NCBI GenBank assembly: GCA_964621085.1 | Contig: CAZUKY010000003.1 | Coordinates: 8,290 to 72,289, forward strand | DNA from: an uncultured Gammaproteobacteria bacterium | Lineage (GTDB): Bacteria > Patescibacteriota > Patescibacteriia > JACQRZ01 | DNA length: 64,000 nt | Direction of reading: 5' to 3' | In this document: piece by piece, positions 1 through 64,000 of the stretch | Numbering within the stretch: the stretch's first letter is position 1 | How the letters are laid out: each line of letters begins with the position of its first letter | Made by a program: the position numbers and the translations under genes | Notes under the pieces: generated by a model | Database searches by the model: none | Seen by the model: the letters and a program-made list of their open reading frames with translations, nothing else | What the model was told of the DNA's origin: nothing

Positions 1-156
1 GATATTTTTTCCGCGGCGCGCATGCCATTCAATCCCGAGATTGGATTTGCGGCGGTCGCCATATACTACGCGGTCCTGATCTGGATTGCCGTGCGTTTTA
101 CCCCGCATCCTGCCGATTCCACCACGGTTTCGGCAGAGGTTTTACATGTGTATAGG
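1..156 (+). CDS. 3' end of an upstream gene (partial; hydrophobic C-terminal segment)
   Basis: Frame 1 is open from the window edge to TGA at 154-156 and encodes ...MPFNPEIGFAAVAIYYAVLIWIAVRF... No homology is recognisable. Confidence 0.25.
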
Positions 157-219
157 TGAACTTGCGTTTCGGGCTGAGGTTGATATACTGGGAAAACTTT
201 AAAATAAGCCAAAAAGCCT

Positions 220-786
220 ATGGATCGCTATTGGATTCCAATCGGTGCCGCGCTGGTCATCGTACTGGCGGTGCTTGCTCTGCGCTTCGGAACAGGCAAT
301 CAGTCCCCAGCCCCGGAGCCGAAAAACGGCCAGGAGACCGTTCAGGAAGGAGAGCGGAAAGAAGAGGGATCGCAGGACGGCGAGACCTCCGAAAAGCCGT
401 CTGAAGGAGAGCAGAAAGAGGAGCGCGCAACCGCGGAAAACGACTCGATCGTTCTCTTCGAGCCTGCGCCGAATACGCTGGTACCCTCGCCGTTTGTGGT
501 GCGCGGCAAGGCGCGTAACATCCCGAACAACGAACTGCGCGTCCGCGTTGTCGGAAAGGATGGCACGGTATTCATCGACCAGAAGGCGAAGGTCGGCGGG
601 GATGACAAAGATGCATTCGGCGAGTTTCGGATCGGGAATATGTGGTACACCTTCACTCACGGGGAAGAAAAGAATCTTGAGATCTTCGGCGTCGATGCGG
701 AAGGCAAAGAGGTCGCAAAGCTTGTCGTGCCGCTTCGCTTTCAGCTGACCGGCAGCGAGGGCGAGAAGAAGGATACGGTAGAGTAG
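220..786 (+). CDS. membrane-anchored protein with putative Gmad2-type Ig-like domain
   Basis: N-terminal TM helix (IPIGAALVIVLAVLAL), then an acidic K/E-rich linker. The C-terminal about 100 aa (PAPNTLVPSPFVVRGKARN..ELRVRVVGKDGTVF..FGEF) loosely fits the Gmad2 immunoglobulin-like pattern. The minus-strand ORF 199-828 is taken as a shadow ORF. Confidence 0.55.
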   Translation: MDRYWIPIGAALVIVLAVLALRFGTGNQSPAPEPKNGQETVQEGERKEEGSQDGETSEKPSEGEQKEERATAENDSIVLFEPAPNTLVPSPFVVRGKARNIPNNELRVRVVGKDGTVFIDQKAKVGGDDKDAFGEFRIGNMWYTFTHGEEKNLEIFGVDAEGKEVAKLVVPLRFQLTGSEGEKKDTVE

Positions 787-863
787 CTCTGAATCATCGG
801 GAGCGCGCATCAGCATGATATACTTCATGCAAAGATGCGCGCTTTTATATTGAATCTAAAAAC

Positions 864-1727
864 ATGCAGCAGTCGAAAATGCTGGGATTCGACGTGCGGA
901 TCGTTCAGGGAGCCGCACTTTTTGCTGCTGGATTTGCCGTGTGGGCCTGGTTGCCGCTGGTGTGGGGGCAGGGAATCGAGGATGCGATCTATTTTTTGAA
1001 AGTGGGGCAAGGGGACAGTCAGCTCATTTCCCTTGATCGCGGTCGCGCAGTACCGCCACTGACTATTCTTATCGACGGCGGCCGCGATAGGCGCGTCATC
1101 GATGCGCTGGCGGATAGCATGCCGGGACGCATGCCGCGACGTATCGACCTCGTGATACTGACACATCCGGACACTGACCACTTCGGCGGCCTTATCGATA
1201 TCGTGCGGCGCTTCGAGGTGGGATTGTTCGTCTCGAACGGCCAGACGTCGGAGCAGGAGACATTTGCGGAGCTGGAAAAGGCCCTTCGCGAGCGCAGCGT
1301 GCCGACGCTCGCGCTCGCACAAGGGGATCGGATCCGATTCGGCGCGGCGCACCTGTCGATTCTCTCGCCGGATGACGCTCTTCGCGCGAGTAAGACGAAA
1401 AACGAAGCGAGCATCGTCGCACTTTTTGAAAAAGGGGAGTCGCGAGTTCTCCTGACCGGCGACATCGGCTTTGCGGCAGAAGAAGCGCTTTTGAAGAAAA
1501 ATCCCGATCTGCGCACCGACGTCCTGAAGGTCGCCCATCACGGCTCGAAGAACTCGACCGGCGAGCAGTTTGCCGCCGCCGTGCAACCCGCACTCAGCGT
1601 GATCGGCGTCGGTCAAAACCGCTACGGCCATCCGGATCCTCGCGTTCTCGAAACGCTCGACTTGGCAGGATCGCGGATTCACCGCACGGATACGGACGGC
1701 ACGCTCAAGATTCTCCTTGATAAGTAA
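864..1727 (+). CDS. ComEC/Rec2-family metallo-beta-lactamase-fold protein (ComEC C-terminal domain only)
   Basis: N-terminal TM segment, then the MBL signature ILTHPDTDHFGG, AHHGSKNS and RYGHPD. This is typical of the ComEC beta-lactamase domain. No competence-channel domain is present in this ORF. Confidence 0.75.
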   Translation: MQQSKMLGFDVRIVQGAALFAAGFAVWAWLPLVWGQGIEDAIYFLKVGQGDSQLISLDRGRAVPPLTILIDGGRDRRVIDALADSMPGRMPRRIDLVILTHPDTDHFGGLIDIVRRFEVGLFVSNGQTSEQETFAELEKALRERSVPTLALAQGDRIRFGAAHLSILSPDDALRASKTKNEASIVALFEKGESRVLLTGDIGFAAEEALLKKNPDLRTDVLKVAHHGSKNSTGEQFAAAVQPALSVIGVGQNRYGHPDPRVLETLDLAGSRIHRTDTDGTLKILLDK

Positions 1728-2706
1728 TCATCTTCATGTGAAGCGTCTGCCGCACATTTTTGCACTCGCACTCCTGATCGCCGGGGTCGGGTTTGCTGTG
1801 CGGGCGGATAGCCGCCTATCCGCAATCGTAACCGGATCGTACCGTGACGCGGGCGTAACGAAGCTTTCGCTTGCAGAGATTAGTGCAAAGAAGTCGGAGT
1901 CCCGCCTTGTTCCCTTCACGGAATGCGCATTCGCCGTCGGACCGGAAGTCTCTGCGCGCCATGCGCCTGTCGTTATCAACGAGATCGCCTGGATGGGCGC
2001 GCCCAGTGGCGCGACCCATGAGTGGATCGAGTTGAAAAATATTTCGGGGGAACCCGTACGCATGGCCGGCTGGCAGCTTGTCAACGAGAACGAGCGGTTG
2101 CGCGTGGTCTTTCCGCAGCAGTTCGTCTTCGAAAAGGATCTGCTTGTGAGTGCGCGAAGCGCGGCGAATGACGCATTAGGTTTGAACGCCGCTCCATTGT
2201 TCACCGGCGCGCTCCGCAATGCCGGAGAAGGTCTCCGTTTATTCGATCACACGTGTGCACTGATCGACGAGGTGCCCACTGCGCTACATTGGCCTGCCGG
2301 GGACGCGAAGAGTAAGCGTACGATGGAGCGGCTCGACGACTTCTCATGGGCGACCTCTCCATCTGCCGGCGGCACGCCGGGTAAGGAAAACGCCGCCCGC
2401 CCGCCAAAGCCGCGTTCCGCGCCGGCATCGCTGCCTGCCGAGCGCACGAAACCCGATCAGAATTCCGCCGCCCACCGCACCGCTCCATGCGCTGCGGGAC
2501 AGATCAATATCAATTCCGCCGATAAAGCCGCCCTCACGACAATCCGTCACATCGGCACCGCGCGCGCCGAAGCGATCATTGCCGCGCGCCCTTTCACACG
2601 CGTCGAGGACCTCAAGGGAAGGGTAAGCGGCATCGGCGAAAAACGCCTCGCAGACATCATTGCTCAGGGAAAGGCGTGCGCGGAAGAGTCGCCTCAGCCG
2701 CGTTGA
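1717..2706 (+). CDS. comEA: lamin-tail-domain protein fused to ComEA-type helix-hairpin-helix DNA-binding domain
   Basis: Signal/TM at the N-terminus. The LTD-like segment reads VVINEIAWMG..EWIELKN..GWQL. The C-terminal INSADKAALTTIRHIGTARAEAIIAARPFTRVEDLKGRVSGIGEKRLADII is a canonical ComEA HhH motif. Overlaps the comEC-like gene by 11 nt. Confidence 0.8.
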   Translation: MISNHLHVKRLPHIFALALLIAGVGFAVRADSRLSAIVTGSYRDAGVTKLSLAEISAKKSESRLVPFTECAFAVGPEVSARHAPVVINEIAWMGAPSGATHEWIELKNISGEPVRMAGWQLVNENERLRVVFPQQFVFEKDLLVSARSAANDALGLNAAPLFTGALRNAGEGLRLFDHTCALIDEVPTALHWPAGDAKSKRTMERLDDFSWATSPSAGGTPGKENAARPPKPRSAPASLPAERTKPDQNSAAHRTAPCAAGQININSADKAALTTIRHIGTARAEAIIAARPFTRVEDLKGRVSGIGEKRLADIIAQGKACAEESPQPR

Positions 2707-2740
2707 CGCAGGGCTGTCTGACTGATAGGATGAAGCGCAT

Positions 2741-4054
2741 ATGACAAGTATGAATGTAACGATTGTCGGCACCGGCTATGTGGGATTGACGGCCGGGGTG
2801 TGTCTTGCAGAACTGGGCCATTCGGTTGCGAGTTTGGATATTGATACAGAAAAAATCGCGCGATTGCAGAGGGGCGAGTGCGTCATTTACGAAGAAGGCC
2901 TTGAAGAGCTTTTGAAAAAAAATCTCGCGGCTGGCCGTATCCGCTTCACGGCCGATCCCGCAGACGCCATGACAGAAACGCAAGTTGTCATTTTTGCCGT
3001 GCCGACGCCGGAAGGGGAGTACGGCAAGGCGAACCTCTCGTTTTTGTTGGATGCGGCCCAAACGTGCGCGCGTCATCAAAAAGCGTATTGCGTATACGTT
3101 AACAAGTCGACCGCGCCCGTTGGCAGTGTCGCGCGCATGAAAGAGGCGATTGCCGGCGCAAACGGCGGACAGCAGTTTGACGTCGCATCCAACCCGGAGT
3201 TCATGGCCGAAGGCACGGCCGTGAAAAACTTTCTCCAGCCGGATCGCATCGTCATTGGCACGGAAAACGCGACAGCGGAAAACGCGTTGCGCCAGCTCTA
3301 CGCGCCTTTGACACAAAGCGGAACGCCGATTGTCGCCACGACCGTACAAAGCGCCGAGTTGATAAAGTATGCCGCGAACTCGTTCCTCGCACTTAAGATC
3401 TCATTTATGAACGAGATCGCAGACTTTGCCGAGCGCGTCGGTGCGGATATCACTGAAATCGCGCGCGGCATCGGCGCAGATCGGCGCATCGGCCCCAACT
3501 TCCTGCGTGCCGGCATCGGATACGGCGGCAGCTGCTTTGGCAAGGACGTGAAGGCGCTTGCGCAGTCCGGAGAAGAGCGCGGCTTCGAGTTCAAGATCAT
3601 CAAGGCCCTTTCGACGGTTAATGACCTCCGGTACCGCATCATCCTGGACAAGTTGGCAAAGCATCATGCCGACATCTCCGGCACGCGCATTGCCGTACTC
3701 GGCCTTGCGTACAAACCGGAAACCGATGACGTGCGCGACGCTCCGTCGCTGCGTATCATCCACGAGCTACTTGCGCGCAATGCACAAGTGTCTGTATATG
3801 ACCCGGCGGCAATGGATGCGTTCCGAAGAAATTTTTCGCAAGCTTCCGTCATCCATTTTGCCGACTCGGCGCCAGACTGCATCCATGGAGCGGATGCGAT
3901 CCTTCTTCTGACCGAGTGGAACCAATTTAAGGATCTTGATCTGGGCGCGCTGCGCGAAACAGTCCGCAATCCATTAATCATTGACGGCCGCAACCTCTTC
4001 GATCGGACGAGTCTCGAGGCGGCAGGATTTGTGTATGAAGGAGTTGGCCGTTGA
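2741..4054 (+). CDS. ugd: UDP-glucose 6-dehydrogenase
   Basis: Rossmann N-terminus VTIVGTGYVGL, catalytic-Cys motif GYGGSCFGKDV, and the UDP-glucose/GDP-mannose dehydrogenase family layout across 437 aa. Confidence 0.9.
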   Translation: MTSMNVTIVGTGYVGLTAGVCLAELGHSVASLDIDTEKIARLQRGECVIYEEGLEELLKKNLAAGRIRFTADPADAMTETQVVIFAVPTPEGEYGKANLSFLLDAAQTCARHQKAYCVYVNKSTAPVGSVARMKEAIAGANGGQQFDVASNPEFMAEGTAVKNFLQPDRIVIGTENATAENALRQLYAPLTQSGTPIVATTVQSAELIKYAANSFLALKISFMNEIADFAERVGADITEIARGIGADRRIGPNFLRAGIGYGGSCFGKDVKALAQSGEERGFEFKIIKALSTVNDLRYRIILDKLAKHHADISGTRIAVLGLAYKPETDDVRDAPSLRIIHELLARNAQVSVYDPAAMDAFRRNFSQASVIHFADSAPDCIHGADAILLLTEWNQFKDLDLGALRETVRNPLIIDGRNLFDRTSLEAAGFVYEGVGR

Positions 4055-4112
4055 TACGGGCTCTGCCGCGTCGGAGTCTCGCGCGGAGGTCGGGCGATCT
4101 GCAGGTCGCCTC

Positions 4113-5399
4113 ATGAAAAACAGCGCCATCCTGACGATCGGGACGCTGCTGGGCGGCGTTTTCAGTTACCTCTTCCATTTCATCATTTCGCGCAAGCTTT
4201 CGGTCGCCGCATACGGAGAACTTCAAAGTCTGCATGCACTCTTCATGATTCTGACGGTTGGCGCAAGTACGCTCAATTACTTCTTTTTGAAGTTTTTTTC
4301 CGTTTTCGCACAAGCAGGGGATCGTGTTGCTCACCGGGCATTTTTGCGGTGGGTGAATCGGCAGATGCCGCGCGTGCTCGTCGGTGCGTTGTGTATTCTC
4401 GCACTCTTGATCCCGGTTTTCATGCACCTGCTGCGACTTCCTGATGCTTGGGGCCTCGTGTTTCTTATGGCTGCAATCGCCGCCGTTCTTCCGGCGACCG
4501 TGTACACGTCCGCACTGACCGGATGGGAGTATTTTTTCCTTGCCAGCGTATCCGGCGTTGCAACCGCTCTCGCGAAATTGAGTATTGGCGCCGCGCTGGC
4601 GAGCGGTATTCCGACCGCAGCCGCCGCTATGGCATCCTATCCGCTCAGCGCGCTCATCGGGATTGCCATAACCGTCACACTGCATCGGCGCATGTTCGGT
4701 ACTGCAGATACGCGGGAGAGTGACGGCGAGAATTGGAGAGAGAAGTACGTATTCTCGTATGATCTCAAAAAAAATCTCACATATGTCTTTATCTTCTCGT
4801 TTCTCCTCATCGTGCTGAGCAATGCCGACGTGCTGCTCGTGAAGCGGTTTGCGAGCGCCGAGCTTACCGGCTATTACGGGGCGCTCCGCACATTGGGCGC
4901 GCTCGTACTGACGGCCAATATGGCTGTCGTGAGCGCGATTCTACCATCCGCATGCGCAGACGGCCACGCGCGAAAGAGCATCAGTGTCCGCTCCCTTCTT
5001 TTTTGCTATGCGATTATCACAGCAGTGAGCGGCGCCTCAGCGCTCGTCTACGCATTCTTTCCAGAATTCGTTGTCGGGCTGTTGTACGGTTCGCAGTACG
5101 CACGTGTCGCGGGGGACCTCTGGCTCTTCTGTCCACTTGTCTTCTTTCTTTCCCTTCTTACGTTTGAGGCAAACCTTGCGTATGCGCGGCATGACTTCTC
5201 GGTTTCATTTATTCTTGCAGGCACCCTTTTGTTGACGGGAGGAGGAGTCGCGTTCTTCCATGGCAGTATTTCTCAGATTGCACTCACAACGACGGCCGCG
5301 TTGACGATCGGATCTGCTGCAACACTGGTATTGAACATGCGCCATCGCCGTCGCGAACTCGCCGAGCCGTTTGCAGTCGAACCGATTCCGTCCCGTTGA
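4113..5399 (+). CDS. oligosaccharide flippase (Wzx-like, MOP superfamily) polysaccharide biosynthesis protein
   Basis: About 12 predicted TM helices. The N-terminal region (MKNSAILTIGTLLGGVFSYLFHFIISRKL) is typical of polysaccharide biosynthesis/PST-family transporters. Start placed at the ATG at 4113, after the ugd stop; the longer ORF beginning at 3981 overlaps ugd. Confidence 0.75.
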   Translation: MKNSAILTIGTLLGGVFSYLFHFIISRKLSVAAYGELQSLHALFMILTVGASTLNYFFLKFFSVFAQAGDRVAHRAFLRWVNRQMPRVLVGALCILALLIPVFMHLLRLPDAWGLVFLMAAIAAVLPATVYTSALTGWEYFFLASVSGVATALAKLSIGAALASGIPTAAAAMASYPLSALIGIAITVTLHRRMFGTADTRESDGENWREKYVFSYDLKKNLTYVFIFSFLLIVLSNADVLLVKRFASAELTGYYGALRTLGALVLTANMAVVSAILPSACADGHARKSISVRSLLFCYAIITAVSGASALVYAFFPEFVVGLLYGSQYARVAGDLWLFCPLVFFLSLLTFEANLAYARHDFSVSFILAGTLLLTGGGVAFFHGSISQIALTTTAALTIGSAATLVLNMRHRRRELAEPFAVEPIPSR

Positions 5400-5440
5400 C
5401 ATGATCGCCTGAGAAGCGCATGATTGACGGCATATAATAT

Positions 5441-6445
5441 ATGGAAAAACGGCGGATTACAATTATTATTCCTGCATATAACGAAAAGAAGGGCATCGAG
5501 GCTGTTTGGCTGAGCGTTTCCGATGCTATTGCCCCACTCGAGCAACGCTATGCCTTCGAGATTCTTTTTGTCGATGACGGCAGTACGGATGGTACGGCGC
5601 AGGAACTCGAGTCGCTCACGGCGCGCGACGGCCGAGTCGACTTTCTTTCCTTTTCCCGGAATTTTGGAAAAGAGATCGCGACGACCGCGGGCCTCCATGC
5701 CGCAACGGGGGACGCGGCAATTATGCTGGATGCCGATTTGCAGCATCCGCCCGCGCTGATCCCCGAGTTTATCCGCAAATGGGAAGAGGGAGCGGAGATC
5801 GTCATCGGCTTGCGTACGAATGACGCCAGCCAGAGCGTGGTTCGCAAGCTGGGCGCGCGGTTTTTTTATGCCGCAATGGATCGGATAAGTGAAACCAGAC
5901 TTGATCGCGGCGGTACTGACTTCCGACTCTTGTCCCGTCCGGTCATCGACGCATTCAACTCATTTACCGAGCGCAGCAGAATCACGCGCGGTCTCGTCGA
6001 CTGGCTGGGATTCAAGCGGGCCTACGTTCCCTTTGCCGCGCCGGATCGCGCGGGCGAAAAGGGACGGTACGGCTTTCTTCGTCTTACCCACCTGGCACTT
6101 TCGAGCTTTGTGTCTCACAGCCTTTTTCCACTCAAATTCACTGGCTATCTCGGCGTTTTCATTTCAGTCGCATCGGGACTCCTCGGCGTTTTTATTCTCG
6201 TCGAAAAATATATTCTCGGCGATCCGTTGGGTCTTGATTTCTCCGGCCCGGCAATGCTCGCGGTTGTCATCATCTTTCTCGTCGGTATTATTCTTTCCTG
6301 TCTTGGCCTCATTGCCCTCTACATCGCAAACATCCACGCCGAGGTCATGAATCGGCCGCTGTATGTTGTTCGCAAACGCTCGCACCCTGTTCGCACTCCG
6401 GAAAATACGCCCTATGAAAATCCTCTGGTTCACATGGAAAGATAG
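5441..6445 (+). CDS. GT2-family polyprenyl-phosphate glycosyltransferase (GtrB/ArnC/DPM1-like)
   Basis: IIIPAYNE, DDGSTDGT and a DAD..H motif. Two C-terminal TM helices match the GtrB/ArnC architecture. Confidence 0.85.
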   Translation: MEKRRITIIIPAYNEKKGIEAVWLSVSDAIAPLEQRYAFEILFVDDGSTDGTAQELESLTARDGRVDFLSFSRNFGKEIATTAGLHAATGDAAIMLDADLQHPPALIPEFIRKWEEGAEIVIGLRTNDASQSVVRKLGARFFYAAMDRISETRLDRGGTDFRLLSRPVIDAFNSFTERSRITRGLVDWLGFKRAYVPFAAPDRAGEKGRYGFLRLTHLALSSFVSHSLFPLKFTGYLGVFISVASGLLGVFILVEKYILGDPLGLDFSGPAMLAVVIIFLVGIILSCLGLIALYIANIHAEVMNRPLYVVRKRSHPVRTPENTPYENPLVHMER

Positions 6446-7511
6446 AAAGAACCCGCTCGCGGGGGGTGCGGAAGTGGTCAATGAAGAGCTCGCACGCCGG
6501 TTAGCTGCCGACGGACACGAGATTATCTTTCTTGTGGCAGGTTTTCCTGAATGCGCAGAGCAAGAAACAGTGAGCGGCTATCGGGTCATTCGCGTCGGGT
6601 CCCGTTGGAGCGTCTACTGGAACGCATATCGCTATTACAAAAATCATTTGTGCGGATGGGCGGATCTGGTCATCGACGAAATGAACACGATGCCATTTTT
6701 TTGCAAGTTCTACGTGAAGGAGAAAAACATCCTCCTTGTCCACCAACTTTGCCGCGATATATGGTTTTACGAGATGCCGTTTCCGCTCAGTGTTTTGGGC
6801 TACGTAGCGGAATTTTTTTATGTGCGACTCTTGAACGACCGAAGGACGATAACGGTGTCGGAGAGCACAAAGAAAGATCTCGAACGATTCGGATTCCGCA
6901 ACATCCATGTCATTAGCGAGGGGATAGAGCTTGAGCCACTTGCAGATTTGAATGCAGTCCAAAAATACGACCAGCCGACGCTCCTCGCCCTCGGATATCT
7001 CCGCTCGATGAAGCGTACGCATCTGATTCTCGAGGTATTCGAAATAGCTAAATGCATACTGCCGAACCTTCAGCTGATAATCGCGGGAGACTTCGAAAAT
7101 TCATATGGCAGAAACGTGGCAAAAAAAGCAGCCGCATCGCCGTTCCGCGATTCAATCCGAATGCTTGGGAAAATATCAAAGGAAAAGAAAATCGAGCTTC
7201 TGCAAAAAAGCCACCTCCTTGTAGCAACACCCGTGAAAGAAGGCTGGGGTTTGACAGTTACGGAGGCGGCAAGCCAGGGGACACCGGCGGTCGTGTATGA
7301 TGTCGACGGCCTGCGCGACAGTGTGAGAGATGGCGAGACGGGTTTGATATGTAAAAGAAATACGCCGCAGGAAATGGCAGAGAATATAGCTGCATTATTG
7401 AAAAATAAAGAGAAATATGATTTCATGAGAAGAACGGCACTGAAATGGGCAGAAGGGATAACATTTAGAGAAGGATATAAGAATTTTATAAGCAATGTGG
7501 GTGCACTATGA
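6414..7511 (+). CDS. GT4-family (group 1) glycosyltransferase
   Basis: GT-B fold with the C-terminal [35 protein letters not shown] (E-x7-E-type motif). Start chosen at [10 protein letters not shown], overlapping the upstream gene by 32 nt. GC content drops in the last third of this gene. Confidence 0.8.
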
Positions 7512-8458
7512 AGCGTATTCTCGTCACTGGCGGTGCGGGTTTCTTAGGCTCGCATTTGTGTCGAAAATTGCTCCAACAAGGACATGAGGTTCTTTGCGTA
7601 GACAATTTTTTCACCGGGATAAAGTCAAATATAGAGGAGCTTCTTGACAATCATCGTTTCGAACTCCTTCGGCATGATATCACGCTTCCTCTTTTCGTTG
7701 AGGTTGATCAAATATATAACCTCGCCTGCCCCGCATCGCCGATTCATTATCAATTCGATCCGGTGCAAACAACAAAAACGTCCGTTCATGGGGCGATCAA
7801 TATGTTGGGACTCGCAAAACGGATCCATGCTACTATTCTGCAGGCATCTACATCTGAAGTATATGGCGATCCCGAGGTTCATCCTCAAACAGAGTCGTAC
7901 TGGGGTCGAGTGAATCCAATAGGTGTTCGTTCCTGCTACGATGAAGGGAAGCGATGCGCTGAAACCCTTTTCTTTGACTATTGGCGTCAACATTCGGTTG
8001 ATATACGAGTGATCCGGATCTTCAATACATATGGTCCCTACATGCATCCGAATGATGGGCGTGTAGTTTCGAATTTTATTGTTCAAGCGCTCCTCAATAA
8101 GGATATTACTCTTTATGGAGACGGCAGTCAGACGCGAAGTTTCCAGTACGTTGACGATCTAGTGGAAGGCATGATTACAATGATGAATAATACCGAGGGG
8201 TTTGTAGGGCCGGTCAATATTGGCAATCCAAGGGAATTTACAATAAAAGAATTGGCAGAGTTGGTGCTGCAATTGATCCCAGATAGCACTAGTAAGATCG
8301 TCTATTGCGAATTACCGAGCGATGATCCGAAGCAGCGACAGCCTAATATTTCACTTGCAGAAGAAAAGTTGCAGTGGCGGCCAAAGATCTCATTGGAGGA
8401 GGGTCTTAAAAAAACGATCGAGTATTTTCGAAATGTTCGATTGACAAATTTTTTGTAA
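7508..8458 (+). CDS. uxs: UDP-glucuronate decarboxylase (UDP-xylose synthase)
   Basis: Short-chain dehydrogenase/epimerase with [14 protein letters not shown] and a YDEGKR catalytic dyad. End-to-end similarity to UXS/ArnA-decarboxylase-type enzymes. Start overlaps the GT4 stop (ATGA). Confidence 0.88.
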
Positions 8459-8462
8459 GACA

Positions 8463-9257
8463 ATGTCTATGGATCCACTCGTTTCCGTCATTATTCCAAC
8501 GAGGAATTCGGCACGAACAATCGAAAAATGCCTCGCATCGATCCGAAACCAGAGTTATCAAAATATTGAATTAATTGTTGTAGACAACAATAGTGCTGAC
8601 AATACCAAAGAAATTGCTTCAAAGTATACCGATAAGGTTTTCAACCAAGGGCCGGAGCGGAGCGCACAAAGAAATTTTGGAGCAAGCAAAGCAAATGGAG
8701 CATACTTACTTATTCATGATAGCGATATTTATTTTGATGAAGATTCGGTTAAGGAATGCGTACAGCTCATGCAAATAGAAAAATGCCAAGCCCTTATTCT
8801 GCCGGAAAAATCAATTGGCACGGGCTTTTGGACAAAAGTCAAAGCATTTGAGCGGAGTTTTTATATAGGAAATGATTATATTGAGGCAGTAAGATTTTTT
8901 AATCGAGACTTCTTTTTTTCAATAGGAAAATACGACGAAACATTGACTGGTCCCGAAGATTGGGAACTGACTACACGAATAAGAAAGGCGGGTCATAAAG
9001 TTGGCCGAACGAAAAAAATATTGCTTCATGACGAGGGTCAACTGAATTTATTTGGTTCGTCAAAAAAGAAAAAATATTATGCCAAAGATATGTTTGAAAA
9101 GTATGCGCGAATGCATCCAGATTATTTCAAAAAACAAATGAATTTTTTTGTTCGTTTTCCTGTGCGCAAACTATTGATCAAAGGCGCTCGACATCCCATG
9201 TTATGCAGCGCCATGATCTTAATGAAGGGCATGGAATACATGAATGCAAGAAGGTAA
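8463..9257 (+). CDS. GT2-family glycosyltransferase
   Basis: VSVIIPTRNSARTIEKCLASI..ELIVVDNNSADNT and a DSD motif; GT-A fold. Confidence 0.8.
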   Translation: MSMDPLVSVIIPTRNSARTIEKCLASIRNQSYQNIELIVVDNNSADNTKEIASKYTDKVFNQGPERSAQRNFGASKANGAYLLIHDSDIYFDEDSVKECVQLMQIEKCQALILPEKSIGTGFWTKVKAFERSFYIGNDYIEAVRFFNRDFFFSIGKYDETLTGPEDWELTTRIRKAGHKVGRTKKILLHDEGQLNLFGSSKKKKYYAKDMFEKYARMHPDYFKKQMNFFVRFPVRKLLIKGARHPMLCSAMILMKGMEYMNARR

Positions 9258-9261
9258 TAAT

Positions 9262-9984
9262 ATGGATATAGAACAATATTCGGAAATAGCGCCTCAATAT
9301 TATAAAAACGTTGTCCCCTCACTATTAAGGAAATATTTAAAGGGCGTGAAGGGTATTTCGCTCCTTGACTGTGGTTGCGGGGACGGTTCTTTATTATATG
9401 CATTGAAGCGAAATGATTACTTTGAGGGGAATAAAATTTTTGCAATCGATCTCTCCAAAAAGAGAATCGAGCTTGTTCGGAGAATTGATCAAACAATACA
9501 TGCTGCGGTAGACAGCGCAGAATCCATTGAATCGATAGTGGACAATTCAATTGATTTTTTTATCTCTACGCAAGTGATAGAACATGTTGATCAAAAAAAG
9601 ATGCTTGCAAGTATCGACCGTGTGGTAAGGGGGAGAGGAAAAATTTATTTAGCCACAGTATTTAAAAAGTGGTATGGATGGTATTTCTATAAAAATCAAG
9701 AAGGGAAGTGGGTTATAGACCCTACACATGTGCGAGAGTATACGCACGACTCCCAACTATTCAGTGATATTGATTGGGATAAGTTTCGCCTGATCGAAAA
9801 CAGGAAGACACTCCTTTGGTTTCCAGTTATCGATTTTTTTATTAAGAGGACAGTTGTAAAAAATAGACGAATACTTGACACAGCATTCGGCAGATTTCTA
9901 CGAACATTTCAAGTGCCGATTATCGGATATTATAATTGGGAAATTATTCTCGAAAAAAATGAAATCATCAGTACTAAAGTTTAA
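9262..9984 (+). CDS. class I SAM-dependent methyltransferase
   Basis: SAM-binding motif LLDCGCGDGSLL with acidic residues downstream. AT-rich coding sequence. Confidence 0.7.
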   Translation: MDIEQYSEIAPQYYKNVVPSLLRKYLKGVKGISLLDCGCGDGSLLYALKRNDYFEGNKIFAIDLSKKRIELVRRIDQTIHAAVDSAESIESIVDNSIDFFISTQVIEHVDQKKMLASIDRVVRGRGKIYLATVFKKWYGWYFYKNQEGKWVIDPTHVREYTHDSQLFSDIDWDKFRLIENRKTLLWFPVIDFFIKRTVVKNRRILDTAFGRFLRTFQVPIIGYYNWEIILEKNEIISTKV

Positions 9985-10039
9985 TACTACCCTTAGTGGT
10001 TGAATGTAGTCATTTTCATTTCTCACACGCTTTTCATTT

Positions 10040-11098
10040 ATGAAATCAGTTGTTTTTTATGAGCCGGGTAAATTTTTAGTGGAAGACAAGCCAATTCCAC
10101 CTGTAAAGGATGGCGAAGTGCTGCTAAAGGTTATATCGTGCGGTCTTTGCGGCACGGATTTAAAAATTTTCACGCATGGGCACCACGCGATCAAGCCACC
10201 CATTACTACTGGTCATGAGATAGTCGGTCAAGTTGTTGAATCGAAGTCGGACGATAAAAAAATTAAAGTCGGCGATAATGTTATTGTTGTTACTCCCGTA
10301 GGTTGCATGAAATGCAAGTATTGCTGGCAAAATAAACAAAATATGTGTCCCTGGGTCGCCAATGAAGTTCATTCCATTGGTTATTATTGTGATGGAGGCT
10401 TTGCGGAATATGTTGTAATCCCCAAAGAAGCGGTTGATCAAAAGGTCTTGATACATATTCCCGAGTCAGTTATAAAAATTGAAGATTTTGCCTTATGCGA
10501 ACCCTTGTCTTGCGTCATTAATGGACAGGATAAATTAAGGATTACACCCGAAGATACTGTAACAGTCATTGGGGCGGGGCCGATAGGTTGTATGCATGTT
10601 TTCTTGTCCCGCGCAAAAGGAGTGAAAAAGATCATTTTAGCCGACATTTCTAAAAATAAATTGGAGCTTGCGCGAAAGAATAACATTCCGGCAGATTTTT
10701 TTGTCGACTCCACCCAGACTAATCTAGTTGATTTTGTGCTTGAAGAAACTGGCGCGGCAGGATCGGACGTTACTATTGTTGCTGCACCTTCGGGAAAGGC
10801 ACAGGAGGATGCGGTTCAGCTCACCGCTATATTAGGAAGAATCTCCTTTTTTGCAGGATTACCGAAAAATAGTCCATCAATAAATTTTCCCAGCAACATT
10901 CTTCATTATCGCGAACAGGAATTATATGGCGCTTTTGCATCCAACCGTAAAAACTATGAGCAAGCCTTGTCATTGATTCTTAATGGTCAAATAGATGCTG
11001 AAAAGCTCGTTACCCATTACTTACCGCTAGAAAAAATACATGAGGCAGCTCATTTAGCGAAGACAGAGCATGCAATTAAAATTATTATCGTCCCTTAA
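10040..11098 (+). CDS. zinc-dependent MDR alcohol/polyol dehydrogenase (sorbitol/threonine dehydrogenase-like)
   Basis: CGLCGTDL, GHE, structural-zinc cysteines (CMKCKYC) and a GAGPIG Rossmann motif. Confidence 0.85.
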   Translation: MKSVVFYEPGKFLVEDKPIPPVKDGEVLLKVISCGLCGTDLKIFTHGHHAIKPPITTGHEIVGQVVESKSDDKKIKVGDNVIVVTPVGCMKCKYCWQNKQNMCPWVANEVHSIGYYCDGGFAEYVVIPKEAVDQKVLIHIPESVIKIEDFALCEPLSCVINGQDKLRITPEDTVTVIGAGPIGCMHVFLSRAKGVKKIILADISKNKLELARKNNIPADFFVDSTQTNLVDFVLEETGAAGSDVTIVAAPSGKAQEDAVQLTAILGRISFFAGLPKNSPSINFPSNILHYREQELYGAFASNRKNYEQALSLILNGQIDAEKLVTHYLPLEKIHEAAHLAKTEHAIKIIIVP

Positions 11099-11099
11099 G

Positions 11100-12155
11100 A
11101 TGTTAAAGTTGCCTATCACAGCTAAAGAATATTACTTAATCGAGCCCGGTGAATTTCAGGAAAAACAGAGTAATATTGAAGCGATACCATACGACCATAC
11201 CGTGCTTTCTCCTCTGGCGACAGCCATATGCGCTTCTGATTTGCAATATTATTATGGTGAAAAATCGCCAGAGAAATTGGCCAAGCGACTGCCTCTTATT
11301 TTATTGCATGAAGGCGTTTGTTTTGACCATTTGACGGGTATGCGAGTAGTGCCTGTGGCAGGTGATTTTCATAAAGTTCCGACAGAGTTCATAAATAAAG
11401 AAAATTTATGGCCAGATCTTCCCTATATGGGCGCGACTATGCATGGATTGGCAAGATCGCATCTACTTTATCCCAAAGACTTATTAATTCCCGCACCCGT
11501 CGGATTACCGGATGAAATAGCGTGTCTGACCGAGCCGGTCTCTATCGTTTTTAAGGCTGCGAAAGATATGAACTTAAAATTCACCGATCGAGTAGCTATT
11601 ATAGGAACCGGCGGCATTGCCTATTTATTGGCTCTAGTATTACGTTTTTATTATAATTTTCCTTTAGATAAGATTTCTATTTTCGGAATCAATAATTCTA
11701 AACTCAAATACTTTAAGGGATTGGCAGGAATGTATAATTACCAAGATGAAGAAAATCTAGATGATTTCAATGCAAAATTTGATGCGGTTTTTGAAGTTGT
11801 TGGCAGGAATAAAATTAAAGAAACAATAAAATTGGCATTCAATTTAATAAAACCAGGCGGCAAAATCGGAGTTATCGGACTTTCTGATCTGGATATGGAT
11901 TTACCTTCAAATAAATTAGTTAATCAGGGAATTTCCGTTGTGGGATTAAGTCGTTCCACTTTTATAGAATATCAGTTGGCGTTGAATTTTTTAAATCAAG
12001 AAGTGGTTCAACAATTAATCAAAGAAAAGATGGTAAACAAAAAATTATTTTTGATTGATTCAATTCATAAAATCAAAGAAGCTTTTGAATTCGCCAAACA
12101 GCCGGAACATTACGGCCGGATAATGTTAAAATGGCCGACGAATGTGAGTACGTAG
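11100..12155 (+). CDS. MDR-superfamily dehydrogenase-like protein (divergent)
   Basis: ICASDL, HEG and IGTGGIAYL Rossmann-like motifs. Immediately follows the Zn-ADH gene. Confidence 0.6.
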   Translation: MLKLPITAKEYYLIEPGEFQEKQSNIEAIPYDHTVLSPLATAICASDLQYYYGEKSPEKLAKRLPLILLHEGVCFDHLTGMRVVPVAGDFHKVPTEFINKENLWPDLPYMGATMHGLARSHLLYPKDLLIPAPVGLPDEIACLTEPVSIVFKAAKDMNLKFTDRVAIIGTGGIAYLLALVLRFYYNFPLDKISIFGINNSKLKYFKGLAGMYNYQDEENLDDFNAKFDAVFEVVGRNKIKETIKLAFNLIKPGGKIGVIGLSDLDMDLPSNKLVNQGISVVGLSRSTFIEYQLALNFLNQEVVQQLIKEKMVNKKLFLIDSIHKIKEAFEFAKQPEHYGRIMLKWPTNVST

Positions 12156-12180
12156 TATAACCAATCTTCATTATTTAAGT

Positions 12181-12504
12181 ATGAAAAAATTTTACCAAAG
12201 AGACATGGTGGGAGGATGGTTTGTCGGGAATTTTGAGCCGAGCGCGTTTAAAACCGCCAGCGCGGAAGTATGTTATAAGATTCACCCGAAGGGTGAAAAA
12301 TGGGACAAGCACTATCATCGGATAGCCACAGAAATCAATTTGATGGTGAGGGGGAAAATATCCATAAACGGCGAAATATTTAAACCTGGCGAAATATTTT
12401 TGATAGAACCAAATGAAATTGTCTCACCGGAATTTTTAGAAGATTGCGAATTGGTAGTTGTAAAAGTGCCGTCGGTTTCCGGCGATAAATACGTAGTTGA
12501 GTAA
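12181..12504 (+). CDS. cupin-domain protein
   Basis: 107 aa beta-barrel pattern (H..H..E..G, EIFLIEPNE) consistent with a cupin-2 fold. Confidence 0.55.
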   Translation: MKKFYQRDMVGGWFVGNFEPSAFKTASAEVCYKIHPKGEKWDKHYHRIATEINLMVRGKISINGEIFKPGEIFLIEPNEIVSPEFLEDCELVVVKVPSVSGDKYVVE

Positions 12505-12506
12505 AA

Positions 12507-13280
12507 ATGAATATGGAAATTTTTGCTCACCGCGGCTTGTTGAACGATTTTCCGGAAAATAGTTTAACGTCTCTGATCGGGGCATTCAAAGAAGGCTTTG
12601 GGATCGAGTTTGATCTGCGACTGACCAAAGATAACGACTTTATTATTATTCATGATGATAATTTTCAGCGGTTGACCGGGCAGGATATCGATGTTAAAAA
12701 CTTGACTTTGTCTCAGGTGAGAGAAATAAATTATATAAACTCCCAAGAAAAAATTATTTCCCTGGGAACATTATTGGAGGCGGTCAGGCTCGGTGATTTT
12801 AAAAAAAAATTGGCAATTCATTTAAAGGCTGACAGTCAAACAGAAGAAGGACTTGGCCTTTTGGCAAAATATATTCGGGAATTTAATTTATATGATCAGG
12901 CTTTTGCTTTCGATTTGACCCTGGAAAGCGCTAAGCTGTTGCGGCAAATTGATAAGAAAATTAAGACAGCTTTAATTGTTTCTGAATATAGGTTCGAACC
13001 GACAATTTTCCTTTGGGAAGAAGTTAAGCAGAAAGATTTTGACATTGTCTGGATGGCGGAATGGCGTAAATTTTATAGCTATGAATTAATTAATGAAATG
13101 AAGAGTGATGGCAAAATTGTTTATGCGATGTCACCGGATGTTCATAGGAGCCTTGGCCATCCTTTGGCTCGGGAAGGATTCGAAGAAACATGGAGAACAT
13201 TGATCGACTGGAATGTTGACGGTATTTGTACAGACCAACCTAAAAAATTAAGCTTATATTGTTCTCACGCAATAGTATGA
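12507..13280 (+). CDS. glycerophosphodiester phosphodiesterase (GDPD) family protein
   Basis: N-terminal FAHRG..ENS and EFDL motifs (GDPD catalytic His/Glu). Confidence 0.75.
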   Translation: MNMEIFAHRGLLNDFPENSLTSLIGAFKEGFGIEFDLRLTKDNDFIIIHDDNFQRLTGQDIDVKNLTLSQVREINYINSQEKIISLGTLLEAVRLGDFKKKLAIHLKADSQTEEGLGLLAKYIREFNLYDQAFAFDLTLESAKLLRQIDKKIKTALIVSEYRFEPTIFLWEEVKQKDFDIVWMAEWRKFYSYELINEMKSDGKIVYAMSPDVHRSLGHPLAREGFEETWRTLIDWNVDGICTDQPKKLSLYCSHAIV

Positions 13281-14014
13281 AAATCGTGGTACCAATGGCC
13301 GGGCGCGGGTCCAGATTTGCCAAAGCAGGCGTTACCGCCCCGAAACCTTTAATTGAAGTAAAGGGCAAGCCGATGATCCAATGGGCGATTGAAAGCATCA
13401 AGCTCATTTATCCTGACGCCAAAGACAACGATTTCATTTTTATCTGTCTTCAAGAACACGAGGATAATTACCAAATTGGAAATAAACTAAAAATGCTCGT
13501 CGGTCCGAATATTAATCTGATATATATTAATGAGGTGACCGATGGTGCTGCGTGTACAGTCTTAAAAGCCAAAGATTTAATAAACAATGAAGAAGACATG
13601 CTCACTTGTGATTGTGACCAGTTTTTTCGTTGTCCCCAATTCATTTCCTATCGCCAGCAAGCTTTGGAAAATAATTGGGGAGGGTTGATTCCAACGTCGG
13701 AAAAAAGCAGCCCCGCGTATTCATACATCCGGCTGGATGAAAAAGGCGATGCCGTAGAAACGGCGGAAAAAAAGCAAATTTCAACTCATGCGGCTATTGG
13801 CATTTACTACTTTACTCAAGGCCGAAAATTCGTTGCAGCGGCGGAAACAATGATTGAAAAAAATAAGCGAATTAATAATGAATTTTATCTGTGTCCCGTT
13901 TATAATGAGCTTATTGCGGAAAAAGAAATAGTTAAAATCGTACCCACTGATTTGTGGATGACCTTAGGGACACCTGATGAGGCAAAATATTTTGCGGAGA
14001 ACGTTCCGCAGTAA
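13277..14014 (+). CDS. sugar/alditol-phosphate nucleotidyltransferase (GT-A-like NTP-transferase fold)
   Basis: N-terminal KIVVPMAGRGSRF..KPL nucleotide-binding loop. ATGA overlap with the GDPD gene. Confidence 0.65.
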   Translation: MKIVVPMAGRGSRFAKAGVTAPKPLIEVKGKPMIQWAIESIKLIYPDAKDNDFIFICLQEHEDNYQIGNKLKMLVGPNINLIYINEVTDGAACTVLKAKDLINNEEDMLTCDCDQFFRCPQFISYRQQALENNWGGLIPTSEKSSPAYSYIRLDEKGDAVETAEKKQISTHAAIGIYYFTQGRKFVAAAETMIEKNKRINNEFYLCPVYNELIAEKEIVKIVPTDLWMTLGTPDEAKYFAENVPQ

Positions 14015-14029
14015 TTTCCTATATTTTTT

Positions 14030-15073
14030 ATGAGTGATGATCAGAAAAAGTTTTATCCAAAAGCGACGGTGATTACTTTGAATTATAACGGCAAGCATTT
14101 TTTGGAAAAGCATTACCAGACGCTTTTAAGTCAGACCTACCCAAATGCTAATTTTCTTTTTGTGGAGAACGGTTCAGTAGACGGATCGGAAGAGTTTGTC
14201 AGGGAAAATTTTCCCCAGGTCAAGATAGTTAAGATTGAAAAGAATGTCGGGCCGGTGATGGGCTATAACACCGGCGGATTTTCCGTTCAGGATTCAAAAT
14301 ACCTGGTTTTTATCGGTAACGACACTTGGCTGGATAGAGACTGGCTGAAAGAAATGATTGCCGTTGCCGAGAATGATGAAAATATCGCAATTTGTGGCGC
14401 GAGACAGATGAATTATGACGGAACTGTGGAAATGCACTGCGGCGGAGTAGGGCTGGATGTGCTCGGATATCCGACCGTGCCGAAAGACAAGATGAGCGAT
14501 TATTTTTACGTGGATGGCGTGAGTCTCCTAATCCGCAAAGATATTTTTCAGAAATTGGGGGGGTTTGACGGACGGTATTTTGTTTTTGCTGAAGAGGTGG
14601 ATTTGGCGTGGCGGGCTAGATTACTTGGCTATACTATTGCTATTGCCCCCAAAAGTGTTTTTTATCATGCACTCGGCGGCACCATCGGGAAATCCGGCTT
14701 GGATAAAAAAAAGGCTGGATCAAAAGAGCCTTATATAATGAGTGTGAACAAACGCTATTACGCAGAAAAAAACACATTGTGTACGATCTTAAAGAATTAC
14801 TCACTCACTCCTTTAGTGATAATATTACCGCTCTTTTTTCTGTTCAACCTTGCTGAAGCGATATATTTTTTGTTAACTGGCCACGTCAAGGCGGCGCTTG
14901 TCTATCCGCGCGCATGGTGGTGGAATTTAATGAATGGTAAGGAAACCTTTTTGCGCCGGCGTGAAGTTCAAAAGTCGCGAGTGGTTTCCGACAAGACAAT
15001 CGTATCTTTAATGTATAAAGGCTACGGCAAATTGAGGTCATTAAAAATAGTCGGAATGCCGAATGTTGAATAA
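14030..15073 (+). CDS. GT2-family glycosyltransferase
   Basis: TVITLNYNG, ENGSVDGS, a GNDTW motif, and a C-terminal hydrophobic region. Confidence 0.8.
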   Translation: MSDDQKKFYPKATVITLNYNGKHFLEKHYQTLLSQTYPNANFLFVENGSVDGSEEFVRENFPQVKIVKIEKNVGPVMGYNTGGFSVQDSKYLVFIGNDTWLDRDWLKEMIAVAENDENIAICGARQMNYDGTVEMHCGGVGLDVLGYPTVPKDKMSDYFYVDGVSLLIRKDIFQKLGGFDGRYFVFAEEVDLAWRARLLGYTIAIAPKSVFYHALGGTIGKSGLDKKKAGSKEPYIMSVNKRYYAEKNTLCTILKNYSLTPLVIILPLFFLFNLAEAIYFLLTGHVKAALVYPRAWWWNLMNGKETFLRRREVQKSRVVSDKTIVSLMYKGYGKLRSLKIVGMPNVE

Positions 15074-15074
15074 T

Positions 15075-15758
15075 ATGAAAATCGATCAAATAATTCTAGA
15101 CCAACAATCCAGATATTACGATACCAACTTTCGCATTGTCAGTAATAATCCCCGATTTAAAAAAGTTTGGAACTACATTATAAAAAATAATTTGAAAGGC
15201 AATTTATTAGATATTGGTTGCTGCAATGGAGAGTTTTGTCAACCGTTAATAGATCGTGGCGGCTATACGTGTTATGGCATGGATTCGGTATCGACTGAAT
15301 TATCTGAGGCACAAAAAAGAGGAGTTATCGTAACTCATGGAAGTTTTTTAGAGGAGTTTCCATACGAAGATAATTTTTTTGATATTATTTTTGCCGGGGA
15401 AGTAATCGAGCATACGATTGATGATAATATATTTTTGCGAGAATGTTCTCGTATAATGAAAAAAGGCGGTACTTTAATTTTAACTACCCCAAATTTAGTT
15501 TCATTGGGCAATCGTTTATTAATGTCTCTGGGTTTTTTGCCGCGCTTTGCCTATAATGAATTTCATTATCGAATTTATAATTTACGATTGCTAAAAAACA
15601 AGTTAAAAGCAGCAGGTTTTGAGGCAAAAAAAATAAGTTCCAGTCATGTTTTGATTTCGACAGTTTTCAATAAATATATTGGCATGATAGGGGAGTCATT
15701 AGGTGGACTGTTCCCGACACTTGGGGAGCAGTTTATTATTTTTGCGAAGAAAAAATGA
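15075..15758 (+). CDS. class I SAM-dependent methyltransferase
   Basis: LLDIGCCNGEF SAM motif followed by a Methyltransf_11-like core (IIFAGEVIEH). Confidence 0.7.
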   Translation: MKIDQIILDQQSRYYDTNFRIVSNNPRFKKVWNYIIKNNLKGNLLDIGCCNGEFCQPLIDRGGYTCYGMDSVSTELSEAQKRGVIVTHGSFLEEFPYEDNFFDIIFAGEVIEHTIDDNIFLRECSRIMKKGGTLILTTPNLVSLGNRLLMSLGFLPRFAYNEFHYRIYNLRLLKNKLKAAGFEAKKISSSHVLISTVFNKYIGMIGESLGGLFPTLGEQFIIFAKKK

Positions 15759-17953
15759 AATATTCTCTATTCATTTTGATAACTTTACTGGCCATCGGAA
15801 TCGCAACTCACTGGCAGTGGTTTTTTACGTTTGACCTCCTCACCGCAAAAGATTTCGGTTTTTGGTTAAATGAAACCGCTCGAGAATTTTTAAATTTTCC
15901 ATTAAGTTGGTGGAGTAAAGATGGGTTAGGTTGGACATATGACGTCCCTTCTGTTTACCCGTTCGTACTGTTATATGGAATTTTTGCTCACTTTAACGTA
16001 GAGTATGCAATTTATGAAAGGCTTATATTTGCGTGGCCGATCGTTATTGCTGGATCATTAGGTTCTTATTTACTTTTAAAAAAAATTTTACAATCTCCAG
16101 CCGGTATTTTGACCGGATATTTGGTATACAATTTCAATACATTTTTTTTGATCTTACAAACTAGTCATTGGACATTAGCGGCTACATATGCAGTTCTTCC
16201 GTTATACTTGTATTTATTTATTGATGCTTTAGAGAAAAAAAGTTGGTATTTGGGAATTCTTACTGGATTAGTTGGTTTTATAATTAGTTTTTTTGAATTT
16301 AGGCTTTTCTATCTCAGCATTTGGATTTTCTTATTTTATTTTTTGATAAATTATTTATTGAGAAATGCAAAAAATATTTTTTTTCAAATGAAAAGAATAT
16401 TAATGATGCTGATGGTATTTTTCATAGTTATCAGTTTGAACGCCTATTGGCTAATCAACTATATATACGGCAGCGGTCTAAAAGATGCGGTATTTTTGCA
16501 AAGAGGTTTGTGGGGCAACAGCTTTTTTAATTTGAGTGAATCTTTCACCTTGTTCCACCCATTCTGGACAGGCACTAACCCCTTAGATTTTGTAGTTCAA
16601 CCTATTCCTATATTTTTTTGGCTCATACCGATTTTTGCTTTCTTGGGCTTGATTACGAATATCAAAAACAGAACCATTCTTTTTTTTGGTTTAATAAGTC
16701 TCATAGGGATTCTTTTGTCAAAACAGGTGGCAAATCCGTGGCCGGATTTGTATCCTTGGCTTTTCGATCATTTTCCAGGATTTAATGCTTTTCGTGAGGC
16801 AAGCAAATTTTATTTGTTTACAGCCTTAGGATACAGTGTTTTAATCGGATCCTTTGTTGCTTGGCTCTGGAAAAATTGGAATGATACTAAATGGAAGGTT
16901 GCCGGGAAGTATGCGTTTACTATTTTAATTGTCGCAATTTTTTTGTGGAACTCAAAGCCCCTTGTTACGAGTGAAATCAGGACATTATTTGTACCTCGGC
17001 ATATTCCGAATGATTATCTTATTTTGAAAAATTTCATATTGCAGCAGCCGGGTTTCTTTAGAACTTTCTGGACTCCAAGAGAGTCGCGGTGGGCGATATA
17101 CACAAACGAAAAGCCAAAGATTGGCAATGTGGCGCTTGTTACTTTCGAATGGAAAGAGTTCGTTGCTTATAGTCAGCATGACGATCAATGGCCAGTTAAA
17201 AATCAAATTGTTGATATATTTAATAAAGAATTTTCCGATCAGTTATTTGATGTTTCTTCTATTAAATACATTATTCTTCCTATTCAAGATAATGCGAATG
17301 AAGATGATTTCTTTTATCATTACGGTGGAGTGGAAGATCCTGCCATCCGAGATTTCTATCTTCAAAAACTTGATGCAGCCCCTTTCTTAAAGCGGATTGA
17401 TATTGGCACGAAAGAATTGCTTGTTTACGAAAACGAAAACCATCGTCCTCATATATACACTACAGCTCAACTGGAAACAATTACTCAAGATATTCCCTTT
17501 ACGCAATCTGAACATTCACAAGTCAATTCAACACAGTATAGTGTTATATTAAAAAATATTTCACAACCGATATATATTAATTTTTCCGAAAGCTTCCATC
17601 CTGACTGGAAACTCCGCGTTGGTGATTTCAATTGGTATGATGTATTCAATAAAAATTACTTCCTCCCCGATGACTTCCACGTCAAAAACGACGCGATGTT
17701 AAATTCCTTCAAGATTGACCCTGACTATATTCGGACGCACTACCCACCGTCTGTCTATACAATCAACACCGATGGCAGTATTGATCTCGAACTGACGCTC
17801 TATTTCAAACCACAATCGTATTTTTATCTCGGTCTTATTATTAGTGTGACGACACTGATTGGATGCCTGCTCTGTCTAGTTTTTTTCTCCTTTCGCAGCG
17901 TGAGGGAAAAAATGCAGCAAAAGAAGCTCTTATCAGTACAAGGCAAGGTATGA
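15755..17953 (+). CDS. polytopic membrane protein, putative GT-C-fold glycosyltransferase/polymerase (AT-rich copy)
   Basis: 732 aa with about 12-14 N-terminal TM helices, a large extracytoplasmic C-terminal domain and a final TM anchor. Paralogous to the next gene (shared FREASKFY / MREPQKWV block). ATGA overlaps on both sides. Confidence 0.6.
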   Translation: MKYSLFILITLLAIGIATHWQWFFTFDLLTAKDFGFWLNETAREFLNFPLSWWSKDGLGWTYDVPSVYPFVLLYGIFAHFNVEYAIYERLIFAWPIVIAGSLGSYLLLKKILQSPAGILTGYLVYNFNTFFLILQTSHWTLAATYAVLPLYLYLFIDALEKKSWYLGILTGLVGFIISFFEFRLFYLSIWIFLFYFLINYLLRNAKNIFFQMKRILMMLMVFFIVISLNAYWLINYIYGSGLKDAVFLQRGLWGNSFFNLSESFTLFHPFWTGTNPLDFVVQPIPIFFWLIPIFAFLGLITNIKNRTILFFGLISLIGILLSKQVANPWPDLYPWLFDHFPGFNAFREASKFYLFTALGYSVLIGSFVAWLWKNWNDTKWKVAGKYAFTILIVAIFLWNSKPLVTSEIRTLFVPRHIPNDYLILKNFILQQPGFFRTFWTPRESRWAIYTNEKPKIGNVALVTFEWKEFVAYSQHDDQWPVKNQIVDIFNKEFSDQLFDVSSIKYIILPIQDNANEDDFFYHYGGVEDPAIRDFYLQKLDAAPFLKRIDIGTKELLVYENENHRPHIYTTAQLETITQDIPFTQSEHSQVNSTQYSVILKNISQPIYINFSESFHPDWKLRVGDFNWYDVFNKNYFLPDDFHVKNDAMLNSFKIDPDYIRTHYPPSVYTINTDGSIDLELTLYFKPQSYFYLGLIISVTTLIGCLLCLVFFSFRSVREKMQQKKLLSVQGKV

Positions 17954-19596
17954 GAGATAGATTTTTTCAAATAGGTATTAACTCTTTGCCGATTCTCACC
18001 ATTGTCGGTCCGTTGTTTGCGGTACCGGGTTATATTTTTTTGACCGACTTGGCATGGGGAGCACATATGCCTGTCGATTGGACGAACACCTGGTTCATGT
18101 TGGGACTCATTGCTCAAGGGCTTGGCATGGTACTGCCGCCAGACATTGTTCAGAAGCTCTATATTACTCTTTGCCTCGGGATCGCATTGTGGGGCGGACG
18201 CAAGGTCGCTTCACAGTTTCTTGTTGATTGGTGGCTCATCTGGATTGTGGGACTTTTTGCACTCTTTAATCCCTTTGTCTATGATCGCGCGATGTACGGG
18301 CAATTCGGCGTTATCATGGCCATGGGGTTGATGCTTGCAGGGGCCGGATTCCTTCTCGAATATATCCGCGAGCAGCGGTTGAGAAGTGTGGTTGCGGGCG
18401 GCATCTGTTTTGCTTTTGCAATCCAGTCATCGCCGCACTTCCTGTTTTTTATTGCGAGTATTGGACTTGCCGCTATTCCTCTCATACTCAGTCGTGTTGA
18501 AAACTGGAAAACGGGGTTGATCTCTTTGGCGAAGGCCTCGGCAGTTATCGTTGGTTTGACTCTCGTACTGAATGTAAATTGGATCGCTGCAGGAGTCATA
18601 GGTATCTCGGGTGCCGGAGATTTGGTAGGCGATGGTATTACAAAGCTGGATCTGGCCGCATTTCAAACATCAGGCAAGGATACGGGCGAGGTAGTAGCGA
18701 ATGTGGCGATGATGTCGGGATTTTGGGGTAAAGACCAGTTCCGCTATCGCGATCTGACGACGGTCGAGGGGAATTGGGGGCGCAGCTTTCTTCTCCTTGT
18801 TCCGCTGATGCTCTGGGGTTTGGTTGCGGCATTGAGAAGGGGAGGGCGCGAGCGGACGCTTGCGATTTCGCTCAGCATTCTATTTATTATTGCCCTCGTA
18901 TTGGCAGCGGGCATCCGTATTCCAATTGGCAAGGAAGTGACGCACTTCCTCTTTGATAATCTTCCTTTGTATAAAGGCATGCGCGAGCCCCAGAAATGGG
19001 TGAGCGTTATCGTGCTTGCGTATCTCGTCTTCCTTTCTTGGGGGATCAAGGAATTTTTTGCGCGCACGGTGATCGCACGCAATGACGCCATTATGAAAGC
19101 GATCATTGCCGGTGTTATCGTTATGCAGGCGCCATTTCTCCTTTTCGGCTTTGCCGGCCAAGCAAAGCCGACTCCGTATCCACAGGACTGGCATGAGGCA
19201 AATGAATTTATCTCGAATGAGTCGCAGTGTGCGGGCAGCATTCTTTTCTTGCCATGGCATAATTATATGAGTTTTTCATGGACGAATGGCATCGTCGCCA
19301 ATCCGGCCAATATGTTTTTCGACTGCCCAGTAATTCAGGGGAGCAACATGGAGTGGGCGGGTATTTACGATAATAGCAAGAACGCGACAAGTGCTGCGGT
19401 TGTCGCGTGGCTCCATGGCGGCAAGACGGACCTGCTGCGGAATGAAACGTTCAATATTCGGTATGTTATCCTTGCCAAGGAGCTGGATTGGAAGATGTAT
19501 CAGGGGATTGCGCTGCATCCCGATTTGGAGTTTGCAAAAGAGACGGAAACGCTTATCGTGTATCGAGTGAAGAAAGAGCGCGGCATAGCACAATAA
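17950..19596 (+). CDS. polytopic membrane protein, putative GT-C-fold glycosyltransferase/polymerase (GC-rich copy)
   Basis: Same architecture as the preceding gene but GC-rich. Start at MRDRFFQ overlaps the upstream stop (ATGA). Confidence 0.6.
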   Translation: MRDRFFQIGINSLPILTIVGPLFAVPGYIFLTDLAWGAHMPVDWTNTWFMLGLIAQGLGMVLPPDIVQKLYITLCLGIALWGGRKVASQFLVDWWLIWIVGLFALFNPFVYDRAMYGQFGVIMAMGLMLAGAGFLLEYIREQRLRSVVAGGICFAFAIQSSPHFLFFIASIGLAAIPLILSRVENWKTGLISLAKASAVIVGLTLVLNVNWIAAGVIGISGAGDLVGDGITKLDLAAFQTSGKDTGEVVANVAMMSGFWGKDQFRYRDLTTVEGNWGRSFLLLVPLMLWGLVAALRRGGRERTLAISLSILFIIALVLAAGIRIPIGKEVTHFLFDNLPLYKGMREPQKWVSVIVLAYLVFLSWGIKEFFARTVIARNDAIMKAIIAGVIVMQAPFLLFGFAGQAKPTPYPQDWHEANEFISNESQCAGSILFLPWHNYMSFSWTNGIVANPANMFFDCPVIQGSNMEWAGIYDNSKNATSAAVVAWLHGGKTDLLRNETFNIRYVILAKELDWKMYQGIALHPDLEFAKETETLIVYRVKKERGIAQ

Positions 19597-19605
19597 TCCT
19601 GATGT

Positions 19606-20502
19606 ATGCGAAAAACGGAAAATCAATTTGTGCGTATTTTCGAACGGGTAGTAGACGACGTTGCCGAACTGTTCCCGTATCTTTTTCTTTTCTATATTTT
19701 TTCTTTGGTCATCGCCGTTATTTTCCCGACATGGAAACAGTTTTTTTACTGGCCGGGTTTTCATGGCAGCATCGGAGCACTGGGGGGCATTGCGCTGTGC
19801 GGGGAACGGGGACGGCTGTTCTTTCGGGGAGTGTCGGATTCTTTTCATGCGAGTATGCAACACGTCGATGCTGCAGGCCGTACTGCACGCGTGTCTGCGC
19901 AACAGGGAAGGACTGTCGCGCAATCGCTTCTTCGCGTAGGTGTAGGGCGTGCGCATGCAGTGAGCGGCGTGGGGGCGAGTGTGGCGCAATCGCTTCTTCA
20001 TACGATTGGTTGGTATGCCCGAACTGGCGTCGATGCGGTACGTATATCCCTTCAACAGGGTATGCGTATAGTTGCGGAGTATGCGATGAGCAGCGGGCGC
20101 GCAATTCTGGATATTGTTCATCAGTTTATAATCCGGCCGCTTGTTTTGGCAGTGCTTCAGATCCATGCGAAAGCGAAGCGGGCAGACTACGTACGGGCAG
20201 GCGCGATCATTGCCGTGTTAAGTTTTTCACTTACCCAGGGAATCGATGTTGCCAGTTTCGGCTTTTTGGCCTTTGGATTGATTTCAATTCTGTTTCTTCT
20301 GGATAGCCGAGTGTCTGCAGGACTCGCACTTGCGCTTCTTTGTGTCATCCCAGTTCTCCTTCTTTTTGGTCTTGAGGACTATGTCGAAAAGCTTGCCGTG
20401 TATGCCTATTACTCACTCGTCATTACTGTAGGGATAGAAATTGCCGAGTATGTCGTGCGGGGAAGGGACGAAGCGGAGGACACCGGTTTTAAAAGCCTAT
20501 AA
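19606..20502 (+). CDS. hypothetical membrane protein
   Basis: Begins 10 nt after the upstream stop, with several TM helices. The competing minus-strand ORF 19276-20166 is R/H-rich and looks non-coding. Confidence 0.45.
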   Translation: MRKTENQFVRIFERVVDDVAELFPYLFLFYIFSLVIAVIFPTWKQFFYWPGFHGSIGALGGIALCGERGRLFFRGVSDSFHASMQHVDAAGRTARVSAQQGRTVAQSLLRVGVGRAHAVSGVGASVAQSLLHTIGWYARTGVDAVRISLQQGMRIVAEYAMSSGRAILDIVHQFIIRPLVLAVLQIHAKAKRADYVRAGAIIAVLSFSLTQGIDVASFGFLAFGLISILFLLDSRVSAGLALALLCVIPVLLLFGLEDYVEKLAVYAYYSLVITVGIEIAEYVVRGRDEAEDTGFKSL

Positions 20503-20519
20503 TTATCCACAGGAACGTA

Positions 20520-20548
20520 TTGCTGTGGTGTCAAAGTTGGAGTATAAT
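20520..20548 (+). promoter_or_regulatory. sigma70-type promoter candidate (TTGCTG-N17-TATAAT)
   Basis: Hexamers are read directly from the sequence with 17 nt spacing, upstream of the surface-protein gene. Confidence 0.35.
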
Positions 20549-20636
20549 AAATGATAAGCATAATTTAAGCTCGAAAATATTTAAATAGAAGCCTTTTTTA
20601 GGGCTTTTCGTTCGAGTATAAGTATTTAATCTACGT

Positions 20637-22448
20637 ATGGGACACTTGAAAAAGGAGCAGAAGGTCGCACGCGGTATAACAGGCGCGCTCTTGGTCGGAG
20701 CGTTTGCGCTTGTGTTTGGCCAGCCGCTGTTTGCTGAATTTTACCGTATTAATGGTCCCAGCGGCGCAGGCTACGGCTACGGATATGGGTACGGATACGG
20801 TTATGGTTATGATGACGGCGCGAACGGATACAAGACCGATTTTTCTGACTCTGCTGCGGATGTAGATGGCTACGGCTACGGATATTCTGAGTTATTTGCA
20901 AGCACCTACGACTCGACGAACGATAGGTCTACTTTCGCGGGTACGGTCGGATTCCTCTCGCAGCTTGTTTCGGCAGGTATCGTAATTGCACCGGACAGCC
21001 AAACCTATGACAATACGGCGAGTGTCACCTTCAAGAAGGCAACCTATGTGACTGTCGGTGACAATATTACCGTCCAGATCCCAACCAACACGACATTCAC
21101 GGCCTCATCGGCACAAAACTTCTCGAACTTCACCTCATCTTCTGACATCGATACGAGCGGCATTACAAGTGAGACTGCGGTTCGCGAGTTCCAGTTCGGT
21201 CTTGCATCCGCAGGTTTGACAGCAAGCCAGAACGTAACAGTCAGTGTCTCGATGCCAACGGGTTACAACGGCGAGACGGTTAACATCCGCCACAAAACGC
21301 CGGGCGGTTCCTGGGCGGTTCTGACGACTGCGGCGGTGTCGAGCAACATGCTCACCTTTACGACGACGAGCTTCTCTGACTTTGCGGTAACGGCGACGAC
21401 GCCGACCGTGACAACAGGCTCCGCATCGAGTGTTACGACCACGACCGCGACGCTTGGCGGTACGCAGAGCGCGACCGGCAATGCAGTAATCACCGCACGC
21501 GGCTTCCACTACGGTACGACCAACAGCTATGGCTCGACAGTAACGGCGACCGGCACGGCAAACGAAGCATATTCTGCAGCAGTGACTGGCCTGACCTGCG
21601 GCACGACCTACCACTTCCGCGCATTCGCAACGAACGCCCAAGGAACTGCAACCGGCAGTGATACGACCTTCACGACCTCAAGCTGTGGCGGCGCAGTTGT
21701 CGCTGGAGGTGGTGGCAGCAGCAGCAGTAACAACACCTCGACCGGTGATACGCCGGCGTCAAATACCGGTACGACCGGCTCGAAGACAGATTCTGGAAAA
21801 GCGCCAGCAAGCGACGCGAAGGGCTCAGAGACATCAAAGCCGGCACCGGAACTGACAACCAAAGAAATTACCGAATTGGTTTCGGATCTTGCAAATGCAA
21901 ACAAGCTTGTAGAAAAACTCGGCGTCAAGCGCGATGTCAAGAAGGAGAGTGAAGTGGCGACGAAGCTTCTCAATAGCATGAAGGAGTTCAAAGTCGGCAA
22001 TGTTGCTAAAGAAGCAGTCTACGCGATGACAAACTGGCTTACCTATGAAGGTGACGAAGTGCGCAAGAAGCTTGGGGCAGGAGAATCATTCGCTGTTATT
22101 AAGGATGTCTTCGATACAATCGGCAAGGCGAGTATGCGCGCTGCGCTTATGATCGCAAGCGGCCAGATCCCGACCGAGGACAGAAATAAAAAGTACGAAG
22201 AGGAACAAGTTCCGGTCTGTAAGAATGTGTTCAAGAAATATCTGGATTCAGATAAGCCGAACTTCAAGGACGAGGCACAGAACATGGCATGGAATACCTG
22301 CATGTACCGCATCCGTCCCGCAGATCGTGATCTTGTACTTGAGTCAGAGGCAATCGGCGCCTACCGCGTCAAGAACGGCAAATTCCCTTCAACGCCACAG
22401 GACTGGGCAGAAGTGAAGGCGAACGCCTACTACTTCAAGAAGTTCTAA
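20637..22448 (+). CDS. secreted cell-surface protein with (GY)7 repeat, fibronectin-III-like domain and S/T/G-rich linker
   Basis: Signal peptide (ITGALLVGAFALVFGQPLFA). GYGYGYGYGYGYGY is encoded by a codon microsatellite. A second GYGYGY follows. The FN3-like block reads Y.FRAFATNAQG. A long low-complexity T/S/G stretch precedes an alpha-helical C-terminal domain. Confidence 0.75.
   Translation: MGHLKKEQKVARGITGALLVGAFALVFGQPLFAEFYRINGPSGAGYGYGYGYGYGYGYDDGANGYKTDFSDSAADVDGYGYGYSELFASTYDSTNDRSTFAGTVGFLSQLVSAGIVIAPDSQTYDNTASVTFKKATYVTVGDNITVQIPTNTTFTASSAQNFSNFTSSSDIDTSGITSETAVREFQFGLASAGLTASQNVTVSVSMPTGYNGETVNIRHKTPGGSWAVLTTAAVSSNMLTFTTTSFSDFAVTATTPTVTTGSASSVTTTTATLGGTQSATGNAVITARGFHYGTTNSYGSTVTATGTANEAYSAAVTGLTCGTTYHFRAFATNAQGTATGSDTTFTTSSCGGAVVAGGGGSSSSNNTSTGDTPASNTGTTGSKTDSGKAPASDAKGSETSKPAPELTTKEITELVSDLANANKLVEKLGVKRDVKKESEVATKLLNSMKEFKVGNVAKEAVYAMTNWLTYEGDEVRKKLGAGESFAVIKDVFDTIGKASMRAALMIASGQIPTEDRNKKYEEEQVPVCKNVFKKYLDSDKPNFKDEAQNMAWNTCMYRIRPADRDLVLESEAIGAYRVKNGKFPSTPQDWAEVKANAYYFKKF
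20769..20810 (+). repeat. GGY TAY codon microsatellite (7 GY units)
   Basis: ggctacggctacggatatgggtacggatacggttatggttat, in frame with the surface-protein CDS. Confidence 0.9.
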
Positions 22449-22470
22449 GAAGCGAGTTGCAGAATACGCA

Positions 22471-22505
22471 AAAGATCCCTCTTCCCGAGGGATCTTTTCT
22501 TTTTC
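22471..22505 (+). terminator. rho-independent terminator
   Basis: aaagatccctc-ttcc-gagggatcttt hairpin followed by a T-run, just after the surface-protein stop. Confidence 0.7.
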
Positions 22506-22557
22506 TCCCGTCTCATTTATACTAGGGGCAAGCTTTATTTGTTAACGAATCACCTCT

Positions 22558-22788
22558 ATGCCGAAAGTGACGATCTACACCACGCCGACCTGCGGATACT
22601 GCAAGCTGGCAAAGGCCTATTTCAATGAGCACAATGTCGCCTATGAGGAAAAGGACGTGACGGTCGATATGGCGGCCCGGGACTTCCTTGTGCAGAACAA
22701 CCAATCCGGCGTGCCGGTCATTACGGTCGATGACCAGATGGTTGTCGGATTTGACAAGGAGCGCCTCTCACAGCTGCTCGGCATCTAA
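22558..22788 (+). CDS. nrdH: NrdH/glutaredoxin-like redoxin
   Basis: 76 aa with a CGYC redox motif (TPTCGYCK) and a thioredoxin fold. Confidence 0.8.
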   Translation: MPKVTIYTTPTCGYCKLAKAYFNEHNVAYEEKDVTVDMAARDFLVQNNQSGVPVITVDDQMVVGFDKERLSQLLGI

Positions 22789-22813
22789 ATCATTTTTTAA
22801 CTCAATTACACAT

Positions 22814-22966
22814 ATGGAAGAGACCAAACAGGCATGCTGCCACGATGAGCAAGAGACCTGCGCCTGCGAGTCGGGCGAGGGATGCGGAAACTGCGAGTCG
22901 GGTTGCTGCGCCGAGGACACCGCCTGCGCGATTGACGAGGCGGTAGAGTCGAGACAGGCAGAGTAA
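22814..22966 (+). CDS. small acidic cysteine-rich protein (10 Cys in 50 aa)
   Basis: MEETKQACCHDEQETCACESGEGCGNCESGCCAEDTACAIDEAVESRQAE. Its stop lies 2 nt before the trxB ATG. Coding status is unverified. Confidence 0.4.
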   Translation: MEETKQACCHDEQETCACESGEGCGNCESGCCAEDTACAIDEAVESRQAE

Positions 22967-22968
22967 CT

Positions 22969-23949
22969 ATGGGCTACGATTGCATAATCGTCGGCACCGG
23001 AGCGGCGGGCTTGTCCGCCGCTATTTATGCCGGGCGATACCGCATGAAGGCGGTCGCGTTTGGCGACCAGTTCGGCGGATTGAACAGCACGGCCGGCGAC
23101 ATTCAGAACTACCCCGGCTATGTCAGCATTGACGGGTTTGACCTGGTCATGAACATGAAGGAGCAGGCGATCGTTTCCGGCGCCGAGGTTCGCGACGGGC
23201 GCATTGCGCGGATCGAGAAAACGGACGACGGTTGCTTCCGCGTCGAGACAGAAAAGGGGGAGGAGCACTTCGCCCCGACTATTATTATTGCGACCGGCAG
23301 CGCTCACCGTCATCTCGGGCTGCCCCATGAGAAGGAGTGGACCGGCAGGGGGGTGCACTACTGCGCCACCTGCGATGCGCCGCTGTATGCCGGCAAGACG
23401 ATTGCAATCGTAGGCGGGGGAGACGGTGCGATCAAGGGCGCCGCGTTGGCTGCTGAGTATGCGGAAAAGCTTTTTATTCTCGTGCGCGGCCCCAAGCTTC
23501 GCGCCGAGCCGGTCAATGTGGAGCACCTGATGAAGTTCAAGGACAAGGTCGATATTCTGTACGAGACCGAGGTTGTCGAACTGCTTGGAACAGACCGCTT
23601 GGAAGGCGTGCGCCTCTCGCGGCCGTATAAAGAATCCGCGGATCTGGCGCTCGATGGGCTTTTTATCGAGATCGGGCAGGAGCCGCAGGTCGGGTTGGCC
23701 GAACAGCTCGGCATCTCACTGGACGCAAACCGCTACGTGAACACAAACCCCTCTCTGGCAACCAACGTCCCGGGTGCGTTTGTCGCTGGCGATGTCTCAA
23801 ACTTGTTCGGCGCCTTCCGCCAGGACATCACGGTTGCTGCCATGGGCGCCGTTGCCGCGACTAGCGCATATACCTATCTCAAAACGCATGGAGACCTGTG
23901 CCGCAAGCACTGGGTACCGCCGCAAAACAGCGTCGAGCAACCCGCGTAA
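22969..23949 (+). CDS. trxB: thioredoxin-disulfide reductase
   Basis: FAD motif IVGTGAAG, redox-active CATCD and NADPH motif GGGDGA. Confidence 0.9.
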   Translation: MGYDCIIVGTGAAGLSAAIYAGRYRMKAVAFGDQFGGLNSTAGDIQNYPGYVSIDGFDLVMNMKEQAIVSGAEVRDGRIARIEKTDDGCFRVETEKGEEHFAPTIIIATGSAHRHLGLPHEKEWTGRGVHYCATCDAPLYAGKTIAIVGGGDGAIKGAALAAEYAEKLFILVRGPKLRAEPVNVEHLMKFKDKVDILYETEVVELLGTDRLEGVRLSRPYKESADLALDGLFIEIGQEPQVGLAEQLGISLDANRYVNTNPSLATNVPGAFVAGDVSNLFGAFRQDITVAAMGAVAATSAYTYLKTHGDLCRKHWVPPQNSVEQPA

Positions 23950-23990
23950 GAGTCCGCGGTACACGCACTGACCGATACAATTCTCGAAAG

Positions 23991-24033
23991 AAAAGAGCCT
24001 GTGGAAAGCACTCACGCCGCAGGCTCTTTTTTT
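23991..24033 (+). terminator. rho-independent terminator after trxB
   Basis: aaagagcctg ... caggctcttt hairpin followed by TTTTTT. Confidence 0.7.
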
Positions 24034-24229
24034 CCTAAAATAGAGAGATTTTCTCTGCTTTACACCCGCCCTCATTATTGATAAGATTTGGGGGCGAAAG
24101 AATGCTGATCGGCGCGCTCCGGAGCTCGCAGAGGCGACGAGGGGCATGTCAGCCTTTCCCCATGCTTGAACGGATCATGATGCCAATACCACCAGATCCG
24201 TTTTCCTGTCTTTAGGCAAAGCAAAAAAG

Positions 24230-24267
24230 CAGGGGAAGTGTCCGCGAACCCCCTGTTTTTTCTTTTT
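24230..24267 (+). promoter_or_regulatory. terminator-type hairpin in the nrdA 5' leader (candidate attenuator or end of a small RNA)
   Basis: cagggg-aagtgtccgcgaa-cccctg followed by TTTTTTCTTTTTT, 35 nt upstream of the nrdA ATG. It is the second plus-strand terminator within 270 nt. Confidence 0.5.
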
Positions 24268-24301
24268 TGTCTGTTCTCTTATCCATAACGCCCTCACCCC
24301 T

Positions 24302-27280
24302 ATGGCGATCGTGAAAATCAGAAAACGTAATGGCGCTGTCGTCGATTTTGACCGGACGCGGATCGAGACGGCCGTCGCAAAGGCATTCGGCGCGGCGGGC
24401 GTTCCCGTTGACCGGCAGTTTTTTACCGATATCGCAAACGACGCCATTACGCTTTTGACCGAACGGTTTGCCGACGAGCGCGTGCCCAGCGTCGAGGACG
24501 TGCAGGATGTTGTCGAGCGCATGATCGCAGAACGGGGGTATTTCACGGTCGCGCGCGCGTATATCATCTATCGCTACGAGCACCAGAAGGTGCGCGAGAA
24601 GAAAAAGGAGGAGTTCATCGAAAAGATCGAAAAGAATGCGCTCTTTGTCGTGAAGCGGTCGGGCGAGCGCGAACGCTTCTCGCTCGAGAAGGTAAAGACG
24701 TGCGTGACGCGCTTTGCCAAGGGGTTTGAGTCGGTCGCGAGCGTTGATGCGATCGCCCTGCAGTGCCGCAACGACCTGTATGACGGCATCGCGACGAAGG
24801 ATATTTTCCGCGCCCTGATCATGACGACGCGCGCACTTATCGAGTCTGATCCGGTGTACTCGACGATCGCCGCCCGCATGCTGTTCCACTCGCTCTACCG
24901 CGAGGCGATCGGGGAGAGTCGGTTTGACGCAAGCAAACTCGATGAGCAGTACCGTGAGGCGTTTGTGCGGAATATCAAAAAAGGCGTGGAGATCGGGCGG
25001 CTGGACCCGCGCATGCTGACGTATGACCTGGACGTTCTCGCCAATTTCTTAGTGCCCTCGCGCGATGATCTTTTCAAGTACCTCGGTGCGCAGGTGCTTT
25101 ACGATCGGTACTTCCTTCATGACCCCTTTGATAACAATCGCGTGCTCGAGACGCCGCAGGCGTTTTGGATGCGCGTTGCCATGGGCCTTGCGCTGCGCGA
25201 GGAGAAAAAGACCGAATACGTGCAGAAGTTTTACGACATCATGTCCACCTTGCGGTACGTCCCCTCGACGCCGACGCTTTTTCACGCCGGCGCTGCGACC
25301 CCGCAGCTCTCCTCCTGCTACCTCAACACTGTCGGCGACTCACTGGACCACATCTTTAAGGTTGTCGCGGATAACGCGCAGATGTCCAAGTGGTCGGGCG
25401 GCATCGGGACGGACTGGACCAATGTGCGCGCGACCGGTTCGTTGATCAAGGGCATCGGCGTTGAGAGTCAGGGCGTTATTCCGTTTTTGAAGGTTGCCAA
25501 TGACACGACTCACGCGATCAATCGCAGCGGGCGCCGTCGGGGCGCTGCGTGCGTCTATCTGGAGACCTGGCACTATGACATCGAGGATTTCTTGGAGTTG
25601 CGCAAAAACACCGGAGACGAACGCCGCCGCACCCACGACATGAATACAGCCAACTGGATCCCTGATCTTTTCATGAAGCGCGTCCGCGATGACGGGGAAT
25701 GGACGCTGTTCTCGCCCCACGAGGTCCCTGACCTGCACCACATCTACGGCCGCCGCTTTGAAGAGCGCTACGAGCAGTACGAGCGCCTGGCAAAAGAGGG
25801 GAAGATCGCCATGACAAAGACCATGAAGGCGCGCGACTTGTGGAAGAAGATGCTCTCCATGCTCTTTGAGACCGGCCATCCGTGGATCACGTTCAAGGAC
25901 CCGTCCAACATCCGCTCTCCGCAGGACCATGTCGGCGTCGTGCACAACTCGAATCTTTGCACAGAGATTACGCTCAACAACTCCGAGGAGGAAACGGCGG
26001 TCTGCAATCTCGGCTCGGTCAACCTTGGGCGCCATATGAAGGAGGGTCGCCTGAACGAGGACCTGATCCGCGAGACGGTCACCATCGCCATGCGCATGCT
26101 GGACAATGTCATCGACCTGAATTTTTATCCGACGCGCGAAGGCAAGACGTCCAATCTGCGGCACCGCCCGGTGGGTTTGGGCATCATGGGATTCCAGGAC
26201 GCGCTTTACATGATGGACCTGCCGTTTGAGAGCGAGGAGACCGTGCGGTTTGCCGACGAGAGTATGGAGATGATCTCGTACTACGCGATTCTCGCCTCGA
26301 CAAAGCTTTCCGAGGAGCGCGGCGCCTACCCGACGTTTCCGGGCTCGAAATGGGATCGGGGCATCCTGCCGCTTGATACGCTCGACGTTCTCGAGGCCGA
26401 GCGCGGGGAAAAGGTTGATCTCCCGCGGAATGCCCGCATGGACTGGAATGCCGTGCGATCCGCGATCAAGCAGCACGGCATGCGCAACTCGAACTGTCTT
26501 GCCATGGCGCCGACCGCCACCATCGGAAACATTTCCGGCGCCATTCCGACTATCGAGCCGATCTACAAAAACATCTACGTGAAGTCGAACATGAGCGGCG
26601 ACTTTATCGTCATCAACCCGTATCTGGTGGAAGATTTGAAGAAGCTGAATATGTGGAACCCGGAGATGGCCGGAAAGATCAAGTATCATGACGGAAGCAT
26701 TGCCGATATCCCGGAAATTCCTGAAAACCTCAAGAACAAGTACAAGGAAGTTTTCGAGATCGATCCGGTCCACATGGTCAAAGTTGCGGCGTATCGCGGC
26801 AAGTGGATCGATCAGAGCCAGTCGTTCAATATCTTCTTCCGCGGAACGTCCGGCAAGCTGCTGCAAGATGTCTACTTCGCCGCATGGTCGCTTGGCTTGA
26901 AGACGACGTATTACCTGCGCACCCTGGCCGCGTCCCAGGTGGAGAAGTCGACCGTGAATACCACCGAGTTTGGCGCGACGCATACGCGGAAGGTCTCGGC
27001 GGGTGTGACTTCACAGAAAATAGAGCGCGCCGAACAGATAGAGACGGTCGTGGCCGTCGAAGAGGTCGAGATGCGTGCTGCCGCAGCAGCGGCGCAAGAG
27101 GCGATTGGGAACGTGAGTGCCGATAGTCGCCGTGTCGCTTCTGTTGGCGCTGCAGCCGCACCGGCTGTTGCGGATCAGCGGAGTGAGGCCTCAAGCGCCA
27201 CGCCAGCCGCGCGTGCTGCCGCGTCGGCGGCGCTGAAGCTGTGCAAGATCGACGATCCGAGTTGCGAAAGCTGCGAATAA
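24302..27280 (+). CDS. nrdA: ribonucleoside-diphosphate reductase class I alpha subunit
   Basis: N-terminal ATP-cone (VKIRKRNGAVVDFDRTRIETAV), catalytic NLCTEI and SCYLN motifs, and the YY radical-transfer pair (TTYYLRT). A long A-rich linker ends in a CxxC tail (CKIDDPSCESCE). Confidence 0.9.
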   Translation: MAIVKIRKRNGAVVDFDRTRIETAVAKAFGAAGVPVDRQFFTDIANDAITLLTERFADERVPSVEDVQDVVERMIAERGYFTVARAYIIYRYEHQKVREKKKEEFIEKIEKNALFVVKRSGERERFSLEKVKTCVTRFAKGFESVASVDAIALQCRNDLYDGIATKDIFRALIMTTRALIESDPVYSTIAARMLFHSLYREAIGESRFDASKLDEQYREAFVRNIKKGVEIGRLDPRMLTYDLDVLANFLVPSRDDLFKYLGAQVLYDRYFLHDPFDNNRVLETPQAFWMRVAMGLALREEKKTEYVQKFYDIMSTLRYVPSTPTLFHAGAATPQLSSCYLNTVGDSLDHIFKVVADNAQMSKWSGGIGTDWTNVRATGSLIKGIGVESQGVIPFLKVANDTTHAINRSGRRRGAACVYLETWHYDIEDFLELRKNTGDERRRTHDMNTANWIPDLFMKRVRDDGEWTLFSPHEVPDLHHIYGRRFEERYEQYERLAKEGKIAMTKTMKARDLWKKMLSMLFETGHPWITFKDPSNIRSPQDHVGVVHNSNLCTEITLNNSEEETAVCNLGSVNLGRHMKEGRLNEDLIRETVTIAMRMLDNVIDLNFYPTREGKTSNLRHRPVGLGIMGFQDALYMMDLPFESEETVRFADESMEMISYYAILASTKLSEERGAYPTFPGSKWDRGILPLDTLDVLEAERGEKVDLPRNARMDWNAVRSAIKQHGMRNSNCLAMAPTATIGNISGAIPTIEPIYKNIYVKSNMSGDFIVINPYLVEDLKKLNMWNPEMAGKIKYHDGSIADIPEIPENLKNKYKEVFEIDPVHMVKVAAYRGKWIDQSQSFNIFFRGTSGKLLQDVYFAAWSLGLKTTYYLRTLAASQVEKSTVNTTEFGATHTRKVSAGVTSQKIERAEQIETVVAVEEVEMRAAAAAAQEAIGNVSADSRRVASVGAAAAPAVADQRSEASSATPAARAAASAALKLCKIDDPSCESCE

Positions 27281-27289
27281 ATGAGTTCC

Positions 27290-27345
27290 GAGCCATTAGC
27301 TATGAGTCGCTAGCCATTAGCTAAGGGCTAAAAGCTAAAGGCTAA
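27290..27345 (+). repeat. short direct repeats in the nrdA-nrdB spacer
   Basis: gccattagcta occurs twice; gctaaaagctaaaggctaaaa is a 3-fold gctaaa-type repeat. Confidence 0.6.
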
Positions 27346-27355
27346 AAACTATCCT

Positions 27356-28390
27356 ATGCCCATCCAAAAGACACATGAACGCGTGAACATCAACAACCGC
27401 CGCATCATCAATGGCGCCGATGCGGACGTTATTCAGCTCTATCCGATGAAGCACAGCTTTGCCTGGACCGCCTACAACGTCGGGAACGCGAACCACTGGC
27501 TGCCGACCGAGATCACGATGCAAAACGACATCGAGCAATGGAAGTCGCCGGCCTTTCTGACCGACGACGAACGCCATGCCTTCAAGACGGTCCTCGGATT
27601 TTTCACGACCGCCGACTCGATCGCCGCGAACAATATCGTCATTGCGCTCTACCGCCACATCACCTCGCCGGAGTGCCGCATGTACCTGCTGCGCCAGGGA
27701 TACGAAGAGGCGATCCATACGCACGCGTACCAGTACATCGTCGAAAGTCTCGGTTTGGACGAGGGGGAGATTTTTAACATGTACCGTGAGGTTGAGGCGA
27801 TTTACAAAAAGGAAGAGTTTGTCTTGAGCTTTAATGAAGGTATCTTCAATCCGGACTTTAAGACGGGTACTCTTCAGGCAGATCAAAAGTTTCTGGAAAA
27901 CATGATCGTATTCTCGATTATCATGGAGGGCATTTTCTTTTATAGCTCGTTCGCCGTGATGTTCGGGTTCCAGCGCCAGAACAAGATGATCGGGTCTGCC
28001 GAGCAGATTCAGTACATCATGCGCGACGAGAGCCAGCATCTGAACTTTGGTATTAACATGATCAACACTATCAAGGAGGAGCAGCCCGAGCTCTGGACGC
28101 CGGAGTTTCAGGAGCGCATGGTGAAGCTGATCCGAACAGGCACCGAGCTGGAGTACACCTATGCGCAAAGCGTCTTCCCGAACGGCATTTTCGGCATGAA
28201 CGCTGACGGCTTCCGCCAGTACATCGAGTACATCGCCGATCGCCGCCTCGTGCGCATCGGACTGCCGCAGCAGTACGGGAGTACGAACCCCTTTCCCTGG
28301 ATGTCCGAGGCGATCGATCTGAACAAGGAAAAGAACTTTTTCGAGACCCGCGTTACCGAGTACTCGGTCGGCGGCACGCTGGATTGGTAA
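27356..28390 (+). CDS. nrdB: ribonucleoside-diphosphate reductase class I beta subunit (ferritin-like di-iron/tyrosyl radical)
   Basis: EEAIHTHAY and FSIIMEGIFFYSSFA motifs on the ferritin-like R2 fold. Confidence 0.88.
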   Translation: MPIQKTHERVNINNRRIINGADADVIQLYPMKHSFAWTAYNVGNANHWLPTEITMQNDIEQWKSPAFLTDDERHAFKTVLGFFTTADSIAANNIVIALYRHITSPECRMYLLRQGYEEAIHTHAYQYIVESLGLDEGEIFNMYREVEAIYKKEEFVLSFNEGIFNPDFKTGTLQADQKFLENMIVFSIIMEGIFFYSSFAVMFGFQRQNKMIGSAEQIQYIMRDESQHLNFGINMINTIKEEQPELWTPEFQERMVKLIRTGTELEYTYAQSVFPNGIFGMNADGFRQYIEYIADRRLVRIGLPQQYGSTNPFPWMSEAIDLNKEKNFFETRVTEYSVGGTLDW

Positions 28391-28408
28391 GAATAGCATT
28401 ATATGAAC

Positions 28409-28436
28409 AAAACCCGCTGAACCGGCGGGTTTTGAC
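28409..28436 (+). terminator. rho-independent terminator after nrdB
   Basis: aaacccgc-tgaacc-ggcgggttt hairpin followed by a T-run. Confidence 0.65.
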
Positions 28437-28482
28437 GTTTCTGATCAGTGTGTTTAAATGTCCTCGAAGGAGGAACAGTCAT

Positions 28483-28672
28483 GCTCACTGAAAAGGAACG
28501 AGAGAAAGCAGAGCAACTTCTTGACGGGCTGCCTGAGAAGGATCGTGTCGAATTCCCAGCCGTTCCGCAGGACCTGTTCAATGAGTTCATGCTACGGTTT
28601 CGGAACGCGCGCCACACGTTTGACGGCGATCCACACTCTCGTCGCTCATTGTATGCCGACATCTTCAAGTAG
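28483..28672 (+). CDS. small hypothetical protein
   Basis: A GGAGG Shine-Dalgarno sits 6 nt upstream of the ATG. 63 aa, no recognisable domain. Confidence 0.3.
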
Positions 28673-28960
28673 TACGGAACCGGAGAAGGTTCTCCTGAGC
28701 GCGGTCGTATGCTTTTTCGTTCGCGGCGAAGAGGTCTTGCTCGCCTATAAGACGAAGAAGATAGGCAAAGACAGCTTACCGGTACGGCCACGTATGGTCC
28801 GCATCAGCGAGAACTCCTCGTGCCGTTGAAAATCACGTTCATTGCCTCTCCTCTGGAAACATGAGGATTGAGGGTGCCGCCGGGACGTTTCCGGCGGCTT
28901 CTTTGTTGATGGCGAGGTGAATTAATGGTAGGATGCTATCGCTGCTTCACGGTTTTTGCC

Positions 28961-30043
28961 ATGGATACTATCCTTTTTTTCTTCGTTTTTATCGCTATCA
29001 TCCTTGCCGCTTTCGGCGGCATGGCGCTGTTTGTCTCGCGGTCGTTTTCTCAGGCACAGGATCGGCTTCTCGCACTCACCAAAGAACGGCTGAGTTCGGA
29101 GGGGCAGCTTGCCCGCGCTGAACTGGAGAGTCGGCGCGACTCGATCGCGCAGATGATTGCCGAGGTGCGCCGCGACCTGACGCAGAGCAAGGAAAAGCTT
29201 TCCCAAAGCGAGGAGCAGCGCATCGCGTCGTTTGCCGCGCTCAAGCAGATGCTGGAACAGCAGGGGACCGTGATGCAAGATCTCCGCGGCAGCACGGAAG
29301 ACTTGAAACGCGTGCTCTCCAACAACCAGCTGCGGGGAGCCTTCGGGGAGCAGGTTGCCGAAAATCTTCTCAAGATGGCGGGCTTTGTGACGGGGACGGA
29401 TTATGTCTATAACCGGGAGCAGGAGAGTGCCGATACGCGGCCTGACTTCACGATTTTTTTGCCGGACAAAACTAAGATCAATGTGGATGTGAAATTTCCG
29501 TTTGCATCGCTCATGAAGATGTCTTCTGCAGAAGACACGGCCGAGCGCGAGAGCCACAAGCGGCAGTTTGCAACGGACGTGAAGCAAAAGATCAAGCAGG
29601 TGACGACGCGGGGGTACATCAACCCGGAAGAGCGGACGGTCGATTTCGTGATCCTCTTCATTCCGAACGAGATGATTTTTTCGTTCGTGTATGATCAGCT
29701 TCACGAGGTCTGGGAAGAGGCGATGGCGAAAAAAGTGATGCTCGCGGGACCGTTCAGCTTTACGGCGATCCTCCGGATGGTGAAGCAGGCGCATTCGAAC
29801 TTTTCCTATCAGGAAAATCTTCACCAGGTTATCGGGCTGATCCAGAAGTTTGAGGTTGAGTATGAAAAGTTCAGCGGCGCTATCGATACGCTTGGCGATC
29901 GGTTGGAGTCGGCAAAAAAGCAGTTCGACGCGGTTGCGACCACGCGGTCGCGCCAGCTGACCAAGGTCATTGACCAAATCAAAAGCCAGAATATACTATC
30001 TGAGTCGGGCGAGACGGAAGAATTGCCCGCTGGCAAAAATTGA
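28961..30043 (+). CDS. rmuC: DNA recombination protein RmuC
   Basis: N-terminal TM helix, long coiled coil, and the conserved RmuC core (RGAFGEQ, VDFVILFIPNE). Confidence 0.85.
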   Translation: MDTILFFFVFIAIILAAFGGMALFVSRSFSQAQDRLLALTKERLSSEGQLARAELESRRDSIAQMIAEVRRDLTQSKEKLSQSEEQRIASFAALKQMLEQQGTVMQDLRGSTEDLKRVLSNNQLRGAFGEQVAENLLKMAGFVTGTDYVYNREQESADTRPDFTIFLPDKTKINVDVKFPFASLMKMSSAEDTAERESHKRQFATDVKQKIKQVTTRGYINPEERTVDFVILFIPNEMIFSFVYDQLHEVWEEAMAKKVMLAGPFSFTAILRMVKQAHSNFSYQENLHQVIGLIQKFEVEYEKFSGAIDTLGDRLESAKKQFDAVATTRSRQLTKVIDQIKSQNILSESGETEELPAGKN

Positions 30044-30069
30044 GCGGAAAAGAAGGTTGGCTTCATAGG

Positions 30070-30160
30070 GGAGAGGTGCGTGAGCGGTTTAAACGGCAGT
30101 CCTGGAAAGACTGTAGGGGTGATGAGCCCCTCGGGGGTTCGAATCCCCCCCTCTCCGCCA
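30070..30160 (+). tRNA. tRNA-Ser (anticodon GGA), type II with long variable arm, 3' CCA encoded
   Basis: Manual fold: acceptor ggagagg/cctctcc; anticodon stem cagtc/gactg with loop ctGGAaa; variable arm ggggtgatgagcccc; T-arm gggggttcgaatccccc; discriminator g followed by cca. Confidence 0.85.
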
Positions 30161-30211
30161 ATATAAATGAAGAGTGCTTCGCTTGAGATCGTTTGCTAAC
30201 AGCCTATCATT

Positions 30212-30526
30212 ATGCCAAACAAAAATCTTATTCGCATTGCGATTTTTGTTGGACTCATACTGCTGATACCTTTGATTTTGACGTTATTGAACCCGAACGC
30301 GGAAATCTATGGAGGTAAGGGCGGGGGCTGGGACTGGATGCCGGGTGATTTTGGCGTGATGGGCATCCTTCTTTTTGGCACTGGTCTTGCCATCGATTTT
30401 GCTGCGCGAAAAATTGGCAATCGCACACATCGAGTTCTTGCAATCGCCTCAATCGTACTTATGCTTCTGCTTATTTGGGCGGAACTTGCGGTTGGTATCT
30501 TTGGAACTCCGTTTGCTGGTTCGTAA
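30212..30526 (+). CDS. small membrane protein
   Basis: Three TM helices, no homology recognised. Confidence 0.45.
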   Translation: MPNKNLIRIAIFVGLILLIPLILTLLNPNAEIYGGKGGGWDWMPGDFGVMGILLFGTGLAIDFAARKIGNRTHRVLAIASIVLMLLLIWAELAVGIFGTPFAGS

Positions 30527-30576
30527 AGCGTAAGAAAATTTTCATAGCGGTTTATAAATCATTATTCCTTTTGCGT

Positions 30577-30945
30577 ATGCCGTTACCTCTCATCAATGCG
30601 GCCGTATTTACAGCGGTTGCTCTGCTTCATGGAATGCGTTTGGCGTATCAATCAGAAGTGATTATTGGCGGCATATCACTGCCGCTTTGGTTGTCTGCGA
30701 TTGCTATTGTTGGAGCGGCTACCTTGGCGTGGCTGAATTGGCGCGCTGCTCCGCAACGAGATCTGGCTGCGTTTGCGGGATACATTCAGGCGCTTATTGT
30801 CATTGATGCGGTTATTCTCCTTTATTCATGGGCTGCCAATCTTTCGTACTGGGGGATATCAGGCGCTGCGTTTTTGGGATTCTTTGTATTGGATTGTGTT
30901 CTCTTCGGTGCGCTTGCCGCCTATCGGTCGCGAGTGAAGAGATGA
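30577..30945 (+). CDS. small membrane protein
   Basis: Start taken at MPLPLINAAVF; four TM helices. Confidence 0.45.
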   Translation: MPLPLINAAVFTAVALLHGMRLAYQSEVIIGGISLPLWLSAIAIVGAATLAWLNWRAAPQRDLAAFAGYIQALIVIDAVILLYSWAANLSYWGISGAAFLGFFVLDCVLFGALAAYRSRVKR

Positions 30946-31018
30946 TGCAGGGCAAGGAGCTGCAGAGTTCAATCAATATTATTTTGAAAAAACACAGGTG
31001 ATTTGTTAGTATTTTTTC

Positions 31019-31729
31019 ATGCACACAAAAACCCACAAACCACGTCCGCTGGCGGATCTGCTGATCAGTATCATCATTCCATCGGTTATCCTGATGAAGC
31101 TCTCCGGTGATGGCGCGCTTGGTGCGACCGGAGGTCTTGTCGCTGCATTGGCGTTTCCGCTCGGGTGGGGAATTTTTGAGCTCGTGAAATACAAAAAGAA
31201 GAACTGGATCGCCGTTTTGGGTGTTGTGAGTGTTGTTTTGACCGGCGGCATCGGGCTGTTGCAATTGGATCCAAAGTGGTTGGCGGTCAAGGAGGCGGCG
31301 GTACCCGGCCTCATCGGCATCGGCGTGCTTATCTCGGGGTTTACGCGCTATCCACTCGTCCGAACACTGCTGTACAACCCGCTTGTTCTCAATGTCGAAA
31401 AGATCCAAGAGCGGCTGAGTGCCGTCGCGGGTCAGAAGGCGTTTGAGAAGCATTTGGCGCGCGCGAATTATTTTTTGAGCGGTACCTTTTTCTTTTCTGC
31501 GTGCATGAATTACATTCTCGCGAAATGGATCGTCGTCTCCGATGCGGGCAGTTCGGCATTCAACGAAGAGCTTGGGCGGCTGACGCTCCTGAGCTACCCT
31601 ATGATCGCTATTCCTTCCATGATCATGATGATGGGCATTTTTTTCTATCTGTATCAAAGCATCCGCCGACTTACCGGACTTTCGCTTGAGGAGATTGTGC
31701 GGTCCGGACATTTTTCTGAAAAAAAATAA
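31019..31729 (+). CDS. hypothetical polytopic membrane protein
   Basis: 236 aa with about 6 TM helices. The minus-strand 299-aa ORF across it is low-complexity and looks like a shadow ORF. Confidence 0.5.
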   Translation: MHTKTHKPRPLADLLISIIIPSVILMKLSGDGALGATGGLVAALAFPLGWGIFELVKYKKKNWIAVLGVVSVVLTGGIGLLQLDPKWLAVKEAAVPGLIGIGVLISGFTRYPLVRTLLYNPLVLNVEKIQERLSAVAGQKAFEKHLARANYFLSGTFFFSACMNYILAKWIVVSDAGSSAFNEELGRLTLLSYPMIAIPSMIMMMGIFFYLYQSIRRLTGLSLEEIVRSGHFSEKK

Positions 31730-31766
31730 GCGCGCAGCAGGAAACGGACGTGTGCGAGCGCAATAG

Positions 31767-31797
31767 AAAATACGCCTTCAGAGGCGTATTTTCTCTA
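31767..31797. terminator. bidirectional terminator between convergent genes
   Basis: aaaatacgcc-ttcaga-ggcgtatttt is a perfect hairpin flanked by A-runs and T-runs. Confidence 0.6.
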
Positions 31798-31805
31798 TCT
31801 GGTTT

Positions 31806-32936
31806 TCAGATGATCGGATAGGTCTGATTGATTGCCGGAGATCCGAGGCCAAGCGACAGTCCTGCATGCGCGAACGGGTCCGCGGCACCGAAGGAAAGGC
31901 CGGCGTCGTACGAGAAGCCGCGGCCAGCATTCAGTATTCCGCCGTCAGGCGTGCATGCGATGGCAAGCGGCGGGCACGCAATCGCGGCCGGCGCAGGCGT
32001 TGGAATCGGAACGCCGTAGGGCGCGGGAATCGGAGCAGGTACCGGCACGCCGACTGGCGTCGGAACCGGCGTTGGCGTTGGAATGGGAACGCCGAACGGT
32101 GCAGGTACGGGTGCGGGAATCGGAACACCTACTGGCGTCGGGACTGGGGTCGGAACCGGAACGCCGACTGGTGTCGGCACCGCCGTCGGTACGGGCACGC
32201 CAACAGGCGTCGGAACCGGGACCGGCGCAGGAATACCGACCGGCACGATAACTTCGACCGGAGTTGGCACTGGAACGCCAACGTGCTTGATTACCGGCAC
32301 TGCCTGAGGAACAGGAACTGGTACGATGACCTCGACCGGCGTCGGCACAGGTGTCGGCACCGCGCGCTGGACAGGAACCGGCACAGCAAAAGGCGCGGCT
32401 ACTGGCACGTCCACGGGCGTGGCGACCGGCGTCGGCACGGCGCGATGGACTGGTACGGCTACCGGCTGGGGTACAGGGACGGGAACGTCCACGGGCGCTG
32501 CCACTGGTGTGGGAACCGGACGGTGGATCGGCACCGGAACGCCGAACGGAGCCGCGACCGGAACGTCGACGGGCGCTGCCACCGGCGTTGGGATCGGGCG
32601 CTGGATCGGCACTGGCACGGCAAATGGGGCGGGTACGCCCACCTCAACCGGCGTTGGCACCGGCGTCGGAATGGGCGTTGCCACCGGCGTCGGCACCGCG
32701 TATGGCTGCGGTACGCCGAACGGTTGCGCGACCGGAACCGGAGTGGGAACAGGTACGGCTGTTGGAACGGGCGCGGCATAGGGCGCGGGTACCGGAACAG
32801 GGCAGAGGGCAGGAATACCGCACGCTCCGGCCCCGATCGGCCCGGCAGGGATGCCGAACGCAAGCGATGCGCCTGCCGCAGCAAACGCAATCGCGCCCGC
32901 GACAGCGATACCGGTAATGGAAATAAGCGCTTTCAT
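31806..32936 (-). CDS. secreted proline/valine-rich repeat protein (PVPTPV tandem repeats)
   Basis: Start at [28 protein letters not shown] (signal peptide). About 300 aa of VPVPTPV/APFGVP repeats follow, then a G/S-rich C-terminus. All six frames are open across the repeat DNA. This strand and frame were chosen because it alone has a signal peptide and a non-junk sequence. Confidence 0.55.
31950..32830. repeat. about 0.9 kb tandem-repeat DNA (gtcggMaccgg / ggcacRcc-type units) encoding the PV repeats
   Basis: Seen directly as highly periodic sequence, and reflected in six-frame low-complexity ORFs. Confidence 0.85.
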
Positions 32937-32999
32937 AACGGTGAAATCATGACGAAGTGATCTGCATTCCGGAGAGAAGTCGACCGCGAGAAGCGAAGG

Positions 33000-33176
33000 T
33001 AGAGCTCGTCTCAAAATTCCGTCAGAGACTTCTTCTGGCCCGTTTCCGCGCCATTTCGGCTGCAAACGATTCAGCGCTCGTCGGTGAATAGCACGTATTC
33101 ACCTCCTCACGCTTCATCGTTTTCGCTCGAAATGGCACTGGAAACAGCCTGGAAGAGAATTTTGAGACGAGCTCTA
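33000..33176. repeat. nested inverted-repeat element (21-nt perfect outer IR, inner IRs, central perfect palindrome)
   Basis: tagagctcgtctcaaaattcc at 33000-33020 pairs with ggaattttgagacgagctcta at 33156-33176. Inner gccatttcg/cgaaatggc pair. Central ggtgaata-gcac-tattcacc palindrome. Confidence 0.7.
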
Positions 33177-33257
33177 GCCATTCGCCTCTTTCTCCGGACT
33201 GCGCTGGAAAATACGGGCAATCGTTTGGCGCTGTTACCAAAAGCGACTGAGGGTCTG

Positions 33258-33290
33258 AGTGATAAAAAAACAAGCGACCAATCGCTTGTT
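33258..33290 (-). terminator. rho-independent terminator of the lytic transglycosylase gene
   Basis: On the minus strand: gagaaacaagcgattggtcgcttgttttttt. Confidence 0.65.
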
Positions 33291-33339
33291 TCTCTTGCGG
33301 CTCCTCTTTAGGCAGGGAACATCAATTGTCGATCAGCCG

Positions 33340-34671
33340 TCATTTTTTAGCGCTTGCGGCAGTCGTTGATTGCAGTGCTGCGATGTCATTTTCATAGCGG
33401 TCCGCTATCGCAAGAACGCTGTCGGCATAAAACCGATAGGAGAGATTTGTTGAGCCCGAGAAGTAGCGCAGGCTTGCCGAGAACTCGTTCGCTTCGTTGC
33501 TTGCTCCCAGTGCGCGGAGCAGAACGCCCGCCGCAAGAAATGCATCGCGGATATCCCAAGGATCGGCAGGTTTTCCGGTGATCGCGCTGACCTTGTCGCG
33601 GTATCCGATCCATGTCGAGGGAATGAATTGGGCCGGCCCCATTGCTCCGCCCCATCCGACAAACGATCCGTCCTTCCCCTTCATAGGGCAAGAGACTGGC
33701 GTCGTGTCGGGATCGCGGCCAAGTTCTTTGGTGATGGTGAGGAAGGGCGCATGGTCGCGTGACGGCTTCATGACGACCTTCCAGCTTTTTGACGGAGGAT
33801 CGCCGGCACGGTTGCATGTGCCGACATTGCGACCGAGATTGGATTCCTGCGTGAGGATGGCAAGCAAAAATGCCGGTCGAACGCCCGTCTGTTGCGAAAC
33901 CCACGTCGCAATATCAAGCGCCTCGCCAAAGGTGATCTGGCGGCTGGCATGGAGCAGCTGATAGATCCGGCTGCGGATGCGCGCCGCTTCTTTTTTCGAC
34001 TCCTCGATAGAGCGGGCCAGGCGCTTTTCCGTCGCGCGGGTCTGCGCAAGCGATGATTGGCGCTGTGAAGCGACGCGGCCGAGTTCTTGACTCTCGATCG
34101 TTTTCTGATCTCGGAGCTTGCGCAACTCTTCCTGTTGCCCTTCAAGTGCGAGTTTCGAGTCTTCCAATTTCATGCGCTGCTCTCGGGTGTGGCGCGTCTC
34201 GGTTGCAAGCGCCGTCGAAAGAAGGGCGATGCGCTCCTGCTCGTTGAGGTATTCGGAAAGATTCCCATGGACAAGGAACGCCTCGAACAGCGACATGTCT
34301 GAAACGATCTGTGCTTCTTGCAAAAGAAGGGCAAGACGCGTCTGCATTCCCTCGCGCTCCTTTTCCAGTTTCTGAATGCTCTCGTGCGTTTCTCCGATGG
34401 CGCTTTCAAGATCGGTGATGCGTTCCGTGACTGTTTTGATCTGACTCTCGAGCTCTTGGCGTTCCCGGCGCAGTTTTGCGATCTGCGCATTCAAGGCCGC
34501 ACGCTGACTTGCGGTCGACGAGAGCTGGCCGGAGAGGAGCTTGATTTGCCGTTCGATTTCCGTGAGTCTGCTCTCCAATTCTTCCCTGCTATCAGAACGC
34601 ACGGGCGTGAAAGGCGCAAGAAATCCGCTCAGAATGGCGATGACAAAAAGTGCGACAGATATTTTTCGCAT
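33340..34671 (-). CDS. secreted coiled-coil protein with C-terminal lytic murein transglycosylase (MltB/SLT-family-3-like) domain
   Basis: Signal peptide, about 230 aa of heptad-repeat coiled coil, then LAILTQESNLG (catalytic Glu context) and a GWGGAMGPAQFIPSTW motif. Confidence 0.75.
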   Translation of the reverse strand: MRKISVALFVIAILSGFLAPFTPVRSDSREELESRLTEIERQIKLLSGQLSSTASQRAALNAQIAKLRRERQELESQIKTVTERITDLESAIGETHESIQKLEKEREGMQTRLALLLQEAQIVSDMSLFEAFLVHGNLSEYLNEQERIALLSTALATETRHTREQRMKLEDSKLALEGQQEELRKLRDQKTIESQELGRVASQRQSSLAQTRATEKRLARSIEESKKEAARIRSRIYQLLHASRQITFGEALDIATWVSQQTGVRPAFLLAILTQESNLGRNVGTCNRAGDPPSKSWKVVMKPSRDHAPFLTITKELGRDPDTTPVSCPMKGKDGSFVGWGGAMGPAQFIPSTWIGYRDKVSAITGKPADPWDIRDAFLAAGVLLRALGASNEANEFSASLRYFSGSTNLSYRFYADSVLAIADRYENDIAALQSTTAASAKK

Positions 34672-34724
34672 ATGCTTTTATTATACCGCATCTGACCGTA
34701 CTGGACGAGCGGAACAAAGTACTA

Positions 34725-35300
34725 TTAAATAAGGGAGACATAAGGCATAAAACTATGGAAAAGCGGTATTTCGTTCCGGTGATTTTGGGCACCGGCCGGG
34801 AAAACAGCAGTTCGGAGCGGGTCGCGCGGTATGTGACCGAGTGTGCGGAAAAGAGCGGTTTGGAGACGGAACTGGTCCGAGTGGGGGATTACGTTGAGCG
34901 CCCAATCACGGGGAATGCCATGAGTGCGGAAAAGGAAATGGCCGCCGGCAGCATTCTGACACGCGCAGACGGGATCGTTATTGTTGCGCCCGAATACAAT
35001 CACGGCTACCCTGGAGAGCTGAAACTTTTCCTCGACCAGTTTTATGACGAGTATGAGAAAAAATCGCTCGGCATCTGCGGCGTTTCCTCCGGGAGATTGG
35101 GGGGCGCGCGCATGGTCGAGGTGCTTCGGACTGCATCGATCGAGCTGCAGATGGTTCCCATTCCGACTGCGCTGTATGCCGCATCGGCAAACACGCTTTT
35201 CACCGAGAGTGGCGCGCTGTCCGATCCGAGTTTTGAGGAAAAGGTAAGCGCATTTTTCGAGGAGATGAAAACCTACCTCACCCTTTTGAGGAAGATATAG
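34725..35300 (+). CDS. NADPH-dependent FMN reductase family protein
   Basis: Flavodoxin-like fold with ILGTGRENSSS..IVIVAPEYNHGYPGELK. The minus-strand 319-aa ORF across it is treated as a shadow. Confidence 0.75.
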   Translation, partial: LNKGDIRHKTMEKRYFVPVILGTGRENSSSERVARYVTECAEKSGLETELVRVGDYVERPITGNAMSAEKEMAAGSILTRADGIVIVAPEYNHGYPGELKLFLDQFYDEYEKKSLGICGVSSGRLGGARMVEVLRTASIELQMVPIPTALYAASANTLFTESGALSDPSFEEKVSAFFEEMKTYLTLLRKI

Positions 35301-35333
35301 CCGTATTTCCGGCACGGCAACGTCGGCGATGAT

Positions 35334-35888
35334 ATGCTTTTTGGCGCAAAGAAAAAAGAACCGCGCATCGCGCTTATTCAAGGGAGTCTCAACGACAATT
35401 CGCCCACCGCAACGCTTCTTGCCGAGGCCGCAGCCCGTCTGGAGCGGCAGGGCATTGCTTTTGGCACTGTCGATCTGAATGCGATAAAGCTCGACTTCCA
35501 TGACGGCAGGCCCCTTGCGGAATATTCCGAAGCGACACAGGGCGCGTATCGGGAGCTTGAAGGTGCGAATGGGTTTGTTTTCGCGATGCCCGTGTACTCG
35601 TATACGCTCTCCGGCGCCCTGAAAAACCTCATCGATATTGCGGCGAGTGCCATGCAGGGAAAAACTGCCGGCATCATGTGCCACTCAACCGGCCCGGAGT
35701 CCTACGACGCATCGGTCGATCTTATCCGCGTCTTGTCCGCCCACGCCCGCGTGACGAGCGTGCAGCCGATCGTACATACGGACAAGGATAGTTTCAAAAA
35801 AGGAAAAATCTACGACGAAGCGATTTTTGACGTCATTGATGAGATGATTGCCACCTTGCTGAAGTTCGTCCGCGGATTGCGGGTTTAG
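35334..35888 (+). CDS. NADPH-dependent FMN reductase family protein (paralog)
   Basis: IALIQGSLNDNSPT..FVFAMPVYSYTLSGALKN; tandem paralog of the upstream gene. Confidence 0.75.
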   Translation: MLFGAKKKEPRIALIQGSLNDNSPTATLLAEAAARLERQGIAFGTVDLNAIKLDFHDGRPLAEYSEATQGAYRELEGANGFVFAMPVYSYTLSGALKNLIDIAASAMQGKTAGIMCHSTGPESYDASVDLIRVLSAHARVTSVQPIVHTDKDSFKKGKIYDEAIFDVIDEMIATLLKFVRGLRV

Positions 35889-36031
35889 GGGTATCGCACG
35901 AATTTCTGCTGACTCATCGTCGCCAGAGTGCGGCGTATTTCTTATAAATAAAAGCTTTCTTGCTTCCTGCATCCTTGACATGACGCTCGTATTGGCGTAG
36001 AATGCTACAATACATACTGAAAGCGATAGTC

Positions 36032-36784
36032 ATGAAAAAGAGTTTACTCTCCATCAAAAATCTTTCCGTCTCAATCCAGGGGAAGCGCATTCTGCACAGC
36101 GTTTCCCTTGATGTTGGTGCCGGCGAGACGCATATCATCATGGGGCCGAACGGTTCGGGCAAGAGCACGCTCTTGTCAACAATCATGGGCGATCCGCGCT
36201 GTACGGTCACTCGAGGTTCCGTTCACTTGAACGGGAAATCGATCGCATCACTCTCGCCGACCGAGCGCGCGCGTGGCGGTATCTTTCTGGCATTCCAAAA
36301 TCCGCCCGCCATTCCGGGTCTGGGATTCGGTTCTTTTTTGCGGCAGGCCGTGTGCGCGCGAGTACCTGAAGCGGCCGCTCGCGAGAGCATTGCCGACTTT
36401 GCGCGCAGAGTCCGTCCGTTGTTGCCGCGCACGGGCCTGGACGAGTCGTTTTTTGGCCGTTCGCTCAATGAGGGTTTTTCCGGCGGAGAGAAGAAGAAGG
36501 CAGAGATCGTGCAACTCCTTACGCTCGCTCCTGCAATCGCATTTTTGGACGAGATCGACTCCGGCCTGGATGTCGACGGAATTCGTCTGTGCATGAAGGC
36601 CGTGCGCGATCTGCAAAAGAAACGCGGCACGGCACTCGTTCTGGTGACGCACAATCCCGCACTGCTTCGCGCGATCACGCCCGATCGTGTTCATGTTTTC
36701 TCGAAAGGCGCAATCATCGCATCAGGAACGGCGCAGCTGGCGCGCGAGATTCAGAAGCGCGGATACGAAAAGATGCTGTCATGA
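36032..36784 (+). CDS. sufC: Fe-S cluster assembly ATPase SufC
   Basis: Walker [13 protein letters not shown] signature FSGGEKKK and Walker [11 protein letters not shown]. Confidence 0.9.
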
Positions 36785-38196
36785 CGCGTATGGCAAAACC
36801 ACTTCGCACGCCATTTCATCGGGATACCTATGCGCCGGGTTTTCGAACGAAGACGCGGAGTGTTTTTGTTGCAGAAAAGGGTTTGAATACACATGTGATT
36901 CGTCAGATTTCCGAGCAGAAGAACGAGCCTGCGTGGATGCGTTCGTTTCGGCTCGCCGCATACGAGACATTCAAAAAAAAGAGCCTGCCATCGTGGGGTG
37001 CGGATCTTTCGAAAATTGATTTTGATGCGATCCATTACTACGTCCGGCCGCAAGACGCGCCGCGCCGATCGTGGGACGAGGTGCCAGCAGAAATTAAAGA
37101 AACATTCGAAAAGCTCGGGGTGCCAGAGGCAGAGCGCCAATTCCTTGCCGGCTCGGGCGCTCAGTTCGAGTCCGAGGTGATCTACCACTCGCTTCAGGAG
37201 TCCTTGCAAAAGAAGGGGGTCATCTTCGAGTCAACCGATGTCGCGCTGCAGAAATATCCTGAGCTTTTCAAGAAGCATTTCGGCACCGTTGTTCCGCCAA
37301 TGGACAACATGTTTGCCGCGCTCAACTCCGCCGTGTGGTCGGGCGGTTCTTTTATCTATGTGCCAAAAGGAGTAACCGTCGAGTTGCCGCTGCAGGCGTA
37401 CTTCCGCATCAACCGCGCGAACATGGGTCAGTTCGAACGCACGCTCATCATCGCGGACGAGGGCAGTTCCGTGCACTATGTCGAGGGCTGTACCGCGCCG
37501 ACATACTCCAGCCACTCGCTGCACTCGGCCGTCGTTGAGGTGATCGTAAAGAAAAATGCGCGCGTGCAGTACACGACGATCCAAAACTGGTCTGATAACG
37601 TCTACAACCTCGTCACCAAGCGGGCCGTCGCGTATGAAAATGCCGAAATGATCTGGGTCGACTGCAATCTCGGCTCCAAGGTCACAATGAAATACCCCTG
37701 CGTCGTCTTGCGGGAGGCGGGGGCGCGCGGCGAGGTGCAGTCATTGGCCTACGCCGGGAAGGGGCAGCACCAGGATGCGGGCGCGAAGATGATCCATTGC
37801 GCGCCGAATACGAGTTCCAAAATCATTTCCAAGTCGCTCAGCAAAGATGGCGGACGGTCTTCCTATCGCGGGTTGGTCAAGGTACTCAAGGGAGCCGCGG
37901 GCGCGAAGACAAAAGTCGTCTGCGATGCGCTGATGCTGGATGGCCGCTCGCGGTCGGATACCTATCCGACGATGGATATCAGGGAGCCAAGCGCGGCTGT
38001 TGCGCACGAGGCAACGGTCGGGCGAATCAGCGACGAGCAGCTCTTCTATCTGATGAGTCGCGGCATCGATCAGGACGCGGCCGCATCGCTGTTGGTAAAC
38101 GGATTTGCCAACCCGATCGTGCGGCAGCTGCCCATGGAGTACGCGGTTGAGTTGAATCGCCTGCTTGCTCTTGAGATGACCGGATCGGTCGGATAG
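36781..38196 (+). CDS. sufB: Fe-S cluster assembly protein SufB
   Basis: SufB/SufD-family core across about 470 aa. ATGA overlap with sufC. The ORF track reaches further upstream in frame without a better start. Confidence 0.88.
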
Positions 38197-38205
38197 GGCA
38201 GGAGT

Positions 38206-38769
38206 ATGAGGGAAAGAGAAAACACGCAGCTGCTTGTCATCGGTCCGGACGTCGCCTCCGGGCGGCATACGCTTTCGCTACGCGCCGCAAAGGAGGGAGA
38301 ACGCCGAGCGATCTCTGTTCTCATTCTTGCCGGCGGCGAAACAGCCCTCGAGCAAGATCTTCTGGGCGTATGCGCCGCTCCCGAGACAGACGTGCGTATT
38401 CAGGTGACATCGGTAGCCAGAGATGCCGCGCGCATTGCTGTGCGGGGAACCTGTTGTGCAAAGAAAAATGCGCATCATGCCGCCGTCTCGTTCCGCCACG
38501 ATGCGCTCGTGCTCTCCAAAACAGCGGCGACCACATCGGTCCCGTCGCTGGAAATCCTTACCGATGATGCATCCGCGCATCATGCCGCAACGATCGGCGG
38601 GTGCGACGAAGAAACGCTCGTGTACCTGATGTCTCGGGGTGTGACGCGAGAGGAGGCGATACGCCTTCTGGTCCGCGCGTTTGCCGAACGCGCGCTTGAA
38701 GGGAGCGCTCCGGAGCAGCGAGATGAGGCCGAGACGCGCATCGCTCGTTTTCTCGAAGGCATCGAATAA
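38206..38769 (+). CDS. sufD: short SufD-like Fe-S assembly protein (SufBD C-terminal domain only)
   Basis: 187 aa resembling the SufBD C-terminal beta-helix and helical end (TLVYLMSRGVTREEAIRLLVRAF). Placed in the usual sufD position. Confidence 0.6.
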   Translation: MRERENTQLLVIGPDVASGRHTLSLRAAKEGERRAISVLILAGGETALEQDLLGVCAAPETDVRIQVTSVARDAARIAVRGTCCAKKNAHHAAVSFRHDALVLSKTAATTSVPSLEILTDDASAHHAATIGGCDEETLVYLMSRGVTREEAIRLLVRAFAERALEGSAPEQRDEAETRIARFLEGIE

Positions 38770-38780
38770 ACGACTCCGCT

Positions 38781-40004
38781 ATGTCTCCAGAGATCAGAAA
38801 ACAGTTCCCGATCCTCGCGCGAAAGATCAACGGCATGCCGCTTTCGTATCTTGATAATGCCTCGACGACGCAGAAACCAAAGCGCATGCTTGATGCGCTT
38901 GTGTCATACTATCGCACCTCAAATGCAAACATTCATCGCGGCATCCATACACTCTCCGAGGAGTCGACGGAACTCTATGAAAAGACGCGCCGCCGCATCG
39001 CCACATTCATCAAAGCCCGGCCCGACGAGATCATCTTTACAAAAAACGCGACCGAGTCGATCAACTGCATTGCAAGCACCTGGGGAGAGGAGAATATCGC
39101 ACGCGGGGACGAGATCCTTGTCACGATTTTGGAGCACCATGCAAACCTGGTGCCGTGGCAGGAGCTTGCCCGCCGAAAACGCGCACGACTCAGGATCGTG
39201 ACCATTCGCCCTGATTTGACGTTCGACGAGGCTGCGTTTGCGCGGCTGCTCTCGCCGCGCACCAAACTGGTGTGCGTCACCGCGGCATCGAATGTTCTTG
39301 GCGTCATGCCGCCACTCACGCGTTTGTTGCGCCTCAGCAAGAAGGCGGGGGCGCGCACGCTTGTCGATGGCGCGCAGAGCGTCGGGCATTGTCCGACGAA
39401 TGTCGCCTCGCTCGGCTGTGATTTTTTCGTGTTTTCGGCGCATAAGATGTACGGCCCGACCGGCGTGGGGGTCTTATTCGTCAAAAAGGATGTGATGGCT
39501 TCTCTCCCGCCCTATCAGTTCGGCGGCGATATGGTCATTTCCGTAAAACCTGAGTCCGCGGTCTATCGTGTCGGTCCCGGCCGTTTCGAGGCAGGCACGC
39601 CCAATATCGCAGACATTGTCGCGTTTCACGCCTCACTCGATTTTCTGGAAGACGTCGGTATGACAGCCGTCCGGGATCATGACCAGAAGCTGCTCGCGTA
39701 CGCGTACGAGCGTTTTTCACGGTATCCGGCAGTCCGTCTCTTCTCATCAGGAGTGCCACGTTCGCCGCATATCGGCGTCCTTTCGTTTGTTGTCGACGGC
39801 ATTCATGCCCATGACATTGCCACTGTCTTCAATAGCGAGGGGGTCGCGATCCGATCGGGACTGCACTGCGCAGAGCCGCTGGTGCATGCGCTGGGCGTAC
39901 CGGCGACCGCACGCATGAGTTTTGGCATCTATAACACCGAAAAAGACATTGACCGCGCAGATAGTGCGCTGAAAAAAACGCTTAAAATTTTCAAGAAAAC
40001 GTAA
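38781..40004 (+). CDS. sufS: cysteine desulfurase SufS (class II aminotransferase fold)
   Basis: PLP-lysine context SAHKMYGPTGVG, catalytic Cys loop RSGLHCAEP, and an N-terminal YLDNASTTQKP. Confidence 0.9.
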   Translation: MSPEIRKQFPILARKINGMPLSYLDNASTTQKPKRMLDALVSYYRTSNANIHRGIHTLSEESTELYEKTRRRIATFIKARPDEIIFTKNATESINCIASTWGEENIARGDEILVTILEHHANLVPWQELARRKRARLRIVTIRPDLTFDEAAFARLLSPRTKLVCVTAASNVLGVMPPLTRLLRLSKKAGARTLVDGAQSVGHCPTNVASLGCDFFVFSAHKMYGPTGVGVLFVKKDVMASLPPYQFGGDMVISVKPESAVYRVGPGRFEAGTPNIADIVAFHASLDFLEDVGMTAVRDHDQKLLAYAYERFSRYPAVRLFSSGVPRSPHIGVLSFVVDGIHAHDIATVFNSEGVAIRSGLHCAEPLVHALGVPATARMSFGIYNTEKDIDRADSALKKTLKIFKKT

Positions 40005-40014
40005 TCTGAGGGGA

Positions 40015-40380
40015 ATGATGGATTTCTACACAGATCACATTTTGGAGCACTACCACGCGCCGCGGCATGCAGGCCGTCTTCTCAATCCGTCAAAGACTAT
40101 AGCGGAGCGCAACCAGTCGTGCGGCGACCAGCTGACGCTTGACGTGCGATTTTCCCGCGGCCGCTGCACCGATATCGCATTCGAGTCGGACGGCTGCGCG
40201 TTGAGCAGGGCGGCCATGTCGTTGCTGTCCGAAAAGGTAAAAGGCGCGTCCAAAAAAAAGATCGCCGCGCTTACGGAGAAGGACGTATTTGATCTGCTGG
40301 GAATTACCGTGAGTCCCGGCAGGACCGCGTGCGCACTGATGGGGCTTGCCGCCGTGCGCCGCGCAATCGCTAACGAATAA
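40015..40380 (+). CDS. sufU: SufU/IscU-like sulfur-transfer scaffold protein
   Basis: NifU-like N-terminal domain with conserved Cys (NQSCGDQLTL, SDGCALS, TACAL). Confidence 0.85.
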   Translation: MMDFYTDHILEHYHAPRHAGRLLNPSKTIAERNQSCGDQLTLDVRFSRGRCTDIAFESDGCALSRAAMSLLSEKVKGASKKKIAALTEKDVFDLLGITVSPGRTACALMGLAAVRRAIANE

Positions 40381-40390
40381 GGCTCTTCCT

Positions 40391-41224
40391 ATGAACGAGA
40401 ACTCTCCACAGCCACTGCCATTCGAACGGATGAGGCTTCGATGGCTTTTTTCCGGATGGTTTTTGGGAACGGTCATACTGAGTTTTGCGCTCGCGCTTTT
40501 TTGGCCGATGGATCTTCACATGAACCTTTTTGTCGTGAGTCTTGGTGAACTCGTCTTCATGATCGGGATCCTCGCGTATTTTCGCCGGAAGGCGGGTCTG
40601 CAACATCGATGTCTTCTCGGCGGCGGCGTGAAGGTCTCCGCACTCTTGTACCTGCCGCTGATCGTGCCGCTCAAGCTTGTTTCTCTTCTTTTTCTCGGTA
40701 TCATCGCGTCGCTGTTTCCCATCAATACGGAGACGCTTGAAGAGTTTTACTTTTGGGAGACAGAGGATCAGCTCGTCCTTCTTTTGGCGATCGGGATCGT
40801 GCTGGCGCCGATTGTTGAGGAGGTTTTATTTCGGGGCTTGCTGTTCCAGCGCCTTGCGGTAAAATGGGGACTCGGGCAGGGGATTGTCGTCTCATCGGTC
40901 ATTTTCGGCCTCTTGCATCTTGATGACTTTATCGGCGCCACACTCATCGGCGTTGCGCTGTGTCTGGTGTATCTTCGTACCCGCTCTCTCTTTGTGCCGA
41001 TGCTCCTTCATTTTTCCTACAACGCGATGAGTCTCTTCTTCACAACCGAACAGGGCAGGAGCTTTTTTCAATCCATTGATCAGATTCCCGATGGCCTTCT
41101 CCTTCTTTTCATCGCCCAGTCGCTTGTGATTGTGGGATGGTTTTTTATCGCACAGTGGCCGCGGAAAGGCGCGACGCTGCCGTATGCTACACACTGCCCC
41201 ATACAAACGGCTCCGCACGCATAA
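40391..41224 (+). CDS. CPBP-family (CAAX) intramembrane metalloprotease
   Basis: Motifs EEVLFRG, FGLLH and HFSYN within a polytopic membrane protein. Confidence 0.8.
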   Translation: MNENSPQPLPFERMRLRWLFSGWFLGTVILSFALALFWPMDLHMNLFVVSLGELVFMIGILAYFRRKAGLQHRCLLGGGVKVSALLYLPLIVPLKLVSLLFLGIIASLFPINTETLEEFYFWETEDQLVLLLAIGIVLAPIVEEVLFRGLLFQRLAVKWGLGQGIVVSSVIFGLLHLDDFIGATLIGVALCLVYLRTRSLFVPMLLHFSYNAMSLFFTTEQGRSFFQSIDQIPDGLLLLFIAQSLVIVGWFFIAQWPRKGATLPYATHCPIQTAPHA

Positions 41225-41255
41225 GAATAGTGCGATGTTTTGAATCTCTTTACCT

Positions 41256-41621
41256 ATGCCCTCAAAGAAACATGCGATCACGCCAACACCCAAAGAAAAA
41301 CGCACGGGTGTTCATTGGGAGCGTCTGAACGCAGTCATAGATCCGGAGTTGGGTGTTGGCATTGTAGATCTTGGTCTTGTGTACGCGGCCCAGATCAAAA
41401 AGGGGCGTGCGACGATCACGATGACGCTCACAAGTATGGGGTGCCCCGCCGGTCCCGAGATCATTCAGCGCATCGAAGAAGAGATGGAAAAAGTCCCAAA
41501 GGTCGCCGAAGTCGTGGTGAATCTCGTATGGGAACCGCTCTGGGGCCCCGACCTGGTTGACCCGGAGATTCGCGATATGATCTTTGGAGGAACCATTTCC
41601 GAGCAGGAATTTCACTCATAA
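41256..41621 (+). CDS. sufT: Fe-S cluster assembly protein SufT (DUF59/MIP18 family)
   Basis: DUF59 core (VIDPELGVGIVDLGLVY..TLTSMGCPAGPEI). Confidence 0.8.
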   Translation: MPSKKHAITPTPKEKRTGVHWERLNAVIDPELGVGIVDLGLVYAAQIKKGRATITMTLTSMGCPAGPEIIQRIEEEMEKVPKVAEVVVNLVWEPLWGPDLVDPEIRDMIFGGTISEQEFHS

Positions 41622-41633
41622 CAATGCACGCAT

Positions 41634-42104
41634 ATGATTACTCTCGGCGCACCGGCTCCCAACTTCACGCTCACCGGCATTCAGGGGGGCGAACAAAAAG
41701 AGTATTCGCTTTCTGATTTCCGAGGAGGATGGGTCGTGCTGTACTTCTATCCAAAGGATGACACACCGGGCTGCACGCAAGAGGCCTGTGAGTTTCGGGA
41801 TCTGTTGCATGTATTTTCCGACCGCAATGCGATGATTCTCGGCATAAGTCGCGATGCGATCGAGGCGCACACGAAATTCATTAAAAAATACGGCCTGCCG
41901 TTTGTCCTTCTTTCCGATCCCGATGAAAAGGTATGCGCATCCTACGGCGTCTTGAAGGAAAAGACGCTCTACGGCAAGAAGTACCTCGCGATCGATCGCA
42001 GCACCTTTCTTATCGATCCGAATGGCGCGCTTCAGGGCGTGTGGCGCAATGTGAAGGTCTCGGGCCATATTCCCGAGGTGCTTTCCTCCATACCGCGATC
42101 ATAG
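41634..42104 (+). CDS. bcp: thioredoxin-dependent peroxiredoxin Bcp
   Basis: PGCT peroxidatic-Cys motif (DDTPGCTQEACEF), AhpC/TSA fold. Confidence 0.88.
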   Translation: MITLGAPAPNFTLTGIQGGEQKEYSLSDFRGGWVVLYFYPKDDTPGCTQEACEFRDLLHVFSDRNAMILGISRDAIEAHTKFIKKYGLPFVLLSDPDEKVCASYGVLKEKTLYGKKYLAIDRSTFLIDPNGALQGVWRNVKVSGHIPEVLSSIPRS

Positions 42105-42115
42105 TGTTACCCTCC

Positions 42116-43879
42116 ATGGACCCGATCGAAGAAATCAAGGCACGGCTCGATATCGTTGAGGTAATCAAGGGATATACCCCGCTTGTTCTTGCCGGCGCCA
42201 ACTACAAGGCGCGCTGCCCGTTCCATCAGGAAAAAACGGGTTCGTTCATGGTGAGTCCATCCAAGCAGATTTGGCACTGCTTCGGGTGCGGGGCTGGCGG
42301 GGATCTTTTCGGCTTTATTATGAAGCAGGAGGGTCTTGAGTTCGGAGAGGCCTTGCGTCTTTTGGCCGATCGGGCAGGCGTGACGTTGTCGGATCGCCAG
42401 TCGTCCTCTGTTGCGCGCGGAGAGAAAAGCCGTCTTGTCGATATGCTCGAACTCGCGGCGAAGTGGTACCATCAAGCGCTTTTGCGCTCGGCTGCCGCCG
42501 AGCGCGCCCGCGAGTACATCCGGACGCGCGGTCTTGACCAGGGCCTTATCGACGAGTTTACGATCGGGTTTGCATTGCCCGAGCGGGAGTCGCTCTCGCA
42601 ATTCCTCTTATCGCGCAAGTTCACTGCCGGCGAGATCATCAATGGCGGCCTTGCGATCAAGAAAGAGTTCGGGTACGGCATTTTCGACCGTTTCCGCAAC
42701 CGGCTCATGATCCCGATTCGGAATGCGCATGGATCCGTTGTCGGCTTTTCCGGGCGCATCATCGATGCGAATGACGAGTCGGCAAAATACATCAACTCCC
42801 CGCAAAGCATTCTCTACGACAAGGGAAAGATTCTCTTCGGGCTGGATATGGCAAAGCAGGAGATCCGGCACAAGGGTTTCGCGATACTTGTTGAGGGACC
42901 GATGGATTTTTTTGCCGTATGGTCCGGAGGCATGAAAAACGTCGTCGCATCTTCGGGTACGGCATTGACGGTGGAGCAGATCGGGTTGCTGAAGCGCTTT
43001 GCGCACTCGCTCTACCTTTGTTTCGATAACGATACCGCCGGCAATCAGGCGGCCTTGCGCGGCATCGAGCTTGCGTTGCGCGAGGGCCTTGATGTCAAAA
43101 TTATCCGCCTGCCCTCCGACGAACGCGGTACGGCGCTGTACAAGGATCCCGATGAGTGTATAAAAAAGGATCCGGCTGCCTGGCAGCAATCCGTCGAACA
43201 CGCCGTCTCATTCGTCGAATTCTATTGCGACGTGGTCGCACCCTTTGCCGCACATGCTGATCCATTCAAGAAAAAGACAGCAGCTCGGCGCGTTCTGGGC
43301 GTCATTCAGCTTATTCCTGACAACCTTGAACGGGATATTTGGGTAAAGTTTGTCGCAGCACGATTCGGGTTTTCCGAGCGGATTCTATGGGATGAGTTGC
43401 GCGCGCTTGATGGGGCGGCATTGCGCGATCGCGCAGGGAGCCAGGTATCCAAAAGCGCGGAGGAGTCGGAGAGCAAGCGACACTCGCCGAGTCGCGACGA
43501 GATCGTTCTGGCACTCATCCTTTCTGCGCCGGAGCGCCGTTCGTTTGCAGCCGACCTCGAACCCGCTGCGTTTGCGCGCGAGGATCATCGTGCAATCTTT
43601 GTCGCCGTGCGCGAGGGGTCTGGCATTCCTTCTGACTTGGCGGCAGAGGCAGCTCGCCTTGAACTTCTGGCATCGCACGCGTACCCGAACGCTGAGAGCG
43701 CCGAACTGGACGCTATCGCGCGCGAATGCGTCATCCTCATGAAGCGTGAGTATCACAAGCAACGGCTGAGCGAGCTGCAGCGTCTGGTGCGGCACGCGGA
43801 AGAAAGCGGTGATGCGGCTGCCGTTGCCTCGTATCTCAAAGAGTTTGCCGAGCTTCAAAAGGCAGAGCCGGGTAATTAA
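42116..43879 (+). CDS. dnaG: DNA primase DnaG
   Basis: Zinc ribbon (CPFHQEKTGSF...HCFGCGAGGD), TOPRIM core (EGPMDF..DND) and a C-terminal helical domain. Start chosen at MDPIEEIK; the track ORF begins further upstream inside bcp. Confidence 0.88.
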   Translation: MDPIEEIKARLDIVEVIKGYTPLVLAGANYKARCPFHQEKTGSFMVSPSKQIWHCFGCGAGGDLFGFIMKQEGLEFGEALRLLADRAGVTLSDRQSSSVARGEKSRLVDMLELAAKWYHQALLRSAAAERAREYIRTRGLDQGLIDEFTIGFALPERESLSQFLLSRKFTAGEIINGGLAIKKEFGYGIFDRFRNRLMIPIRNAHGSVVGFSGRIIDANDESAKYINSPQSILYDKGKILFGLDMAKQEIRHKGFAILVEGPMDFFAVWSGGMKNVVASSGTALTVEQIGLLKRFAHSLYLCFDNDTAGNQAALRGIELALREGLDVKIIRLPSDERGTALYKDPDECIKKDPAAWQQSVEHAVSFVEFYCDVVAPFAAHADPFKKKTAARRVLGVIQLIPDNLERDIWVKFVAARFGFSERILWDELRALDGAALRDRAGSQVSKSAEESESKRHSPSRDEIVLALILSAPERRSFAADLEPAAFAREDHRAIFVAVREGSGIPSDLAAEAARLELLASHAYPNAESAELDAIARECVILMKREYHKQRLSELQRLVRHAEESGDAAAVASYLKEFAELQKAEPGN

Positions 43880-44023
43880 TGCAGTATGCATCTGAATTTT
43901 TCGCGCACTTCTTTCCTCATTTTCGAGATGCATTGTATTTCCGGACCTTTTTGATATGATTCTTTATTATAATGGGGTGACTATGCGTATTTGAAGGTTC
44001 TATTCCTCCAAATCTTTTTAATT

Positions 44024-45349
44024 ATGGCAAAAATACCGATGAAGAAAAAAAAGCCGGCGCGCGCTGTTGCGGCACCAAAGGCGAAAAAGTCTCCCCCGCG
44101 AAAGGCTGCGCCTGTGAAGAAGTCGGTTGCACCCGTCAAAAAGGCTGCGACAAAGAAGCCGGCGAAAGCAGCCGTCAAAAAGGCTCCGGCGCGAAAAGCC
44201 GCCGCACCGAAGAAGGTTGCCGCCCGTCCGGTTGCTCCCGCGCCGCGCGTGAAGCGGGAAAAGGCGCCGTTTCCTGGCCCCGATGTTCTCACTGCCCTGA
44301 TCGCCCGCGGCCGTTCGCGCGGTTTTTTGACGGAGGATGAGGTCCTTCATGCCTTCCCGCACCTCGAGGATTACGGGGAAGAGTACGAGGATTTTCTTGA
44401 CGAGCTTGACCTGCATAGCGTGCAAATCATCGAGCGGCGCAGTGGTCTTCTTGCTCAGCCCGCACCCGAGGTCCCGGCAAAAGGCAAGAAGGCAGAACCG
44501 GCCCATATCGACCTTTCCGATATTTCCGCCGACTCGATCCAGATGTATCTGCGCGAGATCGGAAAAGTTCCGCTCTTGACCGGCGAAGAGGAGATCTCGC
44601 TTGCCAAACGCAAGGACCGAGGAGACAAGGAGGCGGAACGCCGGCTGATCGAGGCGAACTTGCGCCTTGTCGTTTCCATTGCAAAAAAATTCGCGGACAA
44701 GAGCCTTTCCCTGTTGGACCTGATCCAAGAGGGGAATATGGGTCTGTTTCGCGCGGTCCAAAAATTCGATTACCGCAAAGGGTACAAATTTTCTACGTAT
44801 GCGACGTGGTGGATTCGCCAGGCGATCACGCGCGCGCTTGCCGATCAGTCCCGCACCATCCGTATTCCGGTGCACATGGTCGAGACGATCAATCGATTTC
44901 AGGGGATTCAGCGCCAGCTGATTCAAGACCTTGGCCGCGAGCCGCTGCCCGAAGAGATCGCGTCAGAGATGGGCGAGACCATCGACAAGGTGCGCCACAT
45001 CATCAAGATCAATCAGGATACGATCTCGATCGATACCTCGGTCGGCGACGATGACGAAAACAGCACGCTGGTCGACTTCGTGGAAGACGAGCGCACCATG
45101 ACACCAGACCGCGCTGCAGGCCTGCAGATCCTCCGCGAGCGAATGCTTGAGATCGTAAACCTCTTGCATCCCCGCGAACAGAAGATTCTTGAGTGGCGCT
45201 TTGGGCTCGTGGATGGCGTCTCGCATACGCTTGAAGAAGTCGGCAAGGAGTTTGGCGTCACGCGCGAGCGCATCCGGCAGATCGAGGCAAAGGCCTTGGA
45301 GAAGATCAAAAAGCAGTACGGGGTAGAGCGCTTGAAGGATTACATGTAA
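44024..45349 (+). CDS. rpoD: RNA polymerase primary sigma factor (sigma-70) with K/A/P-rich histone-H1-like N-terminal tail
   Basis: Regions 2-4 are clear ([37 protein letters not shown] and C-terminal [19 protein letters not shown]). The N-terminal about 80 aa are AAPKAKK/PVKK repeats. Confidence 0.88.
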
Positions 45350-45413
45350 AGCAGCGCTGTAATGAATGCGTCCTGATTTTGTATTCTAAATACTGAATCA
45401 TAATACGCATTCT

Positions 45414-45827
45414 ATGGCACGAGAGCTTGCGCCGCGGGACTTCTTTTCTCGCTGGCCGTCGTTGTTTGACTGGGAGGAGAGCAGGGAGTGGCTTTTGCCA
45501 AAATCTCCCGAGATCACTATTTCAGAAGACGATGAGCGCGTCTATGTGGAAGCGCCCGTTCCCGGCATTGATCCGGACAAGATCGAGGTGACGTTTGACA
45601 AGGGCGTTCTCTCCATTCGCGGCAGCGAAGAAGAAACGGAAGAGGATAAAAAGAAGAAGTATTTCCGCAAGAGCGCTCGCTCGTATTCCTACCGCGTAAC
45701 CGTGCCCGGTGATATCGATCAGGCGCGCGATCCGGAGATCACGTGCAAAGACGGAATCCTTACCGCAACATTTGCCAAAGTGGCGGGCGCAGCAGAGCCA
45801 AAGCGATTGTCGGTAAAGAGGGGCTAA
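45414..45827 (+). CDS. Hsp20/alpha-crystallin-family small heat-shock protein
   Basis: Alpha-crystallin domain pattern (ISEDDERVYVEAPVPGIDPDKIEVTFDKGVLSIRG..GILTATF). Confidence 0.8.
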   Translation: MARELAPRDFFSRWPSLFDWEESREWLLPKSPEITISEDDERVYVEAPVPGIDPDKIEVTFDKGVLSIRGSEEETEEDKKKKYFRKSARSYSYRVTVPGDIDQARDPEITCKDGILTATFAKVAGAAEPKRLSVKRG

Positions 45828-45853
45828 AGAGCAATAAAAAAGCAAGAAACATC

Positions 45854-45882
45854 TTGACCATATGGCATCGGTGTAGTATTAT
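45854..45882 (+). promoter_or_regulatory. sigma70-type promoter TTGACC-N17-TATTAT upstream of tRNA-Asn
   Basis: Near-consensus hexamers with 17 nt spacing, about 70 nt upstream of the tRNA. Confidence 0.55.
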
Positions 45883-45953
45883 GCCAGAGCAATATTGATT
45901 ACTGAGCTCCGCTATAATGAGAAAGACAGCGGAGTTATTCAAAATATTTATAT

Positions 45954-46025
45954 TCCGGGGTAGCTCAGCGGCAGAGCAGTGGACTGTTAATCCATTGGTC
46001 GTGGGTTCGAATCCCACCCCCGGAG
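45954..46025 (+). tRNA. tRNA-Asn (anticodon GTT); CCA not encoded
   Basis: Manual fold: acceptor tccgggg/ccccgga; anticodon stem gtgga/tccat with loop ctGTTaa; T-arm gtgggttcgaatcccac. Confidence 0.85.
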
Positions 46026-46357
46026 GAGAGTAGGTCGTTACGAACTCACGTACCGACCTATTTTCGTTTTGGAAATAAAACAAAATTCACTTTCAAAGGC
46101 ATTGCAAAATATTCTCAAGTGGCAACATTTTATAACTTTGTGAGCATACATGCTCTGGGTTCGAGTCCCACTCGGTACCGGGATCAGAGAGGTCCTTAAC
46201 ATCTTCATTTCGTCCTGTGGCGCGGCTGGCAGCCGATCGATCAAAGTTACGCTATCAGTCAGACGAGTTTGAGTGAGTGGGGTAGTAATTGAGAGTTGCT
46301 TTATGAGTTTATGTGCTGTAAAATCAGTTGGAATTGTAAGAAGCTGTGTAAATATGT

Positions 46358-47224
46358 ATGGCTAAAAAAATAAAAATCGCTTCTGAGCAGGATCAGAAAC
46401 GCATTAGCTTGACTGTTTCAAGGGATGAAGCAGATAAGAAAATCCAGGCTCGAATTGAAGAAGGTGAAAAACTACTTAAGGATCCAATAAACTCTTCAAA
46501 TGATTTGGAAGACAAAAGATTACGATATAATGAATGGTCTGATTACAATTGCGAATTACTGCGCCGCATATTTGATGGTGAACAATTAAGTAGGGAATAT
46601 AATCAAGCCGGATTCGGTGTTTTTAGCATGTCGCCGACATTTAGTGAGAAGATAGAATATGTTCATATTGATATACAGTATTCTCTAAATAAATTGCGTT
46701 CAATATTAAAGCGCCTCGATTTATATCCTGAGCCCAAAGTGATGAAAGAAATAAGTGAATTCAATCAAGGGCAAAGTGAAATTAGTCGAAATATTTTTAT
46801 TGTTCATGGCCTTGATGACGGCATGAAGCAAACCGTCGCTCGATTCATTGAGAAGCTTAAACTCAATCCCATTATATTGCATGAGCAACCAAATGAAGGC
46901 AGGACTCTTATTGAAAAATTTGAAAACTATTCGAAAGTAGGATTTGCTGTCATCATACTCACTCCAGATGATGTTGGTTGTGTAAAAGGCGGAATACTCC
47001 AACCAAGGGCCCGACAAAATGTTGTCTTAGAACTTGGTTATTTTATTGGATTGTTAAAAAGAAAAAATGTTTGCGCTCTTCTTTTTGATGATGTAGAAAT
47101 CCCATCAGATCTAAATGGCATTGTGTACGTCAAAGTAGATGATGCGGGTGGATGGAAATTTAAATTAGCAAGAGAAATAAAATGCGCAGGAATAGATGTT
47201 GATCTCAACATGTTATCTAGTTGA
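46358..47224 (+). CDS. protein with N-terminal helical domain of unknown function and C-terminal TIR-like nucleotide-binding domain (pfam10137 / CAP12-PCTIR type)
   Basis: The C-terminal about 135 aa match the TIR-like pattern: IFIVHGLDDG..VARFIEKLKLNPIILHEQPNEGRTLIEKFE..GFAVIILTPDDVG..RARQNVVLELGYFIG..VCAL..DVEIPSDLNGIVY. The family assignment is from recall, not a search. Confidence 0.65.
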   Translation: MAKKIKIASEQDQKRISLTVSRDEADKKIQARIEEGEKLLKDPINSSNDLEDKRLRYNEWSDYNCELLRRIFDGEQLSREYNQAGFGVFSMSPTFSEKIEYVHIDIQYSLNKLRSILKRLDLYPEPKVMKEISEFNQGQSEISRNIFIVHGLDDGMKQTVARFIEKLKLNPIILHEQPNEGRTLIEKFENYSKVGFAVIILTPDDVGCVKGGILQPRARQNVVLELGYFIGLLKRKNVCALLFDDVEIPSDLNGIVYVKVDDAGGWKFKLAREIKCAGIDVDLNMLSS

Positions 47225-47859
47225 CCATGCTCCTCTTTATCGACGAATCAGGCGATTCGGGATTAAAAATCGAAGAAGGATCCAGTAGGTATTTCACAAT
47301 CGCTCTGGTTTGCTTTGACGATAAAGAAGAGGCACTTGCGTGCGACCAAAGAATCGAGCTTCTCAAGCGCGAGCTTGGCTGGAAGCCAAATGATGAATTT
47401 CACTTTAAAAAGAATTCAGACAAGGTGCGTCGTGCGTTTCTTCAGGCCATTGCCCCGTACAACTTTTTCTACCACGGGATAGTAATAAACAAAGATCTTA
47501 ATAAGCTCTGGGGCGAGGGTTTTCGCGATAAAAAGTCTTTCTACAAATACGCATGCGGGCTCCTGTTTTCAAATGCAAAGGACCAGCTCAAAGATTCAAT
47601 TGTTGTTATCGATGAAAGTGGTAGTCTGGATTTCAAGAAGCAGCTGGGAAGCTATCTCAGACGCGTTATGAATGACGAGAAAAAGATCGCTATCAAGACT
47701 GTGAAGATGCAACGCTCGTCTGGTAACAACCTGCTCCAGCTTGCCGACTATATTGCAGGCGTTATCAATCGGTCGGTTCTGGAAAAGAGAAAGGGAAGCC
47801 AAGAATACCGAAAAATAGTCAGTCATAGAGAAATCCGGGTGCAAATTTGGCCAAAATAA
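47221..47859 (+). CDS. DUF3800-family protein
   Basis: N-terminal LLFIDESGDSG and C-terminal LLQLADYIAGVINR are the two hallmarks of DUF3800. ATGA overlap with the upstream TIR-like gene. Confidence 0.65.
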   Translation: MTMLLFIDESGDSGLKIEEGSSRYFTIALVCFDDKEEALACDQRIELLKRELGWKPNDEFHFKKNSDKVRRAFLQAIAPYNFFYHGIVINKDLNKLWGEGFRDKKSFYKYACGLLFSNAKDQLKDSIVVIDESGSLDFKKQLGSYLRRVMNDEKKIAIKTVKMQRSSGNNLLQLADYIAGVINRSVLEKRKGSQEYRKIVSHREIRVQIWPK

Positions 47860-48154
47860 ATACTCCCGAACCTATCCATTACTGGAACGCGGTGATAAAC
47901 ACCACAATTCGGTCCGAGAGCAATTCCATACTTAGTATAGACGCTCCAGAAGAAAAATCAATACAAACTCTCTCTTTTTATTTAAAATATAAGCATTTTA
48001 GCTATTTTACCATTGACAAACACAGCAATTTATGGTATGCTTGGTTGACGTTCTTTCGAAGAAGTCCTGGCTTTTTTTCGGCTATAAAGCTTAATTTTAG
48101 GTCGAAAGAAGGCTAGGACAGGATTCTAGTCACAGCAAAGAAGGAGGTTTTCAG

Positions 48155-48511
48155 GTGGCCAAAGTGGACGAGTCGCGGCTTGCCGTGATCAGGCCGATGT
48201 TCCAAATCGGACTTCCCATGGTCGTGATCGCGCGCACGGTGCGCTGCTCCACGGCCACGCTCCAGAACGACAAGGCCCGCCTCGGCAGCGAAATCGCCGA
48301 TGCGCCCGGCTCCAAGGCGGAGATCGCCAGGCTCGCTACCAAGCGGCTTGCCGAACTCCAGGCCGGACAACCGTTTTTCCATTCGGGAGAGAAGGTCGAT
48401 TGCATCCAAGAAGTCCACCTTCCGAATCCTCTTTCCAGACACCTCCTCGTTGCGCGCGGTCATGAATACACCTCCTGTCAATACGACAGAAGATGCACTC
48501 ACTTCCTTTGA
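48155..48511 (+). CDS. small GC-rich hypothetical protein (possible HTH regulator) with GTG start
   Basis: Perfect AAGGAGG Shine-Dalgarno 8 nt upstream of GTG at 48155. GC-rich gene inside the AT-rich island. The minus-strand ORF 48113-48502 is the alternative reading. Confidence 0.4.
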   Translation: MAKVDESRLAVIRPMFQIGLPMVVIARTVRCSTATLQNDKARLGSEIADAPGSKAEIARLATKRLAELQAGQPFFHSGEKVDCIQEVHLPNPLSRHLLVARGHEYTSCQYDRRCTHFL

Positions 48512-49099
48512 GTGAAACCTTCTGTCTGCGAAAATGCAAGCTAAAGCATACGCAAAATTATTCGAAAAGTCAAGAGTGCCGCCTCAAATTAAGAAACAGG
48601 TCCTCGTTTTCAACACAACCGAGTTGATACTACGCTGGAATTCGATGATTTGTCCGATTTGTATAATCAGGTCAGCAGATTGTCGCCACATATTGCCTCG
48701 GAGTAGGTGAGTTATTGCTGCCTGCACGACAGGAGAGCTCGCGGTTTTCGAAAAAGCCGCGCGCTGAATTGCCAACTCCATCCCGATGGCGTTTATGAGG
48801 TAAAATCTCTAAAATAATAGACATCTTAAACTCTAATCCATGCAGATATGGCAAAAGGGAACAGCAGCCAGCGAAAGGAGAAAAAGAAGCCGAAGAAGGA
48901 CAAGGAGAAAGGACGGTAAGTGAAAAATTTTTTAAGAGGAAAAGAGAAGAGATCGTTTCGAACTGAGACGGTCTTTTTTCAATTCCAGTGGAGAGTCTTC
49001 GACTTCAAATGTACTCTATCGCCCTCATCGAGATTATCAGCTTCGCCGGCGGAATAGTCCCTTGCCATTTGGACAGAAATCAGGTATGCTATTCCGATT

Positions 49100-50566
49100 A
49101 TGGCGCAAGAAACTGTCGTCCTTCGCTTCAGCGAAGTGACCTTCGAATATAATGAAACAAAGCACATCCTCGATGAGGCGAGTTTTTCCATTCGCAGGGG
49201 TTCAAAAGTCGCGCTCATGGGGCAAAACGGGGCCGGAAAGACGTCGCTCTTCAAATTAATCCTTGGCGAGCTTAAACGAAAGGAAGGCGTCATTTCTCTG
49301 ACGCCAAAAGACGCTAAGGTAGGCATCGCGAAGCAGGTGATCCCGCTCGAGCAGATGGACATGACTGTTCGCGATTGGTTCGCGAGTACGTTTGAAACGG
49401 CGCCGTACAACCTCGACAAGCTGATTGCCGATGTCCTTGATGCGGTGAATCTGCAGACCGATTGCACGAAAAAAGTGCGTGAGCACTCCGGCGGCCAGCA
49501 AGCCCGCCTCTTGCTTGCGTATGCATTGATCCAGGACCCGGACATCTTGCTCCTTGACGAGCCGACGAATAATCTTGATCAGGACGGCATTGACCATCTC
49601 ACCGGTTTTCTCATGGCCCATGACACGACCGTGTTGGTGATTTCGCATGATGCTGATTTTTTGAATGCGTTTACCGACGCCGTCCTCTACCTTGATGTGC
49701 ATACGCATAAGATTGAGCAATACGTCGGGAACTACTCGGATGTCGTCGAGGAGATTGCCGAGCGGATCGAGCGGGAACGGATGGCCAACGCGCGTGCCGA
49801 AACGGCGATTCGCAAAAAGAAGGAGCAGGCGGAAGTCTTTGCGCACAAAGGGGGCAAGCTGCGCTCAGTGGCAAAGCGCATGCGCGAATACGCGGAAGAT
49901 ATGGAGGAGAATATGGTGGACGTACGCCGCGAGGACAAGACCATCCGCACATTTGAAATACCAGTGCAGGAATTCTCATTCGAGTTTTCCGGAAAAATCG
50001 TCGAGATGCGCGAGGTCAGTATCCTGAAGCACGGCGAACCGGTCACAAAAGATCTCGACATGGTGCTCCGTCGCTCTTCCCATCTGTTGCTCGCAGGTCC
50101 CAATGGCATCGGCAAAAGCACGCTTCTTAAAAAAATAGTCGCCGGTCAAGCCGATGGTGTTACGGTCGGGGAGGGAGTCCGTGTCGGCTATTACAGTCAG
50201 GATTTTTCCGTCCTGAATTTCGAACAGAGGGCGTACGACTGCCTTGATGAGGTCATGGAAGAGAAGGATGAGCATCGGCTCCGCTCCACTGCTGCAGGTT
50301 TTTTACTTGACGGTAAAGTTCTTGCGAGTCAGATCAAATATTTGTCCGAAGGGCAGAAGGGCCTCTTGTCGTTTGCGCGATTGACATTGATGCAGCCCGG
50401 ACTCCTTATTCTTGATGAGCCGACCAACCACATCAATTTTCGCCATTTGCCAGTGATCGCCCAAGCACTTGATTCCTACGAGGGAGCCCTGATCATGGTA
50501 AGCCACATACCCGATTTCGTCTCGCAGATCCGGATCGATACGACTATCGATCTCAGCAAGCTGTGA
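49100..50566 (+). CDS. ABC-F family ATPase (tandem ABC domains, no TMD; Uup/EttA-like)
   Basis: Two Walker A motifs (GQNGAGKTS, GPNGIGKST), two ABC signatures (HSGGQQ, LSEGQKG) and an inter-domain linker rich in K/E/R. Confidence 0.88.
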   Translation: MAQETVVLRFSEVTFEYNETKHILDEASFSIRRGSKVALMGQNGAGKTSLFKLILGELKRKEGVISLTPKDAKVGIAKQVIPLEQMDMTVRDWFASTFETAPYNLDKLIADVLDAVNLQTDCTKKVREHSGGQQARLLLAYALIQDPDILLLDEPTNNLDQDGIDHLTGFLMAHDTTVLVISHDADFLNAFTDAVLYLDVHTHKIEQYVGNYSDVVEEIAERIERERMANARAETAIRKKKEQAEVFAHKGGKLRSVAKRMREYAEDMEENMVDVRREDKTIRTFEIPVQEFSFEFSGKIVEMREVSILKHGEPVTKDLDMVLRRSSHLLLAGPNGIGKSTLLKKIVAGQADGVTVGEGVRVGYYSQDFSVLNFEQRAYDCLDEVMEEKDEHRLRSTAAGFLLDGKVLASQIKYLSEGQKGLLSFARLTLMQPGLLILDEPTNHINFRHLPVIAQALDSYEGALIMVSHIPDFVSQIRIDTTIDLSKL

Positions 50567-50606
50567 CGAAATTTTTTGAGAACAGTAGCGAGAAGGCAAG
50601 AAGGGC

Positions 50607-50990
50607 GTGGGATTCGACGTGTGGCATCATGGCAAGAGCGGCATCGGCGCGCCGGGATTGCCGCCCATTCATTCGGAACTTGCGTTGTTTTCACTAGGAA
50701 GCGTCACCATTGACGGCACATTGGTTGCCGACGGTGTCCCGATTCACGTGATGACGGTTGAACAAGGTCTGCTGCCGGGAGTGTTGGCGCTTGAGATTGG
50801 CGATGTACGCACGAGGACGCTAGGCATTCCGAATGGTCATCTCCTCATCATGTGGAACACCTATGACCTTGAGAGTAATGCCCACTCCATTAAAAAGATG
50901 CGATATGCAATCGGAATGACCGCTATTCTCGCAGGTCTGGCGGGACTCGCCTGGCTGATTCGCCGCGATAAGAAATATTTTCGAAAGTAA
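50607..50990 (+). CDS. hypothetical protein with C-terminal TM anchor
   Basis: 127 aa with no homology recognised. C-terminal AIGMTAILAGLAGLAWLI helix. Confidence 0.35.
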   Translation: MGFDVWHHGKSGIGAPGLPPIHSELALFSLGSVTIDGTLVADGVPIHVMTVEQGLLPGVLALEIGDVRTRTLGIPNGHLLIMWNTYDLESNAHSIKKMRYAIGMTAILAGLAGLAWLIRRDKKYFRK

Positions 50991-50995
50991 GTCGC

Positions 50996-51973
50996 TCAGG
51001 CGGCGCTTGCTTTTCTGATCCGATCCGCGATCGCCTGTCCTAAGCCACTTTTTTTCGGAATGGGTATCGCGATGATATCTACTTTTTTGGCATCTAAATA
51101 ACGGAATCCACTATAGATGCGCCGCGCAAGCTGTTCTTCGTTTTTCCTCGAGCCCCAGTCGTATGACACAAAACCGAGTTTCATGACGGCAGGCTTCCAT
51201 TCGGTATAACACATACAGCCTATCTTTGCGTCTGGGTTCTGGCGCGTATAGCGTACAATATCTTGAAGTGTGCGTACGGGAAGTACTCGCGCTCTCGGAC
51301 TGTAGTGGCGTTTGTACTGTCCCGGTGATTTTCGAGACGCGACTCCTGGGTAGTCTTGAATTGCGGGGAGAACTTTTTTGAGTTGTTGAAACGTGATGCC
51401 GCCCGGGCGCAAGATGCGCGGCGGTTGTGAGGTGAGGTCGACGACGGTGGACTCGATGCCGATACGGGACCGTCCGGCCTTGATCACCCCAGCGATTTTT
51501 CCGCCGAGGTCTTCTAGGACGTGTTCAGTGGTTGTCGGACTGGTGTGGGAAAACATGTTCGCACTCGGCGCGGCTATCGGAACGCCGGCTGCGGCGATGA
51601 GTCGTACGGCGAGTGGATGCGCAGGAATACGGATGCCGACCGTTTTTTTGCCGCCCGTTACAATATTTGGAATATTCGATTTTTTTTGAAGAATCAGCGT
51701 CAGTGGCCCGGGCCAGAATGCGCGGGCGAGCGCGTACGCGTGCGGCGTCATTTCCGCAACAGATTCTGCCATTGTGATGTTTGCGCAGTGCACGATGATC
51801 GGGTCGGCGAATGGGCGCCCCTTTGCTTTGAAAATATTCTGGACGGCACGTTCATCGAAGGCATTCGCGCCAAGCCCATAGACAGTTTCAGTTGGGAATG
51901 CCACAAGCTTTCCCCGCGCGATCAGCTGTGCGGCTTTTGGTATGTCTGTTGATTTGAATACAATCGTTTTCAT
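50996..51973 (-). CDS. tsaC: L-threonylcarbamoyladenylate synthase (Sua5/TsaC/YrdC family with Sua5 C-terminal domain)
   Basis: YrdC core (LIARGKLVAFPTETVYGLGANAFDERAVQNIFKAKGRP..PLTL) plus the C-terminal Sua5 domain. Confidence 0.88.
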   Translation of the reverse strand: MKTIVFKSTDIPKAAQLIARGKLVAFPTETVYGLGANAFDERAVQNIFKAKGRPFADPIIVHCANITMAESVAEMTPHAYALARAFWPGPLTLILQKKSNIPNIVTGGKKTVGIRIPAHPLAVRLIAAAGVPIAAPSANMFSHTSPTTTEHVLEDLGGKIAGVIKAGRSRIGIESTVVDLTSQPPRILRPGGITFQQLKKVLPAIQDYPGVASRKSPGQYKRHYSPRARVLPVRTLQDIVRYTRQNPDAKIGCMCYTEWKPAVMKLGFVSYDWGSRKNEEQLARRIYSGFRYLDAKKVDIIAIPIPKKSGLGQAIADRIRKASAA

Positions 51974-52057
51974 GGCACCATGCTACCATAGCAGAATACA
52001 ACAGAAAAGGTCGACACTCGGCCTCACGAACTCGTCGTTTTATGGCATACTACTCGT

Positions 52058-52549
52058 ATGCAGTCTCTTACCATCAGAAATATCGTTTTTGGCGTGGAAG
52101 ACAGTCTGGTCTCCACGCTTGGGTTTCTTGCCGGCGTCTCGATCGGGGGCTTTGAGCAGCGCTGGATTATCCTCTCAGGATTGGTGCTTATATTTGTCGA
52201 AGCGTTCTCGATGGGCGTGGGAAGTTTTCTTTCGGAAAAGACATCCGAAGAGTTCGAACAGAAAAGGGTGGTCCCGCTCGGAACCTCTCTTCACGCCGGA
52301 TTCACAATGTTTGTATCGTACCTTTTTGCCGGGTCGATTCCATTAAGCCCATATCTTCTCCTTGCGGGAGCGAGCGCATTCTGGACATCGATCATCTGTT
52401 CGCTTGCCGCGCTTTTTGCGCTTGGCTTTGTCAGCGGAAGAGAGTCCCGCGTGAATCCCGTGAAGGTCGGAGTCCGCATGCTGATCATTGGCGGAGGGGC
52501 AATGGCGATTGGCGGAGCAATTGGATCCTTTATTAAAGCCGGCTTGTAA
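52058..52549 (+). CDS. VIT1/CCC1-family membrane protein (putative Fe/Mn transporter, short form)
   Basis: N-terminal FGVEDSLVSTLGFLAGVS motif and about 4-5 TM helices. Confidence 0.65.
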   Translation: MQSLTIRNIVFGVEDSLVSTLGFLAGVSIGGFEQRWIILSGLVLIFVEAFSMGVGSFLSEKTSEEFEQKRVVPLGTSLHAGFTMFVSYLFAGSIPLSPYLLLAGASAFWTSIICSLAALFALGFVSGRESRVNPVKVGVRMLIIGGGAMAIGGAIGSFIKAGL

Positions 52550-52645
52550 ATACGACTTTTCTTTTGATAGAAATCGAGATTTTATTTTCCACCCTTTTTA
52601 TAACGAGTTCGTGGTAAAATAAAAAAATAATGTGTATTCTCCCAT

Positions 52646-53683
52646 ATGATTCATCACAATCGTGCCGCTCTTCTTGGGGGCTGGGCCGTTTTGCTTTGCG
52701 GACTCGCGTATTTGACTCCTGCCGTGGCAGAAGTGTGTAATCCCAACGTTCCTTCGTATTCTCAACCAGGCTGCACGGAACCGGGGCAAACAACCTCATC
52801 GTATACACCGCCAACCGCAACAACGCCGTACACACCCCCATCCGAAACGACCCCCTACACCCCGACTACTGAAACTACTCCCTATACCGCACCCACTGAA
52901 ACAACTCCGTATACTCCGCCGACCGAGATAACGCCATTTACCCTTCCGGAAGGTCCGTCGTGGACACCGTCATCCGATACGAAAACATCACCTGATACAG
53001 TCGAGTCACATAGCAAAGAAGTAACCCCAGCCCAAAAAGCAATCGTCATGGATGGTAAAGCGAAAAAGATTCTTTCAAATGTCTTAAAAAAGAGCGCGAT
53101 TATTATTCTTCCCGAAGATCGCGGAAAGGCATGGTATGTTAACCCCAAAACACAAGAGCGCGCCTATTTAGGCCGACCAGCCGATGCATTTAAGGTTATG
53201 CGCTCAGCGGGGATCGGCATTACAAACAAGGATTTGCTTCGCATCCCGGAAAGTACTGAAGAAGGGGATGTGACCTATGGCTGCAAACACATAGGAAAAA
53301 TCTTTCTCCAGGTTGAGTCAAAAGGAGAGGCGTGGTATGTGCACCCCATGAATTGCAAGCGCTATTTTCTGAATAGGCCCTCGGATGCTTTTGAGCTCAT
53401 GCGCAAACTTGGACTTGGCGTATCCAATGCAGATGCCGGCAAGATTCCCGTAAACGAGAAGCTCGACGACCCGGAGCGCCCGCAGGATCTTGCATCCGAA
53501 GAATCGAAAGAAACAGTGGAGAAAAAAGATGATGAAAAGAAGCCTGCGATAGATACAAAGCAGATCAATCAGAATACCAAGCAGATCAATGACGCGATAC
53601 AGCGCAGTATTCAGAACGACGCCCAAAACAGGGTATGGAATCTTTTCCAGAACCGATATCCATCATCGAGTCTGCGGTACTAG
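52646..53683 (+). CDS. secreted protein with (E/A)TTPYTP heptad repeats and a duplicated ~45-aa WYV-P..RYFL.RP.DAF..M domain
   Basis: Signal peptide. Six TTPYTPP-type repeats. Two copies of GKAWYVNPKTQERAYLGRPADAFKVMRSAGIGI / GEAWYVHPMNCKRYFLNRPSDAFELMRKLGLGV. Basic/acidic C-terminal tail. Confidence 0.7.
   Translation: MIHHNRAALLGGWAVLLCGLAYLTPAVAEVCNPNVPSYSQPGCTEPGQTTSSYTPPTATTPYTPPSETTPYTPTTETTPYTAPTETTPYTPPTEITPFTLPEGPSWTPSSDTKTSPDTVESHSKEVTPAQKAIVMDGKAKKILSNVLKKSAIIILPEDRGKAWYVNPKTQERAYLGRPADAFKVMRSAGIGITNKDLLRIPESTEEGDVTYGCKHIGKIFLQVESKGEAWYVHPMNCKRYFLNRPSDAFELMRKLGLGVSNADAGKIPVNEKLDDPERPQDLASEESKETVEKKDDEKKPAIDTKQINQNTKQINDAIQRSIQNDAQNRVWNLFQNRYPSSSLRY
52790..52950 (+). repeat. 21-nt tandem repeats encoding TTPYTPP units
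   Basis: acNccNtacacNccNNcNgaaac-type periodicity is visible in the DNA. Confidence 0.7.
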
Positions 53684-53789
53684 TGTAGGAAATTCCTGCT
53701 TTCATAGGACCCGGTACCAATATTGACATTGCTGCGCAATATCCGATACTGTCTTCAGGCACCCTTTGGCATGAGAGGAGCTCCTGATC

Positions 53790-54332
53790 GTGGGCGAGAC
53801 GACAGACATTGCCAGCAGGCAATCCGGAAATGGCCGGCGCGCGTCTGCGACAAAGCGGATTGCGTTTGCGCCTGGAACAAACCCGCTCCAGTTCGATCTC
53901 ATTCGGAGCGCAGCGATTTATATCGAGAACATTCAGCATCTCTTCCACTCTGTGGTTGGGGCTGTTGCGTTGATCGTGGCAGAGCTCAATCTTGTGGAGA
54001 TGGAGCGGCTGAGTGGAATAGAGTACACGCCGCAAGTCGACATTCGGGTCGGGGCTGCGGATGTTGTGCGACTCCTTCAGTCGCTGAGAGATCTTCTCGA
54101 AGAGATCGACAATCCGGATCTGAACGGTCTGCTCGCATCCGTTGGAGAGGTTCAGGAGATGGCGATTGAGTTCAAGGCCATCTTTGAGAACAGAGCGGAG
54201 GACCAGCGGCGCTTCGTCTGCGATATGGCGCGGGGAACGGGGAGGACGCTGCTTGCGATCCTCAGCGACGACATGATCAACTACATCTCATCGGAGTATT
54301 TGACGCAGGCGCTGAAAAGAGCCCCAAGCTGA
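53790..54332 (+). CDS. hypothetical protein
   Basis: 180-aa ORF with no recognised domain. The minus-strand ORF 53586-54035 overlaps it and looks low-complexity. Confidence 0.3.
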   Translation: MGETTDIASRQSGNGRRASATKRIAFAPGTNPLQFDLIRSAAIYIENIQHLFHSVVGAVALIVAELNLVEMERLSGIEYTPQVDIRVGAADVVRLLQSLRDLLEEIDNPDLNGLLASVGEVQEMAIEFKAIFENRAEDQRRFVCDMARGTGRTLLAILSDDMINYISSEYLTQALKRAPS

Positions 54333-54539
54333 CTGCAGCGTGAGAGTGTTCCAGCACTTGAGCTATGCGAAAGCGGTGCAATCGGTCCGGCTCCAACCAT
54401 ACAATGGAGTCTCAGTTCAAGAATGCGTGTTCTTGCTGACGAGTCCAAAAGGACGAAACTGAGATCGCTGGCCACATATCGGGTTGAGCGCATGGATGAC
54501 CGATAGTATGAAGTGATTCATTATTAAATCATCGAATAT

Positions 54540-54923
54540 ATGACAAAGGGGAAGTATGTAGACGGCTTTCTGCTTGTTGTGCCAAAGAAGAAGCGTGCGG
54601 AGTATCGAACGTTGGCACTGATCGGCAAAAAGATGTGGCTGAAGCACGGCGCCCTTGATTATAAAGAATGCGTGGGCGAAGATATGAATCCACACATGCA
54701 GGGAATGCCAATGCTGACATTCCCAAAGCTCGTGAACGCGAAAAAGAATGAAGAAGTGTGGTTCTCGTTCATTGTTTTCAAGTCCAAAAAACACCGTGAC
54801 ACTGTTAATAAAAAGGTGATGGCAGAGATGGATAAAGAAATGGCGAAGCATATGGACAAACCAATGCCGTTCGACATGAAGCGCATGTCGTACGGCGGCT
54901 TCGCGGTTAATGTCGGTGCCTGA
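54540..54923 (+). CDS. DUF1428-family protein
   Basis: YVDGFLLVVPKKKRAEYRTLALIGKKMWLKHGALDYKECVGED matches the DUF1428 N-terminal signature. Confidence 0.7.
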   Translation: MTKGKYVDGFLLVVPKKKRAEYRTLALIGKKMWLKHGALDYKECVGEDMNPHMQGMPMLTFPKLVNAKKNEEVWFSFIVFKSKKHRDTVNKKVMAEMDKEMAKHMDKPMPFDMKRMSYGGFAVNVGA

Positions 54924-54955
54924 CCAAGAATGATTACTTACTAACCTGCGATTTT

Positions 54956-55372
54956 ATGGCAAAGCTCAATCCTTTCTTGCGATTCAACGACGGCAAATGC
55001 CGCGAGGCGATGAATTTTTATAAGGAGTGCTTCGGGGGAGAGGTGACGTTTATGCCAATCGGCGAGAGTCCGATGGCAGACCAGGTGCCGCCGGAAAAAC
55101 AAGGCTATATCATGCACTCGGAGCTCAAGAGCGGCGATATATTTTTTTCTGGGTCGGATATGATGCGGGATGTTGCCGTTGTTGGAGATAATGTCGGTGT
55201 CACGCTCAATTGCACCAGTGAAGAGGAGATCCGGTCGCTTTTTACGAAGCTTTCGGAAGGCGGGGAAGTTTTTTGTCCGCTCGAGGATGCGTTTTGGGGT
55301 GCTCTCTTTGGCATGGTTACTGACAAATACGGCGTTGAGTGGATGCTCAACTATCAAAAGGAGAAGAAATAA
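54956..55372 (+). CDS. VOC-superfamily protein (PhnB-like / glyoxalase-like)
   Basis: LRFNDGKCREAMNFYKECFGGEV...YGVEWML is typical of PhnB/COG2764. Confidence 0.7.
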   Translation: MAKLNPFLRFNDGKCREAMNFYKECFGGEVTFMPIGESPMADQVPPEKQGYIMHSELKSGDIFFSGSDMMRDVAVVGDNVGVTLNCTSEEEIRSLFTKLSEGGEVFCPLEDAFWGALFGMVTDKYGVEWMLNYQKEKK

Positions 55373-55392
55373 ATGATACTGGAGGTCATTGA

Positions 55393-56793
55393 TTGCATAT
55401 GCACGGGAGCGTACTGACAGAGGGAAATATCCGAAAACAACTGTGGGTGCTCGCATGGCCGATGATGTTGTCGGTTTTTTTCCATACGCTTTACAACACG
55501 GTCGATGCGTTCTGGGTAAGCAAGCTTTCGCCAGAAGCCATCGCTGCTGTCTCGATTTCGCAGATCGCACTTTTCATGATGGGCGCATTGAGTATGGGGA
55601 TTACGGCAGGTTCAGGTGTTGTAATGGGAATGCATATCGGCGCGAAAGAAATGAAGCGCGCCGGAAAGATTCTGGGGCAGTCGTTTGTCCTCTCTGCCAT
55701 TGCCGGTGTTATTGCGACCATACTTGCGCTCGTGTTCAGAAATCCACTCCTGATCGTATCGGGTGCGACCGGAGCGATTATGGCACCCGCTATCGAGTAT
55801 TTCAATATTGTCGCTGGCGGCTCGATCTTGATATTTATTATGTTTGCTATCGTTTTCGCGCTCAATGCGCAAGGCGATAACAAAACAGGAACCTGGCTCT
55901 TCGCAATCTCCACAGCGGTCAATACGATCTTGGACCCGATCCTTATCTTTGGTTGGTTTGGCGCACCCGCTTTTGGTATTTCCGGTGCGGCTATTGCAAC
56001 ACTGATCTCTCAGGCGGTATTTATTGCTATCGCAATGGTTAAGATATCGCGTCCGGACATGCTTGTGCCATTTCATTTTTCCAACCTATCATTCAGTTGG
56101 CGCTCAGTGAAACAAGTCTTGAATATCGGCTTTCCTGCCGCCATTACGAATGTGTTGGGTCCCATTGGTATTGCATTGACGACGCTGCTTGCCTCCCTGT
56201 ATTTCAAGGAGGCAGGCGCGATTGCCGTCTCAATCGGATTTCGCGTTGAGTTCTTTGCGTTTCTCCCGGCAATCGGTTTTGGGTTCGGTTCCATGGCATT
56301 TCTTGGACAGAATATCGGCGCACAAAAAATCGATCGGGCGCGACAAGCGTATCGCACAGCTCTTGCCATGGGATCGGGGATTGCCGCTGTGTTTGGGCTC
56401 ATTATCGCTCTGTTTGCTGTTCCGATTGTTGCCCTGTTCACTTCAGATGCCGTTGTCACGCAGTACGCCCGCACGTACATATGGATGGTGCCGCTCAGTT
56501 ATGGGTTTCTCGCAGCGGCGCTCATTGAGGCGACATCTTTCCAGGGGATTGGAAAATCCTGGCCAGGATTCTGGTTGACGGCACTTCGTATCGTTGTGGT
56601 GGCAGTGCTTGCTCTTACGTCCTTCCAATTCAGCTCATCGATTCTTGTGTTGTGGGCTGCGGTTATGGTCGGATACATTGTCGCGTCAGTGGTTGGTTTC
56701 TTCTGGCTTAAGCGAACAATGAACGCTCTTGTGCCTGCTCCGTCACTTTCATCACCACCAGCGATGCTCGAAACAAAGCAGAGCGAAGCATAG
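55393..56793 (+). CDS. MATE-family efflux transporter
   Basis: 12 TM helices and a MatE N-terminal signature (KQLWVLAWPMMLSVFFHTLYNTVDAFWVSKLSPEAIAAVS). Confidence 0.85.
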   Translation: MHMHGSVLTEGNIRKQLWVLAWPMMLSVFFHTLYNTVDAFWVSKLSPEAIAAVSISQIALFMMGALSMGITAGSGVVMGMHIGAKEMKRAGKILGQSFVLSAIAGVIATILALVFRNPLLIVSGATGAIMAPAIEYFNIVAGGSILIFIMFAIVFALNAQGDNKTGTWLFAISTAVNTILDPILIFGWFGAPAFGISGAAIATLISQAVFIAIAMVKISRPDMLVPFHFSNLSFSWRSVKQVLNIGFPAAITNVLGPIGIALTTLLASLYFKEAGAIAVSIGFRVEFFAFLPAIGFGFGSMAFLGQNIGAQKIDRARQAYRTALAMGSGIAAVFGLIIALFAVPIVALFTSDAVVTQYARTYIWMVPLSYGFLAAALIEATSFQGIGKSWPGFWLTALRIVVVAVLALTSFQFSSSILVLWAAVMVGYIVASVVGFFWLKRTMNALVPAPSLSSPPAMLETKQSEA

Positions 56794-56816
56794 AAATATA
56801 CTAATCTCACTGAACT

Positions 56817-57047
56817 ATGAAAAAACTCACATGCAAAGACCTCGGCGGTCCGTGCGATGCGGAGCTCACCGGAAATAGCTTTGAGGAAATCGGCGGAAGG
56901 AGCCATGACCATGTCATGGAGCAAATCGCGCGCGGCGATGAAGCTCACCGGCAAGCGGTTGAGAAAATGAAAAGCGCTTCGCCCCAAGAGCAAATGGCCA
57001 TGATGGCGGAGTTTCAAAAAAAGTATAATGAGGCGTTAGAAGAATAG
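56817..57047 (+). CDS. DUF1059-family small protein
   Basis: MKKLTCKDLGGPCDAELTG..FEE matches the DUF1059 start. Confidence 0.7.
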   Translation: MKKLTCKDLGGPCDAELTGNSFEEIGGRSHDHVMEQIARGDEAHRQAVEKMKSASPQEQMAMMAEFQKKYNEALEE

Positions 57048-57082
57048 GGAGGCAGGAGCGAGGCCTCATGTAACTGTCGCAT

Positions 57083-57418
57083 GTGTCAAAAAAAGCAATG
57101 TTATTTCAGGCGAAGGTTCTTGATGTAGTCCGGCGGATTCCAAAAGGCAGTATTATGACGTATGCGGGAGTGGCGGCCGCAGCAGGACGTCCGCGCGCGT
57201 GCCGCGCCGTCGGGAGTATTTTGAAAAGGAATGCAGATCCGGCCATTCCATGTCATCGGGTCGTTCGGTCAGATGGAAGAGCAGGGGAGTACAACGGTCT
57301 TCGCGGAATGAAAACAGAACTTTTACGCCGCGAGGGCGTACGTATAAACGCCAGAGGAAAAATTATCACCGGAATACATGCATCACATACCGGAATTCGG
57401 CATCAAACGGGAGAATGA
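57083..57418 (+). CDS. MGMT-family protein (methylated-DNA-protein-cysteine methyltransferase DNA-binding domain; Cys retained)
   Basis: V..IP.G...TY..VA and PCHRVV active-site motifs on a single-domain 111-aa protein. Confidence 0.75.
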   Translation: MSKKAMLFQAKVLDVVRRIPKGSIMTYAGVAAAAGRPRACRAVGSILKRNADPAIPCHRVVRSDGRAGEYNGLRGMKTELLRREGVRINARGKIITGIHASHTGIRHQTGE

Positions 57419-57893
57419 GGAGCGGCGCGATGGCGGAATCGGCATCGTGTTCGATCCGCAGACAGGGCTGTATGCTGTCGGCAGGCACACTACTGACGGC
57501 TTTTATCGTTTGTTTTCAGGCGGCGTCGATCCAAGTGAGGATACTCAAGAAGGCACACTCCGCGAGGTAACCGAGGAGAGCGGACTGTATGATTTTTCGC
57601 ACATCGAAAAAATCGGCGAGGCGTTCGCGCACTACTACAATAGTCTTCGAAATGTCAATCGCGTAACGAAGTGCACCTGTTTTCTGATCATTCTGGAAAG
57701 CAGGGATCTTAAAGAGACGAAGCTGGAAGCGCACGAGCAATTTTCGCTTGCGTGGGTGAGCGCTGAGGAGTTGTTTGTCCAATGGAGATCTCGAAATAAA
57801 GACGGCGACGTTGACCACTGGCTGTATTTTCTCGAAAAAGCCGTCCATCGAGTGAGAGATCTCGGATACGAGGCCGTGCGTACATCGGTGTGA
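57378..57893 (+). CDS. NUDIX hydrolase
   Basis: Nudix box (SGGVDPSEDTQEGTLREVTEESGL). The 5' end overlaps the MGMT gene by 41 nt, so the true start may be further downstream. Confidence 0.7.
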   Translation: MHHIPEFGIKRENEERRDGGIGIVFDPQTGLYAVGRHTTDGFYRLFSGGVDPSEDTQEGTLREVTEESGLYDFSHIEKIGEAFAHYYNSLRNVNRVTKCTCFLIILESRDLKETKLEAHEQFSLAWVSAEELFVQWRSRNKDGDVDHWLYFLEKAVHRVRDLGYEAVRTSV

Positions 57894-57970
57894 TGGTGCG
57901 TAATTTCCTATATTGCACTGTTTGGCAGTATCTCATACACTGTTTTTAGTAACAGATATATTTCCAAAAT

Positions 57971-59026
57971 ATGGCACGCGGACGAATGGATACACCCCGA
58001 ACAATAGAGACGGCGTATTCCGACCTTGAAATGCAGAATATCGCACGACAGATCGCGGATCTTCGCGAGAGGGGGAATCGTACGGGTGTTCCCATGCACG
58101 AACTCTTTGAGAGCTCTTTTGTGCTTCCGGCGCAACTCGGCGACAGGCGAAGGAAGCTCAGAAATGAGGATGAAATTCTTGTGCAGGCATATAAAGACGC
58201 GTGGTCAGACAGGGAAATAAGCGCACTGTACTTCGAGGGGAAGAAGGGCGATTTGAGATCAAAGGGAGCGTATCGCCCGGATGAGGAGCCAAGCACGCTT
58301 TCACCTGAAGTGCTCGCGCTTCTGCATCCGGAAAAAGACTACGATGACAATTACGTCAATCAATGCCGCGATCTTCTCAACGTGCATTTTGATCCCGAAG
58401 CGATCGATATTCGTCTCGTGCGCAGTTTGGTGCGAAACCTCGACCATGGGGGAATGACGCAATGGGCTTTGCGGGAGAAAGACATGAGCGAGGCCGGCGT
58501 ACCGGATGGCATCCGTGCGCTCCTTACTTTGGATCTGCTTGCGCATGAGGCGAGATTGTATATTCGTGAGTGGCTGAGAGAAAACCAGAGCCTTGATCCG
58601 TTCACCGTGACCGACTTTCTCTCATCAACTCAGGCGAAGGAAAATTATGTAAAAAAATTAGGAACAAAAATAGAGCCGAAAGGTTTCAAGCTCGCGTATC
58701 TCAAGGGCCTCGAAGAGCGTCTCTCGGGTATGGTGGAGGAGCGGGCAAAAAGCCTCTACAAGGACGATAGCGATGCCATGATGGAATTGTGGCGCGCGGT
58801 TCAGTACTTGAGAAGTTCTAAATTCACCCAAGGGGATGTATCGGAGTTTCGCCAATCCGTCTATCAGGCTCTCAAAGATCGGGATCTCGAAAAAGCGCGA
58901 AGTCTGATGCGCCCGCGCATGCTGCGCAATCCCGACGCATTTACGCCTGCGGCGAGGCAGAACCTTGACATAACGGAGGAAGATATCAAGGCGACGCGGA
59001 TGGAGGGGGAGATACCCGAAAGATGA
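57971..59026 (+). CDS. hypothetical alpha-helical protein
   Basis: 351 aa with no recognised domain. Translationally coupled (ATGA) to the next gene. Confidence 0.5.
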   Translation: MARGRMDTPRTIETAYSDLEMQNIARQIADLRERGNRTGVPMHELFESSFVLPAQLGDRRRKLRNEDEILVQAYKDAWSDREISALYFEGKKGDLRSKGAYRPDEEPSTLSPEVLALLHPEKDYDDNYVNQCRDLLNVHFDPEAIDIRLVRSLVRNLDHGGMTQWALREKDMSEAGVPDGIRALLTLDLLAHEARLYIREWLRENQSLDPFTVTDFLSSTQAKENYVKKLGTKIEPKGFKLAYLKGLEERLSGMVEERAKSLYKDDSDAMMELWRAVQYLRSSKFTQGDVSEFRQSVYQALKDRDLEKARSLMRPRMLRNPDAFTPAARQNLDITEEDIKATRMEGEIPER

Positions 59027-59433
59027 GCACGGCAGAAAAAGAAGCGTATAAAGAGCAGGTCAAGCAGCGCGAAGAAGAGGAAAAACTGCAACCGCTTAAA
59101 CCATATATCGGCACGGTTTTGTATGATGCAGCAAATGACAGGGTCATCTACTGCATCGGGTTTGGCAAGGCTTCGCGGACTCGCACATCATACGACAAGA
59201 AGACGTGGAAGAAAGTCGAAACAACTTCTGATATTCCCGGCATGGAGGTTCGGTACTTTCCGCGGCCAAAACCCGGCGAACCGGCGCGCGCAAGAAAGGA
59301 AAAAGGCCTGATCGGGCCCGGACAATTTTTGGCAAATATCGCAAAAGGCACCTATAGTCTTCGCGAAGATATCAATCTGGATGCGACTACCGAGCAATTT
59401 GACCAAAAACTTTTTCCCTCAAAAGATGAGTAG
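59023..59433 (+). CDS. hypothetical protein
   Basis: 136 aa; 2-nt gap to the RhuM-family gene. Confidence 0.45.
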   Translation: MSTAEKEAYKEQVKQREEEEKLQPLKPYIGTVLYDAANDRVIYCIGFGKASRTRTSYDKKTWKKVETTSDIPGMEVRYFPRPKPGEPARARKEKGLIGPGQFLANIAKGTYSLREDINLDATTEQFDQKLFPSKDE

Positions 59434-59435
59434 AT

Positions 59436-59933
59436 ATGGAGGAAGAGCAGAAGAAGGGGGAAATCATCATTTATGAGCGAAAAGACGGCGCACACTTTGA
59501 AGTGACGCTTGCCGATGAGACGATTTGGCTGTCGCAAGCGCAGATTGCCAATCTGTTTGTCGTGAAGAAAGCCGCTGTCTCAAAGCATGTCAAAAACATT
59601 TACGCCGATGGAGAGCTGGGTAAGCGAGCAACTGTTTCCAAAAGGGAAACAGTTCAGCGAGAAGGAGGACGGCTCATCCGTCGGTCGATCGAGTACTACA
59701 ACCTCGATATGATTATTGCCATCGGGTATCGGGTGAACTCGAAGCGCGCCACACAGTTTCGTATTTGGGCAACCGGCGTCCTGCGCGATCATGTCCTCAA
59801 GGGATATACGGTCAACGAGAAGCGCCTCAAAGAAGCCCAATCAAAAGTGAAAGAGCTTGAGAAAACTGTAACGCTGCTCCGGGGTGTTATCCGGTCGAGA
59901 GCGGTTGGGGATCCGAAGAGCTTAGAGGAGTGA
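59436..59933 (+). CDS. RhuM-family (virulence-protein RhuM) protein
   Basis: HFEVTLADETIWLSQAQIANLF..VSKHVKNIYADGEL matches the RhuM family pattern. Confidence 0.7.
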   Translation: MEEEQKKGEIIIYERKDGAHFEVTLADETIWLSQAQIANLFVVKKAAVSKHVKNIYADGELGKRATVSKRETVQREGGRLIRRSIEYYNLDMIIAIGYRVNSKRATQFRIWATGVLRDHVLKGYTVNEKRLKEAQSKVKELEKTVTLLRGVIRSRAVGDPKSLEE

Positions 59934-60371
59934 TTGCGCCTGTTCCTCGAGCGCGCGGTGCCCCTTTTCAAGCGCAGCTTTTATTTCCTGAAGGTCGTCT
60001 TCTGATACGGTTCCTGCTGCGCGCGGAAGGATTGATTCTTCCTCTTTGCGAATATGCTCTTCGATAGATGCTTTTAATTCGGCGAGCTTTTCTGACCACT
60101 GCGTATCTTTCTGCATTTCCGAAAGGTCGTCCAAAAGTTCTTTCGCCTCATCATGATCTGCGTGTGACTCGTCGACCTGCGATTTCAGTGCCTCGTACTG
60201 CGCAAACTTCGGGTAGACGAGCCCTTCTTCCAGTTCCGTATGGTTTTCGAGTTCTTTTTTCAGTTTTGCGAAGGTCGATTCGACCGACTCGGCGTCGGTG
60301 CTTTCCTCCAGCTGCCTGAACAGATCGCGCGCTTTTTTGTGATCCTCAAGGAGGAGTGCAAAGTAGTCCAT
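59922..60371 (-). CDS. hemerythrin HHE cation-binding-domain protein
   Basis: H-HxxxE / H-xxxD ligand spacing in a four-helix layout (LEDHKKARDLF, EEGLVYPKF, ESHADHDEAKELL). Confidence 0.7.
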   Translation of the reverse strand: MDYFALLLEDHKKARDLFRQLEESTDAESVESTFAKLKKELENHTELEEGLVYPKFAQYEALKSQVDESHADHDEAKELLDDLSEMQKDTQWSEKLAELKASIEEHIRKEEESILPRAAGTVSEDDLQEIKAALEKGHRALEEQAQSLL

Positions 60372-60537
60372 ATCTCAGGTATAGGTTAGGGCTTTAATTG
60401 GCCTATAGAGAAATGACGAACAATCGGTTGTTTTCATTTCGCGCATCTCCTCATTGGAGGGCTGCAGCAGCAAAATATATAAAACAGAGCGCCCCGACCT
60501 TCTTGGATCGGGGCGTTTGGGTTGTGCTGCAGTATTC

Positions 60538-61773
60538 TTACGGCGTCCACTTGCCCAAGGCGAGCATCACGAAGAACGCGACGGGGTAGCTGACCAAAAC
60601 GGGCCAGCTCTGCGCAAACCACGTCTTCATGTTCTTGATCTCGGGGAATTGGCTTGCGACCGCCACGCCCGCGCTGCTGCCAAACCATGTCTGGCTGCCG
60701 CCGAATCCGACCGTAAAGGCCAGGATGCCCCAGTCATATCCGCCCTGATCGAGCGCGAGCTTCGTCAGCGGGATGTTGTCGAACACCGAGCTGACGTAGC
60801 CCAGGATAAGGGCGATCTCCCAGGAGGGGGCGGGAAGCGAGTCAACGGGCATCATGCTTGCCACAAGGACGAGCGAGCAGAGAAAGACCCCGCCCTTGGC
60901 CGCATTCGGAATGGCATGCGCGGGAATGCGCACGCCAAGGAGCGCGGCAACGATGACGACTGCCCATGCGCCGAGTGCCGGAACGCCGCCAGCGAGATTT
61001 CCGACGACAATTCCGCCGATAATGCAGGCGGCTGCCGCCAGGTAGTGCCACTCGATCGTGACGTTTTCGGGCGGATCCTTTCGGATCGGCTGGTAGCGAT
61101 GCTGTTGAATTGAGGCGATCACGCCGACGATCGCGAGTACGACGATCGAGCCGATTGCGGCTTTGAAGAAGGCGGTGAAAGGGATTTTATCCATCCACAT
61201 CATCATCGTGGTGGTGTCCCCGAGGGCGCTGGGAGCCCCGCCGGCGTTACTCACCGCAATGATGGCGGCAAGGAAGCCGACCGAGACTCGTCCGTCGTAG
61301 ATCAATCGGGCGATAATCGCCCCGATAAGCGCCGCGGCGATATTGTCGAGGAAAGTGGAGAAAAAGGCGACGATGCCCAGAAGCTGAAATCCGCCCAGCC
61401 AGGTATCCGACAGGAATTTCGGCAGGATGTCGGCGAGGCCCGAGCGTTCGACGTATCTTCCGAGAATTTCGCACGCGATCAGGAGGCCGAAGAGGTTGAG
61501 AAGGATGGGCGTCTCGTGAAGAACGTGACTCGGCAGATCGGTCTTCAGGAAGACCGTTTCGTACGCGACAACAAGAAAAAGTCCGCCAAGGGCGATCTCC
61601 AGATTCTTCTCGTGAAAGAGCGCAATCCCCAGGAGCGTGCATCCGAAGAGGCAGAACTCGGCCGGAATCCGGAAGTGAAACGCGAGGAAGGGAATGATCA
61701 CTACCGCGGCGAGGAGAATCGGCAGGCGATAGGGATGTTGAGAGTCGGTGCGGGATGCGAGAACGGTTTCCAA
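60538..61773 (-). CDS. ArsB/NhaD/CitMHS-superfamily ion-transporter permease
   Basis: About 11-12 TM helices with internal duplication typical of the IT superfamily. The plus-strand ORF 60454-61113 is a shadow ORF. Confidence 0.65.
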   Translation of the reverse strand: METVLASRTDSQHPYRLPILLAAVVIIPFLAFHFRIPAEFCLFGCTLLGIALFHEKNLEIALGGLFLVVAYETVFLKTDLPSHVLHETPILLNLFGLLIACEILGRYVERSGLADILPKFLSDTWLGGFQLLGIVAFFSTFLDNIAAALIGAIIARLIYDGRVSVGFLAAIIAVSNAGGAPSALGDTTTMMMWMDKIPFTAFFKAAIGSIVVLAIVGVIASIQQHRYQPIRKDPPENVTIEWHYLAAAACIIGGIVVGNLAGGVPALGAWAVVIVAALLGVRIPAHAIPNAAKGGVFLCSLVLVASMMPVDSLPAPSWEIALILGYVSSVFDNIPLTKLALDQGGYDWGILAFTVGFGGSQTWFGSSAGVAVASQFPEIKNMKTWFAQSWPVLVSYPVAFFVMLALGKWTP

Positions 61774-61895
61774 CTGCTACCTCCAGTGCGACAATGTGCG
61801 GGAAAGGAACGATTGCGTCAGTGTGCGACGCAAAAGATACTGTAGCGGCTCGGCGAGCGGCCGTCAAGGATCGGCGCGAGCTTCGTGACGTTAAT

Positions 61896-62594
61896 TTAAA
61901 ACACCCCGAACTGATACACCTTCCCTGTGATAAAGCGTCGGTGCACAGGGCCGTAATCTCGCGAGTCATTGCTGTGCCTGCGATTGTCTCCAAGCACAAA
62001 GTACTCATCCTTATTCAGAACGATGCTTCGCACCGTTTCGCTTCGATCGGCAATGACGATGTTCGGTTGGAGATACAGCTCTGTGAGTGCGTATTCTATG
62101 CCGCCGGGCGAGGTAATAAAGACAGCGTTTTGTTTGATCGTGACAGTTTCTCCCGGGAGGCCGATGATGCGCTTGATAAAGATATTTTGCCGCTCCTTTG
62201 GCTCGATATGCTGGACAATGTCGCCTCGTTGGGGCGCGAACAGGAGCGGCGATATTTTTTCAACCAGGAGAAACGTGTTGTCTTTGATCGTGGGCAGCAT
62301 GGAAACGCCGTCGGTTATTCCGGGCTCAACAACCAAGAAGCGGATGAGAAAAATCAGCAGGAAGACGTGCGCGACGATGCCCGCGATGCGGCCGAGGTAT
62401 CGTTCGCAGTCAGAAAGATACGCCCATCGGCGCGCATGTGAAGCGGTGTGTGGTATACTAGGAGATGTATGGATAATTTCGTCTACGGCGTTCAGGCGCT
62501 GGGATCGTCTCTGACGTTGACGATTCTGGGATTGATGCAGCATCCCTTGCTGTGGGGTTTTGGAATTGGTTTTCTTGTTTCGACGATCATTCAT
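61896..62594 (-). CDS. lepB: signal peptidase I
   Basis: GVSMLPT (Ser box), VEKIS..RGDIV.., GLPGETV and GDNRRHSNDSRDYGPV boxes. The N-terminal about 50 aa are low-complexity, so the start is uncertain. Confidence 0.85.
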   Translation of the reverse strand: MNDRRNKKTNSKTPQQGMLHQSQNRQRQRRSQRLNAVDEIIHTSPSIPHTASHARRWAYLSDCERYLGRIAGIVAHVFLLIFLIRFLVVEPGITDGVSMLPTIKDNTFLLVEKISPLLFAPQRGDIVQHIEPKERQNIFIKRIIGLPGETVTIKQNAVFITSPGGIEYALTELYLQPNIVIADRSETVRSIVLNKDEYFVLGDNRRHSNDSRDYGPVHRRFITGKVYQFGVF

Positions 62595-62810
62595 TTGATT
62601 ATCGTAGCCGATGTCCCTCGCACCATCCCTTTAATGGTGACAAATAACACCGTAGAGTTATTTCAAAAAATGTCGCCACGGGATGAAAGAGGCGTTTTCC
62701 TGCATTCGTATATCGCCCTTCAAAAAGAGCATAATCGTGTCCGTATCGCGTTCTATTTGGCCCTTACGACAGTATTACTCGTGATTCTTGCGGCCCTGTT
62801 TCGGGCGTGA
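62469..62810 (+). CDS. hypothetical small membrane protein
   Basis: Two hydrophobic helices. It overlaps the lepB 5' end on the opposite strand and the next gene's 3' end. Weak. Confidence 0.2.
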   Translation: MDNFVYGVQALGSSLTLTILGLMQHPLLWGFGIGFLVSTIIHLIIVADVPRTIPLMVTNNTVELFQKMSPRDERGVFLHSYIALQKEHNRVRIAFYLALTTVLLVILAALFRA

Positions 62811-63746
62811 TGAGGCACGCGACGCACGCGCTTTCATTTGGAGAGCAAAAACAGCGAGCGCCATCACACCAATGAGGGCGGCAAGTATCAGTGGAAGGCT
62901 TCCGCGGGAAGCCGGACGCGCCGGATGAGACACAAGCGGCGGCATTGTGCCGTCTACCCCGCTCACTTGCAGCGGGTAATTTTCTTTCTCGTAAATGCGT
63001 TTGTCGGTATCATAAAACGCTATTGTTACGAGGTAACGGCCCTTGGGGAGGTCGATGTCTGTTTTTACAAGCTCGGTTTTGTCTGAGAAGCCCTCAATTG
63101 GCGCAGAGGATGGTAAGAGTTTTTTTTGGATCGGCGGATTTTTCGGCTGCAGCTGATCGGCAACCGTGATCATGATATGCGAAAGGTTATCCGGGGCATT
63201 GCCGCGATTGGTGAGCGTATACGAAAAGGTGAGTGGTTGCCCTTCCTGTATTTCCTGTACGATTGCACGTTGAATCTCGAGTTTTCGCTTTGTCTGGTCG
63301 GTGACGGTAAAGGCAACGTCGGCCATGATTGCCGGCAGTGTTTCGGATCCGCTCATGTTCTTTTTGCCTCCCGGAGAAGAAGGGGAAAAGGTGAGCACCG
63401 CTTCATGAAGAGTGCCCAGTGACATGCCTTGCGTGTCAATGCTAAAGCGATACATGGCCGTTTGCTCTCCCTGAGGGATCGTAATTTCCGACGGTCCGGC
63501 AATGGCGGCAGCGGCCGGACCGGATATGCCGACATGAAACGTCGTATCTGCGGTTGTCGGAGTGCGCGACACGGTGACGTGTCGGACGATACGCGAATTG
63601 ACGAGAAGGTCTGTCACTTCGACGCGGCCAGGCGAAACGCCTATCCCGTCAGCAAAGACATGGGACGGCATCCACGCGATGAGATGTGCCGTCAGAAGAA
63701 AAAGACTCAACAAAAAAAGGGCGGAACGTGAACGATGATTTTTCAT
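62775..63746 (-). CDS. secreted/surface-anchored hypothetical protein (signal peptide plus C-terminal TM anchor)
   Basis: Start at MKNHRSRSALFLLSLFLLTAHL. Beta-rich body. C-terminal LPLILAALIGVMALAVFAL helix with a basic tail. Confidence 0.55.
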   Translation of the reverse strand: MKNHRSRSALFLLSLFLLTAHLIAWMPSHVFADGIGVSPGRVEVTDLLVNSRIVRHVTVSRTPTTADTTFHVGISGPAAAAIAGPSEITIPQGEQTAMYRFSIDTQGMSLGTLHEAVLTFSPSSPGGKKNMSGSETLPAIMADVAFTVTDQTKRKLEIQRAIVQEIQEGQPLTFSYTLTNRGNAPDNLSHIMITVADQLQPKNPPIQKKLLPSSAPIEGFSDKTELVKTDIDLPKGRYLVTIAFYDTDKRIYEKENYPLQVSGVDGTMPPLVSHPARPASRGSLPLILAALIGVMALAVFALQMKARASRASSRPKQGRKNHE

Positions 63747-63750
63747 ATGA

Positions 63751-64000
63751 TTAGGAAGCGAGTACAGCACTTATTTTTTCGACAATTTGTTCTGGCGTAT
63801 GATGTCCCTTTATCAAATAATCATGCGCCCCAAGGCGAATGCCATGCTGCATATCGTCAGGATGACCAAGCTCTGTTACTAAAACAAAGGGAATACCTCG
63901 CGTTGATGGCATTGAGTGCACATGGGCGAGCAGTCGGAATCCATCCATTATCGGCACGAGTACTTCCGACAAGACCAGTGCCGGCAGTTCGCGACGAATG
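63751..64000 (-). CDS. response-regulator receiver domain protein (partial; N-terminus beyond window)
   Basis: C-terminal REC elements (PFVLVTELGHPDDM..GAHDYLIKGH). The ORF continues past 64000. Confidence 0.6.
   Translation of the reverse strand, partial: IRRELPALVLSEVLVPIMDGFRLLAHVHSMPSTRGIPFVLVTELGHPDDMQHGIRLGAHDYLIKGHHTPEQIVEKISAVLAS

Follow-up and report, generated by a model that had tools for sequence, protein, structure and literature searches.

What does a run of AT-rich genes make in the midst of a GC-rich surface-glycan locus, and how did it come to be there? The window considered here, the whole stretch of 64,000 nucleotides that was analysed, contains a low-GC block on the forward strand (7508-17953) of 11 co-directional, tightly packed ORFs: UXS, GT2a, MT1, MDR1, a TarJ-like reductase, a cupin, GDPD, NTb, GT2b, MT2 and mem1. 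A preliminary description had put the number at ten, although its own list held 11 items. The block is probably a cassette for producing a nucleotide-activated sugar-alcohol or keto-sugar and linking it to a surface glycan that contains xylose.

The compositional contrast is sharp. The block has a GC content of 0.38 against 0.54 for the remaining window, and the distributions do not overlap. In 1-kb windows the block (7.5-17.95 kb) has a mean of 0.384 and a maximum of 0.443, while the remaining window has a mean of 0.544 (sd 0.036) and, with an islet at 46-48 kb left out, a minimum of 0.469. That islet is a small second low-GC region. GC3 is 0.30-0.48 in the block genes (n=11) and 0.54-0.77 in the flanking and host genes. 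The codon usage of each block gene differs from that of the host pool with a JSD of 0.095-0.236, whereas host genes differ from one another by just 0.025-0.078. The block thus lies outside the range of the remaining window both in GC content (z = -4.4) and in codon usage.

ATGA stop/start overlaps join GT4/UXS, GDPD/NTb, MT2/mem1 and mem1/mem2, so that both ends of the block overlap with host genes in this way, at the 5' end through GT4/UXS and at the 3' end through the mem1 stop and mem2 start (17950-17953). Elsewhere the genes are separated by short gaps (1 nt for MDR1/TarJ-like, 2 nt for cupin/GDPD, 4 nt for UXS/GT2a) or share longer overlaps (14 nt for GT2a/MT1, 11 nt for GT2b/MT2). GC, GC3, JSD and junctions agree in setting an AT-rich, packed gene block inside a GC-rich glycan locus. 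Lateral acquisition of the block as a cassette, proposed earlier, agrees with this composition, and relatives of the cassette genes are found in low-GC (0.34-0.46) CPR loci. Together, these data support the view that the block is a laterally acquired cassette in a host surface-glycan operon. It would have recombined in frame into that operon, with ATGA at both ends; mobility genes are absent.

The host genes on the 5' side were seen by domain search much as they had first been described. Ugd, a UDP-glucose 6-dehydrogenase of host GC (2741..4054, forward strand, as are all genes discussed here; GC3 0.65), has three UDPG_MGDP_dh Pfam domains (E 1e-55 to 2e-32). It is followed by a Wzx-type polysaccharide flippase (3981..5399; PF01943 Polysacc_synt, E 7e-7; host GC) with about 11 hydrophobic segments, and by a GT2 (5441..6445; PF00535, E 7e-31; host GC) whose C-terminal part contains two TM helices (residues 236-254 and 273-291). 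The architecture of this GT2 is that of the polyprenyl-phosphate sugar synthases GtrB/ArnC/DPM1, and it is likely to be a donor supplier of GT-C enzymes. A GT4 glycosyltransferase of intermediate GC (6414..7511; PF00534/PF13439; GC 0.48) comes next, and its stop codon overlaps the start of the first block gene, UXS, a UDP-glucuronate decarboxylase (UDP-xylose synthase; 7508..8458; GC3 0.44). The UXS assignment is genuine, as the match to human UXS1 (4GLL/2B69) has an E of 2e-122 and the next match class only 5e-36. With both enzymes backed by strong homology, UDP-xylose would be supplied by host Ugd, via UDP-GlcA, and cassette UXS.

The genes between 10040 and 14014 would form a five-gene precursor module, beginning with two MDR dehydrogenases. 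MDR1, a Zn-dependent medium-chain dehydrogenase (10040..11098; ADH_N + ADH_zinc_N), has a GHE motif and a four-Cys structural-zinc motif, and its PDB matches (4EJ6, threonine DH, ketose reductase 1E3J and sorbitol DH; E 7e-39 to 1e-29) place it in the polyol/ketose-reductase/threonine-DH group. Orthologues 51-62% identical in L001, L002, L003, L005, L009, L010, L012, L031 and L041 mark it as a conserved partner of the GDPD-NT module. The second dehydrogenase (11100..12155, from the public gene call; the ORF opens at 11070) is a specific relative of TarJ. Its best PDB match, over residues 20-355, is the S. aureus ribulose-5-phosphate reductase 6XH9/6XHK (E 8.5e-29; next 4e-10), with which its CxxD, HEG and TE motifs align, and the catalytic Cys/His-Glu/Glu and zinc-site residues are kept. 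It is a candidate ketose-phosphate reductase; identity to TarJ is just ~27-30%, so specificity for Ru5P is not assured. A search of 5.8e9 proteins gave just 7 close homologues, and one of 185,579 species genomes gave 5.

The third gene encodes a small metal-binding cupin of 107 aa (12181..12504; public gene call from M9 at 12205). Its Pfam match is weak, yet it belongs to a real conserved family of 205 homologues (the 120 listed being 54-70% identical), in which neither the HxH(x)4E(x)6G motif nor H35 varies. The AF2 model (pLDDT 96.8) has as its top Foldseek matches the Thermococcus minimal phosphomannose isomerases 7ZVM/7ZVY (E 3e-6, TM 0.64), which the family sequence profile also matches (E 3e-4). 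Profile and predicted fold make the cupin a candidate aldose-P/ketose-P isomerase.

The last two genes of the module encode a GDPD-family phosphodiesterase (12507..13280) and the nucleotidyltransferase NTb (13277..14014), and both family calls were confirmed by Pfam. GDPD matches PF03009 over its full length (E 6e-25; 89 bits, cut-off 23.6), its HRG, PENS, ExD and HD motifs are kept in all orthologues, and it is probably cytoplasmic, since a signal-peptide-like hydrophobic segment is absent from its N-terminus. NTb (PF00483) is of the RmlA superfamily, with the canonical GxGxR...K signature in the motif PMAGRGSRF..PKPLI. Against the PDB, its family profile matches 4EVW (3e-37), the nearest solved structure and itself without an assigned function, and then sugar-1-phosphate NTs (RmlA, GMPP, ST0452) at ~1e-10; no IspD, TarI or LicC entry falls below 1e-5. 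This rules out NTb as an enzyme of TarI/IspD/Bcs1 type. Its homologues at E<1e-10 number 7768, many of them carrying the NCBI name 'glycosyltransferase family 2 protein'. NTb is probably a member of a 4EVW/BcbE-like family, the likeness to BcbE coming from NCBI names and the size and description of InterPro IPR016873. Genetic evidence ties BcbE itself to fructose branches, as a fructose side chain depends on it (PMC13552107).

These assignments bear on the TarJ/TarI-like logic originally suggested for the block. CDP-ribitol synthesis by TarI/J is a route of nucleotidyltransferase plus reductase, as are those to CDP-glucitol/mannitol by HS5.18/17 and Mnp1/2 (PMC10918830). The reductase here is TarJ-like and a reductase-plus-NT logic is reasonable, but the NT is not TarI. 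A classical teichoic-acid-like CDP-ribitol/CDP-glycerol scheme would moreover be without its transferase, as a scan of ORFs of 100 aa or more in the locus (1-22.5 kb), and of 180 aa or more elsewhere in the window, revealed no TagF-, LicD- or TagD-type gene. With its transferase missing and its NT not of TarI/IspD type, this scheme is not supported. GT2 enzymes normally move glycosyl groups, not alditol-phosphate. This, with the lack of TagF/LicD, favours an NDP-sugar or ketose product over an NDP-alditol.

Related gene clusters were compared in about ten other loci, mostly CPR; a version of the module also occurs on a plasmid of the cultivable P. aeruginosa PA83. L001, L002, L003, L005/6, L009, L010 and L012 each carry neighbouring orthologues (42-62% identity) of MDR1, TarJ-like, GDPD and NTb; in L031, L032 and L041 GDPD and NTb are adjacent and the TarJ-like gene is absent. 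Across L001, L002, L003, L005, L009, L010, L012, L031, L032 and L041, the GDPD orthologues adjoining NTb are 45-59% identical. The invariant pair is therefore GDPD and NT, not dehydrogenase and NT, with MDR1, the TarJ-like reductase, a degenerate second NT, the cupin and sugar-phosphate isomerases as variable add-on parts. The second NT (NTa) occurs in every relative containing the TarJ-like gene and is missing from the window, where the cupin stands in the place of this paralogue; the pathway here may differ from that of the relatives or be incomplete. The window's gene combination was seen in none of these other loci.

The relatives do sit in glycan loci. They are rich in GTs, sugar epimerases/dehydratases, aminotransferases and methyltransferases, which argues for a glycan-biosynthesis module. 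L041 has PGI/PMI, a GatZ/KbaZ-like protein and a MannoseP_isomer cupin as neighbours; RuBisCO-like proteins occur in L032-L036, DHBP synthase in L034 and transketolase in L040. Such ketose-phosphate enzymes, together with the fructose link of BcbE, fit a broad ketose-phosphate/alditol chemistry better than one confined to ribitol or glycerol.

Among the remaining enzymes, Pfam verified two GT2s and two class-I SAM-dependent methyltransferases. GT2a, a soluble enzyme (8463..9257; PF00535, E 9.5e-27), shares 44% identity with a GT2 of locus L012 (Amesbacteria) and 42% with a GT2 of L031, and is followed by MT1 (9244..9984; Methyltransf_11/25/31). GT2b (14030..15073; PF00535, E 6e-19) lies directly 3' of NTb and is 49% identical to the GT2 at the same position in L005; GT2 genes also follow NTb in L001, L003 and L031, and GT2b is a candidate user of the activated product. 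MT2 (15063..15758; Methyltransf_11/23) shares 35% identity with an L012 gene.

The last block gene, mem1 (15755..17953; 732 aa), has no Pfam match. Its topology comprises some 11 TM helices, an extracytoplasmic domain of ~300 aa and, at the C-terminus, a TM anchor. The first loop carries an invariant Asp33, and the family numbers 695 representatives at E<1e-30. In a Foldseek search of the PDB with its AF2 model (pLDDT 92.4), the top 26 matches were all GT-C, with AftD 6W98 first (E 3.5e-8, TM 0.51), followed by STT3/PglB, ALG12, AftA, ArnT and Emb. Structure prediction and fold search thus confirmed mem1 as a predicted GT-C fold enzyme nearest AftD. The adjacent mem2 (17950..19596; host GC 0.50), a polytopic protein with about 10 hydrophobic segments and no Pfam match, is possibly a second GT-C-like enzyme. 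The two share an F-D/H-x-x-P-x-[FY]-x-x-x-R-E-x-x-K-[FW] stretch, but the hhalign probability is just 4.6%.

We lean, by a little, towards a decoration branch in which a ketose-phosphate is converted to a nucleotide-activated alditol or ketose donor that feeds the GT2s, methyltransferases and GT-C enzyme. We infer the order of its steps, their substrates and the nucleotide used. The PMI-like cupin would interconvert aldose-phosphate and ketose-phosphate; the TarJ-like reductase and MDR1 would use NAD(P)H to reduce the ketose-phosphate, or a nucleotide-linked form of it, to an alditol-phosphate; and NTb would join the phosphate ester to NMP, so that the donor is an NDP-alditol or NDP-ketose. 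We know of no precedent for a GDPD in nucleotide-sugar synthesis, nor of any biochemically studied member of the GDPD/NT/cupin/MDR module. Most likely, the cytoplasmic GDPD cleaves a phosphodiester to generate or reshape the phosphate ester for the NT, acting on a glycerophosphodiester gained by scavenging or on an intermediate that is cyclic or a diester; editing of the product by GDPD is less likely. GT2b and GT2a would transfer residues in the cytoplasm and MT1 and MT2 would O-methylate them, while AftD-like mem1, in a putative pairing with the upstream GtrB/ArnC-like GT2, would add a polyprenyl-phosphate-linked sugar outside the membrane.

Through three cooperating parts (xylose supply, precursor module, and transfer and tailoring), the cassette would thus equip a xylose-containing glycan with a further decoration branch. 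More broadly, the comparison of loci suggests that the system is modular, its combination of enzymes turning up again in many microbes.

The low-GC block is made up of eleven open reading frames, all on the plus strand, between 7508 and 17953. The preliminary description had placed it at 7350-17950, which is accurate, as is its general account of the block, and had counted ten genes, which is one too few. In a sliding profile the GC content falls to a trough of 0.34-0.46 at about 7-18 kb, compared with 0.50-0.60 elsewhere in the window. Measured in 1-kb windows, the block has a mean GC of 0.384 and a maximum of 0.443, whereas the rest of the window, a second small islet excluded, has a mean of 0.544 (sd 0.036) and a minimum of 0.469; the ranges do not overlap and the difference amounts to z = -4.4. 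GC3 is 0.30-0.48 in the block genes against 0.54-0.77 in the flanking and host genes, the latter being the GC-rich genes outside the block. Taking this 64-kb window alone as the host reference, for codon usage as for composition, the JSD from the pooled host is 0.095-0.236 for the block genes and 0.025-0.078 for the host genes, again without overlap. The earlier claim of an AT-rich block is thereby borne out, with GC, GC3 and codon usage all outside the host range.

A second low-GC patch (0.39-0.41) is situated at 45953-47921, right after tRNA-Asn(GTT) (45953-46026). Its products are a TIR-domain protein of the CAP12/Pycsar type (46358-47224, E 1e-37) and a DUF3800 protein (47221-47859), and its end is marked by an Rfam DUF3800-IX RNA motif on the minus strand (47858-47921, 48.5 bits). 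The patch has the appearance of a small defence islet next to a tRNA gene.

Both borders of the block are ATGA overlaps, that is, translationally coupled, in-frame operon junctions. Such overlaps join GT4 to UXS, the GDPD-family phosphodiesterase gene (GDPD) to the nucleotidyltransferase gene (NTb), the second methyltransferase gene to mem1, and mem1 to mem2, the last two encoding membrane proteins; the junctions elsewhere include gaps of 1-4 nt and short overlaps. Promoter-like sites are no commoner in a promoter scan than in shuffled sequence. There is no integrase-like domain and no family of flanking direct repeats at the borders, no tRNA lies within 12 kb, and tRNA and Rfam scans of the block interior are empty. 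Because these features are lacking and both borders are ATGA-coupled, the event looks like a recombinational cassette exchange within the operon, as in O-antigen and capsule loci, and the absence of mobility signatures is consistent with exchange by homologous recombination. Loci in other genomes that hold relatives of the module genes have a GC content of 0.34-0.46, the same as the block. Composition, GC3, codon usage and the GC of these loci all fit import from a low-GC lineage and support the earlier proposal of lateral acquisition as a cassette. The host itself has no close sequenced relative in the protein collection searched: each window protein located by exact look-up, conserved host proteins such as the large and small RNR subunits, SufS and Sua5 among them, is a singleton at 90% identity.

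Low GC need not mean recent transfer, however, and the block could instead be an old resident allele of a hypervariable glycan locus, its deviant composition kept for a long time by, for example, diversifying selection and frequent cassette exchange within the lineage; this is a question of timing more than a true alternative. Low-GC O-antigen and capsule loci are common. The low GC of such surface-glycan loci has also been remarked upon in PMC11641403. In-frame operon junctions free of integrase, tRNA and direct repeats would suit an old allele, as would the 5' side of the block, where GC falls gradually across GT4 and UXS in a way that fits amelioration or an old breakpoint. The 3' boundary, by contrast, is abrupt, with a jump in GC within about 200 nt, and GC3 differs by about 0.25-0.3 between the block and its neighbours in the same operon. 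The match in overall GC with the relatives' loci also counts against long residence, and so does the unique mosaic formed by the cassette, in which the two dehydrogenase genes are as in Roizmanbacteria- and Amesbacteria-type loci, while cupin, GDPD and nucleotidyltransferase are as in another comparison locus, L032. An old allele is, in our estimation, distinctly unlikely. Viewed purely as an HGT cassette, the block is unexceptional.

Searches of Pfam and NCBIfam bear out the domain assignments first made for the block, several of which can be sharpened. UXS (7508-8458) is by homology a genuine UDP-glucuronate decarboxylase: it matches human UXS1 with an E-value of 2e-122, the next SDR class following at 5e-36. 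The structure of HS5.17, a CDP-6-fructose reductase, was solved by molecular replacement with human UXS (PMC10918830), and for this reason it was asked whether the UXS of the window might be a CDP-ketose reductase; the strength of the match to UXS1 rules this out. Upstream, at host GC, are Ugd, a Wzx-type flippase, a GT2 with two C-terminal TM helices (a GtrB/ArnC-like architecture) and GT4.

At the other end of the block, mem1 (15755-17953) encodes a 732-aa protein with about 11 TM helices, a soluble extracytoplasmic domain of ~300 aa and a C-terminal anchor. It matches no Pfam family, including YfhO, PMT_2, PTPS_related and AftD; among 44 relatives one has a weak PMT_2 match and one a PTPS_related match, and hhalign against a YfhO protein gives a probability of 25%. 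The AF2 model (pLDDT 92.4, pTM 0.89) retrieves only GT-C proteins among its top 26 Foldseek matches in the PDB, mycobacterial AftD being first (E 3.5e-8). Residue D33 of the first extracytoplasmic loop (consensus GDW) follows closely on TM1 and does not vary among the 44 family members. It is structure prediction and fold search that settle the prediction of a GT-C fold. The set of Ugd, UDP-GlcA decarboxylase, GT2 with C-terminal TM helices and GT-C is reminiscent of the Arn pathway (Ugd-ArnA-ArnC-ArnT) and of mycobacterial AftD/Emb. It differs in that the aminotransferase and formyltransferase steps are missing, the GT-C belongs to no Pfam family, and this set makes up only one arm of the cassette.

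The adjoining mem2 (17950-19596), which has host GC, shares a short motif with mem1 (HFPGFNAFREASKFY against NLPLYKGMREPQKWV). The hhalign profile probability of 4.6% is insignificant and too low to establish homology between the two. mem2 may be a resident GT-C beside which the cassette enzyme was placed. The co-directional gene string is closed by a probable secreted protein of 603 aa (20637-22498), in which a hydrophobic segment at the N terminus is combined with a (GY)6 repeat, stretches rich in Thr/Ser and a weak fn3 match; 3' of its gene is a hairpin with a 12-bp stem (22470-22498), the only strong terminator-like one in the region.

Between these two ends are the genes that would supply the precursor. 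MDR1 (10040-11098) is a complete Zn-MDR of the polyol/ketose-reductase/threonine-DH group, whose best family matches, to scyllo-inosose 3-DH, threonine DH and idonate DH, are all far below cut-offs. The gene that follows (11100-12155) had been described as a second MDR-like dehydrogenase. That call holds, and a PDB search together with retained zinc-site residues makes the protein a TarJ relative: residues 20-355 match the S. aureus ribulose-5-phosphate reductase (6XH9/6XHK) at E 8.5e-29, the next PDB match being at 4e-10, and identity to TarJ is only about 27-30%. C54 (AICASD), H80-E81 (LLHEG) and E155 (LTEP), presumably the catalytic zinc ligands as in MDRs generally, line up with those of TarJ and do not vary within the six-member clade. 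This dehydrogenase is thus, as judged from its sequence, a specific TarJ relative and a candidate ketose-phosphate reductase.

GDPD (12507-13280) scores 89.1 bits against PF03009 (cut-off 23.6) over profile positions 1-243 of 244, and falls far under the cut-offs of the NCBIfam equivalog models (42 vs 264 bits). It has no signal peptide. Its HRG, PENS, ExD and HD motifs, presumably the catalytic His/Arg and metal-binding motifs of GDPDs, are invariant in five orthologues. Preceding it is a small cupin (12181-12504) with a marginal Pfam score, which nevertheless belongs to a well-conserved family of ~107 aa with 205 homologues, 120 listed at 54-70% identity. An HxH(x)4E(x)6G metal motif and His35 are invariant in this family. 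The AF2 model of the cupin (pLDDT 96.8) is matched best in Foldseek by the minimal Thermococcus PMIs 7ZVM/7ZVY (E 3e-6, TM 0.64, 22-25% identity), with KdgF, DddQ and quercetinase ranking close behind; the family sequence profile also matches PMI, quercetinase scoring slightly better.

In NTb (13277-14014) a TarI-like enzyme had been suspected, which is not borne out: it is a PF00483-type (E 3.5e-13), 4EVW-like protein of the RmlA superfamily. The match to 4EVW has an E-value of 7e-14 with the single sequence and 3e-37, over the full length, with the family profile. Next in the profile search come the sugar-1-phosphate nucleotidyltransferases ST0452, GMPP and RmlA at about 1e-10 to 1e-8, and no IspD/TarI or LicC entry of the PDB falls below 1e-5. 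The IspD match of NTb is confined to a 60-residue N-terminal fragment (E 5e-4). Identity as an IspD-, TarI-, LicC- or IPCT-like enzyme is ruled out by the family-profile search, and ORF scans found no IspD-family cytidylyltransferase (TarI) elsewhere in the window either. The signature PMAGRGSRF-x8-PKPLI (G-x-G-x-R ... K) is conserved throughout the NTb orthologues. Among solved structures just one, 4EVW, is closely related; it is a structural-genomics entry for a V. cholerae RC9 'nucleoside-diphosphate-sugar pyrophosphorylase' for which we know of no function, ligand or paper, and because of this it does not inform the substrate specificity of NTb.

The TarJ-like clade is rare. A collection of 5.8 billion proteins holds 7 close homologues, and of 185,579 species-representative genomes 5 carry the gene, the next match having 27% identity. 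The carriers are Ca. Roizmanbacteria, Ca. Amesbacteria and three MAGs labelled "uncultured Gammaproteobacteria". In every case the gene is in a glycan cluster, adjoining orthologues of MDR1 (51-62%), GDPD (45-57%) and NTb (45-55%). In these relatives the core comprises five genes, namely those for the TarJ-like protein, MDR1, GDPD, NTb and a paralogous NT-fold protein, NTa. The three MAGs are represented by L009, L010 and L011 (CAZMJG010000062.1, CAZPYR010000044.1 and CAZNUT010000001.1), TPA entries titled 'uncultured Gammaproteobacteria bacterium' that carry the same five-gene module as Roizmanbacteria and Amesbacteria at a GC of 0.39-0.40; their taxonomic label looks doubtful.

NTa is found in every TarJ-like-carrying relative (for example at L001 11008-11739, L002 11004-11768, L003 11041-11760 and L005 2683-3402). 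It is 25-34% identical to NTb, its nucleotide-binding motif is degenerate (LAGKNPQF, LAADATDF), and it may serve as a partner without catalytic activity, in the manner of GalF/GalU or GMPPA/GMPPB. The window is the sole TarJ-like case without NTa, of which a similarity search found no trace or remnant anywhere in the window, and the cupin occupies its place. The idea that the cupin ORF is a leftover of the missing NTa was discarded, as nothing in the window has NTa similarity and the cupin is itself a conserved family.

The closest relatives of the window's NTb are in loci without a TarJ-like gene. In L031, where the nucleotidyltransferase is 67% identical to that of the window, the order is methyltransferase, MDR1, NTa, GDPD, NTb. 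In L032 (65% identical) it is RuBisCO-like gene, cupin (62%), one intervening gene, GDPD (59%), NTb. In L041 (Liptonbacteria) it is PGI/PMI, MDR1, an uncharacterised 314-aa protein, NTa, a 2H-phosphoesterase-like gene on the opposite strand, GDPD, NTb, an uncharacterised but conserved 285-aa protein, a GatZ/KbaZ-like gene and a MannoseP_isomer cupin. Across loci the constant pair is GDPD and NTb; MDR1, NTa, the TarJ-like gene, the cupin and sugar-phosphate isomerases are interchangeable add-ons, and the system is modular. The window's combination of MDR1, TarJ-like protein, cupin, GDPD and NTb was seen in none of the other loci compared. Comparison of gene neighbourhoods thus upholds synteny with glycan loci, but it places the constancy in GDPD and NTb, the TarJ-like gene being absent from some loci.

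Other partners recur beside these genes. RuBisCO-large-family proteins (401-409 aa) adjoin the cupin and an NTb-like nucleotidyltransferase in three unrelated glycan-type loci (L032 4390-5995; L033 5058-7321; L034-L036; L033-L036 being environmental), which suggests that the RuBisCO-like protein acts on a pentulose-phosphate within a glycan precursor pathway. A conserved protein of 283-285 aa without a Pfam family, 49-57% identical between loci, is found 3' of NTb in three CPR loci (L002 14077-14934; L032 8735-9586; L041 6777-7634). The window has no counterpart of this protein, which is a candidate for the missing transferase or a partner of the module. The cupin travels with NTb-like genes in Synechococcus phage Bellamy (L039, genes 206-209). 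On the P. aeruginosa PA83 IncP plasmid (L038; NZ_CP017294.1, 114.8-123.3 kb) an NT gene is followed by genes for a phosphodiesterase, a HAD phosphatase, a second NT and the cupin, and a member of the WavE family lies some way downstream of these. Azospirillum, Scandinavium, Acetobacter and an Uhrbacteria genome have related sets (further loci L037, L040, L042 and L043). In these distant lineages the set comprises two or three BcbE-like NT-fold genes, the same small cupin with its HxH..E motif (44% identical) and a phosphodiesterase and/or HAD phosphatase, often joined by a WavE-family gene, and its members are annotated as hypothetical or as 'glycosyltransferase family 2 protein'. A DNA search of E. 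coli genomes with the Scandinavium plasmid copy gave no match.

Such conservation bears on whether the block encodes one pathway at all. It could be a mixed bag in which catabolic or salvage enzymes merely adjoin glycan genes, the dehydrogenases, cupin and GDPD serving polyol or ketose utilisation and the recycling of phospholipid head groups. The best family matches of MDR1 are indeed catabolic, all of them far under cut-offs, and GDPDs are classically catabolic. Yet the same four or five genes stand side by side in one orientation, often with overlaps, in no fewer than 10 independent loci, always amid glycosyltransferases and NDP-sugar-modifying enzymes and never with transporters or kinases. 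Within the window the module is held together by ATGA and 1-2-nt junctions, the scanned ORFs include no sugar kinase, and the block has no sugar transporter or regulator. A catabolic or salvage role is, accordingly, highly improbable.

The preliminary description had seen in the dehydrogenase and nucleotidyltransferase the logic of TarJ/TarI. The established Tar route uses an MDR reductase followed by an IspD-type cytidylyltransferase, and as in the TarJ/TarI loci of S. aureus and S. pneumoniae and the Bcs1 locus of H. influenzae, a TarJ homologue is found here a few genes from a nucleotidyltransferase in a surface-glycan locus, so that a ketose-phosphate could likewise be reduced and then nucleotidylated. 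That much of the earlier proposal stands. The nucleotidyltransferase, however, is RmlA-superfamily and 4EVW-like and not an IspD-type TarI; a polymerase or transferase of the TarL/TagF kind is missing; and the obligatory GDPD, MDR1 and cupin of the window have no Tar counterpart. Pfam and NCBIfam scans of the window ORFs (all those of 100 aa or more in the locus, 1-22.5 kb, and those of 180 aa or more outside it) recovered no TagF/TarL, LicD or other known polyol-phosphate transferase.

A teichoic-acid-like decoration of the kind first proposed would run as follows. The TarJ-like enzyme would reduce ribulose-5-P to ribitol-5-P, GDPD would free sn-glycerol-3-P from scavenged glycerophosphodiesters, and the single nucleotidyltransferase would act as a cytidylyltransferase to give CDP-ribitol and/or CDP-glycerol, from which polyol-phosphate would be appended to the glycan and methylated. 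The homology to TarJ speaks for such a scheme, as do the intact catalytic residues of GDPD and its lack of a signal peptide. RmlA-fold nucleotidyltransferases do act on small phosphate esters, as in LicC, IPCT and, with less certainty, Gtp2. If CPR bacteria scavenge lipids, as is generally supposed, they would have glycerophosphodiesters at their disposal. Pathways to CDP-2-glycerol, arabinitol and mannitol are present in pneumococcal cps loci, where such side groups are common (PMC1391919). Against this, NTb is not of the IspD/TarI or TagD type, its profile finding only sugar-1-phosphate nucleotidyltransferases beyond 4EVW, and the scheme leaves unexplained both the PMI-like cupin and MDR1 and the hexose- and ketose-phosphate enzymes that recur beside the modules of relatives. 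Because there is no TagF/LicD-type transferase and the nucleotidyltransferase is sugar-1-P-like, the classical scheme is disfavoured, and we consider it unlikely.

Parallels in outcome are offered by CDP-6-D-glucitol (C. jejuni HS5.18/HS5.17), CDP-mannitol (Mnp1/Mnp2) and CDP-arabinitol (AbpA/AbpB). In these pathways a central ketose-phosphate, fructose-6-P or xylulose-5-P, is converted in two steps into an activated alditol for capsule side groups, and the genes are in glycan loci, as in the window. The precedents for CDP-glucitol, -mannitol and -arabinitol are cytidylyltransferase-first routes, an IspD-type enzyme being followed by an SDR reductase (PMC10918830; PMC1391919), so that nucleotidylation can precede reduction (PMC10918830). 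Those routes rely on IspD-family (PF01128) and SDR (PF01370) enzymes, whereas the window has a PF00483-type nucleotidyltransferase with MDR reductases, a phosphodiesterase and a cupin. None of the established CDP-alditol pathways uses a PF00483-type nucleotidyltransferase, a GDPD or a cupin. Literature searches brought up nothing directly relevant on clusters of GDPD, nucleotidyltransferase and reductase, on RuBisCO-like protein with nucleotidyltransferase and cupin, or on CPR teichoic acids.

Another lead comes from annotation. NTb homologues are named 'glycosyltransferase family 2 protein' by NCBI/PGAP, IPR016873 is entitled "BcbE, predicted", and a 241-aa protein has been annotated as 'bcbE-like (GT2)' (PMC11641403). 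The PGAP name and the IPR016873 annotation point to a possible place for NTb in the BcbE family. The fructose-branch loci of P. multocida B/E, with BcbE/F/G, and of E. coli K4, with kfoE, resemble the window in having an NT-fold protein of ~240 aa annotated as GT2/BcbE-like, which in their case is required, along with other partners, for the addition of a ketose side chain; they belong to ABC-transporter (group 2) capsules of Proteobacteria.

The module might therefore make a glycosyl donor of a ketose of the fructose type, and not of an alditol. The BcbE-like nucleotidyltransferase and the phosphodiesterase would put a nucleotide on the anomeric carbon of the ketose, the adjoining GT2 would transfer it to form a side branch of the kind present in the capsules of P. 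multocida B/E and E. coli K4, and the MDRs and cupin would merely adjust sugar configuration, for example by epimerisation via an alditol or keto intermediate. Mutants in bcbE and bcbG lose the fructose branch (PMC13552107), and kfoE is needed for K4 fructosylation. NTb resembles sugar-1-phosphate nucleotidyltransferases and always has a GT2, a glycosyl transferase and not a phosphotransferase, after it; the PMI-like cupins and the PGI/PMI and GatZ/KbaZ-like neighbours handle substrates of the fructose-6-P or tagatose-6-P type; and a nucleotide-activated fructose donor does not appear in the literature searched. The TarJ family, however, is known only as an alditol-phosphate-producing reductase, and two reductase-type MDRs are hard to rationalise if the end product is a ketose. 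This reading of the module seems to us quite unlikely.

The precursor-module enzymes all point to ketose-phosphate/alditol chemistry, and an alditol stage is favoured because of the TarJ homology. In the pathway that we propose, the cassette would add a decoration arm to a xylose-containing glycan. The cupin would interconvert aldose-P and ketose-P, the TarJ-like protein and MDR1 would carry out NAD(P)H-dependent reduction of a ketose(-phosphate), and NTb would be the activating nucleotidyltransferase, its product being perhaps an NDP-alditol, an NDP-ketose or CDP-ribitol/CDP-glycerol proper. GDPD, which accompanies NTb without exception, would most plausibly produce or remodel the phosphate ester on which NTb acts. 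GT2b (14030-15073) is the best candidate for transfer because it directly follows the nucleotidyltransferase, like GT2s in several relatives, and the two methyltransferases would tailor the product. The AftD-like GT-C, supplied by the GtrB-like GT2, would work outside the membrane.

More speculatively, and with little expectation that it will prove correct, the pair of GDPD and BcbE-like nucleotidyltransferase could constitute an unrecognised route to a ketose or alditol donor in nucleotide-activated form, with assistance from the PMI-like cupin, the MDR reductases and, in most relatives, the second NT-fold paralogue. A phosphodiesterase, and not a kinase or mutase, would then yield the phosphate ester for nucleotidylation. 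As an example, a ketose-6/5-phosphate could be nucleotidylated and cyclised to a cyclic phosphodiester, which GDPD would open regiospecifically to the anomeric ketose-2-phosphate, followed by a second nucleotidylation. Gene sets of the GDPD/NT type occur in CPR bacteria, DPANN archaea, proteobacterial plasmids and cyanophages. If true, this route would provide the long-missing donor for fructose-type branches, as in P. multocida B/E, E. coli K4 and H. influenzae e, and for related residues.

Taken together, the evidence partly supports a pathway for a nucleotide-activated alditol/ketose side group, encoded in a glycan locus and built from an unstudied enzyme set. As an evolutionary event, the block is a clean case of an in-frame cassette swap in a glycan operon without mobile-element machinery. 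Thousands of genes named 'glycosyltransferase family 2 protein' appear to encode nucleotidyltransferases; in CPR, DPANN, proteobacterial plasmids and a cyanomyophage they are accompanied by a small cupin and by either a phosphodiesterase or a HAD phosphatase. The module of GDPD, BcbE-like nucleotidyltransferase and cupin is widespread and unannotated, and may bear on how ketose branches are activated. BcbE is genetically tied to fructose branches, and the module could show how bacteria activate ketoses or unusual alditols. The surfaces of CPR/Patescibacteria are chemically almost unknown, yet they mediate the episymbiotic lifestyle of these organisms. Here the cassette predicts a xylose-containing, methylated glycan decorated with an alditol or ketose, and it gives concrete enzymes.

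Follow-up and report, generated by a model that had tools for sequence, protein, structure and literature searches.

TIR domains of the PF10137 subfamily occur in Cap12 (TIR-STING) of CBASS and in PycTIR of Pycsar, both of which are NAD+-hydrolysing effectors. Within the 64,000-nt stretch of DNA analysed here (the window), the first of two adjacent genes encodes a protein of this subfamily, with the same fold and motif. In contrast to Cap12 and PycTIR, this TIR protein has no cyclic-nucleotide sensor domain, and a helical bundle stands in the place of STING. The locus differs from CBASS and Pycsar in gene content as well: no cyclase gene lies nearby, and the neighbours are tRNA-Asn and the genes for HSP20, DUF3800 and ABC-F. 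With the NCBIfam Cap12 equivalog models, which have a cut-off of 450 bits, the TIR protein scored 37 and 31 bits. We conclude that it is not a member of the CBASS or Pycsar effectors, but it may work in a similar way.

A full-length profile match links the TIR protein to PDC-S35, a single-gene candidate family of PADLOC. Systems with a PDC designation are candidates that were identified through 'guilt by embedding', and most PDCs are still unvalidated (PMC12988326). The literature searched contained no paper naming PDC-S35 or PDC-M04, and experimental validation of the PDC-S35 family was found in no paper. Genes of this family stand alone in variable contexts, which are often rich in defence genes or bear an integrase.

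The second gene encodes a DUF3800 protein. Such proteins also accompany Cas12a2, Cas12a3 and Cas13 loci. Published accounts connect the family with mobile elements and defence systems (PMC13594972), give it an RNase H fold with ncRNA and Cas12 associations (PMC10910872), and describe it as the accessory protein of type VII retrons with an RNase H2-like fold and DE and QxxD motifs (PMC7736814). [quoted passage not shown] However, none of the neighbouring ORFs encodes a reverse transcriptase, and the Rfam scan was significant only for tRNA and DUF3800-IX. Furthermore, the Q of QxxD, which is absent from the DUF3800 proteins of retrons (PMC7736814), is retained in the protein studied here. With neither a reverse transcriptase gene nor an msr/msd RNA beside the DUF3800 gene, membership of the type VII retrons was ruled out.

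With type III toxin-antitoxin systems (ToxIN-like), the likeness lies in a possible way of working, in which a nuclease is accompanied by a dedicated structured RNA from a strong promoter. In those systems the toxin gene is preceded by an RNA made of tandem repeats, whereas the RNA of this locus is single-copy and convergent, which rules out membership. The folds differ as well, since that of the DUF3800 protein is predicted to be RNase HII-like and not ToxN-like.

Eleven structured RNA motifs, unrelated to one another, have been linked to DUF3800 genes (PMC5737381), and no functional work was found in follow-up papers on the drum or skipping-rope RNAs. One of the motifs, DUF3800-IX (RF02968; Weinberg et al., 2017), is the direct counterpart of the second part of this locus. 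Protein and RNA families both score above their curated thresholds here and lie side by side, and the locus is a new instance of a gene-RNA association known since 2017.

Both parts of the locus are already catalogued, the one as PDC-S35 and the other as a DUF3800 gene with its DUF3800-IX RNA. The preliminary description had presented the TIR and DUF3800 genes as a two-gene module. We consider it most probable (about 0.8) that they belong to two independent, horizontally acquired units, which stand head to tail in an AT-rich island at tRNA-Asn and do not form a two-gene system.

The AT-rich island at tRNA-Asn

The coordinates of all features are collected in Table 1. GC content drops at about 46200–48100, directly 3' of tRNA-Asn and between rpoD/HSP20 and the ABC-F gene. 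In line with the first reading, the island adjoins tRNA-Asn and is flanked by GC-rich housekeeping genes. The flanking genes are dnaG, rpoD, HSP20, ABC-F and Sua5/TsaC, and the GC content of rpoD (0.567) and the ABC-F gene (0.527) exceeds that of the DUF3800 gene (0.439) and the TIR gene (0.359).

Table 1. Positions in the window of the features of the island and its border.
Feature	Position	Strand	Evidence or remark
tRNA-Asn (anticodon GTT)	45953–46026	+	ARAGORN; Rfam tRNA 73.5 bits; left border of the island
AT-rich foreign segment, ~2.1 kb, with both cassettes inside	46027–48112	.	GC 0.35–0.44 vs flanks 0.52–0.60
TIR gene (unit 1), 288 aa	46358–47224	+	PF10137, PDC-S35 and phrog_16442 matches
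N-terminal helical bundle of the TIR protein	aa 22–118 = nt 46421–46711	+	AF2 model
CAP12/PycTIR-type TIR domain of the TIR protein	aa 145–276 = nt 46790–47185	+	
DUF3800 gene (unit 2a), 210 aa, start ATG 47227	47227–47859	+	PF12686; predicted RNase HII-like fold
DUF3800-IX RNA (unit 2b), Rfam RF02968	47858–47921	-	Rfam 48.5 bits (gathering score 36.8, E 1.3e-8); own covariance model R1 92.9 bits, match widened to 47850–47929
Sigma-70-type promoter of the DUF3800-IX RNA, TTGATT-16-TATACT	47934–47961	-	promoter scan

A repeat search of the island found no att-like direct repeat of the 3' end of tRNA-Asn. The only tRNA-like repeat is a 16-nt T-arm-like remnant (46156–46171), and the island holds no integrase. 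Hence, its borders are approximate. A permissive-E Rfam scan of 45500–49200 gave tRNA-Asn and DUF3800-IX as the only significant matches, with two other matches at chance level.

The junction between the two genes reads ...TCT AGT TGA CC ATG CTC..., where TGA (47222–47224) is the stop codon of the TIR gene. The DUF3800 gene could start at TTG 47221, which gives the TTGA overlap of the mechanical ORF list, or at ATG 47227, 2 nt past the TIR stop. Judged from the sequence, ATG 47227 is the true start, because the orthologs are all ~210 aa long with the N-terminus ML(V/I)FIDESGD, and the public gene call for the identical DUF3800 sequence is 210 aa as well. The ATGA overlap that had been described is therefore not present. 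Given the 2-nt spacing, the two genes are tightly juxtaposed and probably co-transcribed, and the translational coupling that had been read from the supposed overlap is likely here. In a promoter scan of the locus, no promoter was visible for the DUF3800 gene. Probably, this gene is transcribed and translated by riding on the TIR gene, which would be a local accident of insertion.

The TIR protein

The C-terminal TIR-like domain noticed at first reading was recovered as a PF10137 match over aa 145–261 (E 1e-37; 129.2 bits, gathering score 24.7). The protein has the flavodoxin-like TIR fold and keeps the conserved glutamate motif. In the profile match, its R-x-N-V-x-x-E-x-G motif aligns with Cap12 and PycTIR, and E225 is invariant across 25 homologs. 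Structural matches of its AF2 model (pLDDT 80.5) in Foldseek included TIR-STING/Cap12, SARM1 and ThsB. The N-terminal part, which had been described as helical, is a confidently modelled bundle with pLDDT values mostly >90.

PADLOC assigned five PDC-S35 models to the TIR protein, with a full-length match (E 2e-72; aa 28–286, profile positions 6–262 of 264), and phrog_16442 matched over the full length too (E 2e-66). By its sequence, it is a stand-alone TIR protein of the PDC-S35 family. Membership of Thoeris was ruled out: no ThsA or ThsB model of PADLOC matched, and the DUF3800 neighbour is not conserved.

Possibly, the helical domain senses a cue of infection or drives oligomerisation. The assembled TIR domains would then hydrolyse NAD+ and bring about growth arrest of the infected cell, a form of abortive infection. 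NADase activity and phage protection would be the expected properties of this gene.

Occurrence of the TIR and DUF3800 genes across genomes

The association of the two genes was investigated from both sides. At 80 loci of DUF3800 orthologs, taken with flanks of up to 6 kb on either side, tblastn with the TIR protein found no relative at any locus, even at E ≤ 10. Conversely, 80 loci of TIR relatives, of which 44 had at least 700 bp downstream, were searched by tblastn, a family HMM, a motif search and an RNA search, and none of them contained a DUF3800 gene or a DUF3800-IX RNA. These relatives were sampled at 38–54% identity, with none closer in the databases searched. No DUF3800 gene lies at the loci of the four closest TIR homologs that were looked up (49–54% identity), and their neighbours differ. 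The contexts of the closest homologs were after HsdR and YgjP, beside SIR2_2 and DUF7380, and beside integrases. The closest DUF3800 ortholog (87% identity) sits behind a PRiA4_ORF3 gene, with a gap of 3 nt. Neither the TIR nor the DUF3800 family has a conserved protein neighbour in its 80 loci.

The pair was thus never syntenic in the loci sampled, and the proposed two-gene module is not supported in view of the lack of co-occurrence in 160 loci. The earlier statement that this pairing is not a named defence system is true, but only because the pairing does not recur. The arrangement is present in one genome only.

An alternative explanation might be that the TIR and DUF3800 genes form a genuine but rare Thoeris-like defence system, in which the TIR protein senses or signals and the RNase H-like DUF3800 protein is the effector, or the reverse. 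This would be consistent with their position on one strand with a 2-nt spacer, with no promoter being visible for the second gene, with the shared foreign island, and with the defence flavour of both families (the PDC-S35 match; PMC13594972). However, co-occurrence is absent from the sampled loci and from the surroundings of the nearest homologs, and the DUF3800 cassette stands equally tightly behind unrelated genes, including housekeeping genes. The two genes also differ strongly in GC3 (TIR gene 0.28, DUF3800 gene 0.50, host genes 0.64–0.69). The catalogue entry of the TIR family is that of a single-gene candidate, and the obligate partner of the DUF3800 gene is already present in the form of the DUF3800-IX RNA. 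We therefore consider a genuine pair very improbable. With the 2-nt spacing and the likely co-transcription, a lineage-specific functional interaction is compatible with the comparative data, but the chance that the DUF3800 gene works together with the TIR gene before it in this single lineage seems very slim. According to the same data the adjacency is accidental, and the entry of a 'new two-gene TIR system' in candidate lists would be false. The locus neatly illustrates how small cassettes that lack a promoter can stack at a tRNA hot spot and mimic operons.

The upstream neighbours of the DUF3800 orthologs bear on yet another explanation, namely that the DUF3800 gene and its RNA are a general accessory to any upstream gene, for addiction/stabilisation or as a regulator, with the TIR gene as the current client. 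A same-strand gene ends ≤ 40 nt upstream of the DUF3800 gene at 20 of the 78 ortholog loci, and eight of these 20 are restriction-modification or nuclease genes (HsdM four times, a C-terminal HsdR fragment, a type ISP enzyme, an N6/N4 methylase and a PD-(D/E)XK nuclease). Likewise, when the island is compared with the ortholog loci, DNA similarity begins in every case at 47218–47238, which is at ATG 47227 or a few bases off, and with conserved DNA from the start codon onwards no conserved promoter is seen. This similarity ends at 47928–47967, the outermost position being reached with the closest ortholog locus. Its extent also speaks for the independence of the TIR and DUF3800 genes. Yet, among the other close upstream genes are NadA, SHMT, MurC, ProB and a pseudouridine synthase, in which no functional logic is apparent, as well as a GNAT gene, and most ortholog loci have a larger gap or an opposite-strand neighbour upstream. 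Moreover, with DNA identities of 65–77%, divergence of neutral flanks is to be expected in any case, so that the sharp edge of homology says little about function. An accessory role of this kind is therefore improbable, and we retain the interpretation of two independent units.

The DUF3800 gene and its convergent RNA

The assignment of the second gene to DUF3800 was upheld by a PF12686 match (E 8.5e-15; 56.2 bits, gathering score 21). The predicted fold is RNase HII-like, and thus of the RNase H-like type. Residues D6, E7, D129 and Q171-x-x-D174 (here Q171-L-A-D174) are invariant in the orthologs; all four candidate carboxylates are among them, and the DEDD-like set is intact. Among solved structures, the DUF3800 profile recovered no relative by sequence, and the mapping of the active site therefore rests on the predicted fold and the invariant residues.

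The defence flavour of DUF3800, which the preliminary description had mentioned, agrees with the existence of PADLOC models, with the frequent position of orthologs within restriction-modification operons and with the published link (PMC13594972). At this locus, PADLOC gave a weak PDC-M04A match (E 6.6e-10), and the PDC-M04 models matched neither the TIR protein nor the two overlapping ORFs downstream of the DUF3800 gene (48113–48511). In tblastn searches the DUF3800 protein had no phage matches, and its plasmid matches were only distant (~25% identity) and mostly from Leptospira. Its orthologs hint at Patescibacteria.

The constant partner of the DUF3800 gene is the DUF3800-IX RNA, a three-way-junction small RNA that is convergent with the gene and whose U-rich 3' tail overlaps the stop codon. 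It was found at 79 of the 80 ortholog loci, on a constant strand and in a constant position, and at the 80th locus the contig ends at the gene. The RNA was also found in L161. Its tail overlaps the DUF3800 stop in most loci, with offsets of -12 to +21 nt and one locus excepted. The alignment shows strong covariation (97.7% of cells paired, compensatory changes in 18 of 22 pairs), and the folding z-score is -4.9. A near-consensus pair resembling TTGACA / TATAAT lies at a constant distance upstream of the RNA in most of the 45 ortholog loci shown, and in 48 loci a TA...T hexamer starts at the modal position.

These observations argue against the RNA being a mere terminator of the DUF3800 gene, a role that was rejected because the RNA is served by a separate promoter, conserved in position and lying on the opposite strand, and contains strand-specific G-U pairs (for example in 51, 60 and 78 of the 80 sequences at three positions). 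A role as guide for the RNase H-like protein is less likely too, as there is no hypervariable single-stranded segment; the junction and loop sequences are nearly invariant and form the most conserved parts of the alignment.

The small RNA might instead act mainly as a cis-antisense RNA in the style of type I toxin-antitoxin systems, which pairs with the 3' end of the DUF3800 mRNA and causes its decay without binding the protein. Such a role fits the anatomy of the locus, since the transcript of the DUF3800 gene necessarily extends into the RNA gene; the convergent layout, the 3' tail over the stop codon in most loci, and the strong conserved promoter of the RNA compared to the lack of a visible one for the mRNA are all in agreement with it. 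However, the structure has been selected on the RNA strand, because on the mRNA strand the conserved G-U pairs would turn into A-C mismatches, and the near-invariant junction and loops suggest recognition by a protein. In addition, neither the side nor the orientation of DUF3800-I RNA relative to its gene is fixed (PMC5737381), a point in favour of action in trans. A mainly cis-antisense role is thus unlikely.

Tentatively, and with less than even odds, we read the DUF3800 gene and its obligate DUF3800-IX RNA as a self-contained, uncharacterised protein-RNA conflict module of wide spread, in which the three-way-junction RNA would hold or direct an RNase HII-like nuclease. As such a module, the unit would be widespread among Patescibacteria and other phyla, often in restriction-modification operons. 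By analogy with type III toxin-antitoxin systems or retrons, the abundant RNA would bind the DUF3800 nuclease and restrain or license its activity, and loss or alteration of the RNA would set the nuclease free. Restraint of the nuclease by the RNA is proposed from this analogy; nuclease activity, RNA binding and phage protection would be the corresponding properties of the unit.

This protein-RNA association comes from the 2017 survey of Weinberg et al., and the present comparison describes it more sharply. What is added to the DUF3800-IX motif is a fixed convergent architecture, co-occurrence at nearly all ortholog loci, the tail over the stop codon and the positionally conserved promoter. 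A strong RNA promoter, a terminator over the stop codon and a DEDD-like set together make the model of an RNA antitoxin or an RNA-licensed nuclease testable. The ~740 bp unit (47227–47967) provides a defined construct for studying restraint or guidance of an RNase H2-like nuclease by RNA. The DUF3800-IX RNA gene, which abuts the DUF3800 stop codon on the opposite strand, had been missed in the first reading of the sequence.

Composition and borders of the AT-rich island

From tRNA-Asn to about position 48112, the GC content of the window is 0.35–0.44, compared to 0.52–0.60 outside, and this stretch is occupied by two ORFs on the same strand. The preliminary description had called their products a TIR-like and a DUF3800 protein, encoded in an AT-rich island next to tRNA-Asn, and both the domain calls and the setting were confirmed. 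The reported ATGA overlap of the two genes was not found; the TIR gene ends with TGA (47222–47224) and a 2-nt spacer separates it from the ATG of the DUF3800 gene at 47227. A mechanical ORF list extends the latter gene to an in-frame TTG at 47221. However, a length of about 210 aa and the N-terminus ML(V/I)FIDESGD are common to all its orthologs, and the identical sequence has a public gene call of 210 aa, which argues for the ATG start.

Features of the island and its surroundings, in window coordinates
Feature	Position	Strand	Remarks
dnaG	42110–43879		
rpoD	43991–45349		
HSP20 gene	45414–45827		
tRNA-Asn(GTT)	45953–46026		
T-arm copy	46156–46171		16 nt; context 46140–46185
TIR gene	46358–47224	+	288 aa; PF10137 (CAP12/PycTIR TIR domain), aa 145–261, E 1e-37
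DUF3800 gene	47227–47859	+	210 aa; PF12686 (DUF3800), E 8.5e-15
DUF3800-IX RNA (RF02968)	47858–47921	−	48.5 bits vs gathering score 36.8, E 1.3e-8
RNA promoter	47961–47934	−	TTGATT-16-TATACT
Second promoter	48013–48041	+	TTGACA-17-TATGCT, upstream TG
Minus-strand ORF	48113–48502	−	
Plus-strand ORF	48155–48511	+	GTG start, 118 aa
Tiny ORF	48848–48919		
ABC-F gene	49100–50566		
Sua5/TsaC gene		−	beyond the ABC-F side of the island

Several minor features were also observed. A copy of the tRNA-Asn T-arm (TGGGTTCGAGTCCCAC, 15 of 16 nt identical) lies 154 nt 3' of the original; its flanks differ from tRNA-Asn and resemble the 3' part of another tRNA, and it may be left over from an integration that took place earlier at the tRNA-Asn hot spot. 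The second, near-consensus promoter is followed by AAGGAGG and the plus-strand ORF, which overlaps the minus-strand ORF favoured by a public gene call. The 400-bp block with these ORFs has a GC content of 0.58, with AT-rich stretches on either side. Searches of Pfam, NCBIfam and PADLOC with both ORFs, and of PHROG with the plus-strand ORF, gave no match. The tiny, very basic ORF (MAKGNSSQRKEKKKPKKDKEKGR) in the AT-rich spacer 5' of the ABC-F gene could encode a leader peptide, or nothing.

The TIR and DUF3800 genes are inherited separately

The two genes had been proposed to form a defence module. Our results show that they are inherited separately. A scan with one genome per species yielded 80 loci with orthologs of the DUF3800 protein (52–73% identity), from Patescibacteria, Omnitrophota, Acidobacteriota, Thermodesulfobacteriota, Chloroflexota, Verrucomicrobiota, Bacteroidota and others. 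With up to 6 kb of flank on each side, tblastn detected no relative of the TIR protein in any of them, even at E ≤ 10, whereas the DUF3800 protein, used as positive control, matched all 80. Clustering of all flanking ORFs revealed no conserved protein neighbour; the commonest neighbours were restriction-modification genes, in 4–6 of the 80 loci each. At the closest ortholog (87% identity, P0122) the DUF3800 gene lies 3 nt behind a PRiA4_ORF3-family gene.

Conversely, a metagenome scan with the alignment of TIR homologs yielded 80 loci (38–49% identity over the full-length matches), 44 of them with at least 700 bp of downstream sequence. These loci lacked a DUF3800-like gene (tblastn, an HMM from the DUF3800 orthologs and a search for the DE...QxxD motif), the DUF3800-IX RNA and any conserved neighbour family. 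Likewise, no DUF3800 gene or DUF3800-IX RNA was found near the four closest TIR homologs that were looked up individually. The first (P0002, 52%) follows genes for a type I HsdR and a YgjP-like protein and precedes a DUF4268 gene, the second (P0004, 54%) adjoins SIR2_2 and DUF7380 genes, the third (P0007, 50–53%) adjoins tyrosine recombinase genes, and the fourth (P0013, 49%) is surrounded by genes without family match. With the pair syntenic in 0/80 DUF3800 loci, 0/80 TIR loci and 0/4 closest homologs, the proposed module fails the synteny test that the preliminary description had set for it.

This is further supported by the homologs themselves. The DUF3800 protein has more than 1000, the best 120 of which share 67–87% identity, are nearly all 207–218 aa long and, where an organism is named, all come from Patescibacteria. 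In contrast, the best non-self homolog of the TIR protein reaches only 52–54% identity, an asymmetry that argues against joint inheritance. The GC3 values (0.28 for the TIR gene, 0.50 for the DUF3800 gene and 0.64–0.69 for host genes) fit separate origins. Moreover, DNA similarity of the island to all ortholog loci begins at 47218–47238, at or a few bases from the DUF3800 start codon, and ends at 47928–47967. Hence, the conserved unit is a cassette in which the DUF3800 ORF is joined by the RNA with its promoter, and the TIR gene lies outside it.

In 20 of 78 ortholog loci, the DUF3800 start lies no more than 40 nt behind the end of an ORF (100 aa or longer) on the same strand. Eight of these 20 upstream genes belong to restriction-modification or nuclease families (four HsdM, an HsdR C-terminal fragment, a type ISP enzyme, an N6/N4 methylase and a PD-(D/E)XK/RNase H-like protein), while the remainder include NadA, SHMT, MurC, ProB, pseudouridine synthase and GNAT. 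Tight spacing behind unrelated genes is therefore a habit of the cassette and does not speak for the TIR gene as its partner. Some support for the earlier suggestion that DUF3800 proteins are defence-associated comes from the bias towards restriction-modification genes and from PMC13594972.

In four loci (L008, L031, L045 and L054; DUF3800 start at about 6001) the cassette lies directly behind hsdM in an operon for type I restriction-modification, with gaps of −20 to +7 nt, reminiscent of PrrC-type genes embedded in such operons. In four loci, not necessarily the same ones, an HsdS-like ORF occurs about 1–2 kb 3' of the cassette.

The TIR protein as a single-gene unit

The TIR protein matches over its full length PDC-S35 (E 2e-72), a single-gene entry among the putative defence candidates of PADLOC, which are largely unvalidated (PMC12988326). 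It also matches the phage protein family phrog_16442 (E 2e-66) over the whole protein, including the N-terminal helical domain, so this architecture is carried also by phages or prophages. The AF2 model (pLDDT 80.5) has a confident helical bundle (aa 22–118), a disordered linker and an alpha/beta domain whose structural matches include the TIR domains from TIR-STING/Cap12, SARM1 and ThsB. The homolog profile matches both Cap12 (E 2.7e-11) and PycTIR and aligns the motif R-x-N-V-x-x-E-x-G, and E225 is invariant in 25 homologs. On its own, the protein would probably deplete NAD+ in abortive infection; in analogy to TIR-STING, which is activated by filament formation, its helical bundle would serve in sensing or in assembly.

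Assignment to CBASS, Pycsar or Thoeris was rejected, as the protein has neither a cyclase or ThsA gene nearby nor a sensor domain, and the Cap12 equivalog models score far under their cut-off.

The DUF3800 protein and its RNA

Both units are already catalogued, the one as PDC-S35 in PADLOC and the other, the DUF3800/DUF3800-IX association, in the survey of Weinberg et al. 2017 (PMC5737381); what had been proposed as a new pairing arose by accidental insertion. What the locus offers is a sharper, testable description of the DUF3800–RNA unit. DUF3800 proteins are also present in Cas12a2 and Cas12a3 loci (PMC10910872, PMC13594972) and in a Cas13 kinase operon (10.64898/2026.08.25.746378).

The candidate active site of the DUF3800 protein is complete. 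D6-E7, where strand 1 ends, D129, likewise at the end of a strand farther along the chain, and D174, within the Q-x-x-D helix, are invariant and in the AF2 model (pTM 0.75) appear to occupy the positions of the RNase HII DEDD residues. Sequence searches found no relative with a solved structure.

An Rfam scan placed the DUF3800-IX RNA against the stop codon of the DUF3800 gene, and it had the same place and orientation in all 11 ortholog loci tested first. Our covariance model, built from these loci and the window (12 sequences) and run on the window and all 80 loci, gave a single match in the window and in each of 79 loci, and all these matches converge on the DUF3800 gene. Relative to the stop codon, the low-coordinate end of the match (80 nt, with some 8 nt of sequence flanking the RNA) falls at −12 to +21 nt in every locus except one. 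In the sole locus without a match (L006) the sequence stops one base past the gene match. Standard pairs make up 97.7% of cells in the 80-sequence RNA alignment, with compensatory changes in 18 of 22 pairs; all controls were far lower. The window copy is predicted to fold into a three-way junction (z-score −4.9). Conserved G-U pairs identify the minus strand as the transcribed strand, and most of 45 loci inspected have a near-consensus TTGACA/TATAAT-like promoter at one fixed distance 5' of the RNA; in 48 loci the start of its TA...T hexamer coincides with the modal position. These results show that the DUF3800 gene has an obligatory RNA neighbour, which is transcribed independently and constrained in structure.

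At its 3' end the RNA carries a U-rich tract, antisense to the last DUF3800 codons. A purely antisense role is a live alternative, but we disfavour it, because structure conservation is strand-specific and the DUF3800-I RNA has been reported in both orientations and on both sides (PMC5737381). Instead, the DUF3800 protein may be a nuclease that is bound, and then restrained or licensed, by the RNA. Analogous arrangements would be type III toxin-antitoxin pairs and retrons; in type VII retrons the accessory protein belongs to the same family (PMC7736814). In this genome, the DUF3800 gene probably relies on read-through from the TIR gene.

A few cassette-bearing loci have further features. About 5 kb from the cassette, L003 carries a different DUF3800-associated RNA motif, DUF3800-V (RF02964, 573–659, −, 40.4 bits), on the same contig, which suggests two DUF3800-type units in one neighbourhood. 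In L043 and L079 (around 6001–6630), where a stop codon or frameshift divides the DUF3800 ORF into two pieces, the RNA remains detectable; either decay of the gene copy or faulty assembly may account for the split. The Kaiserbacteria contig L017 contains a group I intron (202–514, +; Rfam, 70 bits) that bears no relation to the cassette.
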